A stretch of DNA of 64,000 bases from Candidatus Sulfomarinibacteraceae bacterium (lineage in GTDB: Bacteria; Acidobacteriota; Thermoanaerobaculia; Thermoanaerobaculales; Sulfomarinibacteraceae): the NCBI GenBank assembly GCA_963796455.1, contig CAWCLO010000003.1, positions 224,001-288,000 of the forward strand, read 5' to 3'. A program made the position numbers and the translations under genes. The notes beneath the pieces were generated by a model. The model saw only the letters and a program-made list of their open reading frames with translations. It had not been told where the DNA came from and ran no database searches. Below, in pieces: positions 1 to 64,000 of this stretch; position 1 is the first letter of the stretch; every line of letters begins with the position of its first letter.

Positions 1-1595
1 TCGGGATGGCGGTCGACGGCGGCAAGGACAGCCTCTCGATGGCGGCCCGTGCCCCTCTGGCCGGGGGCGGTGAAGAGCTGGTCAAGACGCCGGGCGAGCT
101 CGTCATCTCGGCCTATGTCTCGTGTCCCGATATTCGGCAGACTGTGACCCCGGATCTCGAACTGCCCGGGAACGGGCGATTGCTCTTTGTCGATCTCGGC
201 GGCGGCCGGAACCGGCTCGGCGGGTCCGCCCTGGCGCAGGTTTTTTCGCAGGTCGGCAACGACACCCCTGATTTCGAGGACGCCGATCTGCTCGCGCGGG
301 CATTCGCCGTGGTTCAGCAACTGATCGCCGGTGGGCTCATCACTGCCGGTCACGACCGTTCGGATGGTGGTCTGGTCACGACCTTGCTCGAGATGGCCTT
401 TGCCGGCAACTGCGGTCTGGAGATCGAGCTTGATGGGGGTGACCCCATCAAAGTTCTCTTCAGCGAGGAGTTGGGGCTTGCAATGGAGACCGACGAAACC
501 GACGTGGACACGGTGGTCGGGGCCTTCCGGGACGCCAATGTCCCGTGCGCAGTCATTGGCGGCACCCTGGCAGAACCCTTGATCCGAATGACGGTCGGCG
601 GGCGGCAGGTGCTAACCGCCGACATGCGCGACCTGCGTGACCTGTGGGAGGCGACATCGTTCCGCCTCGAGCTCGAGCAGGCCGACCCGGGGTGCGTGGC
701 CGCCGAGCGTGACGGTCTGCGCGATCGTTCCGCGCCGCCATTCGAACTCAGCTACACACCTGAGGCGACGCCCACTGTGGTGATGGAAAAGACCGACAAG
801 ATCCCGGTCGCCATGTTGCGCGAGGAAGGTTCCAACGGCGACCGCGAGATGGCCGCAGCGTTCCTTGCCGCGGGGTTCGAGCCATGGGACGTCGCGATGT
901 CGGATCTCTTGAGCGGCCGGATCACTCTCGATCGATTTCGCGGCGTGGTGGCGGTCGGCGGTTTCGCTCACGCCGATGTCCTCGACGCAGGCAAGGGCTG
1001 GGCCGGGTCGATCCGCTTCAACAGCGAATTGTGGGCCCAGTTCGAGGCCTTTCTCGACCGGCCGGACACCTTCAGCCTCGGCGTGTGCAACGGTTGCCAG
1101 TTGCTTGCGTTGTTGGGGTGGGTCCCGTGGCGGGGTCTCGAAGGCACGGCCCAGCCGCGTTTTGTGCGCAATGCTTCGGGCCGCTTCGAATCGCGCTTTG
1201 CCACCGTCACCGTCCAAACCAGCCCCGCCATCATGCTACGGGGAATGGAGGGCTCCACTCTCGGGATCTGGACCGCCCACGGCGAGGGGCGTGCGCTCTT
1301 TCCCGACCCCACCGTTCTCGAGACTGTGGAAGCGCAAAACCTCGCCCCTATCCGATTCGTCGATGACGGCGGTGCGGTGACCGAAACGTATCCCCACAAC
1401 CCAAACGGATCACCATCAGGCATCGCCGGCCTGTGTTCACCCGACGGCCGCCACCTTGCTATGATGCCCCACCCCGAGCGGACCACAAACCTGTGGAACT
1501 GGGGATGGATGCCACGCGATTGGCGGAACAATCTCGAAGTCTCGCCGTGGCTGAAAATGTTCCAGAATGCCAGGGAGTGGTGCGAGCAGGCTTGA
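1..1595 (+). CDS. purL: Phosphoribosylformylglycinamidine synthase, large fused type (3' part; starts upstream of window)
   Basis: GGKDSLSM and HDRSDGGL motifs, plus a C-terminal glutaminase domain (LGVCNGCQ, AHGEG, MMPHPER). Confidence 0.95.
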   Translation, partial: GMAVDGGKDSLSMAARAPLAGGGEELVKTPGELVISAYVSCPDIRQTVTPDLELPGNGRLLFVDLGGGRNRLGGSALAQVFSQVGNDTPDFEDADLLARAFAVVQQLIAGGLITAGHDRSDGGLVTTLLEMAFAGNCGLEIELDGGDPIKVLFSEELGLAMETDETDVDTVVGAFRDANVPCAVIGGTLAEPLIRMTVGGRQVLTADMRDLRDLWEATSFRLELEQADPGCVAAERDGLRDRSAPPFELSYTPEATPTVVMEKTDKIPVAMLREEGSNGDREMAAAFLAAGFEPWDVAMSDLLSGRITLDRFRGVVAVGGFAHADVLDAGKGWAGSIRFNSELWAQFEAFLDRPDTFSLGVCNGCQLLALLGWVPWRGLEGTAQPRFVRNASGRFESRFATVTVQTSPAIMLRGMEGSTLGIWTAHGEGRALFPDPTVLETVEAQNLAPIRFVDDGGAVTETYPHNPNGSPSGIAGLCSPDGRHLAMMPHPERTTNLWNWGWMPRDWRNNLEVSPWLKMFQNAREWCEQA

Positions 1596-1691
1596 GGCTT
1601 GAGGCTTGAGGCTTGAGGCTTGAGGCTTGAGGCTTGAGGCTTGAGGCTTGAGGCTTGAGGCTTGAGGCTTGAGGCTTGAGGCTTGAGGCTT
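1588..1691. repeat. Heptamer tandem array (AGGCTTG) x ~15
   Basis: 14 full perfect units plus 6 nt. The array overlaps the purL stop codon. Degenerate inverted units (CAAGCCC) follow at ~1721-1742. Confidence 0.97.
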
Positions 1692-1750
1692 CAAGATATC
1701 CGTTTTGTGGCAGGGGTTGTCAAGCCCCAGGTCCCAAGCCCCATTTCTTC

Positions 1751-2542
1751 CTAGGGAAGATCCCTGGTCTCCAGGGTAGCGCCATCGCTGTTGAGCCGCA
1801 CCCTGAGCATCTCGTTACGCGTCACTGCAGCCACCGCGACATCCGATCCCACCGCCCGTTTCAGGCTTTCTCGGACCAGATCCGGACAATTGTTTTCGGC
1901 CGAAAGGTGCAACCCGACCACCGCCTGCAACACCGACGACCCGACGGCGTCGAGAGCCTCCAGGCTCTGGTGGTTCGAGAGATGGCCGGTGCTCGAATCA
2001 ATTCGTTGTTTGAGCTGCCACGGGTAGGGTCCGTGGCGAAGCATGTCTTTGTCATGATTTGCCTCGAGCAACAGCAGTTCGCATCCCTGCAGTCGCTGCT
2101 GCAACAGGGTCGTAAACCGCCCTGTGTCAGTGCACAAGGCGGCGCTGTGAGTTCCGTCATCGAAGACAAATGCCACCGACTCGGCCGCATCGTGGGAGGT
2201 TCTGACCGGGGTGATCTGGAGATCGCCGAAACTTATGATCCGGCCCGGAATGAGAGTCCCGCCACCATGATCCGGCACATTGAGGCGTCCCCAGGTGCCT
2301 TCGGTAGCCCACACCGGCGCCGCTCGATGGCGCCGCAAAAAAACATCGAGACCACGCACATGATCCGAGTGTTCGTGGGTGAGGAGCACGGCATCCACGT
2401 CGTCCGGACTCCGCCCGAAGGCCTCCAGCCGAAGTCGAAGCTGAAGCGCCGAGACGCCGGCATCGATCAGTACGGCGGTGTCGCCCGTGCAGACGAGGGC
2501 AGCGTTGCCTGAGGATCCGGAGGCCAGTACCAAGACCTCCAT
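1751..2542 (-). CDS. MBL-fold metallo-hydrolase (YycJ/WalJ-like)
   Basis: LASGSSGN, THEHSDH, EANHD and GHLSN motifs. Confidence 0.88.
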   Translation of the reverse strand: MEVLVLASGSSGNAALVCTGDTAVLIDAGVSALQLRLRLEAFGRSPDDVDAVLLTHEHSDHVRGLDVFLRRHRAAPVWATEGTWGRLNVPDHGGGTLIPGRIISFGDLQITPVRTSHDAAESVAFVFDDGTHSAALCTDTGRFTTLLQQRLQGCELLLLEANHDKDMLRHGPYPWQLKQRIDSSTGHLSNHQSLEALDAVGSSVLQAVVGLHLSAENNCPDLVRESLKRAVGSDVAVAAVTRNEMLRVRLNSDGATLETRDLP

Positions 2543-2544
2543 TG

Positions 2545-2988
2545 TCAAACTCCAGTCGAGCCGAAGCCGCCTGTTCCTCGCGTGGAGGAGCTCAGCTCTT
2601 CGCTTTCGACAAAGGAGGCGCGGGTGACGGGCGTGATCACGAGCTGGGCGATCCGGTCGCCGTGCGAGATGGTCACGTCCTCGCCACCGAGGTTGACGAG
2701 CAGCACCTTGAGTTCGCCGCGATAGTCGCTGTCGATCGTCCCCGGTGCGTTGACCACCGTCAGACCATGGCGAATGGCCAGGCCCGAACGCGGCCTCACC
2801 TGGCCTTCAAAGCCGTTCGGAATCTCGATCAGCAACCCGGTCGACACCGCCGTGCGCTGACCCGGTTCGAGAACGAGATCCTCACCAACCGCCGCACACA
2901 GGTCGGCACCGGCTGCGCCATCGGTTGCATAGGCCGGCAGCGGCAGACCATCAGCGTGGGCGAGCCGACGAATTCGAATTTCAATCAT
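2545..2988 (-). CDS. dut: dUTP diphosphatase
   Basis: [22 protein letters not shown] and [10 protein letters not shown] motifs. Start chosen from TATGAT 7 nt upstream. Confidence 0.95.
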
Positions 2989-3018
2989 CATGGTGATCAT
3001 ACGACAGCGCATCGATTC

Positions 3019-3039
3019 TGAGTTTTGAGTTTTGAGTTC
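3019..3039. repeat. Short heptamer repeat (TGAGTTT) x ~3
   Basis: tgagttttgagttttgagttc between dut and the M16 peptidase gene. Confidence 0.7.
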
Positions 3040-3048
3040 GGCAAGCCG

Positions 3049-4281
3049 TCACGCGACCCGGGTGGCGGCGCCCTCGGGACCACAAACGGCCGAAGCCATG
3101 TGTTCGGGTCGGAGGATCTCAGCCGCCAGATCTTTGATTCCTTCGACGGTCACATTCAGGATCTCGCGGCACGCAACCTCGGGGTCGAAGCGCCGGCCGC
3201 GATCGAGCAGCTCTCCGACATCGAGCGAACACCACCCTCCGGGTGATTCCAGATCCATCCGGAGCCCCCGCAACAAGCCCTCTCGTGCGACCGAGATCTC
3301 ATCGGCATCGATGTCACGACCTACCCGATCGAGCTCGGCGAGGACCAGTTTCCAGGACTCTTCAAAAGCGTTCGGCGCACACGCCCAACCGATTTCCAAA
3401 AGGCCTCCTTGATGACGGAGCAGGGGGCCCGACCAGATATCGTAGGTCAGCCCTTCATCCTCGCGGAGCTTTTGAAAGAGGCGGCTCGAAGCGCCATCGC
3501 CCAACACTCTGTTGAGAACGACGAGCGCTGCCACCCGGGGGTCGCCGATCGCCAGCGCCTTGAATCCGAGACGAGCGTGAACCTGGTCCTGCCCTTCGCG
3601 ATTGAGATCGAGATGCCCACCGCGCCAGGAAAGCGCGGGAAGGGGCGGCGCCTGCGGCGCCATACCGAGCGGGAGCCTCGCCAAGCGTTTGCAGACTCTT
3701 GCTGAATCGACGTCTCCGACCACCGCCGCCAGGATCCCACCGGGCTGAATCATCTCGTGATGGTGGCGTCTCAGAACATCCGGTGTCAGCAGATCGAGTG
3801 TTTCTCTGGTACCGATCACCGGCCGCGCGAGCGGATGGTCTCCCCAGGCGGCACGGAGGAGACCCTCTTCGACTCTTTCCGAGGGATCATCGGCCGCCAG
3901 GTCGAGTTCCGCCATGGTCACCCGACGCTCGAGATCAACGTCAGATGGAGCGAACGTCGGGTCGAGCATCGCATCAACCAGAAGATCCAGCGCATCGTCG
4001 AGCGCATCGACCGTGGTGTTGATGTTGATTCCCATCAACTCGGAGCTGGTCCACGCATCAACTTCACCACCCAGACGGTCGACAAGCGCCGCCAGCGAGC
4101 GGCGGTCATGCTCTCCACAGGATCTGAGGGTCAGATGTTCGACCAGGTGGGTCGCCCCGGCCACAGCCGCCGGATCATGGGCGGCACCGCGCGTGACCCA
4201 GATCCCGGCCGCGATGGTTTCGCGACCAGGGAGGCGACGCGTCAAAAGTGCGGGCAGCTTCGAGGATATGGAATTCGGCAC
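3049..4281 (-). CDS. M16 (pitrilysin-family) zinc peptidase
   Basis: HLVEH inverted zincin motif, HPLARPVIG, SSRLFQKLRE. GTG start inferred; the longer ORF extension is translated repeat DNA. Confidence 0.88.
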   Translation of the reverse strand: MPNSISSKLPALLTRRLPGRETIAAGIWVTRGAAHDPAAVAGATHLVEHLTLRSCGEHDRRSLAALVDRLGGEVDAWTSSELMGININTTVDALDDALDLLVDAMLDPTFAPSDVDLERRVTMAELDLAADDPSERVEEGLLRAAWGDHPLARPVIGTRETLDLLTPDVLRRHHHEMIQPGGILAAVVGDVDSARVCKRLARLPLGMAPQAPPLPALSWRGGHLDLNREGQDQVHARLGFKALAIGDPRVAALVVLNRVLGDGASSRLFQKLREDEGLTYDIWSGPLLRHQGGLLEIGWACAPNAFEESWKLVLAELDRVGRDIDADEISVAREGLLRGLRMDLESPGGWCSLDVGELLDRGRRFDPEVACREILNVTVEGIKDLAAEILRPEHMASAVCGPEGAATRVA

Positions 4282-4339
4282 AGCGCGGGAGTTTACTACA
4301 AGTGGAGACGATGCCGCACCCGTTTGCACGCAAGGGGGA

Positions 4340-4545
4340 GGAGGTGCAGGGAAGTATGAGAAGGGGAGAGGGGAAAGGGAGCAGGGGAGATGAAGAGTAG
4401 GTGCGAGCTGGGGATTAGGAATCAGCGATGAGGCGCTCCCTATCACGAACAGAGCTTCCAGTACGGTTCGCCCTTTCGCCCTTTCGCCCTTTCGCCCTTT
4501 CTCCCTTTCTCCCCTGCTCCCTTTCTCCCTTTCTCCCTTTCACTA
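4340..4545. repeat. Composite intergenic repeat: purine-rich arm, conserved spacer module, octamer array (TTTC[G/T]CCC)n
   Basis: 4430-4545 is a reverse-complement homolog of 36465-36525 (CCGTACnGGA...GTTCGTGATA module). 4355-4425 resembles 16305-16395. Confidence 0.85.
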
Positions 4546-4591
4546 TGGGTATGTGACGGCGGTCCTGGAACCGCTGGCCGTCAGATCCAAC

Positions 4592-5497
4592 TCACTTCCA
4601 CGCGGTACCCGTCGGCTGCGGCCGTGGCGGGGTGGGATACCGGCCCGGTGGCTGACCCGGCGGCTGGCTCCCGCCACCGGTGCCCCCGCCTGGTTGTCCG
4701 CCACCCGGTTGTCCTCCGCCAGGTCGAACCGGCGTGGGGGGCTGTCCCCAGGGAGTGTCATCGTCAGCCGGGGGCTGGGCGCCGCCTTCCGCACCTTGCT
4801 GACCGGTCTCTTTGAGAACGAATTTCCATTCGTTGTACTGAGTGCGTCCCTCGTATATTTTTATGGCCGCATCGGTTGAACGCGAATGCACGCCGACGAT
4901 GGGCCCTACCCGCTCACCACCCCCCGGAAGACCGCTCTCCTCGGAGCCATCGGTGTCACCCGGAAGCGGCGAATCGCCGAGTGGGCTGTTCGATCGAGGC
5001 TCGTCGGAGCCTGTCCTCCTCCGTTCGCCGGATCCTGTGGGACCACCGGCGCCACCTAATCCGGCGGGGCCTCCGGCGCCTCCGAGCTCACGGCCTTCTT
5101 GACCGAGGAACACCAGGCCCCACTCCTCCGAATCGGTCATCGGGTCCTTCCAATTGCGGCGCAGGACCTTCGGGTTGGCTTCCCAGAGCTCCTGGAGGCG
5201 CATCGGATTGCGACCGTACTTCTGTTTGTACAATCTGATGCCTTCGACGTATTGCTGGCCGCGAAAAATGAGTTCCGCCTCGCGTTCACGCCGCATCTGA
5301 AAAGAAATGATCTCCACCGCCACAGCCATCATGATCGCCATCAACGCGATGACCATGACAAAAATGACGAGGGTGTAGCCCGCTTCGGGGGATTTCGGAT
5401 TTCGGATTTCGGATTTCGGATTCTCACCCCGACTCCCCGAGCTGAGGGAGGGTGGCCCGGAAATCTCAAATTCGAAATTCAAAATCCGAAATGCCAT
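4592..5497 (-). CDS. Pseudopilin-like type II secretion protein with Pro/Gly-rich tail
   Basis: G|YTLVIFVMVIALMAI prepilin-like segment, REREAELIFRG and WKDPMT. TAATG coupling with the upstream gene. Confidence 0.8.
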   Translation of the reverse strand: MAFRILNFEFEISGPPSLSSGSRGENPKSEIRNPKSPEAGYTLVIFVMVIALMAIMMAVAVEIISFQMRREREAELIFRGQQYVEGIRLYKQKYGRNPMRLQELWEANPKVLRRNWKDPMTDSEEWGLVFLGQEGRELGGAGGPAGLGGAGGPTGSGERRRTGSDEPRSNSPLGDSPLPGDTDGSEESGLPGGGERVGPIVGVHSRSTDAAIKIYEGRTQYNEWKFVLKETGQQGAEGGAQPPADDDTPWGQPPTPVRPGGGQPGGGQPGGGTGGGSQPPGQPPGRYPTPPRPQPTGTAWK

Positions 5498-5955
5498 TAC
5501 CACTCGTAAATCAGGGTTCCATCGAGCCCGACGCGGGTGTCGTCGGCATAACGAATATCGATCAACTGATTCCCGGCGCCCTGTGGATCGTCAAACGGTT
5601 CCAGTTCTTCGAGCTCACTCGGTTCGGCGTAGAGTTCTTCCCAGGCACCATCCGACGAGCCAGAGAAGGGATCAACCGGGATAAAGCGCAGGTATCCGGC
5701 GTCCACCACGGCCTGGAGGCTCTCCGGGTAATAACCCTTATCGGCCAGGTGCTGGTCGATACACGACCGCATCTCATAGAGATCGGCCTTGATCACCGCT
5801 TCACGCGCCCTGATGGGCGCGTTCTGCATCGCCGGCATGGCGATCGCCGCCAGAATTCCGATGATCGCCACCACGATGATGAGTTCGATCAGTGTGAAAC
5901 CCGCCTTCGGCGATCTCTGGATTTTGAACTCCGAACTCCGAATTCCGAATTTCAT
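5497..5955 (-). CDS. GspG-like pseudopilin
   Basis: G|FTLIELIIVVAIIGILAAIA type IV prepilin motif, YLRFIPVDPF. Confidence 0.9.
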   Translation of the reverse strand: MKFGIRSSEFKIQRSPKAGFTLIELIIVVAIIGILAAIAMPAMQNAPIRAREAVIKADLYEMRSCIDQHLADKGYYPESLQAVVDAGYLRFIPVDPFSGSSDGAWEELYAEPSELEELEPFDDPQGAGNQLIDIRYADDTRVGLDGTLIYEW

Positions 5956-5959
5956 CTTG

Positions 5960-6421
5960 TTACCAGTCGGCATATTTTGTTCCATCAATGGCGACTCCTT
6001 CCGAAGTCGAACGAATGTCGTAGACGTTCTGCCCTCCCCAACTCGTCGCGTCGGCATCGTCCTGATACGATCGCAACTCCCAGTCCTCGCGGGTCATCGG
6101 ATCAATCGGGATACGCCGCAAGAACTTCATCTTGGTCTCCTGACCGACAAGTTCGACCCCTTCCACAAGCAACTCGAGGTTCTCGGGGTAGCCCTCGCCA
6201 CCGATGGTGACGGGAATCAGACCTTGGTCAGAAAGTCTTTTGTACTCGTCGATGGCCGTCCGGACCTGACGCAGCGCGAGACGCAAATCGGCTTCTTTGC
6301 GGCGTTTGACGGTGAACTTGGCGACCGGAAGAACCATCGACGACAAGACCGCAACCAGGGCTACCACCATCACCAATTCGGCAAGGGTGTATCCAAGCTG
6401 AGACTTGCTTCGCGTAATCAT
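5960..6421 (-). CDS. GspG-like pseudopilin
   Basis: G|YTLAELVMVVAL prepilin motif, FLRRIPIDPMT. Confidence 0.9.
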   Translation of the reverse strand: MITRSKSQLGYTLAELVMVVALVAVLSSMVLPVAKFTVKRRKEADLRLALRQVRTAIDEYKRLSDQGLIPVTIGGEGYPENLELLVEGVELVGQETKMKFLRRIPIDPMTREDWELRSYQDDADATSWGGQNVYDIRSTSEGVAIDGTKYADW

Positions 6422-8850
6422 CGTTTCTCGTTGACCTGACCGCCACCGTTGACAAAGAGGGCCCCGTCCGACGCCGCAACCGGTATCGAAGAACCATCAG
6501 ATGTCACTGCGCCTGCAGCGGTGAAGACCAATGGCACCGGGCCCGCCTCGAGCGCACGGATTCCCAACACGACCACCGCCTGCCCGCTCTCGATGCCATT
6601 GGTGACGATAAGATCCAGATCGATCCAGCCGTCGACCGGGTTGACATCATGGCGCAGGACCTCGACACCGGCCCCGGGCAGAACTTCTTCAATCGACACT
6701 TTATTGGGGTCGAAGGAAAGACCCACCGGTAGGCGGTACGAACCGGTACCGCCTCGAACAACGATTTGCAGCTGGGTTTCCTGCTGCGGCCGAATCGAGA
6801 TCACCGATGGTTCGAGCCCGACCAACAGGGGCGGTTTGCTGGCATCTATCTGTCCGACGACCGGCTCGAACTCGGGGACATCGCTCCACCCCAGATCCGC
6901 GTCCTGTTTCTCGACCCCGGACGGCACCAGATCCACCCCTTCGCTCTCAGTCGCCGGCGGGTTGACGCGACGCGGAGCGGTGGGGCGCCTCGATCCCGGT
7001 CGCCCATAGGGCTCGTTCGATTGATCTGTCGGTTCGGCCTGTTGCTTGTTTGCATCTTCGTCAAACGGGCCTCTCGGAGCGCGGCCGGATTCAACCCGCG
7101 GTCGGGTTCCCGAGTACGAGATCCTGCTTTCGGTCCCGACCCAGATCGGCGCCAGATCCTCTTCCTCGATATTCGGGAAACGAATGATCTGCGGCGTCAG
7201 AGTCAGCACGAGATCGGTGTCCTTGTTGGTGATGTTTTCATTTCGAAACAGCCGACCGAGCCACGGGATATCGCCCAGAATCGGCGTCTTGGTGACTCCC
7301 TTGGTCTTGTCCCGCCGGATCAGACCCGCGAGCAGGCTCGACTCGCCGCTTTTGAGCCGGATCGTCGAGGTGATGGTCCGGGTTCCGATCGTGATCGCCT
7401 CCTGTCCGGGGCCAACCGGCACGGTCTCACCCAGGTTCGAAATCTCGACCTTGAGGATGAGGGTGATCTCACGGTTGTGGTGGACTCGGGGCTCGACTTC
7501 GATCTGAATACCGATGTCCTTGTACTGGAACGAGGTGATCGGGACCACACTGCCGCCGATGGTGTTCGAGGTGTTGAAGGAGGTCACCGGGATCGGCACC
7601 TGATCACCGATCAGCAAATTGGCCTTCTCGCCCTCGGTGATCCGCAACTGCGGTTGCGCGATGACCGTGGCCTCACCCGAGGACTTGGCCAGATTGATGA
7701 GAATGCTCGGTACGTTGATGAACCAATTACCGCGCGTGATGTTCGAAAAATCATCGAGGCCGAGGGTCCCGGCGGGTGCCGACGGGTTGACTGCGGCGGT
7801 ATCGAGTCCGAGGTTGAAGTTATAGGTGGACAACGCGGTTCCGATGTTCGAGTTCTTGGTTGTCGCCATGATCATGATCTCGACATCGACCAGGACCTCG
7901 GCCTTGGCTTTGTCGTTGACCTTGATGAGCTTCTCTGCGATCGCCACCTTGTCGGCGGTGTCGCGCAGAGTGATTGCGTTGAGCTGTTCATTGGTCGACA
8001 GCCGGCGCGCCTCGATCAAGGACCGCAGCAGTTTGTCGATCTCTTTGACGTCGGCGTTGGAGAGGAAGAAGGTCTTGATGACGAGATCCTCGTATTCACG
8101 ACGATTCTGGGGCGTGTCGTCGGCAATGATGATCGAGTTCTCATCCAAGACCTTGTAAAAATGACCGGCTGCCTGCATCACCATTTCCAGCGATTGTTCG
8201 GAGGTCAGATCCCGCAGTTCGACGGCCAATCGATCGTCTTTGAGCGCCGGATCGAAGAGCACGTTGAAGCCGTAGGCCTTTCCGATGGCGTTGTAGATCT
8301 CCTTGACCGGTTTTGGTTTGGGAAAATTGAGGGTGATGGGTTCGTTGGACTTCGGATCGAGAACCGGAGGCTGCACCTTGGCGCGTCTCGCCTGATCCTT
8401 GAGCTCTTCGAGTTTTCGAGCACCATTGGGCAGGGACAGGATCTCCATCTCCTCGATGACGTCTTCGAGAATCTGGGCCGCATATTGATTGGTCGGATCC
8501 AGCTGGACCGCCATCTGCAGCTCGTTCCGGGCCGCCAGGAGTCTTCCCAACTGGCGCAACGAAACCCCGTTCTGAAAGTGGGTTTGGGAAGCCTTTTGCC
8601 GGGTAAAGGCGAGCTGCATCTTGTACTCGATATTGTCGGGATCCTCGGCAAGGGCCTGAAGATAATGGTAGACGGCAGCGTCCCAGTTCTGATTTCTGGC
8701 GGCGTCACTGCCGTCATTGGATGTCTGCTTGGCGGTCGAGCAACCGACCGTCGCCACCACCAGGGTGATGGCGAGCGCACACCCGAGAACTCCGATTCTA
8801 TTGTTCAGACAACGGTACACGCTGATCCTCCGAGGGAGCGTATCCGACAA
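6418..8850 (-). CDS. gspD: Secretin (GspD/PilQ family) with TPR-like N-terminus and cohesin-like C-terminal domain
   Basis: Lipobox-like TVGC, secretin motifs (FQYKDIGIQIEVEP, PILGDIPWLGRLF), beta-rich C-terminal domain. Confidence 0.9.
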   Translation of the reverse strand: MSDTLPRRISVYRCLNNRIGVLGCALAITLVVATVGCSTAKQTSNDGSDAARNQNWDAAVYHYLQALAEDPDNIEYKMQLAFTRQKASQTHFQNGVSLRQLGRLLAARNELQMAVQLDPTNQYAAQILEDVIEEMEILSLPNGARKLEELKDQARRAKVQPPVLDPKSNEPITLNFPKPKPVKEIYNAIGKAYGFNVLFDPALKDDRLAVELRDLTSEQSLEMVMQAAGHFYKVLDENSIIIADDTPQNRREYEDLVIKTFFLSNADVKEIDKLLRSLIEARRLSTNEQLNAITLRDTADKVAIAEKLIKVNDKAKAEVLVDVEIMIMATTKNSNIGTALSTYNFNLGLDTAAVNPSAPAGTLGLDDFSNITRGNWFINVPSILINLAKSSGEATVIAQPQLRITEGEKANLLIGDQVPIPVTSFNTSNTIGGSVVPITSFQYKDIGIQIEVEPRVHHNREITLILKVEISNLGETVPVGPGQEAITIGTRTITSTIRLKSGESSLLAGLIRRDKTKGVTKTPILGDIPWLGRLFRNENITNKDTDLVLTLTPQIIRFPNIEEEDLAPIWVGTESRISYSGTRPRVESGRAPRGPFDEDANKQQAEPTDQSNEPYGRPGSRRPTAPRRVNPPATESEGVDLVPSGVEKQDADLGWSDVPEFEPVVGQIDASKPPLLVGLEPSVISIRPQQETQLQIVVRGGTGSYRLPVGLSFDPNKVSIEEVLPGAGVEVLRHDVNPVDGWIDLDLIVTNGIESGQAVVVLGIRALEAGPVPLVFTAAGAVTSDGSSIPVAASDGALFVNGGGQVNEKR

Positions 8851-9397
8851 AGCCGATCTTTACCGACTCCAATCCGATCTCCCGTACGATGAAAATATCG
8901 TCCAGCACATCTCCGACGACAGCGACTTCGATCTCGCTGCTTCCAGCTTCGATTCCCTTTTTTCGAAATGCAGCTACCTTCTTTGGCGTCGGGCCCAGAT
9001 AGCCGATGAACTCGCGATCAAACGGTGGTGGCGGCGGAAGTTCCTCGCCGTTCAGACCATGTGCAATACGCGGAGTCGGAGTCGGACGAACGACCCGCGG
9101 ACCACGAGGTGTCGGAGTCGGGGGCGGCGTCAGGTTTGGAGTCGGAGTCGGCGGCGCTCGATAGGCAAAGGGGTTGCCGTTCGATACCGACGAAGTTCCG
9201 GCAGCCAGCCCGATTCCTTCGATCTCGAGGGGCGGCAGATTCCGAGCCTCGTAGTCGAGTTTCGCGCTTCGTGCACCACCGCCACCCATGCTTCCGGCCT
9301 TCCAGTAATTGACACCCGCAACGACAACCACAACCACCAGCACCAGCAACAAGACTCCGAGCCGAACCCTGTCGTCGGAAAACTTCAATTTAGCCAT
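8798..9397 (-). CDS. Pilus/T2SS accessory membrane protein (PilP-position, Pro-rich)
   Basis: N-terminal TM, NPF motif, PT-rich linker. Lies between the pilO-like gene and the secretin. Confidence 0.65.
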   Translation of the reverse strand: MAKLKFSDDRVRLGVLLLVLVVVVVVAGVNYWKAGSMGGGGARSAKLDYEARNLPPLEIEGIGLAAGTSSVSNGNPFAYRAPPTPTPNLTPPPTPTPRGPRVVRPTPTPRIAHGLNGEELPPPPPFDREFIGYLGPTPKKVAAFRKKGIEAGSSEIEVAVVGDVLDDIFIVREIGLESVKIGFVGYAPSEDQRVPLSEQ

Positions 9398-10016
9398 TGT
9401 CCGCCTCCCCGGGTCGTATCCGACCGCCGGTCAGGCGACGCAACTGCTGTTCATCCGCTTCGGCCAGGAAGGTGGAAATATTGACAGACATGGAAAGTTC
9501 ACGACTCACCGGGTCTTCCTGTCCGGAAAGGCTCAGGTTGTCGACGATCAGGAATTCCGGGCTCGCCTGAAGCTCGGCCAGCATCTGCCGGATCTGGCGG
9601 TATTCTCCTTCGACCGCGAATCGTACTCCAAAACGAACAAACCCGGTCTGCCGGTCTTCGCGGGCCGAATAGGTATATGCGTTGGGTCGAAGCCCCGCAT
9701 TGCCGGTCGCCGCACCCACCGCACGCATGATCCCGGTCAGACGTTGATCCAGACTTCCGAACACGTCGTCGTAGAGCACGATGAACTGCTCTTCGAGTTC
9801 GGCAACCCGCTCGCGATCGCCAGAAGCCGCAACCCCCACCGATTCAAGCCGGGTGAACTCCGTTTCAAGCTCCGCCATCTCGCTTCGGATGCGGGCTCGG
9901 CTCCCCCCGGAATCGGAGGTCTGCCAGGCAAAGAGACCTGCCGCCCCGAGACAGAGCAGCACCGCGGGCAGCCACACCGCCAGCAGACGCTTCCAGGGTC
10001 GAAAGTCCACAATCAT
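9390..10016 (-). CDS. pilO: PilO/GspM-like protein
   Basis: TM plus coiled coil plus VEGEYRQIRQMLAELQ segment; operon position. Confidence 0.75.
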   Translation of the reverse strand: MIVDFRPWKRLLAVWLPAVLLCLGAAGLFAWQTSDSGGSRARIRSEMAELETEFTRLESVGVAASGDRERVAELEEQFIVLYDDVFGSLDQRLTGIMRAVGAATGNAGLRPNAYTYSAREDRQTGFVRFGVRFAVEGEYRQIRQMLAELQASPEFLIVDNLSLSGQEDPVSRELSMSVNISTFLAEADEQQLRRLTGGRIRPGEADNG

Positions 10017-10586
10017 TCGTCATCCTCGGCCGGGTGGTAGGTCACCCGCAGGGTCAGACCATAGGTCGCCAGCGGCGATTCTTCGGGGCTGATTTCGCTC
10101 GATGGTGTCGGTTCTTCGAATCGAGGATCGGCAATGAGGTTGTCGAGCAGTTGCAACATCGCTTCGCGGGTGCGCGCCACCACCTCGAACGCGAGGTTGA
10201 CTCCCTCGGGGGTGACGCTTGGGGTGATCTTCGTCAGCCGCACGTCATAGGGCATGATCCGCTCGATGTCATCGAGCATTTCGAGCCACGAAAAGCTGTG
10301 TTCCTTCAGAATCAAGTTCGTGGCATCGACCTTTGTTTCCAAGCGAGCGCCACGGCACTCTGGAGAGGCTGTTCACGTCAGTCCTCACCCCTCGCTCCAG
10401 CACCTCGAAACGAGTCTGCAGCTCATCGCGGCGCGAGCGTTCGTCGCCGAGCGTCCGGTTGCCAACCAGAAAGAGACGGAGGTTGAGCGCGATCAGGATC
10501 AGGGCCAGGCTCGCGGCGGCAATCGCCACCAGCCAAACCGGGCGGTTGTTCAAAAACGGGCGCGTCGCGAGATTCGGAATGATCAT
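10013..10586 (-). pseudogene. pilN: PilN-like protein interrupted by a +1 frameshift at ~10340 (real or sequencing artefact)
   Basis: N-half (MIIPNLATRPF...PWRSL) and C-half (ETKVDA...SWLEMLDDIERIMPYDVRL) are in different frames. Removing one base joins them. Confidence 0.75.
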
Positions 10587-11498
10587 CGAATCTCTCCCAT
10601 CACGACTGCCATGGCCGGTGCCAATCTCGCCGCCCCGAGCCGTTTGACCACAGTCGTCGGGCCGCACGGTGGCAGCGCCTGGTTGGGAGCCGGCAGTAGC
10701 CGATCCTGTTCGGCAAACCACGCCCTCGCCGCAGCATCGATATCCGGATTCTCCGAAACAAACCGAACGTCGATGTCGCCCTCGATGCCCAGCTTTTGTC
10801 TGATGAATCGCAGACTGAGCCCGATCTCTCGCAGCACGGTCTGAGGTCCTTCATCGCTACGCGCCAGTGGTTTGCTGCGCAACAATTGCGGCACCGATTC
10901 AACGACCAGGAAGAGGGAAAGGAAATTCGCCTCGTGTTGGATGAACAACATCGGTCGGTCAGCACCCACATCCCGCGGCAAAAGCGCAAACAACCTCGTC
11001 GTCAGGAGGCCGACCTCGATCCCCACTGATGAAAACGCCGATTCGACGGCGGCCATCGCACGCTCGATTCCGACCATCGCAAGAAGGCGGTTCTTGCCGT
11101 CGCCGTCGGGTAGGCGCAAGACCGAAAGGCGGACCTCCGCCGGCGGAACGGGGAGTAATCTCTTGAGTTTCCAGCGGACGACGTCGTGCAGCTCCGCCTC
11201 CGTTCGAGGCACCCGATCTACTTCGAGCAGATAGCTTCTCAACCAAGCGCTCGGCACGATCACCGCCGCGGTGCTCGCGCCCTCGGCGGCCCCCTTGAGT
11301 CGGGCCAGGACCGGGCCGACGAGAGCTTGATGAACGGCCAGGAGTCCGACCGGACCGACATCGAAGCCAGCCGCTTGGAAATTCTTCCGTGGCACAGTGG
11401 ATCTCGGTCGCAGCGCGATGCACGACCAAACCTTCCCTCTCGTCCAACACCCACCCGGTGTTGGCCGGCGGACTGGTGAGCAATCGATTCCAGTTCAT
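10583..11498 (-). pseudogene. pilM: PilM-like protein interrupted by a +1 frameshift at ~11375 (real or sequencing artefact)
   Basis: MNWNRLL...EEFP frame (ATGA-coupled to pilB) switches to the AAGFDVGPVG...VVRWKLKRLLP frame. One-base removal joins them. Confidence 0.7.
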
Positions 11499-13132
11499 TC
11501 GACGAAGGTCACCTTGTTGACATCGTGGAGCGAGGTTTCTCCGGCAAAAACTTTTTGCAGCGCCGATTCACGCAAGAAACGCATCCCCTCGGCCTTGGCC
11601 GCTCTCTTGATCTCAGCCGCGGATCGGCGATCGATGATCAGCTGACGAATATTGTCCGAAAGATTGAGCAGTTCGGCAATGGCGAGGCGACCCCGATACC
11701 CGGTGCCGTTGCACTCGATACAGCCGTCCCCTTCATAAAATGTGAAGTCGCGATACCGATCCGGATCCAGGCCCGAATCCTCGAGCAAGATGTCCGATAT
11801 CTGTGCAGGCCGTTTGCAGTGGAGGCAAATCCTGCGCACAAGTCGCTGCGCGAGCACGCAGTTCAGCGCCGCCACAAAATTGTAGAGATCGACGTTCATG
11901 TTGAGGAATCGTCCAATGACATCGACGACGTTGTTGGCGTGAACCGTTGTAAAAACCAGATGCCCTGTCAGCGCGGACTGAACCGCGATCTGGGCCGTCT
12001 CCTCGTCTCGAATCTCCCCCACCATCACCTTGTCGGGGTCATGCCGGAGAATCGAACGGAGACCTCGAGCAAAAGTCAGACCCTTCTTTTCATTGACCGG
12101 AATCTGGGTGATTCCTTTGAGCTGATATTCCACCGGATCCTCGATGGTGACGATCTTGTCTTCGGTGGAGCGGATTTCGGACAGACAGGCATACAAGGAT
12201 GTGGTTTTTCCCGACCCGGTCGGGCCGGTCACCAACACCATTCCGTAGGGTTCGTTGATGAACTTGCGCAGCTGCCGCTTGGTATCGTCCTCGATGCCGA
12301 GCACATCGAGGTTGAGCGTCTTGAATTCGGCATTGGTCGATTCTTTGTCGAGAATACGGATGACCGCATCCTCGCCGTGCACCGTCGGCATGATGGAGAC
12401 ACGAAAGTCGATCGTGCGGCCCGAAAAACGAACCTTGAACCGACCGTCCTGGGGGATCCGTTTTTCGGCGATATCGAGCTCCGACATCACCTTGATGCGG
12501 CTGACGATGGTCGAATGGTGCCTTTTGTCGATCGGCTTCATGGCCTGATAGAGCACACCATCGATGCGGTATTTGACGACGACCTCGCGATCCTGGGTCT
12601 CGATGTGGATATCGGAGGCGCGACGCTGAATGGCGTTGAAGAGCACTGAATCGACAAGCCGGATAATGGGCGACGAATCCGCGGTGATGCGATCGATCGA
12701 GAGGACCTCTTCGCCGTCCTCCGAATCCTGGACCAACTGCATGCTGAAGCCTTCGGTCGCCTCATCGAGCACTCGCTGGGTCGATTCCGATTTGTCGAGA
12801 ATCTCTGCGATCCGGTTGGCCGGACCGACCGAAATCTCGAGCGGCCTCGCCAGCGCCATTTCAACCTCATTCACCATGATCACATCGGAGGGATCCGCCA
12901 TCACGACGTGCAGGATTTCGCCTTCCGACCGCAGGGGAAGGAACTGATAACGCAGCATCACCTCGACCGGGATCGTTCGAAAGAGTTCCGGATCGACGTG
13001 AAACTCGTCCAGGGGGTCGAAGGGCATCTGCAACTGATCGGCGATCGCGCGTGCAGTCTGTTCTTCCTCGTGACCTTCCCTCTCCTGATCGAGGTTGACG
13101 AGATGTTCTTCGAGATTTGGATCAGTTGCCAT
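11495..13132 (-). CDS. pilB: GspE/PilB secretion ATPase
   Basis: Walker A GPTGSGKTT, TIEDPVEY, LRHDPDKVMVGEIRD and two CxxC zinc motifs. Confidence 0.95.
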   Translation of the reverse strand: MATDPNLEEHLVNLDQEREGHEEEQTARAIADQLQMPFDPLDEFHVDPELFRTIPVEVMLRYQFLPLRSEGEILHVVMADPSDVIMVNEVEMALARPLEISVGPANRIAEILDKSESTQRVLDEATEGFSMQLVQDSEDGEEVLSIDRITADSSPIIRLVDSVLFNAIQRRASDIHIETQDREVVVKYRIDGVLYQAMKPIDKRHHSTIVSRIKVMSELDIAEKRIPQDGRFKVRFSGRTIDFRVSIMPTVHGEDAVIRILDKESTNAEFKTLNLDVLGIEDDTKRQLRKFINEPYGMVLVTGPTGSGKTTSLYACLSEIRSTEDKIVTIEDPVEYQLKGITQIPVNEKKGLTFARGLRSILRHDPDKVMVGEIRDEETAQIAVQSALTGHLVFTTVHANNVVDVIGRFLNMNVDLYNFVAALNCVLAQRLVRRICLHCKRPAQISDILLEDSGLDPDRYRDFTFYEGDGCIECNGTGYRGRLAIAELLNLSDNIRQLIIDRRSAAEIKRAAKAEGMRFLRESALQKVFAGETSLHDVNKVTFVE

Positions 13133-13138
13133 AATTCC

Positions 13139-14347
13139 TCATGCGATCCGGCTGACGATCGTGAGCAACGGATAGTAAACGGCCAGCAGCAGCCCTGCAA
13201 CGATAAAACCCATGACGATGAGAATCAAAGGCTCGAAAAGCGTCACGACCCGATTGAGTGTGAACTCGATCGATTCGTCGAAAAAGTCCGAAGTGTGCTC
13301 GAGCATCTCGGGCAGCGCGCCGGTCGATTCACCGACGCGGATCATGGCCAGAGCCATTTCAGGGGTCTGGCCGGTGTCGGCGAGCGCCTCCGACAAGGGT
13401 CGTCCCTCCTGCACCTCCTGAACGCAGCCCAGAAAGAGCTCCGAAATGTATGCGTTACTGACCGAGGTTGCCGCCGTCTGCAGCGAGGGCACCATCGGAG
13501 TCCCTCCACCGAGGAGGATCGAGAGCGAGCGGCTGAACTGAGACATGGCAAAGAGATGGGCCAGACCGCCAACCAGGGGCAGCTTCAATCGCCAGCGATC
13601 GGTGATGAGACGACCCGATGGCGAAGACCGCCAGACTTTGAACAAATAACCGATCCCGATCGTCGCCAGGATGATATAGAGGATGTTCGCTTTGGTGAAC
13701 TCGGCCGTACCGAGAACCACCTTGGTGGGCAGGGGGAGCTCGGTCTCGAACTGAACGTAGAACTCGGTGAAGGACGGAATCACCTTGATCATCAAGATCA
13801 CGACCAGGGTAATCGACAGCGTGACCAAAACCGCAGGATAGGTCAACGCTCCGATGATCTTTTTGCGCACCGATTCGACCAACCGCTGGTAATCGCAGTA
13901 TCTGGCCAGGACCTGCTCCAGATCTCCGGAACGCTCGCCCGCGCGCAGGGAATTCGAGTACAACCGGGGAAAGGTCTCGCCGAGCGAAAGGAAGGCGTCC
14001 GAGAGGGCGACACCGGTTGTCACCTGCTGGTGAATCTTGTTGAGAAGCGTTCGGAAATGGAGATTCGCCTGCTGGTCCTTGAGCAACTCCAGACTCTGGG
14101 CCAGCGGCATGCCGGCGTGCAGAAGGGTCTTGAGCTGCGTATTGAAGAGGAGGAAGTCCTGGCCGCCAATCTTCTCCGATCGTGACAGGAGGGGCACTCT
14201 GAGACGAGATCGGGCCGCCTGCAGATTGAAGACGTGGAATCCTTCACCCTCGAGCTCCCGGCGCAATGCGTCCATCGACACCGCGACCCGGCGTTGCTCC
14301 ACCACCGACCCATCCGGGGCTCCAAGCCGACAAACGAATTCAGGCAC
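13139..14347 (-). CDS. pilC: GspF/PilC inner-membrane platform protein
   Basis: Two T2SSF repeats (AGERSGDL, VGESTGAL), ALTYPAVL. Confidence 0.93.
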   Translation of the reverse strand: MPEFVCRLGAPDGSVVEQRRVAVSMDALRRELEGEGFHVFNLQAARSRLRVPLLSRSEKIGGQDFLLFNTQLKTLLHAGMPLAQSLELLKDQQANLHFRTLLNKIHQQVTTGVALSDAFLSLGETFPRLYSNSLRAGERSGDLEQVLARYCDYQRLVESVRKKIIGALTYPAVLVTLSITLVVILMIKVIPSFTEFYVQFETELPLPTKVVLGTAEFTKANILYIILATIGIGYLFKVWRSSPSGRLITDRWRLKLPLVGGLAHLFAMSQFSRSLSILLGGGTPMVPSLQTAATSVSNAYISELFLGCVQEVQEGRPLSEALADTGQTPEMALAMIRVGESTGALPEMLEHTSDFFDESIEFTLNRVVTLFEPLILIVMGFIVAGLLLAVYYPLLTIVSRIA

Positions 14348-15058
14348 TCACCGAACCCCAATCGATTGTGCATGAACAATCAATACGAGACCGTTTTCCG
14401 CATCCTCACTTTTTCCGGCGCCGATATAAACCGTTTGATTGGGAGACAGGAACAGGCTTGTCTGCAGAAGCGGCGTGGATTTCTCATTTCCCTCTTTGCC
14501 CTCACCCACCCATTTGACCAGAAAATGCCGGAGCTGGATCCGGTTCCCGGGATTGGGAGCTCCCCACGGAGTGTTGGGCGAGTACTCCACCTTTTGCGCG
14601 ACAAAGGAGATCTGGTAGGCGTCGCCGAGCAAGGCGACGGCGGCGTTGCCGATCTCACCCTCGAGGGTGGCTCCACCGAGCCGGCGATAGGATGGAAATT
14701 TGAACATGCTCCGTAAACGTGAGTCGACCTCGACGGCCGGCTGAGCGGAGCTGTAGCTCGTCTCCGAACCCTCGATCAAATCAATATGGATGCTGAAATG
14801 ATCGGGCGCACGATCGAGTTCATCGATTACACCGGCGATTTTTTCGACCACCGCCGGAACATCCTGCACCGAAAGCCGGGAGCGGCTCGGCTGCAGCGTC
14901 AGACTCCCGTGTTCAGACAACATCGGTTCCACGGCCGTTGACACATCCATGACCGCCACGTGGTTGAGGGTGAAAACTCTCGATACCGTGTCGACCTCGG
15001 CCGCCACCGTCAGCCCGACACAGGCGAAGCACAAAACGACAACAAAGATCCTGCGCAT
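14348..15058 (-). CDS. Exported protein with secretin-N (NolW-like) domain
   Basis: Signal peptide, then SRVFTLNH...LSVQDVPAVVEKIAGVIDELD resembling the secretin N-domain. Confidence 0.6.
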   Translation of the reverse strand: MRRIFVVVLCFACVGLTVAAEVDTVSRVFTLNHVAVMDVSTAVEPMLSEHGSLTLQPSRSRLSVQDVPAVVEKIAGVIDELDRAPDHFSIHIDLIEGSETSYSSAQPAVEVDSRLRSMFKFPSYRRLGGATLEGEIGNAAVALLGDAYQISFVAQKVEYSPNTPWGAPNPGNRIQLRHFLVKWVGEGKEGNEKSTPLLQTSLFLSPNQTVYIGAGKSEDAENGLVLIVHAQSIGVR

Positions 15059-15062
15059 CGAC

Positions 15063-15572
15063 CTAAAGCTCCAGGGCTGGATTGACGACGAAAACGGCCG
15101 CCGTGTCGTGGTCTTCGGTGGCAAACTGATAGACACGAACATCCTCACCGGACATCTCGACTTCGATCGAGGGGGGTGTGTGCGGTATTTCGGCTTCCGG
15201 TTTCACCACGGCCACGGGAACGACAGAGTCACTCCCCCAGAAGGGTACCATCCGCCACGCCAGACCACCGCCGATAACCATCACGGCCGCAGCCGCCGCG
15301 GCGAGCCACGGACGACGACGGCCTCGGATTCGGCCTTCGAGACGCTGCTGTCGAATCTGGTTCGTGACCGCCGCCGCACATGCCTCGATCCGGGCCGGGT
15401 CGACTACAGGCGGATCGGCCGCAACAAACAGGAGACTCGGTTCTTCACCGACAGCCCACCCGCGGCAGGAATCACACCTCCGAAGATGATCGCGGAACCA
15501 GCTTCGCTGATCGTCCTCGAGGCCCTCCTCGAGATATGGATCGAGCATTTCGCGAAAAACAGTACAGTTCAT
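15063..15572 (-). CDS. Zinc-finger (zf-HC2) transmembrane anti-sigma factor
   Basis: MNC...HLRRCDSC ZAS motif plus TM helix, next to the ECF sigma gene. Confidence 0.88.
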   Translation of the reverse strand: MNCTVFREMLDPYLEEGLEDDQRSWFRDHLRRCDSCRGWAVGEEPSLLFVAADPPVVDPARIEACAAAVTNQIRQQRLEGRIRGRRRPWLAAAAAAVMVIGGGLAWRMVPFWGSDSVVPVAVVKPEAEIPHTPPSIEVEMSGEDVRVYQFATEDHDTAAVFVVNPALEL

Positions 15573-15573
15573 T

Positions 15574-16149
15574 TCAACCCCTCTCAGACACTGGCAGGTA
15601 TTCCGGAAAACGATCCCTCATTTCCCGTCTGAGTACCTTGCGCGCCTGAAATATGTGATTCCGAACGGTGGTAGCCGAACACCCGAGGACTGCTGCCACC
15701 TCGGATGTGTCGAGCCCATCCATTTCCCGAAGAACGAAGGCGCTGCGTTGCTGTGGCGTCAAACTCCCGACCAGCTGTTTCAGAATGCCGTCCGCCTCGT
15801 TGCTGTCGGCCCTCGCCCCGGCAGTCTCGCCGGGTCCAACCAGACGCAAACGGTGTTCGGTGCCCGCTTTGTGGGTTCGGTCGCGGCTGGAGCGCGACCG
15901 AAGAAGGTCAATCGCGAGGTTTGTTCCGATGCGATACAACCAGGTCGTGAAACTGAACCTCGAATCATATTTATCGAGACTCTGCCACGCTTTGAGATAG
16001 GCCATTTGGACCACATCCCAGGCCTCGGCATCGTCGGCCAGGATCCTCGCCACAGAACGGTGGAGCCCACCGGAATGCCGCCTGACGAGGTGGGCAAAAG
16101 CCTCCTCATCGCCATCCTTGGCGGACTGTACCCAGTCACGATCATTCAT
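15574..16149 (-). CDS. ECF sigma-70 factor
   Basis: GDEEAFAHLV, FTTWLYRIGTNLAID, region 4 HTH (EVAAVLGCSATTVRNHIFQARKVL). Confidence 0.93.
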   Translation of the reverse strand: MNDRDWVQSAKDGDEEAFAHLVRRHSGGLHRSVARILADDAEAWDVVQMAYLKAWQSLDKYDSRFSFTTWLYRIGTNLAIDLLRSRSSRDRTHKAGTEHRLRLVGPGETAGARADSNEADGILKQLVGSLTPQQRSAFVLREMDGLDTSEVAAVLGCSATTVRNHIFQARKVLRREMRDRFPEYLPVSERG

Positions 16150-16299
16150 GACCGATCCACCACTAAAACCGCCTTCCGGCAGAATGCACAGACGCTCCTT
16201 CACCATCGTTCCCCATCGGTTTTACGGATCACCCTCCGCAACCGTTGGTATCGATGTGGACGATCCTAGCATCATCACCCTGTCGCGTGAACTCAAAGT

Positions 16300-16920
16300 G
16301 CTGAAAACAGGGGAGCTGGGAGCTTTTCAAAGGGAGAAAGGGAGAACAGGGGCAGCGCTTAAGAGGATCGGGTGTGAGTTGGGATTGAGGAATTCGCCGA
16401 ACATTTCATGAGAGACCGCAGATCACGCAGATGAACGCAGATAAGGAATCGCCGTCGGAATCGCTATCGACGTGAGGGCGATCCCCCTTGCTCCCTTTCG
16501 AGAACTGGAACGGAAACCATTCTTCGTGGTCCACACTCTCCCGGCGACATATCGCTGCGAGGATTTTGAGTTGGTTGCATACCTTCAATATGTCATCCTG
16601 AGCGGAGCCCCCACAGGGGCGTAGTCGAAGGATCTATGAGATGAAACGAAAAAACACATTGGGCCGCAGATCCTTCGACTCCGCGCCAAAGGCGCTTCGC
16701 TCAGGATGACATCGGGGGGCGACACTCGTAAACATGAAGAATCAGCACCGGGTGGTTCTCCCTTTCTCCTCTGCTCCTCTGCTCCTCTGCCATTTCGGTT
16801 CGGAATCCAACATCTAGCATCGAGTATCGAGCAACCGGACCTTCTCCCTTTCGGAACCGGGAGCGGATCGGCCGTTGGCGTAGGTCTCGCGTTCGATAGC
16901 GATAGCGACGAATCGCAAAA
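16300..16920. repeat. Composite intergenic repeat mosaic
   Basis: Contains AAAGGGAG octamers, CGCAGAT 9-mer repeats (16416-16442), the palindromic element, CTCCTCTG x3, GCATCGA-type heptamers and GATAGC hexamers. Confidence 0.85.
16590..16712. repeat. REP/MITE-like palindromic element, copy A
   Basis: Terminal IR ATGTCATCCTGAGCG/CGCTCAGGATGACAT, inner IR AGTCGAAGGATCT/AGATCCTTCGACT, small arm hairpins. Confidence 0.92.
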
Positions 16921-16976
16921 TGTAGCTCCTCACGCGGTCGGGGAGGTACACTACCGATTGCCGGCATGGAGGATCG

Positions 16977-17198
16977 ATGGATATATCAATTGAATATTGC
17001 GTGCAGTGAAACTACCAACCACGTGCCGCCGGTCTGGCGGCTGAGTTGGAACAGGAATTCGGCACCTCGGTGAAACTGATCAAGGGCCAGAATGGGGTCT
17101 TCGAGGTCACGGTCGATGACGACCTTTTGTACTCGAAACGATTGCTCGGAAGGTTCCCCGAACCCGGTGAAGTGGCGGCCGCTATCCGCGACCGCTAG
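16977..17198 (+). CDS. SelW/SelT/SelH (Rdx) family selenoprotein, 73 aa with CVQU
   Basis: MDISIEYCVQ-U(TGA 17007-17009)-NYQPRAAGLAAEL...GVFEVTVDDDLLYSK...RFPEPGEV. GGAGGA RBS at 16968-16973 and a SECIS-like hairpin. Confidence 0.9.
17025..17041 (+). promoter_or_regulatory. Bacterial SECIS-like hairpin
   Basis: GCCGCC-GGTCT-GGCGGC stem-loop starting 15 nt after the in-frame TGA. Confidence 0.8.
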
Positions 17199-18180
17199 GG
17201 GCTATTCTTCGGTTCTTCGTTGCCGCCGGTCGCCGGCGGTAGATGTGGCGCTCGAGGATTCTCGAGTACGGCGTCCATGCGCCATCGTCCGAGCCGCCCG
17301 CCGCGATGGCCTCCAGAACGCCGGCCATCTTCGAGTCGAGGTTGTCCATCATGTGGACCAACAAAGCCTCCGGGGTCTTTGGTCTCCGCGGCGAGCCGTA
17401 TTCGAACTCACCATGATGAGACAGCAGGATATGCAGGAGGTGGCGACGGGTTTCGGCCGGGAATTCTTCGAGTTCACGAATCTGTGATTCGACAAACAGC
17501 GTTTCCATGGGCAAATGACCCAGCAGACGGCCGTCATCCGTGTACTCGATGGAGGCGCCGATCTCCAGCTCCCAGATCTTGCCCAGATCATGCAGCAGGC
17601 ATCCCGAAACAACCAGGTCCTGATCAAGATCATAGTGACCCGCCACCATCCGGGCGACGGTGGTCACCGAAACCGTGTGTTCGAGCAGACCCGAACGAAA
17701 TCCGTGGTGCATCGTCCGTGCGGCCGGCGCAATTCGGAAGAGCTTCTCGACCTCCGGATCCGAGAAAACCCGAAACAACAGCTGTCGCAGGTGTTGGTCG
17801 CTGATTTCTTCGATGAATGCGATCAGTTTCTTCCACAGTATTTCCGGATCGGAAGCCGATGAGCGCACGAAGAGATCCTGGTCCACCGAGGCACCGGCGA
17901 CAACCTGCGCCTGTCTCAGCACCAACTGCAACTGCTGATGGTAGCGTTGCACCTGGCCCTTGATTGCCACCACTTTCCCAGGCTCGATCACCTCTTTGAG
18001 GCGATCCACATTCTGCCAGACAAGGGCGGTGACTTCCCCGGTCCGATCCCCGAGGGTGGCCGCCAGGTAGGGCCCTCCGCCGCGGCGCTGCCGAACATCC
18101 GCCGATCGGACGGCAAAGGCCTCATCGATTTCAGTGCCCGCACGCAGATCTTTGATCCAGGTACGCTTGGAGTCGCTCAT
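17182..18180 (-). CDS. yhaM: YhaM/Cbf1-family 3'-5' exoribonuclease (OB + HD)
   Basis: OB fold (LGDRTGEV), HHGFRSGLLEH, LLHDLGK, SHHGEFEYGSP. Confidence 0.88.
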   Translation of the reverse strand: MSDSKRTWIKDLRAGTEIDEAFAVRSADVRQRRGGGPYLAATLGDRTGEVTALVWQNVDRLKEVIEPGKVVAIKGQVQRYHQQLQLVLRQAQVVAGASVDQDLFVRSSASDPEILWKKLIAFIEEISDQHLRQLLFRVFSDPEVEKLFRIAPAARTMHHGFRSGLLEHTVSVTTVARMVAGHYDLDQDLVVSGCLLHDLGKIWELEIGASIEYTDDGRLLGHLPMETLFVESQIRELEEFPAETRRHLLHILLSHHGEFEYGSPRRPKTPEALLVHMMDNLDSKMAGVLEAIAAGGSDDGAWTPYSRILERHIYRRRPAATKNRRIAPSGRG

Positions 18181-18203
18181 GATGGTTGCGCCTTCTTCTT
18201 TGT

Positions 18204-19181
18204 TCACTGTGCGCCGAACTGTCGGTAGACGAGGACCAACCGGTCGCTGTGGACCTCGACCAGATACTCCCTCTTGAGCTTCTCGACCAATCCTCTGGTC
18301 TGACTTTCATAGGTCTCTGCCGATCGTTCCCGGCGCAATTCCGGTTCGATGGTCTCGAAGGGCTCGAAACCGGCAGGGATTCTCTGCGCCAAACGAATAA
18401 TCTGGACACCGCCCGGCACGGTCAGCGGATCGGCCACCTCCCCCTCGGCGAGACCTTCGATTGCGGCCTTGAGGTCGGGCCGGCAGTCTTCGATCGGGAT
18501 CTGTCCGAGATCCTGGAGTTCGGCACCGGCGAGGATGGCCTCCGCCTTGAGATCAGCCCCCTCGCGAACCCTGCTGACAAGCCCCTCGGATCGCCTCAGG
18601 TTTCCTGCAGCCCCACCGCTCGATCCTTCGTCAGGGAGAAAGACCTGTTCGAGCTCGACCTTGGCTGGAACGCTATAACGCTCCTTGTCGGCCTCGTAAG
18701 CCCGGCGCAACTCTTCTTCGGTAATCTCCACCGGTCGGACATCTCCTTGCACGGCACGTTGCAGGAGCATGGTTCGGCGATATCGTTCGCGGAGGGCATC
18801 CTCCGTCAGCCCGGTGCTGTCGAGAGCCTCCTGCCACACTGCGTCATCCTGCAGCTCGTTTTCTTCGCGGAGATTTTCGATCGCCGAATCGAGGGCCCTT
18901 TCCTCCACGATGACCTTTTTTTCGGTCGCGCGCTCCAACAAAACGAGCTCGTTGACCATTTCGTTGAGGAGCATCTCGGTAAACTGGCGCAATTCGTCGC
19001 CGCCCGGGGCGGCGGGCATCTGTGACAGTTCCACGCGCACTCTTTCCGAAAACTCCGACACCGTGATGATCCGGTCGTTGACCCGAACCAGAATGCCTTC
19101 GAGCATTATTCTTTCAGAGGCTCCGGCGACCGCACCCATCGCGGCTGTCGCGAGCACGAAGCCGATTACTCTCCTAAGCAT
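18204..19181 (-). CDS. SurA-like peptidyl-prolyl isomerase/chaperone
   Basis: Signal peptide, ILVRVNDRIIT SurA N-domain, parvulin-like domain. Confidence 0.8.
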   Translation of the reverse strand: MLRRVIGFVLATAAMGAVAGASERIMLEGILVRVNDRIITVSEFSERVRVELSQMPAAPGGDELRQFTEMLLNEMVNELVLLERATEKKVIVEERALDSAIENLREENELQDDAVWQEALDSTGLTEDALRERYRRTMLLQRAVQGDVRPVEITEEELRRAYEADKERYSVPAKVELEQVFLPDEGSSGGAAGNLRRSEGLVSRVREGADLKAEAILAGAELQDLGQIPIEDCRPDLKAAIEGLAEGEVADPLTVPGGVQIIRLAQRIPAGFEPFETIEPELRRERSAETYESQTRGLVEKLKREYLVEVHSDRLVLVYRQFGAQ

Positions 19182-20025
19182 CTTTCTGACCCTCCACATA
19201 TCTGCCGCTGTAAGGAAACCACAGATTGACGTCTTTGATTTCGACACCGATTTCCCCAGCCAGCCCACCGACGCACTTTCGGGTATGGATCCGAGCTCCG
19301 TGCTGGGCGAACTCGGAACGAACTTCGCTTTCGATCTGCAAGCGGTTCGGCGATCCTGCGGGAACAATCTCGAGAACCTGAAACACGTGATAACCGGACG
19401 GCCCCAGAACAGGATCGGAAAACTGCCCGGTTTCCAGGCCAAAGATCACCCGATCAATCTCCGGTGTCAAAGACCCCTGATCAAAAAACCCGAGCTCGCC
19501 CCCTTCCATCGCATTGGGAGCGCGGCTCATCTCGCGTGAGATCACCAAAAAATCTTCACCCGCCAGCAGGCGCTCGCGTGCACTGAGCGCCGTTTCGTGG
19601 CTGTCCACCAGAATCTGCCGGACGTGTGCCTGAGCCGGCAGCACCACCTCGAGCCGTCGCGCCACCTCGTCGGCGATTTCGTCTGAAGTCGGGTCAGGCG
19701 CCAGACCACACATTTCGTCCAACAACCATTGCAGCTCGGTCGGCCCGATCTCGGGCGTTTCTTCCGGCGCATGGACATCGTGAATCCTTGCCGCTTCGAT
19801 CACGACAAAGCGATCGAGGTATTGGTCGAGCAGCCGCGAGCTGACCACAGCGCTCACCGCCTGCCACGCTTCGCCCGTCACGTCGGCCACATATTCTTGA
19901 AATGGCGCGATTTCGAGCCGCTGGTGCCCCACCTTCGCGAGGGTGGTGGCATCACTTCCGCAAGCGAGCAACCCGAGGGTTGTCAGCCCAAACGGGATCC
20001 ACCGGAGACGCCCCAAAGCACTCAT
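19174..20025 (-). CDS. PpiC/parvulin-type peptidyl-prolyl isomerase (lipoprotein)
   Basis: LLAC lipobox, HVRQILV, GGELGFF, SGYHVFQV. Confidence 0.82.
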   Translation of the reverse strand: MSALGRLRWIPFGLTTLGLLACGSDATTLAKVGHQRLEIAPFQEYVADVTGEAWQAVSAVVSSRLLDQYLDRFVVIEAARIHDVHAPEETPEIGPTELQWLLDEMCGLAPDPTSDEIADEVARRLEVVLPAQAHVRQILVDSHETALSARERLLAGEDFLVISREMSRAPNAMEGGELGFFDQGSLTPEIDRVIFGLETGQFSDPVLGPSGYHVFQVLEIVPAGSPNRLQIESEVRSEFAQHGARIHTRKCVGGLAGEIGVEIKDVNLWFPYSGRYVEGQKDA

Positions 20026-20086
20026 CGGGAAAGAGTAACACGATTTCAGTCGACAACCGATCCGACTCTGATGCGTAAACTTTGCA

Positions 20087-21325
20087 TCAATCCGGAAGAC
20101 GCCCACGATACAAGGGCCGCAAGAGCCAGCCAAAGATGCTGCCCATGGGACGGCCGCGGATGGCCGAGGCGAATCGCACAGCCCCCTCGGTAACAAAAAA
20201 GAAATTGAGGAGGATCAGCAGCGGCGCCGAAGATCCGCCGCCGGAGCGCAAATTGATGAGTCCTCCGATGAGTTCGGCCGCTGCACCGACCAGGGTGAAA
20301 TAGATTGGTCGGATATCGAGATGTCTGCCCCAGATTTTCTGGTCCTTGCCCGGTGCGAGGGTGATCGCAGCGCTCATCAAGGTCCATTCCACAAGAGACG
20401 GCGGCTCCGGCCCGGCCGACCGCGCCGCTCCCACGGGTGTCGGCGCCGGCGCCAACCTGAGTCGACGAGCCGGCAAAGCCGCTTCCGTGGATCGCCTGAA
20501 GGTATAAACCCATTCGCGACCTTCCTGAGCAGAACGATCGAGGCGAAAACTCTTGCCGTGGTAGCTGAGGATTGCCTCACCATCCCAATCGGCCCGGTAG
20601 ATCGGAGAGACCAACTCCAGAACACCGGCCTCTTCATCAAAAAGGCGAACGTTCGGAGATGTCACCGGCGACAACTGCGGCTGCGAATGCCCGATCCAAT
20701 ATAACGGCAGCCCAAGCGCCGACCCTACCGGCTCGCCATCGGCCGCAACCAAAATCAACCGCACAGTTCCTTCGACGATCAACAGGGGACCGACCACCAC
20801 CAACCAACGCAGCCACACGGGCAGGAACCATTCTCCGCCAAAGGCAAAAGAGGCCAACTGCAAGATCCCCGCGGCCCCCAGCAGCATCCAGCAGATCGCG
20901 GACAACCAAGTCGCACGCTCCGCGGGATACCCCCAGTTGCGCTCCCAGGATTTCTGTAAGGGCGCCGGCAGCAGGCCGAGAAATGGAAGAAACCAGACGG
21001 CCACCCGACGCACGCGTCGCGCCCTCAGTTCTTCGGCGGCGGCCTCTGCAAGGATACGGATGCTCTCGGCATCGAGCGGCACGACGTCTCGCATCACACT
21101 GGGGTTTTCCCACGCCAGGAGGGTCCACCGGTCAGTGCCACCATCCGGGGATTTCGCGATGACCTCAAAGGTCCTCTCCCGCCACAAAACGGCCGTCCCC
21201 GGCAGGGTCTTGGATGCCGCCCGCCACCCGAGGGCGAGCTCGCGGCTGGTCACGATGAACTCACCGCCGGCGGCCGGCGAAACGAAAACGCCGAATCCCA
21301 GATCTTCGCCGCGTTGAGATTGCAC
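20087..21325 (-). CDS. Hypothetical membrane protein with internal duplication
   Basis: Several TM segments and two similar halves (EGTVRL...GEPVGSALG versus EGAVRF...GRPMGSIFG). Confidence 0.7.
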   Translation of the reverse strand: MQSQRGEDLGFGVFVSPAAGGEFIVTSRELALGWRAASKTLPGTAVLWRERTFEVIAKSPDGGTDRWTLLAWENPSVMRDVVPLDAESIRILAEAAAEELRARRVRRVAVWFLPFLGLLPAPLQKSWERNWGYPAERATWLSAICWMLLGAAGILQLASFAFGGEWFLPVWLRWLVVVGPLLIVEGTVRLILVAADGEPVGSALGLPLYWIGHSQPQLSPVTSPNVRLFDEEAGVLELVSPIYRADWDGEAILSYHGKSFRLDRSAQEGREWVYTFRRSTEAALPARRLRLAPAPTPVGAARSAGPEPPSLVEWTLMSAAITLAPGKDQKIWGRHLDIRPIYFTLVGAAAELIGGLINLRSGGGSSAPLLILLNFFFVTEGAVRFASAIRGRPMGSIFGWLLRPLYRGRLPD

Positions 21326-21351
21326 GCAAGGATTCTAACCCGGGCTCCCGG

Positions 21352-24300
21352 TCAGTTTTCCTCGCCAGACGTCACTTCACCGGCATCCAGGGATCCCAGG
21401 AAGCGCAGCAGGCGCTCGAGGTCGTCATCGCCGTCGACCACGGGCAAGGTGATTTCCCCGGTCGGGCTGATTCGCGACTCCGGCCAGTTCGTGATGGCCT
21501 CACCAAGATTGTGCGGGGGCGTGACCGCCGGATCCAGACGAAGTCTCCATTTGCGCGCCCTCCGGCTGACCGCGGCGATACCGGTGCGGCGAGCCGCGAT
21601 GCGGACCCGCTGAGCCTGGGCCAGCGCCTCGACCTGTGCCGGTGCCGGTCCGTAGCGGTCCGCCATTTCTTCGAGAAGTTCCTCCATGGCCGTCTCGTCG
21701 TCACACGCGGCCAGGCGTTTGTAGAAACTCAGCCGAAGAGCCGGTTCCGGCAAATACTGTTCCGGAAGCTGTAATTCGATGCCAAGCCGCAGCTCGACCT
21801 CACGCTGGGTGGCCGGAGGCCGGCCTTCGAGTTCGGCAACTGCCTCCTCGAGCAGTTGGCAGTATGTCTCGAAGCCCACAGCTTCCAAAAATCCATGTTG
21901 TTCGGCCCCGAGGAGGTTGCCGGCGCCGCGGATCTCGAGATCGCGCGCGGCGATTCGAAAACCGGCGCCGAGCTCACAGAATTCCTGTATCGCCGCCAGT
22001 CGCGCTCGTGCAGTCTTGGTCAAGGATTTGCCCGCGGGGACCAGAAAATACGAATAGGCGAGACGCTCGGACCGGCCAACCCGCCCGCGGAGCTGATAGA
22101 GCTGCGCAAGACCGAAACGGTCGGCTCGATTGACCAACAGGGTGTTGGCATTTGCGATATCGAGACCATTCTCGATGATGGCCGTGGCCAGCAGGACATC
22201 GGCCTCACCATCCAGGAACTCCCGCATCGCCTTTTCCAGGTGGCGTTCCGCCATCTGGCCGTGGGCCACGACGACGCGCGCCTCTGGCACCAGTCGACGC
22301 AACCATTCTGCAAAGGCGCCGATTGAAGCCACACGATTGTGGACAAAATAGATCTGGCCGCCGCGCTCCATCTCGTAGAGAATCGCCTCGCGGACAATCT
22401 CCTCCGAGAACTCGAGGACATTCGTCTCCACCGCCTGCCGGTCACGGGGCGGGGTTTCGATGATGGAGATGTCACGAAGACCGCTGAGCGAAAGATTGAG
22501 AGTTCGCGGAATCGGCGTCGCCGACATGGCGACCACATCGACTTCGGTCCGGAGTTTTTTGAGCCGCTCTTTCTGAGCGACACCGAAGCGCTGCTCCTCA
22601 TCGAGCACGACCAGTCCGAGATCGCGAAAGACCACCCCCTGGCCGAGCAGACGATGGGTTCCGATCACCACATCCACTCTGCCTTCGGCGAGGCCTTCGA
22701 TCACGTTCTTGGACTCCGCAGCGGATGCAAACCTGGAGAGCATTCCGATCTCAACCGGAAAACTCGCAAACCGTCGTTTGAAGGTTTCGAGGTGTTGTTC
22801 GACGAGAATCGTGGTCGGCGCCAGAACGGCCACCTGTTTGCCTTCGAGCACGGCCTTGAACGCGGCGCGGATCGCCACCTCCGTCTTGCCGTAACCGACA
22901 TCGCCGCACAGGAGGCGATCCATCGGCCGCGACGATTCCATATCAGATTTGATCTCCACCACCGCTCGATCCTGGTCGCTGGTCAGATCGAACTCGAAGG
23001 CATCCTCGAATTCTTTTTGCCAGGTCGAGTCCGGGGAGAAGGCGAACCCCGCCGCACCATGACGGACCGCCGCCAGACGCAGCAGCTCGGCCGCCATTTC
23101 TCGAACCGCCTTCTTGACCCTCGCCTTGCGCCGTTTCCAACTGCCACCGCCGAGACGGTCGAGTTTGGGGTTGACGTCGGCATCACCTGCGGCGTACTTC
23201 TGGATCAGATCCGCCCGTTCCACCGGAACCAGCAGGGAATCACCGCCGGAGTAGGCAAGGGACATCATCTCCATCTCCCTGCCTTCGACGGCCATCCTGC
23301 GAAAACCGACGAACTTTCCAATGCCGTGGTCCATGTGGACCACGAGGTCACCCGGCCGCAGGTCGCGCAGATCCGAAGCGAAGGCACCGACACCACCGCG
23401 CCGACGTCGTGGGGTAGGAGCTGCGGTCAGATCGCGGCGACCATAAACGGCGAGCCCACCCTCCCACATAAATCCGTGCTGCAGCCGGCCTTCGACGATC
23501 GCGACCTCACCGGCCGAAGGATCGCCCTCGACCGGGCGCACCTCACCCTCACCCAGAAGGTGGGCGAAGCGGCGTTTCTCTCCCGCCGATGCGACCACCA
23601 ACACCTGCGACATGTCCTGGGCACGTCGAGACCTGAGAGTCGGTACCAGATCGGGCAGCCGGCGCACAAAGCTTTCACCAGGGTGCGTCGCCAGGCGTCG
23701 CCAGGTCGTCGAGCCATCGACCAACTCGAGCTGTTCCAAACGGATCGCCGCGTTTTCGATCGCCGCCCTCAATTCCTCCGGATCCCGAAGCAATCGGCTC
23801 GGAGGAGGCAAAGCCATCGTTCTTTGGCTCAAGGCCTGCCAATCCCGTTCCTGCACAGTCCACCACCGGCCAAGCTCTCCGAGAACTTCGTCACGGTCAC
23901 AGATCACAATCGACTGCGCGAGATCGAGCCAACCGATCGAGGGTTCCGCAAGATGAAGGGCGCCCCACCACACCCTGCGTTCAGCGCCCTCGGTCATCTG
24001 CACGGCGAGGGCCGGGTACTCGGCCTCGAGAAGGGCCGCAACCTCGAACAGACGCTCCGCTTCGGCTGGGAAGAAGTCGAGGGGAAGAACAGTCAATTCA
24101 TCGACAGGATCACCACTGCTTCGTTGCGAGGCCGGATCGAAGAGCCTGATGGCCTCGATCACGTCATCGTCGAGCTGCAGGCGGTGACCGTGGTCTCCCC
24201 CCATGTGGAGGTCGATGACCCAACCACGCATCGCGAACTCACCCGCTTCCTCCACCAGATCGACCCGGTGGTATCCGGCGGTCGTGAACTGTGTCGCGAC

Positions 24301-24747
24301 GACAGACGGATCGATGGTCTGGCCGACACCGAATCTGCGCACGTTCGAGGCCACGGCCGGCGGCAGAGGGATTGGTGATCCAAGGACCCGTGCAGGCGCC
24401 ACCACCACATCGAGTCCATCCTCTGCAACCCGGCCAAGAACTTGAATCGCGCGGAGACGCGCCGCCAAGGGCGGTTCAGCTCCGAGATATGGTCCTGCGA
24501 GTTCGGCTGGCACCACCCCGACCCGAAGCTCGGGGGCAAGCAATCGGAGCCCCGCAGCGAGCTCCTCCGCATCCGCCACATGCGGCACGACCACAACCGC
24601 CAGGCTGGCGGGCCAACCGTCGGCCGCAAGTGCCGCTAGGGCGAGGCCGCGGGCACCCGGCACCACCCCCCCGATCGCGAGACCGGGAACGCCTTGTTCG
24701 AGTTCCCTGGCGAGGGCGCTGAGGTCGGGAAGTGGAAAACCCGTCAT
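21352..24747 (-). CDS. mfd: Transcription-repair coupling factor
   Basis: GDVGYGKTEVA, DEEQRFGV, SATPIPRTL, QLRGRVGRS and C-terminal TRCF domain. Confidence 0.97.
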   Translation of the reverse strand: MTGFPLPDLSALARELEQGVPGLAIGGVVPGARGLALAALAADGWPASLAVVVVPHVADAEELAAGLRLLAPELRVGVVPAELAGPYLGAEPPLAARLRAIQVLGRVAEDGLDVVVAPARVLGSPIPLPPAVASNVRRFGVGQTIDPSVVATQFTTAGYHRVDLVEEAGEFAMRGWVIDLHMGGDHGHRLQLDDDVIEAIRLFDPASQRSSGDPVDELTVLPLDFFPAEAERLFEVAALLEAEYPALAVQMTEGAERRVWWGALHLAEPSIGWLDLAQSIVICDRDEVLGELGRWWTVQERDWQALSQRTMALPPPSRLLRDPEELRAAIENAAIRLEQLELVDGSTTWRRLATHPGESFVRRLPDLVPTLRSRRAQDMSQVLVVASAGEKRRFAHLLGEGEVRPVEGDPSAGEVAIVEGRLQHGFMWEGGLAVYGRRDLTAAPTPRRRRGGVGAFASDLRDLRPGDLVVHMDHGIGKFVGFRRMAVEGREMEMMSLAYSGGDSLLVPVERADLIQKYAAGDADVNPKLDRLGGGSWKRRKARVKKAVREMAAELLRLAAVRHGAAGFAFSPDSTWQKEFEDAFEFDLTSDQDRAVVEIKSDMESSRPMDRLLCGDVGYGKTEVAIRAAFKAVLEGKQVAVLAPTTILVEQHLETFKRRFASFPVEIGMLSRFASAAESKNVIEGLAEGRVDVVIGTHRLLGQGVVFRDLGLVVLDEEQRFGVAQKERLKKLRTEVDVVAMSATPIPRTLNLSLSGLRDISIIETPPRDRQAVETNVLEFSEEIVREAILYEMERGGQIYFVHNRVASIGAFAEWLRRLVPEARVVVAHGQMAERHLEKAMREFLDGEADVLLATAIIENGLDIANANTLLVNRADRFGLAQLYQLRGRVGRSERLAYSYFLVPAGKSLTKTARARLAAIQEFCELGAGFRIAARDLEIRGAGNLLGAEQHGFLEAVGFETYCQLLEEAVAELEGRPPATQREVELRLGIELQLPEQYLPEPALRLSFYKRLAACDDETAMEELLEEMADRYGPAPAQVEALAQAQRVRIAARRTGIAAVSRRARKWRLRLDPAVTPPHNLGEAITNWPESRISPTGEITLPVVDGDDDLERLLRFLGSLDAGEVTSGEEN

Positions 24748-24823
24748 TGTGAAATCGATTTCGACAAGGCCAAGGATCCGCCTTCGGCGGTCAAGCGTCG
24801 ACGACCAGAGATGGGTCGCCCCT

Positions 24824-26044
24824 TCAAACCATTTTCAGGAGGTGACCCATTTTGAGCTTTTTTGCCTCGAGATATTGGCGATTGCTCTCGGTCGGCGGCA
24901 CTTCGAGTGGAACACGCTCGGCGATCTCCAGTCCGAAGCCCCGCAACGCCGTGTACTTCTTGGGGTTGTTGGTCATCAGACGCAAGCGCCGCGCCCCGAG
25001 GTCGACCAGGATCTGGGCCCCGGTGCCGTAGTCTCGCGGGTCCGCTTTGAACCCAAGGTGCAAATTGGCCTCGACAGTGTCTTCACCCTGATCCTGCAGT
25101 TCATAGGCGCGCAACTTGTTGAACAAACCGATGCCCCGGCCTTCCTGCAGGAGATAGAGGAGAATTCCCGAGCCCTCCGCCGCGATCTGTTGCATTGCGG
25201 CTGTGAGCTGGGAACCGCAGTCGCATCGACGGGAGGCGAACACATCACCGGTCAGACACTGAGAATGAACACGTACCAACACCGGTTCGTCAGGGTCTAT
25301 TTTCCCCATCACCAGCGCGACATGCTCTTCGCCGGTGACCCGATTGCGATAACCGCAGATACGGAAATCACCCGCATCGGTCGGCAACTCCGGTCCCGCC
25401 ACCCTCTCGACCAGTTTTTCGTTGCGCATCCGGTAGGCAATCAGATCGGCCACCGTCAGGATTCCGAGCCCATGTTCTTTCGCGACCTCGAACAGGCGGG
25501 GCAAACGAGCCATCTGGCCGTCCTCGTCCATCACCTCGCAGAGCACCCCGGCCGGTGTGAAGCCCGCCATCCGGGCGAGTTCCACCGAGGCCTCGGTGTG
25601 TCCGGCGCGTTTCAGGACGCCGCCGTCAAGGGCACGGAGGGGGAACATGTGGCCCGGACGGAGGAGATCCTCCGGTTTGGTTTTCGGATTCACCAGGGCA
25701 CGTACCGTTGCCGCGCGGTCATGGGCCGAGATTCCAGTCGTAGTGCCCTCACGAACCTCGACACTTACCGTGAACGCGGTGCCGTGACTCGAAGTATTCT
25801 TCTGGACCATCGCCGGCAGATCGAGTTCGTCACACCGGTCCGAGGTCAGCGACACACAGATCAGACCACGTCCGAAACGGGCCATGAAGTTGACGGCTTC
25901 GGGGGTGACCAGGTCGGCGGCAAAGATGAGATCGCCTTCGTTCTCCCGGTCTTCATCGTCGACCACGATGATCTGTTCACCGCGACGGATTCGCGCCACG
26001 GCCTCTTCGACCGAAAGAAATTGATTTTTCTCGACTTCACTCAT
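24824..26044 (-). CDS. ribBA: DHBP synthase / GTP cyclohydrolase II
   Basis: [41 protein letters not shown]. Confidence 0.96.
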
Positions 26045-26232
26045 GAACACACTCCCACTTGTGCCGCCAAGCGGCGAAGCCGAATGGTAGCCGAAGCGTG
26101 CTTGCACCGCAAGAACTGAAGATCGAGAGGGATGCGAGTTGCAGGGTCGACAAGGCTTGAGACCGGCTCCGCGCCTTTTCACGAAATAATCGAGAGCGGA
26201 CGGAGGCCCGCGGTAGAATCGGCGCGATCGAT

Positions 26233-27399
26233 ATGGCTGAATCCGTCATCTACCTCGACTGCAACGCCTCGACCCCGTGCGATCCGCGGGTCGTGGAGGC
26301 CATGCTGCCCTATCTGACCGACACATTTGCCAACCCATCGAGCCGGAATCACCGACCCGGCCGGGAGGCATCGACGGCCCTCGAAACGGCGCGCGGCGAG
26401 GTCGCGAGCAGGCTGGGTGCGCGCTCGGCCGCCGAGATCATCATGAATTCGGGAGCCAGCGAAGGCAACAACCACGCGATCGTCGGGGTCGCTGAGGCCT
26501 TTGAAGATCGCCGCCGCCACCTGATCACCCAGGTGACCGAACACCCCTCCGTCCTGGAACCCATGCGTCGGCTTGCGCGCCGGGGCTGGGAGTTGACCGA
26601 GATCGGCGTCGATTCGACCGGACGCATCCGTCTCGAGAAGCTCCGGGAAGCACTTCGTGATGACACCGCTCTGGTGAGCCTCATGCTCGCCAACAACGAG
26701 ACCGGGACCATCCAACCGATCGCCGAAGCCGCCGAACTGGCCCACAACCGAGGCGCCCTCATTCATTGTGACGCCGCCCAGGCGGTGGGCAAGATCCCGG
26801 TCGATATCCGCGCCCTGAAGGTCGATCTGCTCACCATATCCGGCCACAAGATCTACGCCCCGAAGGGCGTCGGGGCCCTCTATCTGCGACGAAGCAAACC
26901 TCCCCTGCGGCTCCCGCCGCTAATCTCGGGCGGCGGCCACGAGTACGGACTGCGTTCGGGAACACCCAACGTGCCCGGTGCGGTGGCTCTGGCGCGAGCC
27001 CTCGAACTCGCCGAAGAGACCCTTGCAAGCGAATCGATCCGGATCGCGGCGCTTCGCGATCGCCTGGAAACCGCGATCACCGGCCCGCTCGAGGGCTGCA
27101 CGGTCAACGGGTCGGCGGAACACCGACTCCCCGGCACCACCAACATCTCCTTTGCCGGGGTGGAGGGAAATGCGCTCCTGGCCTCCCTCCCCGATCTGGC
27201 GGTGAGCACCGGGTCGGCCTGTACCTCCGGTCATTCGGATGCGTCACCGGTATTGCTCGCGATGGGGGTTCCGAAGCCTTTGGCCCGCGCCTCGCTTCGC
27301 TTCGGTCTTGGCCGTTTTTCGACCGCAATGGAGATCGATCGTGCGGCTCGGCGGATCATTGAAGAGGTGTCCCGTCTAAGGTCGCTCTCTCGGCGCTGA
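26233..27399 (+). CDS. iscS: Cysteine desulfurase (IscS/NifS type)
   Basis: NNETG, DAAQAVGK, SGHKIYAPKG, STGSAC. Confidence 0.92.
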   Translation: MAESVIYLDCNASTPCDPRVVEAMLPYLTDTFANPSSRNHRPGREASTALETARGEVASRLGARSAAEIIMNSGASEGNNHAIVGVAEAFEDRRRHLITQVTEHPSVLEPMRRLARRGWELTEIGVDSTGRIRLEKLREALRDDTALVSLMLANNETGTIQPIAEAAELAHNRGALIHCDAAQAVGKIPVDIRALKVDLLTISGHKIYAPKGVGALYLRRSKPPLRLPPLISGGGHEYGLRSGTPNVPGAVALARALELAEETLASESIRIAALRDRLETAITGPLEGCTVNGSAEHRLPGTTNISFAGVEGNALLASLPDLAVSTGSACTSGHSDASPVLLAMGVPKPLARASLRFGLGRFSTAMEIDRAARRIIEEVSRLRSLSRR

Positions 27400-27418
27400 A
27401 GGCGGGAGCCGCTCCTCG

Positions 27419-28606
27419 TCAATCCGTTTCGTGATACAGCAGCAGGCCGTCGAGTCCGCTTTCGAATTCCCTGACCTCGCTGCGCCAATCATCGAGAAGC
27501 CGATCCAATCCTCCGCCCTCCTCGAGGATTTCCCGGACCCGGGATGAACCCGTCAGCAGATCGATGGCGGGGATTTCGGCCACGAATTCATATGGATCGG
27601 GCCGCCACTCGAAATGCTCGGGACTCTGCTCGCGAATCGCCTGAAGTAGGCGGATACCGAGAGCCAAGGGCTCGACAGCGTCCCGGTCGAAGAGATGGAT
27701 CTCCACCCCGGTGCAGACCTCCCCGGCATGTTTGTCGAACTCCGGACGGAATCGTGCCGCCCGGAAGCCGACTCCCGGGGTGGCTTTGGCCCGCAGGGCA
27801 TCAACCAACTGTGCTGCGTCGATCCCCGGCGCCCCGACCAGATGGAACGGCCGGGTGGTGCCACGACCCTCCGAAAGGGTCGTTGCCTCGACAAGGCAGA
27901 GCCCGGGATACAGGGCGGCTGTTTCGAGGACCGGCATGTTGGGACTGGGCGGCACCCACGGCAGACCGGTCTCGTCCCACCACTGGTGCCGTCGCCATCC
28001 ACTGCACGGGATCACGGTCAACTCCAGATTCGGGTACCGCCGCCGCTGCAACAGGAGGGCGATCTCACCCAGGCTCAGGCCGTGCCTCACCGGCACCGGA
28101 AGTTGCGAGACAAAGCTCTCGAATCCGGCTTCCACCAATCCGCCTTCCCGAACGGTCCCCCCGATGGGGTTCGGCCGGTCGAGCACCATGACCTCGACCG
28201 AGGCCTGTTCGCAGGCATTCATGACGAAGTCCATGGTGGCGGCAAAGGTGTAGTAACGGGTCCCGATATCGGGCACGTCCACGATCAGAAGATCGATTTC
28301 GGCGAGATCTTCGGGCTCCGGCGCCAGCGTTTCGACCGTATGGCCGTACAAGGAACGGATCTCGGCCCCGGTCAGCGCATCCGTCTGGCTCTCAACCGCC
28401 TCGTGGTCCTGTGCGATCCCATCGAGACCGTGCTCAGGGGAAAAGAGCCGAACCAGGCGGCCGATCCCAGCCCTCTGCAGAGCCACCCTCGCCGGGTCGA
28501 GACCGGAGGTCACCGCAGCCTGATTGGCCAGCAGGGCCCATGGACGACCTCCCACCAGCCCCGGTTTTTCGATCAAGAACTCCAGGCCGCTTATGACTCG
28601 TTGCAT
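27419..28606 (-). CDS. DUF1343/NamZ exo-beta-N-acetylmuramidase family
   Basis: FSPEHG, DIGTRYYTF, DRPNPIGG, WVPPSPNMP, SEGRGTTRPF. Confidence 0.88.
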   Translation of the reverse strand: MQRVISGLEFLIEKPGLVGGRPWALLANQAAVTSGLDPARVALQRAGIGRLVRLFSPEHGLDGIAQDHEAVESQTDALTGAEIRSLYGHTVETLAPEPEDLAEIDLLIVDVPDIGTRYYTFAATMDFVMNACEQASVEVMVLDRPNPIGGTVREGGLVEAGFESFVSQLPVPVRHGLSLGEIALLLQRRRYPNLELTVIPCSGWRRHQWWDETGLPWVPPSPNMPVLETAALYPGLCLVEATTLSEGRGTTRPFHLVGAPGIDAAQLVDALRAKATPGVGFRAARFRPEFDKHAGEVCTGVEIHLFDRDAVEPLALGIRLLQAIREQSPEHFEWRPDPYEFVAEIPAIDLLTGSSRVREILEEGGGLDRLLDDWRSEVREFESGLDGLLLYHETD

Positions 28607-28730
28607 GGATTTATACTACCCCGTTTCCGTTCCCGATCCCGGTCCCGATCCCGAAAGGGAGAAGGGGGGAAAGGGGGAAAGGGAGAACGACTCGGCATCG
28701 ATTTTTCCTGAACGGGAATGGCGCCCCCCG

Positions 28731-28850
28731 ATGTCATCCTGAGCGCAGCCCCATAGGGGCGTAGTCGAAGGATCTATGAGACGGACCGCAACACCCGTGA
28801 GCCGCAGATCCTTCGACTCGGCCGTCGGACGGCCTCGCTCAGGATGACAT
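28731..28850. repeat. REP/MITE-like palindromic element, copy B
   Basis: Same terminal and inner inverted repeats as copy A. Confidence 0.92.
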
Positions 28851-29045
28851 GTTGAACGACAATTCCGATACCGATCGCGTTCGCGAAAGGGAGAAAGGGA
28901 AAACGCACCTCACGATGCTCGATACTCGATGCTGGATGCTGGACGCTCAATCCCGAACCCGAGCCTTGGCCCGTTGCCGTTACCGTTACCAAAAGGGACA
29001 ACGGGAAACCCGTACCGGAGACGTCGTTCGTGATAAGGGCCGGGT

Positions 29046-29153
29046 CTCCTCTGCTCCTCTGCTCCTCTGCTCCTCTGCTCCTCTGCTCCTCTGCTCCTCT
29101 GCTCCTCTGCTCCTCTGCTCCTCTGCTCCTCTGCTCCTCTGCTCCTCTGCTCC
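29046..29153. repeat. Octamer tandem array (CTCCTCTG) x13
   Basis: 13 perfect units plus CTCC. Confidence 0.97.
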
Positions 29154-29225
29154 AGAACCAGAAAAATCCATTTACCCGGAAACTTTTTGCACCTCATCGG
29201 CATTATTACCTTCCGGAGGTTGTGA

Positions 29226-29852
29226 ATGACCGCAAAGAACCCATATCGGAGTCTGCAAGTAGTTGTCGTGGCGGCAGCGCTGGTCGCCTCCGTCGTCGTG
29301 GCCGCGCCGACCGAGGCCGGCGACCGCACCGACTTTGCCACCTTTGCGGGTGGTTGTTTCTGGTGCATCGAAGCCGATTTCGAAAAGATCAAGGGCGTGC
29401 GGTCGGTGACCTCGGGATATACCGGCGGATCGTTACCCAACCCCACCTATAAACAGGTCTCGGCGGGTGGCACCGGCCACACGGAGGCGATCCGAGTTGT
29501 CTTCGATCCGGACAAAGTGAGCTATGAGGAGCTCCTGGATGCCTTCTGGCACAATATCGATCCAACCGTGAGCGACCGTCAGTTCTGCGATGTGGGCAAC
29601 CAGTACCGAAGCGGTATCTTCTACCACGATGCCGAACAGCGCGAGGCCGCTGAAAAAAGCAAAAGCGACCTCTCCAGGAGCAAGCCTTTTCCGGAACCGG
29701 TCGTCACCGAAATCACCGAGGCGGGAGCCTTCTATCCAGCCGAGGCATATCACCAGGATTTCTACAAAAAGAGCTCCCTGCGTTACTCCTACTACCGCAA
29801 GGGTTGCGGTCGCGACAAACGACTGGCGGAGCTCTGGGGAGAAAAGAAATGA
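29226..29852 (+). CDS. msrA: Peptide methionine-S-sulfoxide reductase with signal peptide
   Basis: [25 protein letters not shown] and a hydrophobic N-terminus. Confidence 0.95.
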
Positions 29853-30409
29853 AACAAACCACGGCGATCATCGCTCTACTGATCTCGAGTTCCTTCGCGG
29901 GCCCGGGACCTGCGTCGGTCGAAGCACAGGATCACGCGTCCGCCACCGACAATCGGAGGATTTCCATGAGCAAAGAAGAACTGAAAGAGACGCTGACACC
30001 CCTGCAGTATGAAGTCACCCAGAAGGAAGGCACCGAACCCGCCTTCCGCAACGAGTACTGGGACAACCACCTCCCCGGCATCTATGTCGACGTCGTGTCC
30101 GGCGAACCCCTCTTTGCTTCGATCCACAAGTACGACTCCGGGTCGGGGTGGCCGGCCTTCACTCAGCCTCTCGAGAAACAAAACATCGTCGAAAAGAAGG
30201 ACCGCAAGTGGCTCATGGTCCGCACCGAGGTCCGGTCGAAAGACGCCGATTCGCATCTCGGCCATGTTTTCCCGGATGGGCCGAAACCGACCGGCATGCG
30301 TTATTGCATCAATTCTGCCGCGATGCGGTTCGTCCCGATCGAGGATCTCGAAAAAGAGGGCTATGGCGAGTATTTGAAGCTCTTCGAGGCTTCCAAAAAA
30401 ACAGATTGA
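29849..30409 (+). CDS. msrB: Peptide methionine-R-sulfoxide reductase with signal peptide (no Zn CxxC motifs)
   Basis: [32 protein letters not shown]. Confidence 0.95.
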
Positions 30410-30540
30410 CCTTCCCTTGGACCGCAACCGGGGGCCGATGCTCTCATCGATTCCTCGGCGAGACGGAATCGACCTCAACGCGCCGCGGTTGCAAATCAAA
30501 ACAAACCAAATACGACCGTTGATCCCGTGAGGAGACGTAG

Positions 30541-32151
30541 ATGAAAAAGCGAGCGATCGCTCGGTGGCAGGATCTCGACGACCGGACACCGGCTCACGCG
30601 CTTGTCGGCAATGTGGATCTGGTGGTCGTTCGATACGACGACGAAGTCTCGGTGCTCTTCGGACGATGCCTGCACCGTGGTGCATTGCTCGCCGACGGCC
30701 ACGTCGACGGCCCGAACCTGATCTGCGGTCTGCACGGTTGGGACTATCGCCTGGACACCGGGGTGAGCGAGTACAACAACGATGAAAGGCTGCAACTCTT
30801 TTCCTCGTGGATCGACGACAACCAGGTCTGGGTTGACGCAGATGAGATCGCTTCGTGGGAGATCGATCATCCCCAACCCTATGATCGAGAGGCCTACCAG
30901 GGGGCCTTCGCGGACCACCACGGCGCTCCTGAGGAGCCCTACGTCAGCGCCATTCAAGAACTGGCTGGGCACGGTTTGGCGCGTGTCGGTCACCACGGGC
31001 CGATGGCCGCGATGGGCGTTTCCCGAACCGAGCTCCCGCGCTGGGAGGATCTGCAACTCGTCACCGCTCAGCTTGCTCGTCTGCCCCTTCTGGATACGGA
31101 AGAGGTCGGCACCGAATTGGTGATCGGCCCCGGAGCCGACAAACCGCTGCATCTGGAGATCCCCCTCTTCGTTTCCGATATGAGTTTTGGCGCCCTCTCC
31201 GAAGAATCCAAAACTGCTCTTGCACTGGGAGCCGAAGCGGCGGGAACCGGAATCTGCTCCGGCGAGGGTGGGATGCTCCCTGAAGAACAGGCCGCCAATA
31301 CCCGATACTTCTATGAGCTCGCATCGGCCCGTTTCGGTTTTTCCTGGCAGGCCCTGACGCGAGTTCAGGCATTCCACTTCAAAGGAGGGCAGGCGGCCAA
31401 GACTGGCACCGGAGGCCATCTTCCCGGCCACAAGGTCACCGAGAAGATCGCCGCCGTACGCGGCCTGGAAGCAGGAACGTCCGCCATTTCGCCGGCACGG
31501 TTTCCCGATTGGGAGCACGAAGACGATTTTCGGAGATTTGCAGACGAGGTGCGGGAAAAGACCGGCGGCATCCCGATCGGCTTCAAACTCTCGGCGCAGC
31601 ACATCGAGGACGACCTCGACGCGGCCATCCGCATCGGTGTCGACTATGTGATCCTCGACGGACGTGGCGGTGGCACCGGCGCGGCACCGCTGATCTTCCG
31701 CAACAACATCTCGGTACCGACGATCCCCGCGATCGCCCGCGCGCGCCGCCACCTCGACGCCCGCGGCAGACAAGACATCACTCTGATCGCCACCGGCGGT
31801 TTGCGCCTGGCAGACGACTTCGTCAAAGCAATAGCCCTCGGCGCGGACGGTGTCGCCATCGCGAACTCGGCACTGCAAGCCATCGGTTGTCTAGGTATGC
31901 GCGCCTGCCACACCAACAACTGTCCGGTCGGTATCGCGACCCAACAACCGCACCTGCGACAACGATTGGTGATCGAACCGGCGGCTGCACGTCTGGATCG
32001 GTTTCTGCGCGCCACGACCGAGCTCATGCAGGTCATGGCGCGAGCGTGCGGCCACCGCCACCTCAATGAGTTTCGTGGCGAGGATCTGACGACCTTCAAG
32101 AAAGACATGGCTGAATTGACCGGAGTGAGATTCGGGGGAACGGCATCATGA
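30541..32151 (+). CDS. Rieske [2Fe-2S] + FMN-binding glutamate-synthase-like domain fusion
   Basis: CLHRG...CGLHGW Rieske motif, MSFGALS, GQAAKTGTGGHLPG and a C-terminal Fe-S motif (CLGMRACHTNNCPVG). Confidence 0.88.
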   Translation: MKKRAIARWQDLDDRTPAHALVGNVDLVVVRYDDEVSVLFGRCLHRGALLADGHVDGPNLICGLHGWDYRLDTGVSEYNNDERLQLFSSWIDDNQVWVDADEIASWEIDHPQPYDREAYQGAFADHHGAPEEPYVSAIQELAGHGLARVGHHGPMAAMGVSRTELPRWEDLQLVTAQLARLPLLDTEEVGTELVIGPGADKPLHLEIPLFVSDMSFGALSEESKTALALGAEAAGTGICSGEGGMLPEEQAANTRYFYELASARFGFSWQALTRVQAFHFKGGQAAKTGTGGHLPGHKVTEKIAAVRGLEAGTSAISPARFPDWEHEDDFRRFADEVREKTGGIPIGFKLSAQHIEDDLDAAIRIGVDYVILDGRGGGTGAAPLIFRNNISVPTIPAIARARRHLDARGRQDITLIATGGLRLADDFVKAIALGADGVAIANSALQAIGCLGMRACHTNNCPVGIATQQPHLRQRLVIEPAAARLDRFLRATTELMQVMARACGHRHLNEFRGEDLTTFKKDMAELTGVRFGGTAS

Positions 32152-34088
32152 ACGAGGGACGACTCGTGTGGTACCGCGTCGCGGATCTGGATGAACTGCC
32201 CGAAGGACGCGTCAAAACCGTCACCGCCGGCCGCGAGAGCATCGCCCTGACCCATTTCGAAGGAGAATATGCGGCCCTGCTCAATGCCTGCCCCCACCAG
32301 GGTGGGCCATTGGGTGAGGGATCCATCGAAGACGGCTGGCTTCGATGCCCCTGGCACGGCTGGGACTTTCATCCATGCACCGGTAAACCACCCGGCGGTT
32401 ATGACGACGGCGTGCCGATCTTTCCGGTCGAAATCCGTGACGACGGGATCTATGTCGGGATCGAGGAAGAAACCACCCGTGAAAGGACAGTCGCGGACGT
32501 CATGGTCGAAACCATGGTCGAGTGGGGTGTCAGCCACGTTTTCGGCATGGTGGGACACTCGAATCTCGGTCTCGCCGATGCATTTCGAAACCAGGAGGAG
32601 GCCGGCCGATTGAACTACATCGGCATCCGCCACGAGGGCGCTGCCTCCTTTGCCGCTTCGGCCTATGCAAAACTGAGCGGGCGACCGGCGGCTTGCTTTT
32701 CCATCGCCGGGCCGGGTGCCACAAACCTCTTGACCGGTCTGTGGGACGCCAAGATGGACCGGGTTCCGGTGCTCGCCCTGACCGGCCAGGTAGACACCCA
32801 GGTCCTCGGGCCGGGCGCTTTCCAGGAGTGCGACCTCGCAGCGGCCTTTGCTCCGGTGGCAACTTGGAGCCAGACCGTGCTCGATGGCAGCCGCCACGCC
32901 GAGCTGATGTCGTTGGCGCTCAAACACGCGATCGACGAACGAAATGTGGCTCACCTGGTCTTCCCCGACGAGGTCCAGGTGCTACCGGCCGACGGAATCG
33001 AGCCGCAGGCGCCCACCGGCCGTCTGGCAGAGCGCGAGATCAGCCCGCCCGCAGCAGTGTTGGATCGGGCGCTCGAAATGCTGGCGGCGGCCAAACGACC
33101 GGTCATCATCGTCGGCCATGGGGCCAAAGGTCAGATGGAATCGGTGATCGCACTGGCCGAGAAACTCGGAGCTCCCGTCGTGACCACGTTCAAGGGCAAG
33201 GGCTTGATCTCGGATCACCACCCTCTGGGATGCGGCGTTCTCGGACGGTCCGGCACGCCGGTAGCCAGCTGGTTCATGAATGAAAGCGATCTACTGCTGG
33301 TCTTTGGGGCGTCGTTCTCGAACCACACCGGCATCACCGAGAAGAAACCGATCATCCACGTCGACTTCGACCCTCTCGCCCTCGGCCGCAAGCACGCCGT
33401 GGATCTCCCGGTCTTCGGGCACATCGGGATGACCGCCAATCTGCTCTCGGCGGTACTCGTGCAACCGGCCACCGATGATCGCAAAAGTGAAATCGCCGAA
33501 CGGTGGCGTCTGTGGCGCGAAGAGAAGACGAGTCGGATGCAGGATGAGCTCGGCAACGGAGTCAGTTCAGCGACGGTCTTTGACTCGATGACCCGTCTCG
33601 TGCCCACGAACGCCGTGATCGCCGTCGATGTCGGCAACAACACCTATTCGTTCGGCCGCTATTTCGAGTGCACCGATCAGTCGGTTCTGATGTCCGGCTA
33701 CCTCGGTTCGATCGGTTTCGGCTATCCGGCGGCCATCGGCGCCTGGGCTGCCGCCCCGGATCGACCGATCATCGCAGTCACCGGCGACGGAGGCTTCGCA
33801 CAGTACATGGCCGAGGTGACCACCGCCGCCAGACACCGGATGAACATCACCCATGTGCTGCTCAACAACTCCCAACTCGGCAAGATCTCCAAAGAACAGC
33901 GAGCCGCAAATTACCCCGTCTGGCAGACCAGCCTCGTCAACCCGGACTTCGCTGCCTACGTGACGAGCTGTGGCGGCCTCGGGATCAGGGTCGAGGCAAA
34001 ATCGGAGCTCGATGAAGCCCTCGAGAGGGCCCTCGCCCACGATGGTCCCGCGACGGTGGAGGTCATCACGGACCCCGAGCTGATCTGA
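32148..34088 (+). CDS. Rieske [2Fe-2S] + ThDP-dependent (pyruvate oxidase/AHAS-like) enzyme fusion
   Basis: CPHQG...CPWHGW Rieske motif, IRHEGAASFAA, GPGATN, GDGG...LLNN ThDP motif. Confidence 0.88.
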   Translation: MNEGRLVWYRVADLDELPEGRVKTVTAGRESIALTHFEGEYAALLNACPHQGGPLGEGSIEDGWLRCPWHGWDFHPCTGKPPGGYDDGVPIFPVEIRDDGIYVGIEEETTRERTVADVMVETMVEWGVSHVFGMVGHSNLGLADAFRNQEEAGRLNYIGIRHEGAASFAASAYAKLSGRPAACFSIAGPGATNLLTGLWDAKMDRVPVLALTGQVDTQVLGPGAFQECDLAAAFAPVATWSQTVLDGSRHAELMSLALKHAIDERNVAHLVFPDEVQVLPADGIEPQAPTGRLAEREISPPAAVLDRALEMLAAAKRPVIIVGHGAKGQMESVIALAEKLGAPVVTTFKGKGLISDHHPLGCGVLGRSGTPVASWFMNESDLLLVFGASFSNHTGITEKKPIIHVDFDPLALGRKHAVDLPVFGHIGMTANLLSAVLVQPATDDRKSEIAERWRLWREEKTSRMQDELGNGVSSATVFDSMTRLVPTNAVIAVDVGNNTYSFGRYFECTDQSVLMSGYLGSIGFGYPAAIGAWAAAPDRPIIAVTGDGGFAQYMAEVTTAARHRMNITHVLLNNSQLGKISKEQRAANYPVWQTSLVNPDFAAYVTSCGGLGIRVEAKSELDEALERALAHDGPATVEVITDPELI

Positions 34089-34124
34089 GCAAGGGAACGG
34101 GTGCGGTGGAGCAGAGGGGCTCGA

Positions 34125-34880
34125 TGCTAGATACTGGATGCTAGATGCTGGAACACTCTTGTCCAAGACAGAGTCTCGGATAGTTCAGGGACAGCGTCAG
34201 TGAGCAGGGGTCAGCGCCAGCGTTCAGTCGTCAGCGACAGATATCAGCGATCAGCGGCAGGGACAGCGAACAGCACTCACTTCTTCGGGTTCAAGAGCCG
34301 CCAGGTCATTGCACGGACCTGATCGAAGGCCATCATCGCTTTACTGGCTCCATTTCGACTGATCGCCCCGGCGTGGGCGAGGAGCTCCAAGTGGCTGTCG
34401 ACCTCTTTCGCGGAAGCGTAGGCGATTCTCCAATGGTTCGACCGGTCTCTACCGACTCGGCCGTGCCCTTCTGCCAGATTCGCAGGGACCGAACTCGCCG
34501 ACCGGATCACCTGATCGGCTATGGACTTCAGCGGAGCTGGAACCCTCATCACGATCTTGATCGCGATTCCTGCTGCTTCGAGGGCTTTCGAGTGGGCGAC
34601 GAGGTTGGTGTTCGTGGCGGCTGAGGACATGGTCACGTCCGGGTCGTTCATGCCCATTCCCACAAGCCGGTGTGGTGGCCGATGTCAAGGATGCCCTGCA
34701 CCCTGCCTGTCCTTGACATCGGCCGCCCACCGGCTACCCCTTCTGTTGAACGACCCGGAGGTGACCACTTCGTCGCCTGTACCCCCGACCGCTGCTGCTG
34801 CTCCCCGTCGCTGACGGTGTCCCTGTTCGCTGTTGCCTGTCGCTGACGCTGGACACTGTCGCTGCCGCTGCAATTCGGGA
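34125..34880 (-). mobile_element. Four-helix-bundle gene cassette, copy 1
   Basis: Homologous over gene and both flanks to 46700-47452, in opposite orientation. Mobility is inferred from the duplication. Confidence 0.7.
34277..34630 (-). CDS. Four-helix-bundle protein (23S rRNA IVP / TIGR02436-like)
   Basis: DQVIRSASSVPANLAEGHGR and RIAYASAKEV family motifs; 117 aa. Confidence 0.88.
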   Translation of the reverse strand: MSSAATNTNLVAHSKALEAAGIAIKIVMRVPAPLKSIADQVIRSASSVPANLAEGHGRVGRDRSNHWRIAYASAKEVDSHLELLAHAGAISRNGASKAMMAFDQVRAMTWRLLNPKK

Positions 34881-35002
34881 TCGGGATCCCGCTCCCGAAA
34901 AAGAGAAGGGGAGAATCGCAACGGCAGCTTCGATCAAATCTCCTTGATCGAACCATTTTTTGGCCATGAATCAGATGTACTCTTAAGCTTGAGGAGATAG
35001 GA

Positions 35003-36049
35003 ATGGGCGAGAAAAAGCTTCGGCTGGCATTGATATTCGGAGGGCGTTCGCGCGAGCACGAAGTGAGCGTTGTGTCGGCCCGATCGGTTGATCGAGCCCT
35101 CGATCGAGACCGTTACGAGGTCGTTCCCATGGCGATCGATCGCAGGGGTCTGTGGACGGCACCGGAGGTGGCGGCCCGGATTCTCGAAGACGCTCCCGAC
35201 CGCACCGACAGGGTCATCTCCTTCGAAGGTCTGCACCGGCTCGACCCCCGACTTCTCGCAGAGGACTTCGATGTCGCGTTTCCGGTGCTCCATGGCCCCT
35301 ATGGTGAAGACGGCACGATTCAGGGCCTCTTCGAAATGCTCGATCTCCCCTTTGTCGGCTGCGACACCGCCGCCTCTGCAGTGTGTATGGACAAGATCTT
35401 CTGCAAGAACATGCTCGCCCGGGCATCGATCCCGACGCCACCCTGGGAGGAAATCGACCGAGATCGTTGGGCATTTGATAAGGGTCCGTATATCGAACGC
35501 TGTCTGGCGCTCGGTCTTCCTCTCTTCGTCAAACCGGCACGACTGGGCTCGTCGGTTGGGATCAGCAAAGTCTGCGACGAAAACTCGTTGGCGGCGGCGA
35601 TCGATATCGCCTTCGAACACGGCCGGCGGGTTCTCGTGGAACAGGGGGTCGCGGCGCGCGAAATCGAGATTGCCGTCCTCGGGAACAACGATCCCCGGGC
35701 ATCGGTGCCGGGTGAGATCGTTCCCGGTAACGATTTTTACGACTACAACGACAAATATGTCGACTCTTCATGTCAATTGTTGGCGCCCGCGCCCCTGGAT
35801 GAGCTCACTTCGGTCCGCGCACAGGAGCTGGCGACCCGGGTTTTCACCCTCCTTGGATGCTCAGGGATGGCGCGCGTGGATCTCTTTCTCGAACCCAACG
35901 GGGACCGCTTGTGGGTCAACGAGGTCAACACGATTCCCGGTTTCACCTCGATCTCGATGTTTCCACGGCTCTGGGGCTTGTCGGGGATCGAGTATCCGGC
36001 CCTTTTGAACGAGTTGGTCGATCTCGCGCTCGAGCGCAAAGGCTCCTAG
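35003..36049 (+). CDS. ddl: D-alanine--D-alanine ligase
   Basis: FGGRSREHEVS, HGPYGEDG, GSSVG, FYDYNDKY, EVNTIPG. Confidence 0.96.
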   Translation: MGEKKLRLALIFGGRSREHEVSVVSARSVDRALDRDRYEVVPMAIDRRGLWTAPEVAARILEDAPDRTDRVISFEGLHRLDPRLLAEDFDVAFPVLHGPYGEDGTIQGLFEMLDLPFVGCDTAASAVCMDKIFCKNMLARASIPTPPWEEIDRDRWAFDKGPYIERCLALGLPLFVKPARLGSSVGISKVCDENSLAAAIDIAFEHGRRVLVEQGVAAREIEIAVLGNNDPRASVPGEIVPGNDFYDYNDKYVDSSCQLLAPAPLDELTSVRAQELATRVFTLLGCSGMARVDLFLEPNGDRLWVNEVNTIPGFTSISMFPRLWGLSGIEYPALLNELVDLALERKGS

Positions 36050-36206
36050 CGGCCCCCGTCCGTTCCCGAAAGGGAGAAAGGGAGGGGAAAGGGAGAGGGC
36101 CCCACCACTCGATTCTGGATACTCGATGCTGGATGCTGCCACCGCTCCCATCCCAAAGGGAGAACCACCCGGCACCGATTTCTCCTGATGGAAACGACGC
36201 CCCCCG

Positions 36207-36328
36207 ATGTCATCCTGAGCGGAGCCCCCCAGGGGCGGAGTCGAAGGATCTATGAGACGGACTGAAACGCCCGTGAACCGCAGATCCTTCGACTGCGGCC
36301 GCCGAAAGGCGCTCCCTCAGGATGACAT
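36207..36328. repeat. REP/MITE-like palindromic element, copy C
   Basis: Terminal IR ATGTCATCCTGAG/CTCAGGATGACAT and the same inner IR as copies A and B. Confidence 0.92.
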
Positions 36329-36527
36329 CTTGAACGATCGTTCCGGTCCCGATCCCGCTCCCGATCCCGTATGGGGCTGACCGCACCCCAGGGTTGAGGG
36401 AGCGTTCGCTATCGCTATCGCTATCGGAATCGCTATCGAACGGCTGCGGTGGATTCCGTTCCTGTAAGGGGGAAAGGGAGAAAGGGAGAACCGTACCGGA
36501 GGCGTCGTTCGTGATAAGGAGCCGGGT

Positions 36528-36712
36528 CTCCTCTGCTCCTCTGCTCCTCTGCTCCTCTGCTCCTCTGCTCTCTCTGCTCCTCTGCTCCTCTGCTCCTCTG
36601 CTCCTCTGCTCCTCTGCTCCTCTGCTCCTCTGCTCCTCTGCTCCTCTGCTCCTCTGCTCCTCTGCTCCTCTGCTCCTCTGCTCCTCTGCTCCTCTGCTCC
36701 TCTGCTCCTCTG
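36528..36712. repeat. Octamer tandem array (CTCCTCTG) x23
   Basis: 22 perfect units plus one 9-nt variant at 36568-36576. Confidence 0.97.
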
Positions 36713-36886
36713 CTTCAACCGCTCGCATCCGATACCCGGATGCAGTAGGATCACGGGGCACACAGAGTGTCCGGAAAATGCCGCGGTTTGGGGGTTGACC
36801 TCCGCCGCCACAGGCACTATCTTCCGCGCTTGTGAAATCTTTCTCTTTTAGATTTCAGTCTGCGCAAACAACAGAGGAGCCGAAGC

Positions 36887-39151
36887 ATGAAGAAGAAGAT
36901 TACCCGCGAAGAAGCGCTCGCGTACCACACCGGCAAACGCCACGGCAAGACCGAGGTCGTCGCCACCAAACCGTGCATCACGCAGCGTGATCTTTCGCTC
37001 GCCTACACCCCCGGCGTGGCCGAACCCTGCCTTGAAATCGCCCGCGACCCCGAACTTGTCTACGAGTACACCAACAAGGGCAATCTGGTGGCCGTGGTTT
37101 CGAACGGCACCGCCGTCCTCGGTCTCGGCGATATCGGGCCGATGGCCAGCAAACCGGTCATGGAAGGCAAAGGCGTCCTTTTCAAACGATTTGCCGACAT
37201 CGATGTTTTCGATATCGAGGTCGACACCAAAGATTCGCAGGAAATCATCCGTTTTTGTGAGCTCCTGGCACCGACTCTCGGCGGTATCAACCTCGAGGAC
37301 ATCGGCGCACCCGAGTGCTTCGAGATCGAAGAAAAGCTCAAAAAGAGCTGCAATATCCCGGTCTTCCACGACGACCAGCACGGCACGGCCATCATTTCCG
37401 GCGCCGCCCTCGTCAACGCGCTCGAGATCGCGGAAAAGAAAATCGAGGACGTCAAGGTCGTGTTTTCGGGAGCCGGCGCGGCGGGCATCGCCTGTGCGGC
37501 ATTTTATGTGTCGCTCGGAGTCAAACAGGAGAACCTCCTGATGGTGGACTCCAAGGGCGTGATCTACAAGGGCCGCACCAAGGGCATGAACAAGTACAAG
37601 GAGCGATTTGCTGTCGAGACCGATGCCAGAACCCTGGCTGACGCCATGGACGGTGCCGATGTCTTCGCCGGTGTATCGGTGAAGGGCCTCGTGACCAAGG
37701 AGATGGTTGCGACCATGGCCGCCGACCCGATCATTTTTGCCATGGCCAACCCCGATCCGGAGATCTTGCCCGAAGACGCCTTCGAGGTGCGCTCTGACAT
37801 CATCATGGCCACCGGTCGATCGGATTATCCGAACCAGGTCAACAACGTGCTCGGGTTTCCGTTCATTTTCCGCGGTGCGCTTGATGTTGCGGCCTCCGGC
37901 ATCAACGAAAAGATGAAGCTGGCAGCCGCCCGCGCCCTCGCCCATCTCGCCAAGGAAGACGTGCCCGATTCGGTGATGCGGGCCTACGGCGGTCAAAAGA
38001 TCCGTTTTGGTCGCGAATACCTCATTCCCAAACCCTTCGATTACCGGGTTCTTCTGTGGGAAGCTCCCGCCGTCGCCGAGGCGGCCATCGAAACGGGAGT
38101 GGCCCGCAAGCCGTATTCTTCGAAGGAAGACTACGTCCGCGAGTTGGAAAACCGCCTGTCGCGGACCCGACGCGTGATGCACAGCGTTTTTGACGAGGCG
38201 GTCGCCGATCCAAAAAGGATCGTTTTCCCCGAGGGGGAGAACGAAAAGATCGTTCGCGCGGCCAAAATCCTCGCCGACGAGGGCATTTGCAACCCCGTTC
38301 TTCTCGGATCCACCGACAAGGTCCGCAAATTGCTCGAACTGCACGAGGTACCGAGCGACGCCGTCGAGGTCATCGATCCGACCGCCAACGGTGACGGTGA
38401 GGTATTTGCAGAGGTGCTGACCAGAATGCGCTGGCGCAACGGCGTCACCCTCGATGTCGCCCGCAAGCTGATGCGCGACCCGGTCTACTACGGCAATATG
38501 ATGGTGCAACAGAAAAAAGCCGATGGTCTGATTGCAGGACTCACCATGTCCTACCCGGAGACGATCCGCCCGGCACTCCAAATTCACAAAACCAGAGAGG
38601 GAATCGGCCGTGCCGCCGGGCTCTATCTGTTGCTCTTCGAAGATCGGATGCTGTTCATCGCCGACACGACCGTCAACCAGAACCCGACCGCGGAAGAACT
38701 GGCGGAGATCGCCTTTTTGTCGAGCCAGGCCGCCGAGCACTATTTCGGGGTCACCCCGCGGGTCGCGATGTTGTCCTACTCCAACTTCGGCTCCAATATC
38801 GACCACCGCTCGCAGAAGGTCCGAGACGCTGTCGCCATCGCCGAAAAACGGTGGCCCGATCTCGTGATCGAGGGCGAGATGCAGGCCGATACCGCAATCG
38901 AGCCCGGGATCGCCAGGGATGCATTCCCGCTGTCTCGGATCCAGGGTGACGCCAATATCCTGGTGTGCCCCGATCTCGAATCGGCCAATATCGCCTACAA
39001 GCTGCTGTGGAGGCTCGGCAAGGTCGAGGCCATCGGTCCGATCCTGACCGGCATCGACGCTGCGGTCCATATCCTCCAGCGTGGAGTGGATGTCAACGAC
39101 ATCGTCAATGTGGCGGCGCTCTGCGTGCTCAAGGCGCAACGCTGGAATTGA
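36887..39151 (+). CDS. maeB: NADP-dependent malic enzyme with PTA-like domain
   Basis: [41 protein letters not shown]-terminal PTA domain (EGEMQAD). Confidence 0.96.
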
Positions 39152-39193
39152 AAGAGCGGTTTTCCGAGAGGCAATCGACTCAAAAGCGGAGAC

Positions 39194-39218
39194 AAACCCC
39201 GCCCTTACGGGGTTCTTT
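39194..39218 (+). terminator. Possible intrinsic terminator after maeB
   Basis: AACCCCG-CCCTTA-CGGGGTT followed by CTTT. Confidence 0.45.
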
Positions 39219-39379
39219 GGAGGGGCGGATTTTATCCCGCCCACTCAATCTCTCTCTCCGAGTGCCGTTGCGGCCGCTATCCGGATCGGAATGCCTTGCA
39301 CTTCCTGGCTGTTGGAATATCCAGCAAATCCAAACACGGGTCCGGCAAAACTCGGACCCAGGAGATCCTGGAGGGAACC

Positions 39380-39823
39380 ATGCAGGATACTCTCGAAGCA
39401 GTCCTCAACCACAAGGGGTCAACGGTCCTATCCGTCGACCCGAAGGATTCCGTCATGGACGCGGTCCGCAAGATGAACTGCGAAAAAGTGGGCGCTCTGC
39501 TGGTGTGTGTCGAAGGCCGGATGGTCGGGATCTTCACCGAGCGGGACGTTTTGTGCCGGGTCATCGACCCGGGCAGGGACCCTGACGCCACCGAGGTGTC
39601 GGAGGTCATGACATCCGAGGTCATGACGGTTCGATCGAAGACCAGCGTCCACGAAGCGATGGCGATCATCACCGAGAAAAGATGCCGCCACCTGCCGGTG
39701 ATCGACGATGGCACACTCCGTGGGATGGTTTCCAGCGGTGACCTCACGCGATGGGTGAGCCGAAGCCAGGAGGGGCACATCCAGGACTTGATGAACTTCA
39801 TCACGGGCAAATATCCGGGGTGA
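39380..39823 (+). CDS. CBS-pair protein
   Basis: GIFTERD and RHLPV CBS motifs; GGAGGG RBS. Confidence 0.88.
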   Translation: MQDTLEAVLNHKGSTVLSVDPKDSVMDAVRKMNCEKVGALLVCVEGRMVGIFTERDVLCRVIDPGRDPDATEVSEVMTSEVMTVRSKTSVHEAMAIITEKRCRHLPVIDDGTLRGMVSSGDLTRWVSRSQEGHIQDLMNFITGKYPG

Positions 39824-39932
39824 TTTCGGAGTTCGGAGTTCGGAGTTCGGAATTTTCAAAGCCTCGACGGCCGTCACGAATCCAGATTGCGACTGTGATG
39901 CGAATTCTGCGTTCATCTGCGTGATCTGCAGT
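39824..39932. repeat. (CGGAGTT) heptamers plus ATCTGCG 9-mer module
   Basis: cggagttcggagttcggagttcggaatt directly after the stop codon. 39906-39931 is the reverse complement of the module at ~16416-16441. Confidence 0.8.
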
Positions 39933-40021
39933 TTCTCCGCTTTCGTTCGCTCCACAACTTCATGACCCCCAGCGCCGGTGATAGACTTGTAGGCACCAAC
40001 GAAAAGCTCGGAGGAGTTGCC

Positions 40022-40951
40022 ATGAAAGGTGTATGGAAGACGATCACACTCACCATCCTGGTCGCGGTAGTCGCCGCGACGACCCCGGTCCTGGCGCAAG
40101 ACGATGCTGCCGGAGGGCTCCGATTCTCGATCACGGTCTCGCAGTTCGAGAATCAATCCGGCTGGCACGGTCAGTGGGACCTCGGAAACGCCTGGGGCAC
40201 GGTTCTCACCGATATGCTGAACCAGAGCGGCCGATTCATCGTGCTCGGCGAGACGGATATGCGCGGCGCGGCGCTCGACGAACAAGATTTCGCCGCCTCG
40301 GGCAGGACCGCTGGCGGCAAAAAAGCTCCGGCCACGGGCCAGATGACTCCGGCCCAGTTACTGGTCAAGGGGGCCATCACCCACGTCCAGGGCGATACCG
40401 GTGGAGCCGGCGGTGGAATTCGCGTCAAGGGCTTCAAGATCGGTGGTAAAGGCGGTCAGGGCGAGGTCAACGCGACCATCTACATCGTTGATTCCACCAC
40501 CGGCCAGGTGCTGGCTTCCAAGAGCGTCGTCGGCACGAGCAAACGCAAGGGCCTCGGCGTCGGTTACAACACCGGCAGTTGGGGAGCCGCATTCGGGGGC
40601 CACAAAAACGACAACGTGGGGAAGGCGGTCGAGGACGCCTGCGCCGTCGCGGTGGATTTCATGGTCGCCCAACTGCCGAATATTCAGTGGACCGGATCGG
40701 TGGTCCTGGTCAAAGACGGCAAGGTCTATGTCAACCGCGGTGCTCGCGAAGGAGTAGCGGTCGGACAACACTTTTCGGTGGGCGAGGTGGAGATTCTCCG
40801 TGATCCCGACACCGGTGAGGTTTTGGACGAGAGCATGACCCAGCTGGCGGAGTTGAAGGTCGATCAGGTCAAGGAAAAGCTTTCCATCTGTCAGGTGGTC
40901 TCCGGCAAAGCGGCGGCCGTTTCCAAAGGCATGACAATTCACAAATACTGA
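40022..40951 (+). CDS. CsgG/HfaB-family exported protein with C-terminal FlgT-like domain
   Basis: Signal peptide, SGRFIVL, IVDSTTGQVLAS, VYVNRG...DPDTGEVL. Confidence 0.72.
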   Translation: MKGVWKTITLTILVAVVAATTPVLAQDDAAGGLRFSITVSQFENQSGWHGQWDLGNAWGTVLTDMLNQSGRFIVLGETDMRGAALDEQDFAASGRTAGGKKAPATGQMTPAQLLVKGAITHVQGDTGGAGGGIRVKGFKIGGKGGQGEVNATIYIVDSTTGQVLASKSVVGTSKRKGLGVGYNTGSWGAAFGGHKNDNVGKAVEDACAVAVDFMVAQLPNIQWTGSVVLVKDGKVYVNRGAREGVAVGQHFSVGEVEILRDPDTGEVLDESMTQLAELKVDQVKEKLSICQVVSGKAAAVSKGMTIHKY

Positions 40952-40967
40952 GCATTTCATGCGCAGT

Positions 40968-41001
40968 AAAAACCGCGGTGGGCACCCACCGCGGTTTTTT
41001 T
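40968..41001. terminator. Bidirectional-type intrinsic terminator
   Basis: AAAAACCGCGGTGGG-CA-CCCACCGCGGTTTTTTT. Confidence 0.85.
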
Positions 41002-41060
41002 GTTGTCTGCTGAGGTATAATCCGCGACAGAACTACTTTGCGACGAGGGCGTCCAGGACA

Positions 41061-41513
41061 ATGCAACGCGCGACGATTTTTGCTGCGATTCTGATGATAG
41101 GCGGGATTCAGTCCGCCTATTCGCAGGACATTGCCTATCGCGCGGTCGAAAACCCCTTCCAGGACGAATTTGATTATGAAATAAACAGCGAACTCAACCC
41201 CATGGTGGAGATCGACGGGCTTCGACTGACCCGGTTTGCAATTCTGGTCAAAGGCGAGGGCGAGTTCGAAGCCGACAAGGCGACCTCACTGACGGTCGAA
41301 TACGGCGCTCGCAATACCAACCCGGAGTCAGTCAAGGTCTACGTCATCGCCCTCTTGGAGGACGCCGAGGGAGACGCCCTTGATCGCCTCGAATGCGACC
41401 CCACCACGGTCGGCAGAGAACGCCTCAAGGAAGTGAGCCAGAAGTTCAAGCTTCCGGGGAGCGTCCTCGAGGCAACCCGGAAGATCTACCTCTTTGTCGA
41501 GATCGAGCGCTGA
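41061..41513 (+). CDS. Hypothetical exported protein
   Basis: Signal-peptide-like N-terminus; TATAAT at 41016-41021 upstream. Confidence 0.65.
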   Translation: MQRATIFAAILMIGGIQSAYSQDIAYRAVENPFQDEFDYEINSELNPMVEIDGLRLTRFAILVKGEGEFEADKATSLTVEYGARNTNPESVKVYVIALLEDAEGDALDRLECDPTTVGRERLKEVSQKFKLPGSVLEATRKIYLFVEIER

Positions 41514-41523
41514 CCTAAGACCT

Positions 41524-42192
41524 CTACCAGGTGGTCTGACGCCGCAACAAGGCGAGGAACTCCTCACGAACCAGACGATCAGCAAAACACCCGCGTAGAG
41601 CGGAGGTCGTCGTCATGGCACCGGCCTTTTTGACGCCGCGCATCTCAACGCACAGGTGCCGAGCCTCAATGACCACCATCACCCCCTGAGGTTCGAGTTC
41701 TGACCAAAGGAACTCGGCCACCTGTTCGGTCAGTCGTTCCTGGAGTTGCGGGCGCTTGGCAAAGAACTCGAGAATACGCGGCAATTTGGACAACCCGACA
41801 ACTTCGGATTCGGGAATATAGGCAATGTGGGCATGGCCGTAAAAGGGCACGAAATGATGCGCGCACATGGAATAGAAGGGGATCTCCTTTTCAATCACCA
41901 TGTGGTGGTAGCCCTCGTCGTTGGGAAAAGTGGTGACCTTTGGCGCCGCACCCTCCCGAAGTCCGTGGAACATTTCCAGATACATCTTTGCCACTCTTTT
42001 CGGCGTGTCCTCGAAGTTGGGGTCCGAAAGATCGAGGTTGAGCGCCCGCATGACCCCTTCCATGTGGCTCGCCACTGACGAGATGATGCGCTCCTCGTCG
42101 CCGCGAGGGATCGAGTTGTCGCCGTTTGCGGCCGTGTCCTTCGCGCCGTTTTGTTCGTCGCTGTCGATGGATGCGATGTCGGACATTTTCAT
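41524..42192 (-). CDS. folE: GTP cyclohydrolase I
   Basis: DTPKRVAK, SMCAHH, GLSKL, QLQERLT, HLCVEMRGV. Confidence 0.95.
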   Translation of the reverse strand: MKMSDIASIDSDEQNGAKDTAANGDNSIPRGDEERIISSVASHMEGVMRALNLDLSDPNFEDTPKRVAKMYLEMFHGLREGAAPKVTTFPNDEGYHHMVIEKEIPFYSMCAHHFVPFYGHAHIAYIPESEVVGLSKLPRILEFFAKRPQLQERLTEQVAEFLWSELEPQGVMVVIEARHLCVEMRGVKKAGAMTTTSALRGCFADRLVREEFLALLRRQTTW

Positions 42193-42266
42193 ACTCCCTG
42201 TGCATCGGAGAATCGCGCCACAGCCTAGCGTATTCCAGGCCACCCCACCACCCGCCTGCGTCCGTG

Positions 42267-42546
42267 CCCGAATTGCGGCGGCAGCGGCAGTGTTCAGCGG
42301 CAGCGATCTCGTGTAATGACGGCGTGGTCACCTCCGGGTCGTTCAACGGATGAAACAACCGTTGTGGTGTAGGCGTCTCGCCTGCACACCGTGCGGCCGA
42401 GACGGCCGCACCACAAAGGCCGGAACTCCGAAGATGCGGGGGCTGTTCGCTGTCGCTGGCTCCCGTTCGCTGTCGCTGTCCCTGAATGCTGTCCGAGACG
42501 CTGTCTTGGCTATGAACGATCCTGCATCCTGAATTTTGCATCGAGC
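42267..42546 (+). mobile_element. Gene-less version of the four-helix-bundle cassette carrying a REP doublet
   Basis: Shares the left end (CCGAATTGC...TGGTCACCTCCGGGTCGTTCAAC) and right end (GCTGTCCCTGAA.GCTGTCCGAGACGCTGTCTTGG) with the gene-bearing cassettes. Confidence 0.7.
42362..42416. repeat. REP-like inverted doublet (REPIN-like)
   Basis: TGTGGTGTAGGCGTCTCGCCTGCAC faces GTGCGGCCGAGACGGCCGCACCACA; each unit is GTGG plus a hairpin. Confidence 0.75.
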
Positions 42547-42559
42547 ACCGAGCGAGATA

Positions 42560-42775
42560 CGGGCCTCCCTTTCCCCTCTGCCCCTTTTTCCCTCTGCGAG
42601 TTGGTGGATCGATCTGGCCGTCGATAGCGATAGCGATTCCGATAGCGATAGCGATGGGTACTCCGCCCCTCTGCCACGTAGAAGCTCGTTCTCCCTTTCT
42701 CCCTTTCTCCCTTTCTCCCTTTCTCCTCCGCCCCTCTGCCAGACGGAAAGGGATCCAGCATCCAGCATCGAGCGG
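42560..42775. repeat. Composite repeat: GATAGC hexamers, TTTCTCCC octamers, CAGCATC heptamers
   Basis: Same modules as the other mosaics in this window. Confidence 0.8.
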
Positions 42776-42810
42776 CCCGACAGACGGTCGGGTGGTGTAC
42801 CATCCGAAAC

Positions 42811-43656
42811 GTGAACGGCACCCTCCTCATCACCGGCTCGCACGGTCAATTGGGAAGAGCTCTGACCGGGTTATGCCGCAACCGCGGTCTCGATTTTGAA
42901 GCCCGCGATATCGATACCATCGACATCAAAGATGGGGGGGCGATGACCGAATGGATCGAGACCAATCAACCCCCGGCAGTCATCAACTGCGCCGCCTTCA
43001 CAGCCGTCGACGATTGTGAATCCAATCAGGATCTGGCGATGAGGGTAAACGGCGAGGCGGTTGGAACGATTGCCTCGGCGTGTAACTCGATCGGCGCCCG
43101 TCTGGTTCAGATTTCTACCGACTACGTTTTTCCGGGAGACGCCACCGAGCCCTATCTCGAAAGTGATCCGGTCGCCCCGGCCACCGTCTACGGACAAACC
43201 AAGCTGCGCGGCGAAGAATTGGCGATGACTGCCCGCCGCCACCTCGTGGTTCGTACGGCCTGGCTCTACGGTCTCGGCGGTCGAAATTTCGTCGAAGCCA
43301 TCAGGGCACAGATCGAGGGAGGCGCCACTTCACTCAAGGTGGTGTCCGACCAGATCGGGACCCCGACCTTCTGCGGCGACCTCGCCGGGGCAGTCCTCGA
43401 TCTTATCGAAAAGGATGCGTTGGGCATCGTCCACGCCGTCAACGCCGGTATCACTTCATGGCACGGCTTTGCGGTCGAGATCGCCCGCTGCCTCGGCTCC
43501 GATGTCGAGATATCCGCTGTTACGAGCGATCAGTTCCCCAGGGCGGCCCGGCGGCCCGCATACTCCGCCCTCGACACCGGTCGGCTCCGACTGTTGATCG
43601 GGCGATCCATGCCGCCGTGGCAGGACGCTCTCGCACGGTACCTGGCAGAATCATGA
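42811..43656 (+). CDS. rfbD: dTDP-4-dehydrorhamnose reductase
   Basis: ITGSHGQLG, ISTDYVF, YGQTK, DQIGTPT, RRPAYSAL. Confidence 0.93.
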   Translation: MNGTLLITGSHGQLGRALTGLCRNRGLDFEARDIDTIDIKDGGAMTEWIETNQPPAVINCAAFTAVDDCESNQDLAMRVNGEAVGTIASACNSIGARLVQISTDYVFPGDATEPYLESDPVAPATVYGQTKLRGEELAMTARRHLVVRTAWLYGLGGRNFVEAIRAQIEGGATSLKVVSDQIGTPTFCGDLAGAVLDLIEKDALGIVHAVNAGITSWHGFAVEIARCLGSDVEISAVTSDQFPRAARRPAYSALDTGRLRLLIGRSMPPWQDALARYLAES

Positions 43657-44615
43657 GAATTCTCATCACCGGCGCTGCCGGTTTTGTCGGGCCATACCTC
43701 GCACAACACCTTCGTTCGATGGTGCCGAAGGCCGAGATCTGGGGCCTTGTCTGGTCAGATGACGAGCGAAGCGCTCCCGAATTCGTCACTCCCATACCTG
43801 GCGACCTGACCGATCGGCCCTCTTTGTCGCGAGCGATCGAAACGGCTCGACCTGAAATCGTCTTCCATCTCGCGGGGGCCTCATCCGTCGCTTCATCATG
43901 GGACAACCCGGATCTCTTTTTGAAGGTGAACCTGGAAGGCTCCATCAACCTTTTCGAGGCAATACGTGATTCCGGCTGTGATTCGAGGATCGTTTTGGCG
44001 TCCTCGGCAGAGATCTATGGTTCGGTGCCACTCGCCGAGCAACCGATTGTGGAGAATACACCGCTGCAACCCCTTTCACCATACGGTAAGAGCAAGGCTG
44101 CTCAGGACCTGGCGGCGCTGCAGTACTTTCAGGAATTCGGGCTCCAGACAATCCGTCTTCGCCTCTTCCACCACACCGGGCCCGCCCGCCCGCCATTCTT
44201 TGTGGCTTCGAGTTTTGCGCGTCAGATCGCACGCATTGAACAAGGCCTCGACCCTCCAACGCTCTCGGTCGGCAATCTCGATGCGGTGCGCGATTTCTCC
44301 GATGTTCGCGATGTCGCTCGCGCCTATTGGCTCGTCGCCGATCGAGGCGAAGCCGGGGCGGCCTACAACGTATGCTCCAGTCGAGGACGAAGCATGGGTC
44401 AACTTCTCGATATGATGCTCGCCATGACCGCGTCAAAAGTCGAAATCAGCATCGACCCTGATCGGCTTCGAGCCGCTGATATCCCACATCTCGTAGGCGA
44501 CCACACAAGGCTCTCCACCGCGACCGGTTGGCAGCCGGAAATAGCCTTTGAACAAACCCTGGAAGATCTCCTGGACTGGTGGCGAGCAGAGTTGAGAAAC
44601 CACCGCATCGATTGA
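43653..44615 (+). CDS. NDP-sugar epimerase/reductase (Rmd/Gmd-like extended SDR)
   Basis: ITGAAGFVG, SSAEIYG, SPYGKSK, VGNLDAVRDFSDVRD. Confidence 0.88.
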   Translation: MRILITGAAGFVGPYLAQHLRSMVPKAEIWGLVWSDDERSAPEFVTPIPGDLTDRPSLSRAIETARPEIVFHLAGASSVASSWDNPDLFLKVNLEGSINLFEAIRDSGCDSRIVLASSAEIYGSVPLAEQPIVENTPLQPLSPYGKSKAAQDLAALQYFQEFGLQTIRLRLFHHTGPARPPFFVASSFARQIARIEQGLDPPTLSVGNLDAVRDFSDVRDVARAYWLVADRGEAGAAYNVCSSRGRSMGQLLDMMLAMTASKVEISIDPDRLRAADIPHLVGDHTRLSTATGWQPEIAFEQTLEDLLDWWRAELRNHRID

Positions 44616-44662
44616 TTCTTGTACCCTCGACATGACACAGTGCAACGACAGGGAGGACGAAG

Positions 44663-46432
44663 ATGGAAATGGATCGGCGCAACCGGATTGCTCAATGGGT
44701 CTTCGACTCGCGCGCGATTCTCGGACGATTCCATCTGTGGTTGGAAGACGTCGAAATCGAAAGCGAAGGAGTGTCCGAAACGGGCGATATGTCCTTTGTC
44801 GGCGGTTCGTTAGAACGAGCATTTGTGGTTGCGACCGCCGTCACCGCTCTCGGCACCAGGCTCTTTGGACGCTGGGGTGAGGGAGCGGATCTCGACAAGG
44901 CGGGAATCAACCGCGTCAAAAAGGACGCGGATGCGGTCTCGGCCTATGCGCTGTCCGAGGCATTGTGGTATCTCACCCGCAGTCTTCCGGAAAACCACGC
45001 CGTCATGATCTCCCTCGGCGAGGGCCTGATGCCGAAGGCCGGCGAGACTCCCGAAATGGGCTCGAACCCTTTGCTCGGGTTCGGCCGGGTCTATGCGCGG
45101 CCGCAGGTGGCGCGTTTCCTCGACCGAAGGGTCCACCGCCTGGTCAATGATCCGACTTACGAGTGGCCCGAGTTCTGGTTCGATCTCCAGAGTGCCGGCA
45201 TCACCATCTGGGGTGCTGCAGTGGATACTCTGGAAAACACATCCCGATTCGCCAAGGGCAGTCCAACCGGACCGATGACAATTCTTCACCTTTATGACCA
45301 ACCACTCAAGGTGGCACGGCCCTATGAGGGCTACATGGGCAATATCACCCTGCCTCGAGAGGTTGTCGACCAGGCCGCGGATCGATCCATTCTGATCGAC
45401 TATCGAACGCCCCGGGCCCGGGTCATGGAAGCGATCCGGGACACGTATCCTATGATCCGACCCGAAAATGTTCACGTCTGGACTCTGGGAGGACCGAGCC
45501 GCGAAAACCGCCTCTCGAACCTGTGGGCTGAGTGGCAGGAACTCGGCGCTCACCTCGTCGAAGATGGCTGGCCGATGCCCGGCACGAACATCCCGGTTTT
45601 CACCGAATCGGGAACCTACGCGCCGGCTTTTCGTGTCGGCACCTTCGAAGATGAAGACGGCGCCACCCATGTATTCATCTGCGATGGGTATGCGGCATCG
45701 GCGGAAGCCATGCAGGCGGCGAGTCTCGATCCGATCCTCGATCTCTCGACCTCGATGACCCTGTTTTCGTCCAGTTTCAAGGCCCCTGCGGATCGTGAGC
45801 GTGAGGTCATTGCACTGGACCCCGAGGCCGAAGATTTTGCCGATCAACTCGCTGCCACCCTTGAATCAGAGATCGATCCGGCCCTTGCCAGGGAATACAG
45901 CGAGAGCCTTCGCGGCGCTCGCGAAGCCTTGATGCCGGTCGACAAAAAGACGATCACCGCGGACGATTTCTTCCCTCTCAAACAGTGGCGGGTGCTCGCT
46001 CTCGCAGGCTATATGCTGCCCGATCCCTATACCGGCTCGAATGGTGTGGAACAGATCAGCGACGATCGTTTCAGGGTCACGACACGGGCGGCGACCCGCA
46101 ACGGCATGATCAACGTGACCCTCGTTCTTCGACTGATGGAGACGAAGGACCAGATGCAGATGGTTTTTTCACCCCTTCTCGATCGCTTTTATTCGGGTCA
46201 GGACCACACCACACGGGCGGTCAAGATCTCGGATTCAGGCAGGATCAGAAACGAATTGCAGACGTTGGCCTCAGAAGCGATCGAATTCCTGCCGGATGAT
46301 CGTATGTTGGTCAACTTCGGTTTGATCGACGATTCCGTGCTGCCTCCGGACAAGCGTGATCTCATCCGTGAAGTCCTGGTCTGGTACAAGAAGAACCACC
46401 CCACCTGGTTCAAGTGGCTCGAGATGAAATAG
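44663..46432 (+). CDS. Large divergent GlpX/FBPase class II-like protein
   Basis: KKDADAVS, ISLGEG and AVDTLENTSRFAKG resemble GlpX motifs (ADxAA, VIGEG, AVDPLEGT). It is 589 aa, much longer than GlpX. Confidence 0.55.
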   Translation: MEMDRRNRIAQWVFDSRAILGRFHLWLEDVEIESEGVSETGDMSFVGGSLERAFVVATAVTALGTRLFGRWGEGADLDKAGINRVKKDADAVSAYALSEALWYLTRSLPENHAVMISLGEGLMPKAGETPEMGSNPLLGFGRVYARPQVARFLDRRVHRLVNDPTYEWPEFWFDLQSAGITIWGAAVDTLENTSRFAKGSPTGPMTILHLYDQPLKVARPYEGYMGNITLPREVVDQAADRSILIDYRTPRARVMEAIRDTYPMIRPENVHVWTLGGPSRENRLSNLWAEWQELGAHLVEDGWPMPGTNIPVFTESGTYAPAFRVGTFEDEDGATHVFICDGYAASAEAMQAASLDPILDLSTSMTLFSSSFKAPADREREVIALDPEAEDFADQLAATLESEIDPALAREYSESLRGAREALMPVDKKTITADDFFPLKQWRVLALAGYMLPDPYTGSNGVEQISDDRFRVTTRAATRNGMINVTLVLRLMETKDQMQMVFSPLLDRFYSGQDHTTRAVKISDSGRIRNELQTLASEAIEFLPDDRMLVNFGLIDDSVLPPDKRDLIREVLVWYKKNHPTWFKWLEMK

Positions 46433-46860
46433 TCGCTGGATACTCGATGCTGGATACGTCGAGATCGTCAGTCTCGCCACACAATTACCAAATCTCTTCG
46501 ATTGATCTGATCTGCTGATTGTGCACTGTTCCGGTAGCCAAATCGCGAATTAGGAATCGAATATCCAGTATCCAGTATTACTGCTGTCAGAACAGACCGT
46601 CACCTGAAGTTTCCCGCCCGACAACACTTGGTTTACAGGTTGGTTTTTGGCATATCCGGTTGGCGGTTGCCCGTGCCCGCGTCCGCGTCCGCGTCCGCGT
46701 CCGAATTGCAGCGGCAGCGACAGTGTCCAGTGTCAGCGATCAGCGATCAGCGATCAGCGGCAGCGGCAGCGGAGGAGCGGCAGCGGGCGGAGCGGCAGCG
46801 GCAGCGGTCAGGAGTCCAGGCGACGAAGTGGCCACCTCCGGGTCGTTCAACAGAAGGGGT

Positions 46861-46930
46861 AGCCGGTGGGCGGCCGATGTCAAGGACAGGCAGGGTGCAG
46901 GGCATCCTTGACATCGGCCGCCCACCGGCT
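46861..46930. repeat. Perfect 26-bp inverted repeat with 18-nt loop
   Basis: AGCCGGTGGGCGGCCGATGTCAAGGA ... TCCTTGACATCGGCCGCCCACCGGCT. Confidence 0.95.
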
Positions 46931-46964
46931 TGTGGGTATAGGCATGAACGAACCGGAGGTGACC

Positions 46965-47318
46965 ATGTCCTCAGCCGCCACGAACACCAACCTCGTTGCC
47001 CACTCGAAAGCCCTCGAAGCAGCAGGAATCGCGATCAAGCTCGTGATGAGGGTTCCAGCTCCACTGAAGTCCATAGCCGATCAGGTAGTCCGATCGGCGA
47101 GTTCAGTCCCCGCGAACCTGGCAGAAGGGCACGGCCGTTTCGGTAGAGACCGGTTAAACCACTGGAGAATCGCCTACGCCTCGGCGAAAGAGGTCGACAG
47201 CCATTTGCAGCTCCTCGCCCACGCCGGGGCGATCACCCCGAACGGAGCCAGTGAAGCGATGGACGCCTTCGATCAGGTCCGTGCGATGACCTGGCGGCTC
47301 TTGAACCCGAAGGAGTGA
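46965..47318 (+). CDS. Four-helix-bundle protein (23S rRNA IVP / TIGR02436-like)
   Basis: 107/117 aa identical to 34277-34630 by manual comparison; GGAGGT RBS. Confidence 0.88.
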   Translation: MSSAATNTNLVAHSKALEAAGIAIKLVMRVPAPLKSIADQVVRSASSVPANLAEGHGRFGRDRLNHWRIAYASAKEVDSHLQLLAHAGAITPNGASEAMDAFDQVRAMTWRLLNPKE

Positions 47319-47470
47319 GTGCTGTTCGCTGTCCCTGCCGCTGATCGCTGGCGCTGATCACTGTCGCTGCCGCTGACTCCTGTTCGCTGACGCTGTCCCT
47401 GAACGCTGTCCGAGACGCTGTCTTGGACAAGTGTGATCCAGCATCCAGTATCCCCTGGCGGATCGAAGTC

Positions 47471-47875
47471 TCATTTCACCTGAAGAGTTTCGAGCGTCTC
47501 TCGAAGAGTCGGGGTCATTCGTACCGGCCGACCAGTTGTGTTGTCGACGCAGGCAAGAACAGTCATTGCAACAGCTGCCACTTCACCGTCCACCGTCACC
47601 ACGTATTCGAAGGTGAAGGAAGCTCCTCGGATTTCGCCCACCCGCAGCCACACCCTCACATCGCCGTACAACCCCACAGGCCGTTTGAAGTCGATTTCCA
47701 GGCGTTTGACAAAAAACGGCACATCCATCGCCTCGCGTCCGCCAAATCTTTGCAGCCAGACTTCTGATCGCGCCTGTTCGATGTAGCTCGCAAAGACCGC
47801 GTTGTTGACGTGGGCAAAGGCATCCAGATCCCGCCACCGCACCTGAATCGGACATGAAAATGGATAGTCTTTCAT
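47471..47875 (-). CDS. Acyl-CoA thioesterase (4HBT/YbgC hot-dog family)
   Basis: VRWRDLDAFAHVNNAVF motif. Confidence 0.9.
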   Translation of the reverse strand: MKDYPFSCPIQVRWRDLDAFAHVNNAVFASYIEQARSEVWLQRFGGREAMDVPFFVKRLEIDFKRPVGLYGDVRVWLRVGEIRGASFTFEYVVTVDGEVAAVAMTVLACVDNTTGRPVRMTPTLRETLETLQVK

Positions 47876-47934
47876 CTTCGACAGGGTATCAGTCCGAGAA
47901 CAGGATGAGCGACCACGGTGAGCAACCGGGAGCC

Positions 47935-49695
47935 TCAGTCTTCGAGATAACCAAAGGCCTTGAGTCGTTCCCGTTCCCGTTGACTCAGTTCGACGCTGCG
48001 ATCACCCCGTTTGGAGCCGATTCGTTGGTGCAGGGCGACACCGGCCTTCTGATTGAGCCGCAACAAGGCCTCGAGCCTGTTCGCCAGCTCGTCCTCACCC
48101 TCGACGAGATTTTCCTGCTCTCCTGGGTCGGTATCCAGGTTGTAGATCGCGCGGATCTTTTTGTGCTGATCGAAAATACCCTTGATTTGTCCGTCGATGA
48201 CGGCGCGATCGAGCACCCCGGCGACAATCGGGCTCGTTGCGGGTCGCGCCCCAAGGACAAAACCGGGCAGCGTGTCCACCGGCAGACCGGCGAAATCGAG
48301 CAGGGTCGGAGCCAGATCCACCGACGCTGTGGGCTCCTCGTGCACCACTCCGCCGCGCTCGCCGCCGGGCCATTTAATCAGCAGCGGCACCTTCAGAATC
48401 TCCTCGTAGACCGTTCCGTGGTTGAAGCCGCCGTGTTCGGAGAACTCCTCGCCGTGATCACTGGTCACGACAACCAGGAGATCATCCCAGATTCCCTGCT
48501 GTCGAAGCGCCTCGAACAACGAACCCAACGATCGGTCGAGATAACTCACGCCGTCGTCATATGTGGAGCGCAGGATCTCGACGTCTTCGGGATCACGGGC
48601 AATCGTCCCCTGGCTCAAGGCGGTCACAAAGGTCGATGCGCACAGATCATCCCTGCAACCGAAGTTCTCGACCCCGAACCGTTCGGCGATCGAGGGCCGA
48701 TTGACTCCCGGCGCCTCATAGGGCAGGAGACTGAAATCAGAATGCGGCTCAAAGGTGTGGAGAAAGAAAAAGAAGGGCTCATCGGGATGAGCGAGGATCC
48801 ACTCCGCCGCCGACCGCGCCTGCCGGGCAGCCCTCCAGCGGGTCACCCGGTAACTCTCGAAGCCCTTGCCAAATCCCCAGCGGGGAGAAAGCCAGGTGCA
48901 GTCGAAGACCAGACCGGCGGTGGTGTAGCCGCCTTTTCTGAATCGATCGGCAAGAGTCGGCACCAGGGGGTCCATCGCGTGGTGAACCAGGAGCGCCCGA
49001 TGGGTGTCGGGGGAATAGCCGGTCAGCATGCTCGCGTGTGACGGCTTGGTCCAACTCGCGGCCGCATAGTGCCGCCGCCAACTCTCAGACTCAGCTGCAA
49101 AACGATCGAGGGCCGGTGTGTCGACCTCTCCACCAAAGGCGCCGATGGCGTCGAGGCGCAGGGTGTCGACCGAAATCACGAGGATTCGAGAAGGAGAATT
49201 GCCGGCCTGCACAGTCACCGGCACCCGTTGCCGAAGACCCAGCTCGCGGAGATGCACGACGCAACCGGAGGCAAGGGCGGCCTCGATCTCGACGACGGCC
49301 ATCTTTCCCGCAAGCTCTCCGAGCGCCACTTCCCGCCGCCACCAGCCATCGCCCGGTTCGAAGCCGAGATCGATGGATACCGTGCTGCCGTCACCCGCCC
49401 GCACCGCCCCTCTGAGGGCATTGTTTGGGGATGTGTCGGCATCGGCGCGGCATTCGAGGTGACCGACCAGTTCTAGCGACGGATCATCAGCCAACTCGAC
49501 CTCGGTCTTCATCACCTCGCCCGATGAGATGGTCACGGCGACCCAGGTCTCGTCCGACGCGAAAACCTCCTGCGCCCGAAGTCGACGGCCATCGACCATG
49601 ACCCGTTGCTCGATCACCAGATCGACAAACCGGGTCTGGGATGGTCCGCGGGCACAGCCAACGATGCCGATGACCATGAGTGCGGCGAGCAACAC
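47935..49695 (-). CDS. Sulfatase-like hydrolase (alkaline phosphatase superfamily), lipoprotein; start uncertain
   Basis: ISVDTLR, WTKPSHASMLTG, FLHTFEPH, TSDHGEEF, LKAFGY. Confidence 0.85.
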   Translation of the reverse strand: MLLAALMVIGIVGCARGPSQTRFVDLVIEQRVMVDGRRLRAQEVFASDETWVAVTISSGEVMKTEVELADDPSLELVGHLECRADADTSPNNALRGAVRAGDGSTVSIDLGFEPGDGWWRREVALGELAGKMAVVEIEAALASGCVVHLRELGLRQRVPVTVQAGNSPSRILVISVDTLRLDAIGAFGGEVDTPALDRFAAESESWRRHYAAASWTKPSHASMLTGYSPDTHRALLVHHAMDPLVPTLADRFRKGGYTTAGLVFDCTWLSPRWGFGKGFESYRVTRWRAARQARSAAEWILAHPDEPFFFFLHTFEPHSDFSLLPYEAPGVNRPSIAERFGVENFGCRDDLCASTFVTALSQGTIARDPEDVEILRSTYDDGVSYLDRSLGSLFEALRQQGIWDDLLVVVTSDHGEEFSEHGGFNHGTVYEEILKVPLLIKWPGGERGGVVHEEPTASVDLAPTLLDFAGLPVDTLPGFVLGARPATSPIVAGVLDRAVIDGQIKGIFDQHKKIRAIYNLDTDPGEQENLVEGEDELANRLEALLRLNQKAGVALHQRIGSKRGDRSVELSQRERERLKAFGYLED

Positions 49696-49975
49696 AACAG
49701 CCCTCGTCGTGTCGACAAGACGGAATGAATGCCTCGTGTTCAGAAACGCCCCTTCAAATCTCTTCGTTCTCGAGAACCGGAGAGACGACCCCGGCTCTGG
49801 ACGGGCCAGTTTACATCACTGCGCGTTGACCCTTGGGGGCGGGCCCTGCGACAAGTGGTCGACCTCGGCTCGAGCATCATCACCGTTGCACCCGGAAGCG
49901 CCTCCGTGCCGGCAGAAAAAAACGAGGGCTGCGAAAAGCAGCCCTCATTTGAATCGACTTTCAGTCAGCCGGGAA

Positions 49976-51898
49976 TCACTCGGGATCGAATGCCGAGGTG
50001 TCGCCGACGCCACAGATCTCGCCGGCCGGGTTGACGTAGACCTGCACGTTCGAGGTCTCGGTATCGGTCACCTCGATCGTATAAACGACGTCCGACAGGG
50101 CTCCATAGAACACCCAGTACTTGTTGTTGATGGGTACCCCGTTGAGCACCTTGACCACCAATTCGAGGTTCTCGCTGTTGAAGAACCAGAATGATCCGGT
50201 GTTGTCGGTACCCGGCACCACGGTGCCGACGCCAGTTTCTCCGTTGCGCTGATTGAGCCAGTCGACCTTGACTTCAAAACGATTGTCGAGCAGACACAGC
50301 GTCTCGGCGTCGGAAACACAGGTTCCGACTTTGGCAGCGGTCTTTGAGGTCACTCTTGTTTCGACATCAAAGACCTCTTCGCTCATCGGCATCACCGAAC
50401 CGACCCGGGCGCTCGCCATCTTGCCTTCGGGGAAGGCCTGGGTATCACCGAGTCCGCAGATGTCTCCGGGCACGTTGCGATACAAGACAACATCTCCATT
50501 GTCGGTATCGGTGGCGATGATCCAGTACTCAACATCCGACAACGCTCCGTAGAAGAGCCAATATGCGCCGGTGAGGGACCGTCCATCGAGCATCTTCACG
50601 ATCAACTCGATGTTGGACTGATTGAAGAACCACACGAATCCACTCTTGTTCGACGCCTCGATTGCTGTGCCGTAATCGTGGTTTCCGGTACGCTGGTCCC
50701 GCCACTCGGTCTCGATCTTGAACCGATTGTCGAGCAGGCAGAGATTGTCGCCACCGGCGGAACAGGTGGTCGAACCATCGTCATCCGTAATGACCACAAC
50801 AGCGGTGTCAAGATCACCGAGGACTGTGCCCGAGGGGTTGGTCAGCGTGAGCCGCACCAGTTTGGATCGTTCCGCGGTGCCGTCATTGGTGATCGGCACG
50901 GTAAAGGTCTTGTCGGCCGTTTCGCCGTCGCTCCACACCAGGGTGCCGGAGACGGAGGAATAATCGGAACCGGCGACGGCGCTGAGGTCTTCGGTCGAGT
51001 AGTCGACCGAAACCTGACCGCTGCTGCCACTGCCCCGGGTCACCGTCACGGTTGCCGAACCACCGTCTTCATCGACAAAGAAACCATCGCCGATGTACTC
51101 GATCCCAACTCCACTGCCATCTTCGACGATCGTCAGCAACATGGAGGATGGGCTACCGAGGACGGCCCCGCCGGTGGGATCCGAGAGTGCAACGTTGACG
51201 GTCGCGCTGACGATTCGTTCAGGGTTGTCGATGATCGGTACCTGAAAGGTCTTGGTGCCGCCCTGGCCGTCGGGCCAATCCAGTGATCCTGTCGTGGCAA
51301 CATAGTCGACCCCGGCAACGGCCGTCCCGTCGCTGGTGCCGTAGGTGACCGAAACCGCACCATCGGTGCCGTCGAATCGCGTCACCCTGATGGTGGCGAA
51401 GGCTTCTGCTCCACCTACACTCTGGGCCGGGCTGTCAAAAAAGAACGCCCCGGCACCACCGTATTTCAGCTGTGTTCTCTCGGCAACGCTGTTGCGGAAA
51501 AAGAATTCGCCATCATTCGCCACGCTGCCCGAGGACCCATCACGAAGCATCACGGAATCGACGACGAGACGGCCGGTCGGGGCCACCCGAAGCATCGAAT
51601 CACCGGCTCCATCCGCGGCGAAGGCAGTGCCGTCGATGACACTTCGATCCCAACCGTTTCCTTTGATGGTAATCACCGAGGTGACGTAGGGCAACGGACT
51701 TTTTAGAACAATTGAATAGTCCGTGGCAAATACGATCTCGTCTGGTTCTGACGTCGAATTCGCACGTTTGATCGCGTCACGCAACGACCCCGCTCCGGAG
51801 TCTGCGTTTGTCGTCACCACCAGAACCTCAGCACCAGCAAGCGGCACCGCGAGGACCGCCACGAAAAAGAGCATCATTGCAACTCGCAACTCTCTCAT
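49976..51898 (-). CDS. Secreted protein with two Calx-beta domains and a duplicated C-terminal domain
   Basis: Signal peptide, VTTNADSGAGSLRDAI, Calx-beta motifs (DGTAVAGVDY), two LCLLDNRF...WFFN...YGALSDV repeats. Confidence 0.82.
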   Translation of the reverse strand: MRELRVAMMLFFVAVLAVPLAGAEVLVVTTNADSGAGSLRDAIKRANSTSEPDEIVFATDYSIVLKSPLPYVTSVITIKGNGWDRSVIDGTAFAADGAGDSMLRVAPTGRLVVDSVMLRDGSSGSVANDGEFFFRNSVAERTQLKYGGAGAFFFDSPAQSVGGAEAFATIRVTRFDGTDGAVSVTYGTSDGTAVAGVDYVATTGSLDWPDGQGGTKTFQVPIIDNPERIVSATVNVALSDPTGGAVLGSPSSMLLTIVEDGSGVGIEYIGDGFFVDEDGGSATVTVTRGSGSSGQVSVDYSTEDLSAVAGSDYSSVSGTLVWSDGETADKTFTVPITNDGTAERSKLVRLTLTNPSGTVLGDLDTAVVVITDDDGSTTCSAGGDNLCLLDNRFKIETEWRDQRTGNHDYGTAIEASNKSGFVWFFNQSNIELIVKMLDGRSLTGAYWLFYGALSDVEYWIIATDTDNGDVVLYRNVPGDICGLGDTQAFPEGKMASARVGSVMPMSEEVFDVETRVTSKTAAKVGTCVSDAETLCLLDNRFEVKVDWLNQRNGETGVGTVVPGTDNTGSFWFFNSENLELVVKVLNGVPINNKYWVFYGALSDVVYTIEVTDTETSNVQVYVNPAGEICGVGDTSAFDPE

Positions 51899-52132
51899 TG
51901 TTCCCCCATCACCTATCTTTCGATTGAATGTCTCGATGACACGTCACAATTCGCCAGAATCTTAACACGTAGCCTTTTTTCCACAGAGCAAGGAAAAGTA
52001 ACAACCCCGTAAAAATGCTGTGAACCAGGTTCTCTTCGTGGTCCTCGGTGATCACGGTCACCGGACTCGTCAACGACGGCCTTACTGGCGTTTACGCCAC
52101 AGGCACCCCGAATGTTTAGGCTCTCGAGCGAA

Positions 52133-53653
52133 TCAATCGTCAAAACGGCCTTTTGGCGGCTTGATCACAGCGCCCGAGGCAACTGTTATACGAAGAAAAC
52201 GGCCCTGGCTGAGCCGCGACAGCCACCATTCACCCACCTCGAAGCTGACCATCGATTCCGCATCCGCGACAAAATCGCCGTTGACGGCGTCAAAAACGGC
52301 AACGGTGAGAAATGGCGGTGGGGCGATCGTTTCGGAGCCGATCTGAGAATCAAAGAGCACGGTAAAGGGAATGTCGGCGCGAGAGCGCTGATAGTCAAAG
52401 AATGCTGCGAGGGTTCGGTCAGCGACGATGACGGCCCCTCGCTGACCCGCCTCGTGCATCGCCATGGACACACCCTGCACCGCCGGAGATTCGAATCGGC
52501 GGTACTCGCCGAGTGCCGGTTGGGCGGCAACAAAGCTCATCAAACAGAGGGCTGTGACGAACAGAGTCGTCCATCCTTTGCAGAGGGCCGCCATCCCGAG
52601 GACCGCAAAACCCGAGCCCAGCGCCACAATCGGCAGAAAATAGCGGACATTCCCGGCATACGAAAAGCCAGCAACTGCCACCACAATCGGAAGGAGCCCA
52701 AAAAAGGCTGCGACCACCCCGGCCGGGAGATTCGTGCGCTGGCGAAAGAGAAGGGCAAAACCCAGGATCACGAGCCCGCTCCACAAAACGGCGAGAGCCG
52801 GCAGTAGGAAGGCCCGCGCCAGCCCCATTTCGGAGTATTGCAGGGTGGCGCCTGCCAGGCTGCCGAAGTGGTATTGGCGGTGCTCGGTCATCGCCTGCTG
52901 CAGGGGCCCCAAACCGCCGGCGTCGATTGCGACAAGCGCAAAGCCTCCCAGGACCAGTGCCGCCAGCGGCACTGACACCGACAACCGCTCTCTCCGGCTT
53001 TTTGAAATCACCATTCGATAGACCGCGATGGCGGCCACCGCCGGGACCAGGTGGGGACGGACCAGAAGACAGCATCCGGCCATGATCGATCCCGTAGCCC
53101 CACCTCGCGCTCCACCGTCATTCCGAAGCCAGAATGCGAGGCTGGCAGCAAGGAGCGCTGTCGCCAGAGGACCACTGAACGCACGACTGCTGAGAAACAG
53201 GGTCGATGGTGTGAAGAGGTAAAGGAGGGAGCCGGCTATCGCCAGATCCCGGCGAAGCCAGAGATTGAAGAGGGCGGTGAGCGGAAATATCACCCACAGA
53301 CTCGCCGCCCAGCTGACGATCTGAAGCGCTCGCGCAGGGTCATCCACCATCAGGTGAACCACTTTCCCGAGACCGATCCAGAGCGGAAACCACGGCGGAT
53401 GGGGGTGGTTGGCGGTGGCATCGAAATCGACCACCGCAGCCGCGAAATAGGCTTCGTCCTGTTCCCAGATCGATGCCGGAAAGGCAACGGTCCGCGAAAA
53501 AACAATGACCGCCAGAAGCAGGATCGTCGCGCCGACGTCGAGTCGCCGATTCGAGAGACCAAACAAGGAGACCGAAAAAATCGGGTTCGACGGCCCGAGG
53601 GTCTCGGATGGTGCCCACCACGGACTGCGAAGCGCTTCTGAAGAGATCGTCAT
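52133..53653 (-). CDS. Polytopic membrane protein, probable GT-C glycosyltransferase
   Basis: WEQDE, PHPPWFPL, NVRYFLP and many TM helices. Confidence 0.6.
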   Translation of the reverse strand: MTISSEALRSPWWAPSETLGPSNPIFSVSLFGLSNRRLDVGATILLLAVIVFSRTVAFPASIWEQDEAYFAAAVVDFDATANHPHPPWFPLWIGLGKVVHLMVDDPARALQIVSWAASLWVIFPLTALFNLWLRRDLAIAGSLLYLFTPSTLFLSSRAFSGPLATALLAASLAFWLRNDGGARGGATGSIMAGCCLLVRPHLVPAVAAIAVYRMVISKSRRERLSVSVPLAALVLGGFALVAIDAGGLGPLQQAMTEHRQYHFGSLAGATLQYSEMGLARAFLLPALAVLWSGLVILGFALLFRQRTNLPAGVVAAFFGLLPIVVAVAGFSYAGNVRYFLPIVALGSGFAVLGMAALCKGWTTLFVTALCLMSFVAAQPALGEYRRFESPAVQGVSMAMHEAGQRGAVIVADRTLAAFFDYQRSRADIPFTVLFDSQIGSETIAPPPFLTVAVFDAVNGDFVADAESMVSFEVGEWWLSRLSQGRFLRITVASGAVIKPPKGRFDD

Positions 53654-53744
53654 ATCGAAGTCACCACAGTGTATTGCATCACCGCACCGCATCTCCACGC
53701 ACCCGAGACAACGGGATTCGGCGCAAGGTAGTAGGATCGCTTCG

Positions 53745-54431
53745 ATGACAACGTACTCGGTCCACGCGCACGAAATCCATCTCCGGTGGTCCTCGATGAC
53801 TGAGGCTGAGGGGCGAATCGACGCATTGCGACGTCTGCTCGAGGAGCGGGAACTCGACAGGGCCGATCGTTTCCGGGTCGAGAAGGCTCGCCGCCGATTC
53901 ATCAACGCCCGAGCCGCGCTGCGTCTGGTTCTCGGTGAATTTGTCGCTTCACGTCCTGAAGAGATCGTGTTTTGTTATGGAAAACGCGGCAAACCACGGC
54001 TCCCGGGTAGCGATCTCTACTTCAATGCCAGCGATTCAGGAGACATCGTGGTCATCGGGCTTGCCGGTGAGGAACTCGGCGTTGATCTCGAGATGCGTCG
54101 TCCCCTCGGCCGTCCCGAGCAGCTGGCCCGCCGGGTCTGTGCGGCGACCGAGCTGGAGACCTGGCGCAACCTCCCGGAGGCGCTGCAAAACCCGGTGCTC
54201 CTCCGGCTCTGGACCTGTAAAGAAGCGATCCTCAAGGCGGTCGGGACCGGTCTCAGCGGAGGACTGACGAATGCCGTGGTCGATCTGCAACCCGACGGGT
54301 CGACCCCGAGAGGGGCTTTTTTTGACGACGAATTGACCCTGCTTCCGATCCAAATTCCCGCCGACGTCGTCGGGACCGTCGCGATCCGCGGCGCCGGATG
54401 GTCGATGGTTCATTCTCGGATGCAGCTCTGA
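53745..54431 (+). CDS. 4'-phosphopantetheinyl transferase (Sfp type)
   Basis: GKPRL, FNASDSG, LGVDLE, WTCKEAILKAVGTG. Confidence 0.88.
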   Translation: MTTYSVHAHEIHLRWSSMTEAEGRIDALRRLLEERELDRADRFRVEKARRRFINARAALRLVLGEFVASRPEEIVFCYGKRGKPRLPGSDLYFNASDSGDIVVIGLAGEELGVDLEMRRPLGRPEQLARRVCAATELETWRNLPEALQNPVLLRLWTCKEAILKAVGTGLSGGLTNAVVDLQPDGSTPRGAFFDDELTLLPIQIPADVVGTVAIRGAGWSMVHSRMQL

Positions 54432-54443
54432 TAGGATCATTCG

Positions 54444-54580
54444 GTGATGCACACGGCCCAGACCGCAGGCAATTGGCGCCGCCTCAACACGACCGGTTAT
54501 TACGCCGGTTCCATTCGGTGCCAGTGGCCTTCTGTCTGAGGATATTTCAGAGGGCCCGCTGGCAACGGCGGGGCCTCGAC
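54444..54580 (+). promoter_or_regulatory. Putative leader peptide / attenuator of the tyrA operon
   Basis: ORF 54447-54539 (in-frame GTG at 54444) contains TAT-TAC and two TGG codons. Mutually exclusive hairpins lie at 54519-54564 and 54550-54577. Confidence 0.55.
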
Positions 54581-54614
54581 CCCGCCTGGCCCGCAGCCCT
54601 CCCAAGGAGCCCCC

Positions 54615-55751
54615 ATGCGGACCGACGAAACTTCCCAAACCGGCACCGAGATGCTCGACCAACACCGGCGAGATATCGAGGCCCTGGATCGCCGCATCCT
54701 GCACCTGGTCTGTGAACGGCTCGAACTGGCGCGACAGATCGGCGAACTCAAACAGAGCTCCGGCGTTCCCCTTCGCAACTTCAAGGTCGAAGCGGAGGTC
54801 TACCGTCGTTTTGAAGATGCCAGCAAGTACCTCGGTCTCGACGAAGTCGTCGGTCGCGATCTGGCGAAATATCTGATCGGGAAAGCGGTCGAGGAACAGG
54901 CGGCCCACCGCGACACGGTTTATCAGGGCAATGCGTTACGAACTCTGGTGGTCGGCGGCAAGGGAGGCATGGGCCGCTGGATCGCGCGTCTGCTCCAGGG
55001 GCAGGGCCACCGTGTCAGGATTTTCGACCCCGATCCGGGTGACAGTCCGCTGACCGAGGTCGACGATCTCGAAACGGCCGCACCCGAAGCGGACCTCATT
55101 ATCCTGGCAGTGCCGATGACTGCCTGCGCAAAGGTTCTGAAAGAGCTTTCCGCCCTCCAGGTAGGTGGTGTCATTGCGGAGATGTGCAGCCTCAAGGCCC
55201 ACCTCCAGCCCCTGATGGATTCCCTCCGCGAAGACGGCATGCGTCTGGTGTCCTTCCACCCCCTGTTCGGTCCCGATGTGAGGATGCTGTCCGGGCGCAC
55301 CATCGTCTTTTGCGATGAGGCCCGGGCGCAAGACATCGAGGTTGTCCGCGGGCTCTTCACCGAGACCTCGGCCCGCCTCGTCCAGATGTCGATCGCAGAA
55401 CACGATCGGAGGATGGGACTGGTCCTCGGTCTGACCCACCTCGCCAATCTGGTTTTTGCCCGCGCCCTCTCCCACTCCGAACTCCCGGCCGAGGATCTGG
55501 CCGAAGTGGCCGGCGTGACCTTCAAGAAACAACTCGGAACAACCGGCGAAGTGGCATCGGAGAACCCCGGTCTCTACTTCGAGATCCAGGCCCTCAACAA
55601 GCTCACACCGGAGACCGGCCGCTGGTTGCGTCGGGCGCTCGACGAGTGGCTGAGCGTGGTCGAAAACAATGATGCCGCGGCGTTCACCGAACTTATGACC
55701 TCGTGCAACGAGTATCTCGAAGGAACGCGGCTCGAGGGGACCGGTCCGTGA
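54615..55751 (+). CDS. tyrA: Chorismate mutase / prephenate dehydrogenase
   Basis: AroQ N-domain (RRDIEALDRRI...R..LARQIG), VGGKGGMG, SFHPLFGP, EHDRRMG. Confidence 0.88.
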   Translation: MRTDETSQTGTEMLDQHRRDIEALDRRILHLVCERLELARQIGELKQSSGVPLRNFKVEAEVYRRFEDASKYLGLDEVVGRDLAKYLIGKAVEEQAAHRDTVYQGNALRTLVVGGKGGMGRWIARLLQGQGHRVRIFDPDPGDSPLTEVDDLETAAPEADLIILAVPMTACAKVLKELSALQVGGVIAEMCSLKAHLQPLMDSLREDGMRLVSFHPLFGPDVRMLSGRTIVFCDEARAQDIEVVRGLFTETSARLVQMSIAEHDRRMGLVLGLTHLANLVFARALSHSELPAEDLAEVAGVTFKKQLGTTGEVASENPGLYFEIQALNKLTPETGRWLRRALDEWLSVVENNDAAAFTELMTSCNEYLEGTRLEGTGP

Positions 55752-56863
55752 GAACCATCGATACCATCATCGCGGCCCTCGATGGCCACGGCCCGCCAAC
55801 ATCCTCGTGGCTCGTCGGGGAGCCCTGTGTGGCTCCTCCAGGTGTTTTGTGCGAGGCCTTTCAACGTGCCGCACGGTCCGCCCGTTTCCCCTATCCGCCG
55901 ATCGGTGGATTGCCCCAGCTTCGTGAGGTGCTCGCGAGTCGCCACCGAGAAGGCGGGTCGACCGTGGATCCGAAACAGGTTGTTGTGACCGCGGGCGCCA
56001 AGGGTGGATTGTTTGCTGTGTTGGCCGCCTTGCTCGAGCCCGGCGACGAACTCATTCACCCCCGGCCCTGTTATCCCGCGTATCCCAAGATGGCGAGCCG
56101 GCTCGGGGCACGGCCCATCGCTGTTGCGGAGGACGCCGGGTCTTTTGCAGACTGGGCGTCTTCGGTCGCCGAGAAAATCACCGCACAGACCCGCGCGGTC
56201 ATCCTTGCCACGCCTTCCAATCCATCCGGTTCGACTCTCACCGGCAAGGATGCGGCCGAACTGGTCGACATCTGTCGCCGCAAAAATATCCGACTCATCT
56301 GCGATGAGGCCTACGGGGACTTCCGGTTCAGGAATGCCGATGACGATCTGGCTGCGGACTTCGACCCCTCAAGAGAAACTGTCATCCAGATCCGAAGCGT
56401 GTCCAAAAGCTGGGCCTTGTGTGGTTGGCGCGTCGGTTGGGTGGTGGCCGATCCGGTGTTTGCTGCGAGGGTTGCAAGCTGCCACGCATCGTTTTTGAAT
56501 CCGGCATCGGGGCCGGCCCAGGAGGCCCTCCTCGCCCTACCGGATATCCCCGAGAACTACCTCTCCGATGCCAGAGAAGTTGTCGCGGGGCGAATCACCG
56601 ATGTCCGCCGGTCCCTCGAAGCGGTGGGGCTCGAACCCAAATCGCCGGGGGGCGGCTTCTACCTCTGGTTCGATATCGGACACATCACATCAGCATCGGT
56701 CACCGCGACCAGATGGTGTCGCGATCTGGCCGAGACCGAGGGAGTGGGCCTCTGGCCCGGCGAAGATTTTCAAGGACCGGATTACGTGCGTCTCTCGGTG
56801 ACAGGGCCGTCCGATGCTTCGTGGCAGCAATCCCTCGATCAACTCGTCTCGGCTCTTGGGTGA
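55748..56863 (+). CDS. PLP-dependent aminotransferase class I/II
   Basis: TAGAKGGL, PSNPSG, DEAY, SVSKSWALCGWRVGW. Confidence 0.88.
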   Translation: MRTIDTIIAALDGHGPPTSSWLVGEPCVAPPGVLCEAFQRAARSARFPYPPIGGLPQLREVLASRHREGGSTVDPKQVVVTAGAKGGLFAVLAALLEPGDELIHPRPCYPAYPKMASRLGARPIAVAEDAGSFADWASSVAEKITAQTRAVILATPSNPSGSTLTGKDAAELVDICRRKNIRLICDEAYGDFRFRNADDDLAADFDPSRETVIQIRSVSKSWALCGWRVGWVVADPVFAARVASCHASFLNPASGPAQEALLALPDIPENYLSDAREVVAGRITDVRRSLEAVGLEPKSPGGGFYLWFDIGHITSASVTATRWCRDLAETEGVGLWPGEDFQGPDYVRLSVTGPSDASWQQSLDQLVSALG

Positions 56864-56933
56864 CATGGATCATCGATCTTCAGGTATAGTCGGGCAACCG
56901 GGCCGATTCCCGGAAGGGGCAATGGAGGATGTT

Positions 56934-58235
56934 ATGAAATCTCGTTTTCTGGTTTGTTTTGCGATCACGCTTGTGAGCCTCGGTTTGGCGGCTACGGTTG
57001 TGGCCGATGAGCCGCAAAAAGACCGTCTGACCTATGTGGAAAAGACGAAATACCCGGTCATGGATGAGATGAAGGAAGCCAGCGACGCACAACAGAAGGC
57101 CGCCGAAGCCGAGACTGCGGAGATCCTCGCCCAGGTGAGCGAAGCAAAAAAGGCGCGTGACGAGGCCAAGCGAGAGCTGCGTTTCGACATGACGGGGATC
57201 GACCGGCCCGCAGCCCCCGGTTCGTTTGCAACTCAGGCCTGGCATTTTCCACCCACACCGCAATACCGTACCGGGACATGCTGGAGCTTTGCCACCACCT
57301 CGTTCATGGAATCGGAGATCTATCGCCAATCCGGTCATGAGATCAAGCTTTCGGAGATGTGGACCGCGTACTGGGAGTTCGTCAACAAGGCGCGCGGTTT
57401 TGTCGCGACGCGAGGTGAGTCGTACCTGGGTCAAGGCTCACAGTCAAACGCTCTTTTGCGTGTATATCGGGAACACGGCGTGGTCCCACGATCCGCCTAC
57501 GAAGGCGTCCTGGCAGAAGATGGGCGTTTCGATCACAACGGGATGATGGACCAGATCAAGGCCTTTCTCCATTGGTGCCGCGACAACGACTATTGGAACG
57601 AAGAGGTCATCATCGGCTGTGTTCGCCTCATCCTCGATTCGACCATGGGCCGGCCGCCGGAGCATGCCGAGTGGAAAGGATCAAAGATCGATCCACAAGC
57701 GTTTCTCGCCGATGTCTGCGGCATCGACCCCGATGACTATGTGAGTTTGATCTCCACTCTTTCCATTCCGTTCTGGACGCTCGGTTCTTACGCCGTACCC
57801 GACAACTGGTGGCACGATACGAGCTATATCAACGTTCCGCTGGATACTTTTTATGGGGTGATCAAGGACGCCGCGGCCGCCGGTCAGAGCCTGGTCATCG
57901 GCGGGGATGTATCGGAACCGGGACTATGGGGTCTTCAGGACGTGGCGCTCGTCCCGACCTTCGACATTCCTCAGGCCTATATCGACCAGGATTCGCGGGA
58001 GTTACGTTTTGTCAATCGATCGACGACCGACGATCACCTCATCCACGTGCTTGGCGTGACCCGAATCGACGACCACGACTGGTTCCTCATCAAGGACTCC
58101 AACCGGTCCTCGCGCGCCGGCCAATTCGAGGGTTACTACTTCTTCAGGGACGATTACATTCGCTTGAAGATACTCATGACAACGGTCCACCGCGACTGGG
58201 TTGCCGAGATCATCAAGCGAGTCGACGCCGAGTAG
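56934..58235 (+). CDS. Exported C1 cysteine peptidase (aminopeptidase C-like)
   Basis: QYRTGTCWSF, TTDDHLIH, IKDS and a signal peptide. Confidence 0.85.
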   Translation: MKSRFLVCFAITLVSLGLAATVVADEPQKDRLTYVEKTKYPVMDEMKEASDAQQKAAEAETAEILAQVSEAKKARDEAKRELRFDMTGIDRPAAPGSFATQAWHFPPTPQYRTGTCWSFATTSFMESEIYRQSGHEIKLSEMWTAYWEFVNKARGFVATRGESYLGQGSQSNALLRVYREHGVVPRSAYEGVLAEDGRFDHNGMMDQIKAFLHWCRDNDYWNEEVIIGCVRLILDSTMGRPPEHAEWKGSKIDPQAFLADVCGIDPDDYVSLISTLSIPFWTLGSYAVPDNWWHDTSYINVPLDTFYGVIKDAAAAGQSLVIGGDVSEPGLWGLQDVALVPTFDIPQAYIDQDSRELRFVNRSTTDDHLIHVLGVTRIDDHDWFLIKDSNRSSRAGQFEGYYFFRDDYIRLKILMTTVHRDWVAEIIKRVDAE

Positions 58236-58425
58236 AGATCTACAGTCTCGGCTTCGATTCCAGGAGTGGGTTTTTCCAAATCCGCTCGAGCGGTTTGCAA
58301 CCGTAAAGATCAGAAGTGAGCAATGAGTTTCGCCAGAACCGCCTGAGAAAAATCCTTGCGCCGGCTTCGCGGACTTTGCGTCTTCGCGTTTGCAAGGCCA
58401 ATGACACGGGTGGCTCGCTTCGGAT

Positions 58426-59223
58426 TCAGTCGTCGCCTTCGAGCCAATCGGGTGTGCTTTTGGTCTCGAGAAACGCCCGGACGCCGGTTCGGCAATCCGG
58501 ATCCATCCGCTGGCTGATATTTGCCTCGGCCGCAACCTCCAGCGCCTCGCGCCACCCAAGACCCACCGTCTCGTTGAGGAGCGCTTTGGTGGCCGCCAGG
58601 GCGGAAGGAGAGGCCTTGGCGCACACCGAGCGGGCAAGCGCGACCGCCGCCTCGATGCAACCGCCGTTCGGTGCCAACTCGTCCGCCAGACCGAGAGCCA
58701 CCGCACGTTCGCCATTGATCATCTCCGGATCGAGGAGCAGTCGCCGGGCGACGTGGCCCGGGACCCTCCGGGTTAGAAACGTCAGCACCATCGCGGCCAG
58801 AAAGCCGATCTTGACCTCGGTATAGGCGAAGCGGGCGCCGGGCTCGGCAACGACAAGATCGCAGGCCGTCGCGAGCCCGCAACCGCCGGCCACTGCCGCG
58901 CCGTGAACCGCGGCCACGGTCAGTTTTGGGTGGCCGATCAAGACCTCGAAGAGCCGACGCAGGTGTTCGGTGTCCCGACGAGCCGCCTCCTCGTCTCCAC
59001 CAGTCGCCAGCGCTTCGAGCGCTGAAAGATCGGCGCCGGCTGAAAAATGCTGACCGGATCCGGTCAAGACGACCGCACGGATGGTGTCATCGGTTGCGGC
59101 GCCTGCCAACGCGGTTCGCAAAGCCTCGACCATGGCGGAGGACAATGGATTCGCCCGTTTGGGATCGTTGAGAGAAAGAACCACCACCGGTCCGTCGCGA
59201 TGTTTCAATACCTGTTCGGTCAT
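58426..59223 (-). CDS. Enoyl-CoA hydratase/isomerase (methylglutaconyl-CoA hydratase-like)
   Basis: FSAGADL, AVAGGCGLATACD, TEVKIG. Confidence 0.9.
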   Translation of the reverse strand: MTEQVLKHRDGPVVVLSLNDPKRANPLSSAMVEALRTALAGAATDDTIRAVVLTGSGQHFSAGADLSALEALATGGDEEAARRDTEHLRRLFEVLIGHPKLTVAAVHGAAVAGGCGLATACDLVVAEPGARFAYTEVKIGFLAAMVLTFLTRRVPGHVARRLLLDPEMINGERAVALGLADELAPNGGCIEAAVALARSVCAKASPSALAATKALLNETVGLGWREALEVAAEANISQRMDPDCRTGVRAFLETKSTPDWLEGDD

Positions 59224-59237
59224 GGATTCATCCTAAC

Positions 59238-60335
59238 TCATCGTCCAGCGGCCCGTTGATAGACAGCCAGCAGCTGTGGCAGGACGGTTTCGGACGCAAA
59301 CAGGTTGGCGCGTTCATAACCTCTTTCACGGAGACGACGGCGGAGGTCGCGATTCGAAATCACCGCTTCGAGAGCCCCCGCCAGATCAGCGGAGTCTTCC
59401 GGATCGATATAGAGCGCTGCCTCGCCAGCGACCTCGGGCAACGACGATCTCCCCGAGGTCACAACCGGCGCGCCACACGCCATTGCCTCGGCTACCGGCA
59501 GACCGAATCCTTCAGCCAGGGAGGGAAAGACAAATGCTCTGGCACGGCGGTACAGGGATGCCAGAGAATCATCCGAAACTTCACCGATCGGCACGACCCA
59601 ACCGCGCTGTGCCATGGATTCGAGACGCTGTCGAACTTCGCCCTGCTTCCATCCTGTCGCAGCCACCACCACCAGCTGGTGCGACCTTTTGATGCCCTCG
59701 GCAAGTTGTTCCCACGCATCGGCGAGCCGCCCGATGTTCTTTCGTGGTTCGAGGCTCCCGACCGCAAGCACATAGGGACGGTTGATGCCGAGTGACCGCG
59801 CCGCCTCGAGATCCGCCTGGGCATCACCCGCCGGCGTGAAGTTCCGACCGATGATCGGCGGCACGACCTCGATTGTTTCAGGAGGGACGGCCAGCAGGCG
59901 GAGGGCCTCACGGCGGGTGGCCTCGGAAACCGACAACAAGATTGCGCCCCGGGCCAGGGCCTCGGAGAGCGAGGTCAAGGTCCGCACCCGATTGCCGATG
60001 ACGTGGTATTCGGGATGACTGAGGGCCGTCAGGTCGTGCAGGGTAAAGATATGGCACGGTGCCCCCGGCTCCGGCATCGCAAAACCGGGGGCATGGAAAA
60101 GATCGAGCTTCTCGAGCTCGTCGCGATCGGGCTGGGCAGTGACCACCCGTGACGGCAGCTCTCCGAAGACGTCTTCATAGAGCTTGCGCCGGGGCGCACG
60201 ACCATCGAGATCGAAGAGCACCAGGTCATGATCGACACCCGGGGTCGAGAGCGCTCGCACCAGTTCGCGGGTGAATGTGGTCACCCCGCCCTTGCCATGC
60301 AGCACCCGACCGACGTCAATCCCGATCCGCATCAA
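59238..60335 (-). CDS. Glycosyltransferase family 4
   Basis: EPRKN and EGFGLPVAEAMACG. Confidence 0.92.
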   Translation of the reverse strand: MMRIGIDVGRVLHGKGGVTTFTRELVRALSTPGVDHDLVLFDLDGRAPRRKLYEDVFGELPSRVVTAQPDRDELEKLDLFHAPGFAMPEPGAPCHIFTLHDLTALSHPEYHVIGNRVRTLTSLSEALARGAILLSVSEATRREALRLLAVPPETIEVVPPIIGRNFTPAGDAQADLEAARSLGINRPYVLAVGSLEPRKNIGRLADAWEQLAEGIKRSHQLVVVAATGWKQGEVRQRLESMAQRGWVVPIGEVSDDSLASLYRRARAFVFPSLAEGFGLPVAEAMACGAPVVTSGRSSLPEVAGEAALYIDPEDSADLAGALEAVISNRDLRRRLRERGYERANLFASETVLPQLLAVYQRAAGR

Positions 60336-60566
60336 TCAGGTTTCCCGGTCTCTCGAGCACTCGCGCCGCAGTCCTTCGAGATGTTGGAGAAGAGCTTCGC
60401 CGGTGGCCCGGGAGAGCCGTCCATCGGCCATCGCCGCTGCCACCTCCGCCTCGGATCCAGCCAGCTGCCGCCTCCACTTCCACCTTCGCGCGATCGGTCG
60501 CAGTGCCGCGAGACCGATCACCGCCGCGGCCATCACGAGCACCAAGATTGGCAGGACCCAGGTCAT
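60336..60566 (-). CDS. Small hypothetical membrane protein
   Basis: 76 aa with an N-terminal TM, tightly coupled between two GT genes. Confidence 0.6.
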   Translation of the reverse strand: MTWVLPILVLVMAAAVIGLAALRPIARRWKWRRQLAGSEAEVAAAMADGRLSRATGEALLQHLEGLRRECSRDRET

Positions 60567-61390
60567 TCTTCAGTCATCCCGGAACACCAGTTTTCGACCG
60601 CTGTGTTTCCGTAGCGGCGGCGGAGACGTCTTTCGATGTACGCCGCCTCCCACCGCGGCCGGTGCAGAGCGTAGAACCTGAGCTGCGACGGTCGATAAAT
60701 CTCGTCGACCCCCTTTTTGCTTGCAAAGCCTCCCTGATGGATGACGGAAATATCCGGATCGTGGTCCAACTTCCATCCCGCCGTCTCCATCCGGATACAG
60801 AGATCGACGTCCTCGAAATACATGAAAAAACTCTCGTCGAAACCACCGATTTCTCGAAATGCTTCGGTTCGAATCAGAACACAGGCGGCGGTGTACCAGA
60901 CGCGGCCGACCAAACGCGAAGCAAACCTGGCCAGACTCCCGTGCGCCCACGCCCGTCCTTCGAATGGATTGCGGAATACCTGCAGCGCCTCCCCCGCCAC
61001 CCCCCGGGTTGGCGACCAGACAAACTGACGACCACCATCGGGGTAATACAGATTCGGCGCCACCATGCCGATCCGCGGGTTCTCATTCATCCGAGCCTCG
61101 AAGAGCTCGAGAGCACCGGGTTCCAGCCACGCATCCACATTGAGCAGGAGCAGCGATTCTCCGGATGCCTCCGCCGCCGCCAGATTGTTGGCCGCACCGA
61201 AGCCGAGGTTTTGATCCTGCGCCAGGATCCTGGCCTCGGGAAACCGCGTTGTGATGATCTCGATCGAACGATCCGTCGAAGCATTGTCCACCACCAGGAC
61301 CTCGAGGTCCTCGCCGATGGTGCCGAGGCTCTGAAGACACCTTTCAATGAGGGCCTCGCCGTCGTGATTGACGAGAATTGCCGAGATCAT
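60563..61390 (-). CDS. Glycosyltransferase family 2 (WbbL/rhamnosyltransferase-like)
   Basis: VVDNASTD, NLGFGAANN, LLNVD, GGFDESFFMYFEDVD. Confidence 0.9.
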   Translation of the reverse strand: MISAILVNHDGEALIERCLQSLGTIGEDLEVLVVDNASTDRSIEIITTRFPEARILAQDQNLGFGAANNLAAAEASGESLLLLNVDAWLEPGALELFEARMNENPRIGMVAPNLYYPDGGRQFVWSPTRGVAGEALQVFRNPFEGRAWAHGSLARFASRLVGRVWYTAACVLIRTEAFREIGGFDESFFMYFEDVDLCIRMETAGWKLDHDPDISVIHQGGFASKKGVDEIYRPSQLRFYALHRPRWEAAYIERRLRRRYGNTAVENWCSGMTEE

Positions 61391-62505
61391 GGCCGCGCCA
61401 CCTTCCGGAGCAACGCAACCAGGGCGCGAGAGGTCGTTTCCCAACTCCATTGCCGGCTCAAATCCACGGCCTCTGCGGCGATTCCACCGGCCATCACGGG
61501 CTGCCTCAATACCCGTGAAATGTTCTCTTGAATGGCCTCCGCCGAAAAATCGCGGCATCGGAGCGGATAATCCGGCCACAGATCGTCCAGCCCCAGTCCC
61601 CGGCTCACCACCACGGGCGTTGCGCAGGCAAGGCACTCGAGGGGTGGAAGGCCAAAGCCCTCGTAATGGGAAACATAGACGGCCACCGACGCGCCGCGAT
61701 AAAGCGGCGCCAACCATCGTTCGTCAACCCAACCCAGCTCGACCACGGAATCCGCGATTCCGAGATCGTTGATCCATCGCCGGAACTCGGCGGGTCGTCG
61801 TAACCGATTAGCCCCGGCGATCACCAGTTTCTGATCGGGAAACTGCCGCGTGATTCCGGCGAAAGCCTGCAGCACCTGCTGCGGCATCCTGCGTTCGAGG
61901 ATCGTGCCGAGCCAAAGCACATAGGGTCCGGTGATACCGAGTTCGGCGAGCACGGGTTGATCCGCGTCCGAGGACTGCGGAGAAAACAGGCTGTGTTTCA
62001 CGCCGAGAGGAATCACCGATACCTCGTCCGGCGATACCGGGTACCGCTGCACCACCTCGTCCCTGATGTGGTCTGCCGGGACGAATATGTGCTGTGCCAC
62101 GCGCGCCGAGCGACGGGCCAGCAGACGACGGCGCCAGCGCTCCTTCGGACCGAATTCCTGCGGCAGGATCTCGAAACTGAGATCGTGAATGCTGACCGCC
62201 GACGGCCCCCGATAACTCAGAGGCAAGGAGTAGGAAGGGCCAAAGAGCACATCGAGTTCGTATTCTCCAAGCTCTCGAGGAAGCCGCAGCTGCTCCCACA
62301 AAACGCGACTGCCACCGCGCTTCGAACAATGGCAAAAAAACGAGTCGCCCGCCGGGACTGCGGACGGCACCACTTCGCCTTGAAAAAAAAGATGCCACTC
62401 GCAGCCATGATTCCAGCAATCAAGACCGTCGAGAATTCCTTCGAGATAACGCCCGGCACCGGTGCTTTTGCCCTCCATCTCGGCTGCTATGACTCCGATT
62501 CTCAT
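61387..62505 (-). CDS. Glycosyltransferase family 4
   Basis: IHDLSF and EGFGLPPLECLAC. Confidence 0.9.
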   Translation of the reverse strand: MRIGVIAAEMEGKSTGAGRYLEGILDGLDCWNHGCEWHLFFQGEVVPSAVPAGDSFFCHCSKRGGSRVLWEQLRLPRELGEYELDVLFGPSYSLPLSYRGPSAVSIHDLSFEILPQEFGPKERWRRRLLARRSARVAQHIFVPADHIRDEVVQRYPVSPDEVSVIPLGVKHSLFSPQSSDADQPVLAELGITGPYVLWLGTILERRMPQQVLQAFAGITRQFPDQKLVIAGANRLRRPAEFRRWINDLGIADSVVELGWVDERWLAPLYRGASVAVYVSHYEGFGLPPLECLACATPVVVSRGLGLDDLWPDYPLRCRDFSAEAIQENISRVLRQPVMAGGIAAEAVDLSRQWSWETTSRALVALLRKVARP

Positions 62506-62673
62506 CGACGCTATCCTAACCCGGTCTTCCCGTCGGGTGTGCAAGGATTCACCAGTTGACAGTCGATCATCCCTTCGGAGACTGACAACTGACAACTGCT
62601 GACGTCGCTTTCTGGGCGCAAATCGGAAATGGTTCCAATCTTGCGCACCTCGTGCTGCGCTATCATCAGCTTC

Positions 62674-63972
62674 ATGCTTCGCCGGTTGACGACCACACTC
62701 GGGTTCTTCCTCGCCATCGTGCGCGATCTGGCCGGCACGTTGCGCGAACGCTGGCGCACCTTTCAATTGCGAGTGGTCCAGGGGGAAGAGATCGGTGTCG
62801 TCGGCGTCGATGTTTATCCGTTTTTTGAACGCATGACCGGCGTCGGCTGGTATGAGTGGAACGTGCTGGCCGCCCTCGACCGTCGAGACGATGGTCTCCG
62901 TTACAACCTCTATGCCCGGACCTTTCTCGCACCCAGCGAGGCACCCCCACCCATGATGCCGGGAAGCCGCCATATGCGGCTTCGGGTACACCAGATTCCA
63001 CCCGGGTTTCTGCTCCCCGTTGCTCCGACCCTTGCGGTCCTACGGACCTTCGTCGAACCTCTGCTCCGTTGTTTTGACGGCAACGACCTGTTCTTTGCGC
63101 CCAATTTCTTTCCCCATGGCGACCAGGAGCCCTTCGCCCATTCGCTGGTGGCCACCGTGCACGATCTCGCCTTCGCAGCCATGCCGGAGACGGTCTCGCC
63201 GGCGACGCTCGCGGAACTCGAGCGCCATCTGCCGCGGACGCTCTATCACGGGGACCGGCTGATCGCGGTCTCGGATGCCACGGCCGGAGAGCTCGTCGAC
63301 CGCCTCGGGGTCAATCCTCGATCGGTGCGGACCATTCACGAGGGCGTCGACCTCGATGCGGCTTCTTCGCTGCAACCGAATGACGAGGAGATCGAAGTCC
63401 CCGAGCAGTATCTGCTGTTTGTTTCGACCCTCGAGCCGCGAAAAAACATCACCGGAATCCTGCGCTCATTCAGACTGCTGGTCGAATGGGGTTACACCGG
63501 CGATCTGGTGTTGGTCGGCCGCTGGGGCTGGCGGACGGAAACGATCCGGGAAGAGCTCGCCAACTCACCGGTTCGCGCGAAGATCCACCATCTCGACTAC
63601 GTCGACCGCCCGCGGCTCACCGCCCTCTATGAAAACGCCGAGGCCTTTCTCTTTCCCTCGTGGCTCGAAGGTTTCGGGTTGCCGATCGTGGAGTCCATGG
63701 CATGTGGTACACCGGTGGTGACCTCCGGAACCTCGGCGATGCCCGAGATCGCCGGTCCGGCCGCCGTCTACGTGGACCCGGAGAGCCCACACGGCATCGC
63801 GTCCGCCATGGCGGCTCTCTTGCGCGATCCGCAACACCGTGACCGACTGGTCAAACTGGGGCTTGAACGGGCGCAGAAATTCGATTGGGAAAAAGCTGCC
63901 CAGGCGACCGCTACGGTGCTTCGCGACACCATTGGACTGCTGACCGAAGAGCCCGACGAATTCCGCGTGTAG
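62674..63972 (+). CDS. Glycosyltransferase family 4
   Basis: TVHDL, TLEPRKN, EGFGLPIVESMACG. Confidence 0.92.
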   Translation: MLRRLTTTLGFFLAIVRDLAGTLRERWRTFQLRVVQGEEIGVVGVDVYPFFERMTGVGWYEWNVLAALDRRDDGLRYNLYARTFLAPSEAPPPMMPGSRHMRLRVHQIPPGFLLPVAPTLAVLRTFVEPLLRCFDGNDLFFAPNFFPHGDQEPFAHSLVATVHDLAFAAMPETVSPATLAELERHLPRTLYHGDRLIAVSDATAGELVDRLGVNPRSVRTIHEGVDLDAASSLQPNDEEIEVPEQYLLFVSTLEPRKNITGILRSFRLLVEWGYTGDLVLVGRWGWRTETIREELANSPVRAKIHHLDYVDRPRLTALYENAEAFLFPSWLEGFGLPIVESMACGTPVVTSGTSAMPEIAGPAAVYVDPESPHGIASAMAALLRDPQHRDRLVKLGLERAQKFDWEKAAQATATVLRDTIGLLTEEPDEFRV

Positions 63973-64000
63973 CCCATCCCGGTCCCAGCGAAATGATGTC

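Follow-up and report, generated by a model that had tools for sequence, protein, structure and literature searches.

Two copies of a small PF05635 gene in a 64,000-nucleotide stretch of DNA from an uncultured Acidobacteriota bacterium, referred to here as the window, belong to a family of 247 loci that we regard, with a probability of roughly 0.8, as an IS4-ended mobile insertion cassette that has no transposase, is likely moved in trans and carries a hairpin-guarded PF05635 gene under purifying selection. This assignment rests on the ends of the elements, on their 9-bp target duplications and on an IS4 element of a sister species whose ends match theirs. For a mobile insertion cassette the cargo is unusual, being an IVP gene under purifying selection behind a covarying hairpin.

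Proteins of the PF05635 family occur widely among bacterial genomes, have been described from rRNA intervening sequences (IVS) and share their fold with the protein Avd, and to our knowledge they have neither a known function nor a known way of spreading. A literature search outside subscription journals found no paper on PF05635 genes in transposon-like cassettes, and the hundreds of gene-bearing and related copies described here make both the spread and the role of the family testable.

The two gene-bearing units that the initial annotation had recognised in the window are real, lie inverted to each other and are 88-97% alike over five collinear blocks. These are, for copy 1 versus copy 2, 34245-34672/46923-47350 (428 nt, 92%), 34674-34801/46795-46922 (128 nt, 95%), 34136-34183/47406-47453 (48 nt, 88%), 34840-34878/46701-46739 (39 nt, 97%) and 34183-34222/47365-47404 (40 nt, 90%). 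The likeness of the two proteins, first given as 107 of 117 residues, agrees with 112 of 124 identical overall and 10 mismatches in the last 117 residues, and the hexamer layers of copy 2 with their perfect 17-nt pair are likewise present (inverted repeat of 37 nt, 89%). The boundaries, however, had to be redrawn: copy 2 does not start at 46700 but covers 857 bp from 46579 to 47435, the heptamers taken for its outer layer (46436-46457) sit about 120 nt outside it, and the heptamers that do touch its two ends are in direct rather than inverted orientation. In the following list, the extent of copy 2 and its target duplications come from reading the sequence, its left subterminal arm from a 60-copy consensus and its leader hairpin from covariation.

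46570..46578, no strand assigned: left 9-bp target duplication of copy 2, ATCCAGTAT, within a heptamer array
46579..47435, + strand: copy 2, long-form cassette, complete with both terminal inverted repeats (right end at C3:271435 in the end-repeat scan)
46579..46597, + strand: left terminal inverted repeat of copy 2, degenerate, one base short of the family motif CACTGCTGTCCAAAACAGA
46598..46706, + strand: left subterminal arm (left side only), then a short (GCGTCC)n hexamer run and CCGAATTG
46709..46806, + strand: hexamer array (CAGCGN)n on the left, complementary to that on the right
46828..46966, + strand: leader hairpin of copy 2
46944..47318, + strand: IVP gene (PF05635) of copy 2; the product has 124 aa, or 117 aa if the second ATG (46965) is used
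47322..47404, + strand: right hexamer array (NCGCTG)n of copy 2
47417..47435, + strand: right terminal inverted repeat of copy 2, GCTGTCTTGGACAAGTGTG
47436..47444, no strand assigned: right 9-bp target duplication of copy 2, ATCCAGCAT, 8/9 match to the left one
34154..34890, - strand: copy 1, long form missing both terminal arm and end repeat on the left
34277..34651, - strand: IVP gene of copy 1
42267..42518, + strand: third locus, short form without the gene; left part missing, right end repeat degenerate (42500-42518)
42341..42425, + strand: central hairpin that replaces leader and gene in the short form (third locus), -42.3 kcal/mol

The modules of copy 2 thus run in the order left arm, hexamers, leader, gene and right arm, and those of copy 1 in the order hexamers, leader, gene and right arm; copy 1 keeps its right end repeat (34154-34172, outermost base 34154), a perfect right-type end at C3:258154. 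The third locus had been described as having the same two ends around a swapped cargo. Its right arm is indeed common to copy 2 (42447-42534 versus 47364-47451; 88 nt, 84%), but only part of the left arm is, and while its cargo does differ, the locus is a truncated member of a common gene-less short form. Its 85-nt central hairpin has 89 BLAST matches in the genome, 75 of them within element loci, and a 26-nt core of the short-form hairpin recurs elsewhere on the flanks of a Y1 transposase gene (C1:952424-953291, surrounding the Y1_Tnp match).

The genome, a 5.0-Mb MAG that is 90.5% complete, holds the 247 loci dispersed over all 10 contigs with unrelated flanks, and chance likeness of the units is excluded by this number together with the 557 blastn HSPs; the left-arm module armL1 gives 133 nhmmer matches. 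Among the 40 commonest architectures (233 of 247 loci), 98 include the gene module and 135 do not. Cargo differs between copies, in line with the cargo exchange proposed earlier, being the IVP gene in the long form and a hairpin of 70-85 nt in the short form. The proposed spread between genes is also confirmed, as 245 of 247 loci are intergenic according to a home-made gene caller (3409 genes, 78% of the genome), on which the context figures rest, and as the orthologous site of copy 2 is without the element in nine relatives, where the gap between the flanking genes is 127-714 nt compared to 1038 nt here. Furthermore, a pair of copies from separate contigs shows 99.1% identity over 866 bp, with the likeness ending at the element ends, which points to recent movement. 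Copies are therefore clearly neither confined to the window nor always present in relatives.

The ends of the family are 19-bp terminal inverted repeats. In 60 two-ended elements, the 9-nt flanks are identical in 21 cases and differ by one mismatch in 14 (35/60 with at most one), compared to 3.0 and 6.0 expected from shuffled flank pairing; the other 25 complete elements have at least two flank mismatches, and many copies are without one end. Target duplications are present in both long and short forms and also outside heptamers, for example TCTTTGCGT. Facing ends are spaced 300-799 bp apart in 40 cases and 800-899 bp in 27. The ends of the family also occur in G006: of 69 loci examined from other MAGs, 30 have both ends, and the 9-bp duplications were perfect in 16 cases and had one mismatch in four. 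Metagenome depth in three sediment sets, consisting of short contigs only, was 100-400 for the family and about 3 for the flanks. An internal deletion junction between two GGCCGAT repeats recurs at eight loci. The spread of one dead deleted copy was considered for these and dropped because the eight copies are scattered in the tree, with 8 changes compared to a shuffled mean of 7.9 and at least two origins forced; this tree used about 215 nt and had 216 rows, including about 147 unrelated ones admitted by a loose anchor, with a true clade of 69 rows.

The cassette was correctly judged to be non-autonomous, as no copy contains a transposase. Within the window, the only ORF with a family match between the ends is PF05635, and RVT_1 is absent, again as first described. 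Across the whole genome, no transposase was found between facing ends 1.1-4.1 kb apart or inward of the 116 unpaired ends. The sister species G017, however, has a 1411-bp IS4-family insertion sequence with cassette-type ends, whose right end matches the cassette left end at 18/18 positions and whose left end matches the cassette right end at 19/24, the two elements being alike only in these terminal 18-24 nt. Its 402-aa ORF contains DUF4372 and DDE_Tnp_1, scores 251 bits against NF033592 (IS4 family, cut-off 115) and carries the YREK signature Y-2-R-3-E-6-K on inspection of the sequence; no target duplication surrounds the G017 element itself. Target duplications of the IS4 family are described as about 10 bp long (PMC2266710), a length that the 9-bp duplications of the cassette fit. 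As such, the suggestion of a new kind of cassette system was not sustained, since the family has the signature of a DDE transposon and IS4-type ends.

In mechanistic terms, an IS4 transposase would bind the 19-bp ends, excise or copy the element and insert it with a 9-bp stagger. Transposases of the G017 type have no match in this 90.5% complete genome and occur in one of ten other genus genomes searched, and because of this we can only infer mobilisation in trans; the partner enzyme may have been lost here or be unassembled. Two other genes were considered as partners and rejected, namely the single PF01609 gene of the genome, which is IS5/IS1182-like and has different ends, and its single rve gene, which belongs to an IS481-like element with other ends that is itself inserted into a cassette. 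Similarly, a Tc1-type likeness of the end motif was dropped because Tc1-type elements duplicate TA and not 9 bp.

Assignment of the cargo to PF05635 was upheld by the profile (53.8 bits for copy 1 and 55.8 bits for copy 2, cut-off 33.8), which matches the genome 70 times, 67 of them above the cut-off, and 60 full-length copies are 84-100% identical in amino acids to copy 2 (copy 2 counted). The expected Avd-like fold was recovered too: a four-helix model with a pLDDT of 93.8 matches Avd 4dwl (TM 0.77/0.84, rmsd 1.6 A), 8ub7 (TM 0.77/0.81), and 2gsc and 2rld (TM 0.82-0.85). The IVP protein is clearly under purifying selection, with a dN/dS of 0.14 (1653 pairs, 58 intact copies, median dS 0.33), gene diversity of 0.058, 0.040 and 0.205 at codon positions 1, 2 and 3, and a pN/pS of 0.18 in 29 independent nearest pairs, in which selection before and after insertion is not fully separable. 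Since gene-less forms spread too, movement does not depend on an IVP protein encoded in cis, and its strong conservation is thereby left without an explanation. Likely an Avd-like nucleic-acid binder, it would act on the leader hairpin or the arrays, a tentative proposal and the weakest-supported step of the scheme.

In the leader, an outer stem (46828-46849 with 46944-46966) pairs an anti-Shine-Dalgarno sequence with the Shine-Dalgarno sequence and both ATGs, and encloses an inner palindrome (46860-46886 with 46906-46931). Alignment A1 shows covariation, with 47 pairs, 96.9% paired, 23 of the pairs having double changes, and none of 500 shuffles scored as high. The inner helix has one G-U cell among about 620, and with so few G-U pairs a DNA palindrome is no less fitting than an RNA stem. 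The hairpin likely works at the level of the transcript; there it would mask the ribosome-binding site and could present a double-stranded substrate, but it may instead work as a DNA palindrome. No sigma-70-type promoter or intrinsic terminator was found in 46400-47500, and an Rfam scan of 33500-48500 gave only four sub-threshold chance matches.

A link of the cassette to the local repeat arrays had been raised as a possibility, and it holds: 28 of 60 complete elements adjoin a period-7 array, while such arrays, 764 in number, make up 0.46% of the genome. Heptamer arrays are thus favoured insertion targets of the cassette. In addition, tandem arrays bracket every PF05635 gene examined.

The inner unit, comprising the inverted hexamer arrays, the leader hairpin and the IVP gene, may be an older IVS-type cassette captured between insertion-sequence ends. 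Whether it could be the true mobile unit, with an unknown route that needs the IVP protein and with IS4 ends as one of several vehicles, has to be weighed against the preferred reading, and we consider this improbable. Another MAG carries this core (hexamer arrays, leader and gene, with a protein 84-88% identical) between unrelated ends with duplications of about 8 bp, and 17 of the 22 loci tried had both of these ends; as for a partner of this second end set, G087 has no PF13610 or PF01610 match and one PF01609 gene without those ends. Moreover, all four divergent PF05635 paralogs here are enclosed by inverted arrays, lying 435-500 nt inside them; the arrays have four different units, IS4 ends are absent, and for one paralog the same hexamer unit is kept at the orthologous site in G018 and the gene is missing there in G006 and G003. 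The strong selection on the protein also suits an inner cassette that moves by itself. However, all dated movements in the genome carry IS4-type ends and 9-bp duplications, forms without the gene spread as well, no bare-cassette insertion junction was resolved here, and we know of no strand-transfer chemistry in four-helix bundles. More broadly, the hairpin and IVP unit might be a selfish module that hops between transposon chassis, its protein recognising its own palindrome or arrays, so that rRNA IVS and part of the intergenic 6-8-nt arrays found in bacteria would be its footprints; this idea is doubtful, though not far-fetched.

The conservation of the IVP gene could also mean that the host benefits from having many copies expressed, for example in regulation or defence, and that the cassette is only the vehicle. 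Purifying selection even between nearest copies, the persistence of 58 intact copies despite the median dS of 0.33 and the range of 0 to 54 IVP matches per genome among genus relatives would agree with such a benefit. We nevertheless think it unlikely, given that weak per-copy selection by the host would be expected with about 60 redundant copies, that the start site is sequestered within the conserved hairpin and that the unit has no sigma-70-type promoter; the expression signal is limited to fragments of relatives' IVP genes from a single RNA library.

A fold-back cassette of single-stranded DNA or RNA, which would rely on an HUH (RAYT-type) enzyme or on reverse transcription to move, was the mechanism put forward in the initial annotation, and it now appears very improbable. 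The left and right arms are strongly complementary (about -124 kcal/mol), yet in 24 elements pairing was no better within copies (-123.7 kcal/mol) than between copies (-124.1 kcal/mol; p 0.61), and the long arms thus show no copy-specific pairing when the unit is folded. HUH-type genes do occur elsewhere, with six Y1_Tnp matches in the genome, but only the short-form central hairpin, through the 26-nt core, resembles the repeats flanking one of them. A reverse transcriptase was not found, as RVT_1 matches nothing in the genome. Transposition by HUH enzymes leaves no target duplication and is therefore contradicted by the 9-bp duplications in 35/60 elements, which together with the 19-bp inverted ends form the signature of a DDE transposon. 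In four public runs, made up of short contigs that leave the flanks uncovered, no empty-site, circle or excision junctions were seen. Finally, an old local duplication, homologous recombination or gene conversion without transposition has a negligible probability, for although eight loci have one internal deletion junction in common (which may reflect recurrence or conversion) and some copies have mismatched flanks, it is refuted by 247 dispersed loci on 10/10 contigs with unrelated flanks, by the target duplications and by the empty orthologous site of copy 2 in nine relatives.

Among known systems, the IS4-ended cassette described here is closest in form to MIC231 of Bacillus cereus, reportedly a mobile insertion cassette with IS231/IS4-family ends and a passenger gene. 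Like MIC231 and bacterial MITEs, it has insertion-sequence ends, no internal transposase, a passenger gene and duplications of the family length, and would depend on an enzyme supplied in trans by a partner element. Unlike them, it reaches a far higher copy number (247 loci), its passenger is always one small PF05635 gene with a covarying leader, inverted hexamer arrays and strong selection, the passenger unit also occurs on a second, unrelated end set in another MAG, and the partner was not found in the genome.

IVS of 23S rRNA interrupt the rRNA gene, and RNase III cuts them out of the transcript. Those of Coxiella burnetii (S23p) and Leptospira resemble the cassette in having a PF05635 gene inside inverted repeats able to form a long stem. 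They differ in location, as 245/247 loci here lie between protein genes, and the single 23S gene of this genome (3011 nt compared to a 2925-position model) has no ORF-sized insert. In common with the cassette, ORF-bearing 23S IVS are units of about 0.4-0.9 kb with a sporadic distribution among relatives, and mobility has long been suspected for them, an old idea being that they are remnants of transposition or were once mobile (PMC4990558). The Coxiella ORF is reported as decaying and not expressed, whereas the IVP gene here is intact and selected. Insertion-sequence-type ends and target duplications further set the cassette apart. The idea of IVS mobility lacked a case with clear transposon hallmarks, and the cassette supplies defined ends, duplications and an identifiable partner.

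PF05635 is described as a Pfam family resembling Avd (PMC10053308), and the IVP protein has the same four-helix bundle fold as the Avd of diversity-generating retroelements, but at a sequence identity of 9-11%. No template or variable repeats were seen beside the IVP genes, and the genome is without RVT_1 matches, as noted above. Heptamer repeats of Xanthomonas and Nostoc, tandem 7-nt units near stop codons and often in inverted pairs, are similar to the 764 period-7 arrays of this genome, and their description gives no general connection with mobile elements (Rehm et al., 2015; PMC4692102). Unlike those repeats, the arrays here are favoured targets of the cassette and bracket PF05635 genes, and the finding thereby ties this gene family to short intergenic tandem arrays that had no explanation.

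On the features tested, as judged from sequence, the repeated units in this stretch fit a mobile insertion cassette on IS4-family ends, with mobilisation in trans as the putative route. The cassette has 19-bp inverted ends and occurs as a long form, which carries an IVP gene (PF05635), and as a gene-less short form. The two gene-bearing units seen in the initial annotation are borne out: they are an inverted pair of ~0.75-0.86 kb each with five matching arms (lengths and identities 428 nt, 92%; 128 nt, 95%; 48 nt, 88%; 39 nt, 97%; 40 nt, 90%), each ORF matches PF05635 (53.8 and 55.8 bits; cut-off 33.8), and their proteins are identical at 112/124 positions. The hexamer layers and perfect 17-nt pair described with them were likewise both found. 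The third locus, proposed as a cargo-swapped copy, does share arm sequence with copy 2 (88 nt at 84% on the right, shorter stretches on the left) around different central DNA, but reads as a truncated short form.

Features of the window

32148-34088 (+): 646-aa ORF, a Rieske [2Fe-2S] domain at the N-terminus fused to a thiamine-pyrophosphate enzyme with its N, M and C domains all present; the combination looks uncommon
34154-34890 (-): copy 1, a cassette that has lost its left terminal arm
36406-36439 and 42621-42654: inverted (GATAGC)n arrays
36531-36714: tandem array, (CTCTGCTC)n
42267-42518 (+): third locus, a short form, truncated
42341-42425: central hairpin of the short form, holding the 26-nt core
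42690-42725: tandem array
44663-46432 (+): 589-aa ORF, no Pfam match, ~72% nucleotide identity across the genus
46579-47435 (+): copy 2; target duplication matches at 8/9 positions

Aligned with their flanks, 60 full copies show conservation with a sharp start and stop. One pair of copies, located on separate contigs, shares 99.1% identity across 866 bp, and the identity stops on either side at a 19-bp motif; the two motifs are mutual inverted repeats. In the 60 elements whose two ends are separated by under 1.1 kb, the 9-nt flanks are identical in 21 and differ at one position in 14, compared with 3.0 and 6.0 under shuffled pairing, and duplications occur in both the long (~780-890 bp) and the short (~340-720 bp) form. 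A period-7 tandem array adjoins 28 of these 60 elements, such arrays making up 0.46% of the genome; since 9-bp duplications were also found outside heptamer arrays, the presence of an array on either side does not alone explain them. The pattern AT-N5-AT fits 23 of the 35 good duplications. Cassette copies in a second genome, G006, have the same ends, with both present in 30/69 loci (80 fetched, 11 dropped as shorter than 3 kb) and 16 perfect 9-bp duplications. Furthermore, the genes flanking copy 2 are adjacent in nine relatives, 127-714 nt apart with the IVP gene absent, compared with 1038 nt here, a comparison that indicates insertion and not ancestry at this site.

The genome (5.02 Mb, 10 contigs, 90.5% complete; window at C3:224001-288000) contains 70 PF05635 matches, 67 of them above the cut-off. 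With copy 2 as query, tblastn recovered 60 full-length copies at 84-100% identity (copy 2 included) and ~25 truncated or frameshifted pieces, while blastn with the whole unit gave 557 HSPs. Five module profiles (left arm, left hexamers, leader, gene and right arm) yielded 247 loci; in the 233 belonging to the 40 commonest architectures, the gene module is present in 98 and absent in 135. In 18 relatives from the genus, each genome has between 0 and 54 matches to the protein family; the present genome has 98. According to a home-made gene caller, 245 of the 247 loci are intergenic, and those between convergent (79) and divergent (56) genes are enriched relative to the genome's 572 and 570 of 3357 gaps; tandem gene gaps show no orientation bias (22 copies along the neighbours' direction, 23 opposite). 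In public sediment metagenomes, assembled as short contigs only, the family is a high-depth repeat, and no excision junctions were seen in those contigs.

None of the cassette copies in the genome contains a transposase. Inverted ends together with a duplication of 9 bp are suggestive of a DDE enzyme, and searching the 25 genomes of the genus with PF01609 yielded 24 loci. The single PF01609 gene of this genome has ends unrelated to those of the cassette. One of the 24 loci, in genome G017, is a 1411-bp element with a right end equal to the cassette left end (18/18), and its left end matches the cassette right end at 19/24 positions. Its ORF (NF033592 at 251 bits, cut-off 115; DUF4372 and DDE_Tnp_1; YREK-type motif) is, by these matches, an IS4-family transposase; PMC2266710 puts the duplications of that family at about 10 bp. 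A transposase of this type has no match in the present genome (90.5% complete) and was found in one of the ten other genus genomes searched. IS1380-family elements in G006 and G004 (L146, L150 and L142; 498-aa open frame, NF033539 387 bits) have one end resembling the cassette end motif at 14-15/19 positions, probably by chance.

The genome has six Y1_Tnp matches and one rve gene, the latter in an IS481-like element that is itself inserted into a cassette. This element lies outside the window (L134, C3:11601-14915), within the left hexamer array of its host copy, and has a 382-aa HTH plus rve ORF and its own inverted ends; cassettes are thus themselves insertion targets.

The IVP cargo is not neutral. 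Across 58 intact gene copies, dN/dS is 0.14 at a median dS of 0.33, and diversity at codon positions 1, 2 and 3 is 0.058, 0.040 and 0.205; 29 independent nearest pairs give a pN/pS of 0.18. The protein is modelled as a four-helix bundle (pLDDT 93.8), nearest to 2gsc and 2rld (TM 0.82-0.85) and next to Avd (4dwl; TM 0.77/0.84).

The 140 nt upstream of the gene form a two-part hairpin of 47 pairs, 96.9% paired across 26 sequences from several MAG species. Changes on both sides occur in 23 of these pairs, a count reached by 0/500 shuffles, and pairing falls to 27-44% when the partners are slid. In the outer helix, the Shine-Dalgarno sequence and the two ATGs are paired with a stretch further upstream. 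Of the 24 pairs in the inner helix, 15 covary; it has a single G-U cell, so it could equally well be a DNA palindrome or an RNA stem. Pairing between the long hexamer arms is not copy-specific, within-copy being no better than between-copy. An Rfam search was blank, as were promoter and terminator scans. Nine G006 copies (L051, L066, L070, L071, L077, L079, L084, L085 and L120) keep the outer anti-SD/SD stem and have the inner palindrome swapped for another GC-rich module of ~150 nt, making the leader itself modular.

In the short form, an 85-nt hairpin stands in place of leader and gene. It has 89 matches in the genome, 75 within element loci, and three occurrences of its 26-nt GC-rich core surround a Y1_Tnp (RAYT-like) gene (L140, C1:952424-953291), which suggests a REP-type repeat built into the short form. 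The ends can differ as well. In genome G087 the same core (GCCCGT/CAGCGN arrays, leader, gene and right hexamers; IVP protein at 84-88% amino acid identity) lies between quite different ends, both present in 17/22 loci tried, and the duplications, located in heptamer arrays, are about 8 bp long. Ends of this second type were not found in the present genome, and a search for their partner element found none. In the orthologous gap of copy 2 in G032 (714 nt), a gene-less element of ~450 nt (L129) has ends resembling them. Eight loci share an internal deletion bounded by 7-nt direct repeats; the carriers are scattered in the tree, and recurrence is likelier than the spread of a single dead copy.

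Short tandem arrays are plentiful (3130 by TRF; 579 with a 6-nt period, 764 with a 7-nt period and 573 with an 8-nt period) and often form inverted pairs beside stop codons. One orthologous gap has its own heptamer unit in each relative (GAGTTTT, GAGGAAT, GCTCGAT, CGGATTT) around a GC-rich hairpin. Four divergent PF05635 paralogs (L001-L004; C4:1278094, C1:983149, C9:2726 and C10:733004), 18-28% identical to the cassette protein, each lie within inverted arrays 435-500 nt apart, with a different 6-8-nt unit each and no IS4-type ends. One of them is also found, along with the same hexamer unit, at the orthologous site in G018; in G006 and G003 that site lacks the gene.

As to known systems, an rRNA intervening sequence has the same gene and the same gene-in-hairpin layout as the cassette and was rejected as its identity; the one 23S gene of the genome lacks any insert large enough for an ORF. 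A REP element was similarly rejected. A DGR, whose protein Avd shares its fold with the cassette IVP, was rejected, the genome having no RVT_1 match. No published description of the cassette family was found in the literature searched. This analysis contributes a test of selection on nearest pairs, counts of covarying pairs in the leader, a second chassis for the cassette core and results that speak against the deleted form having spread.
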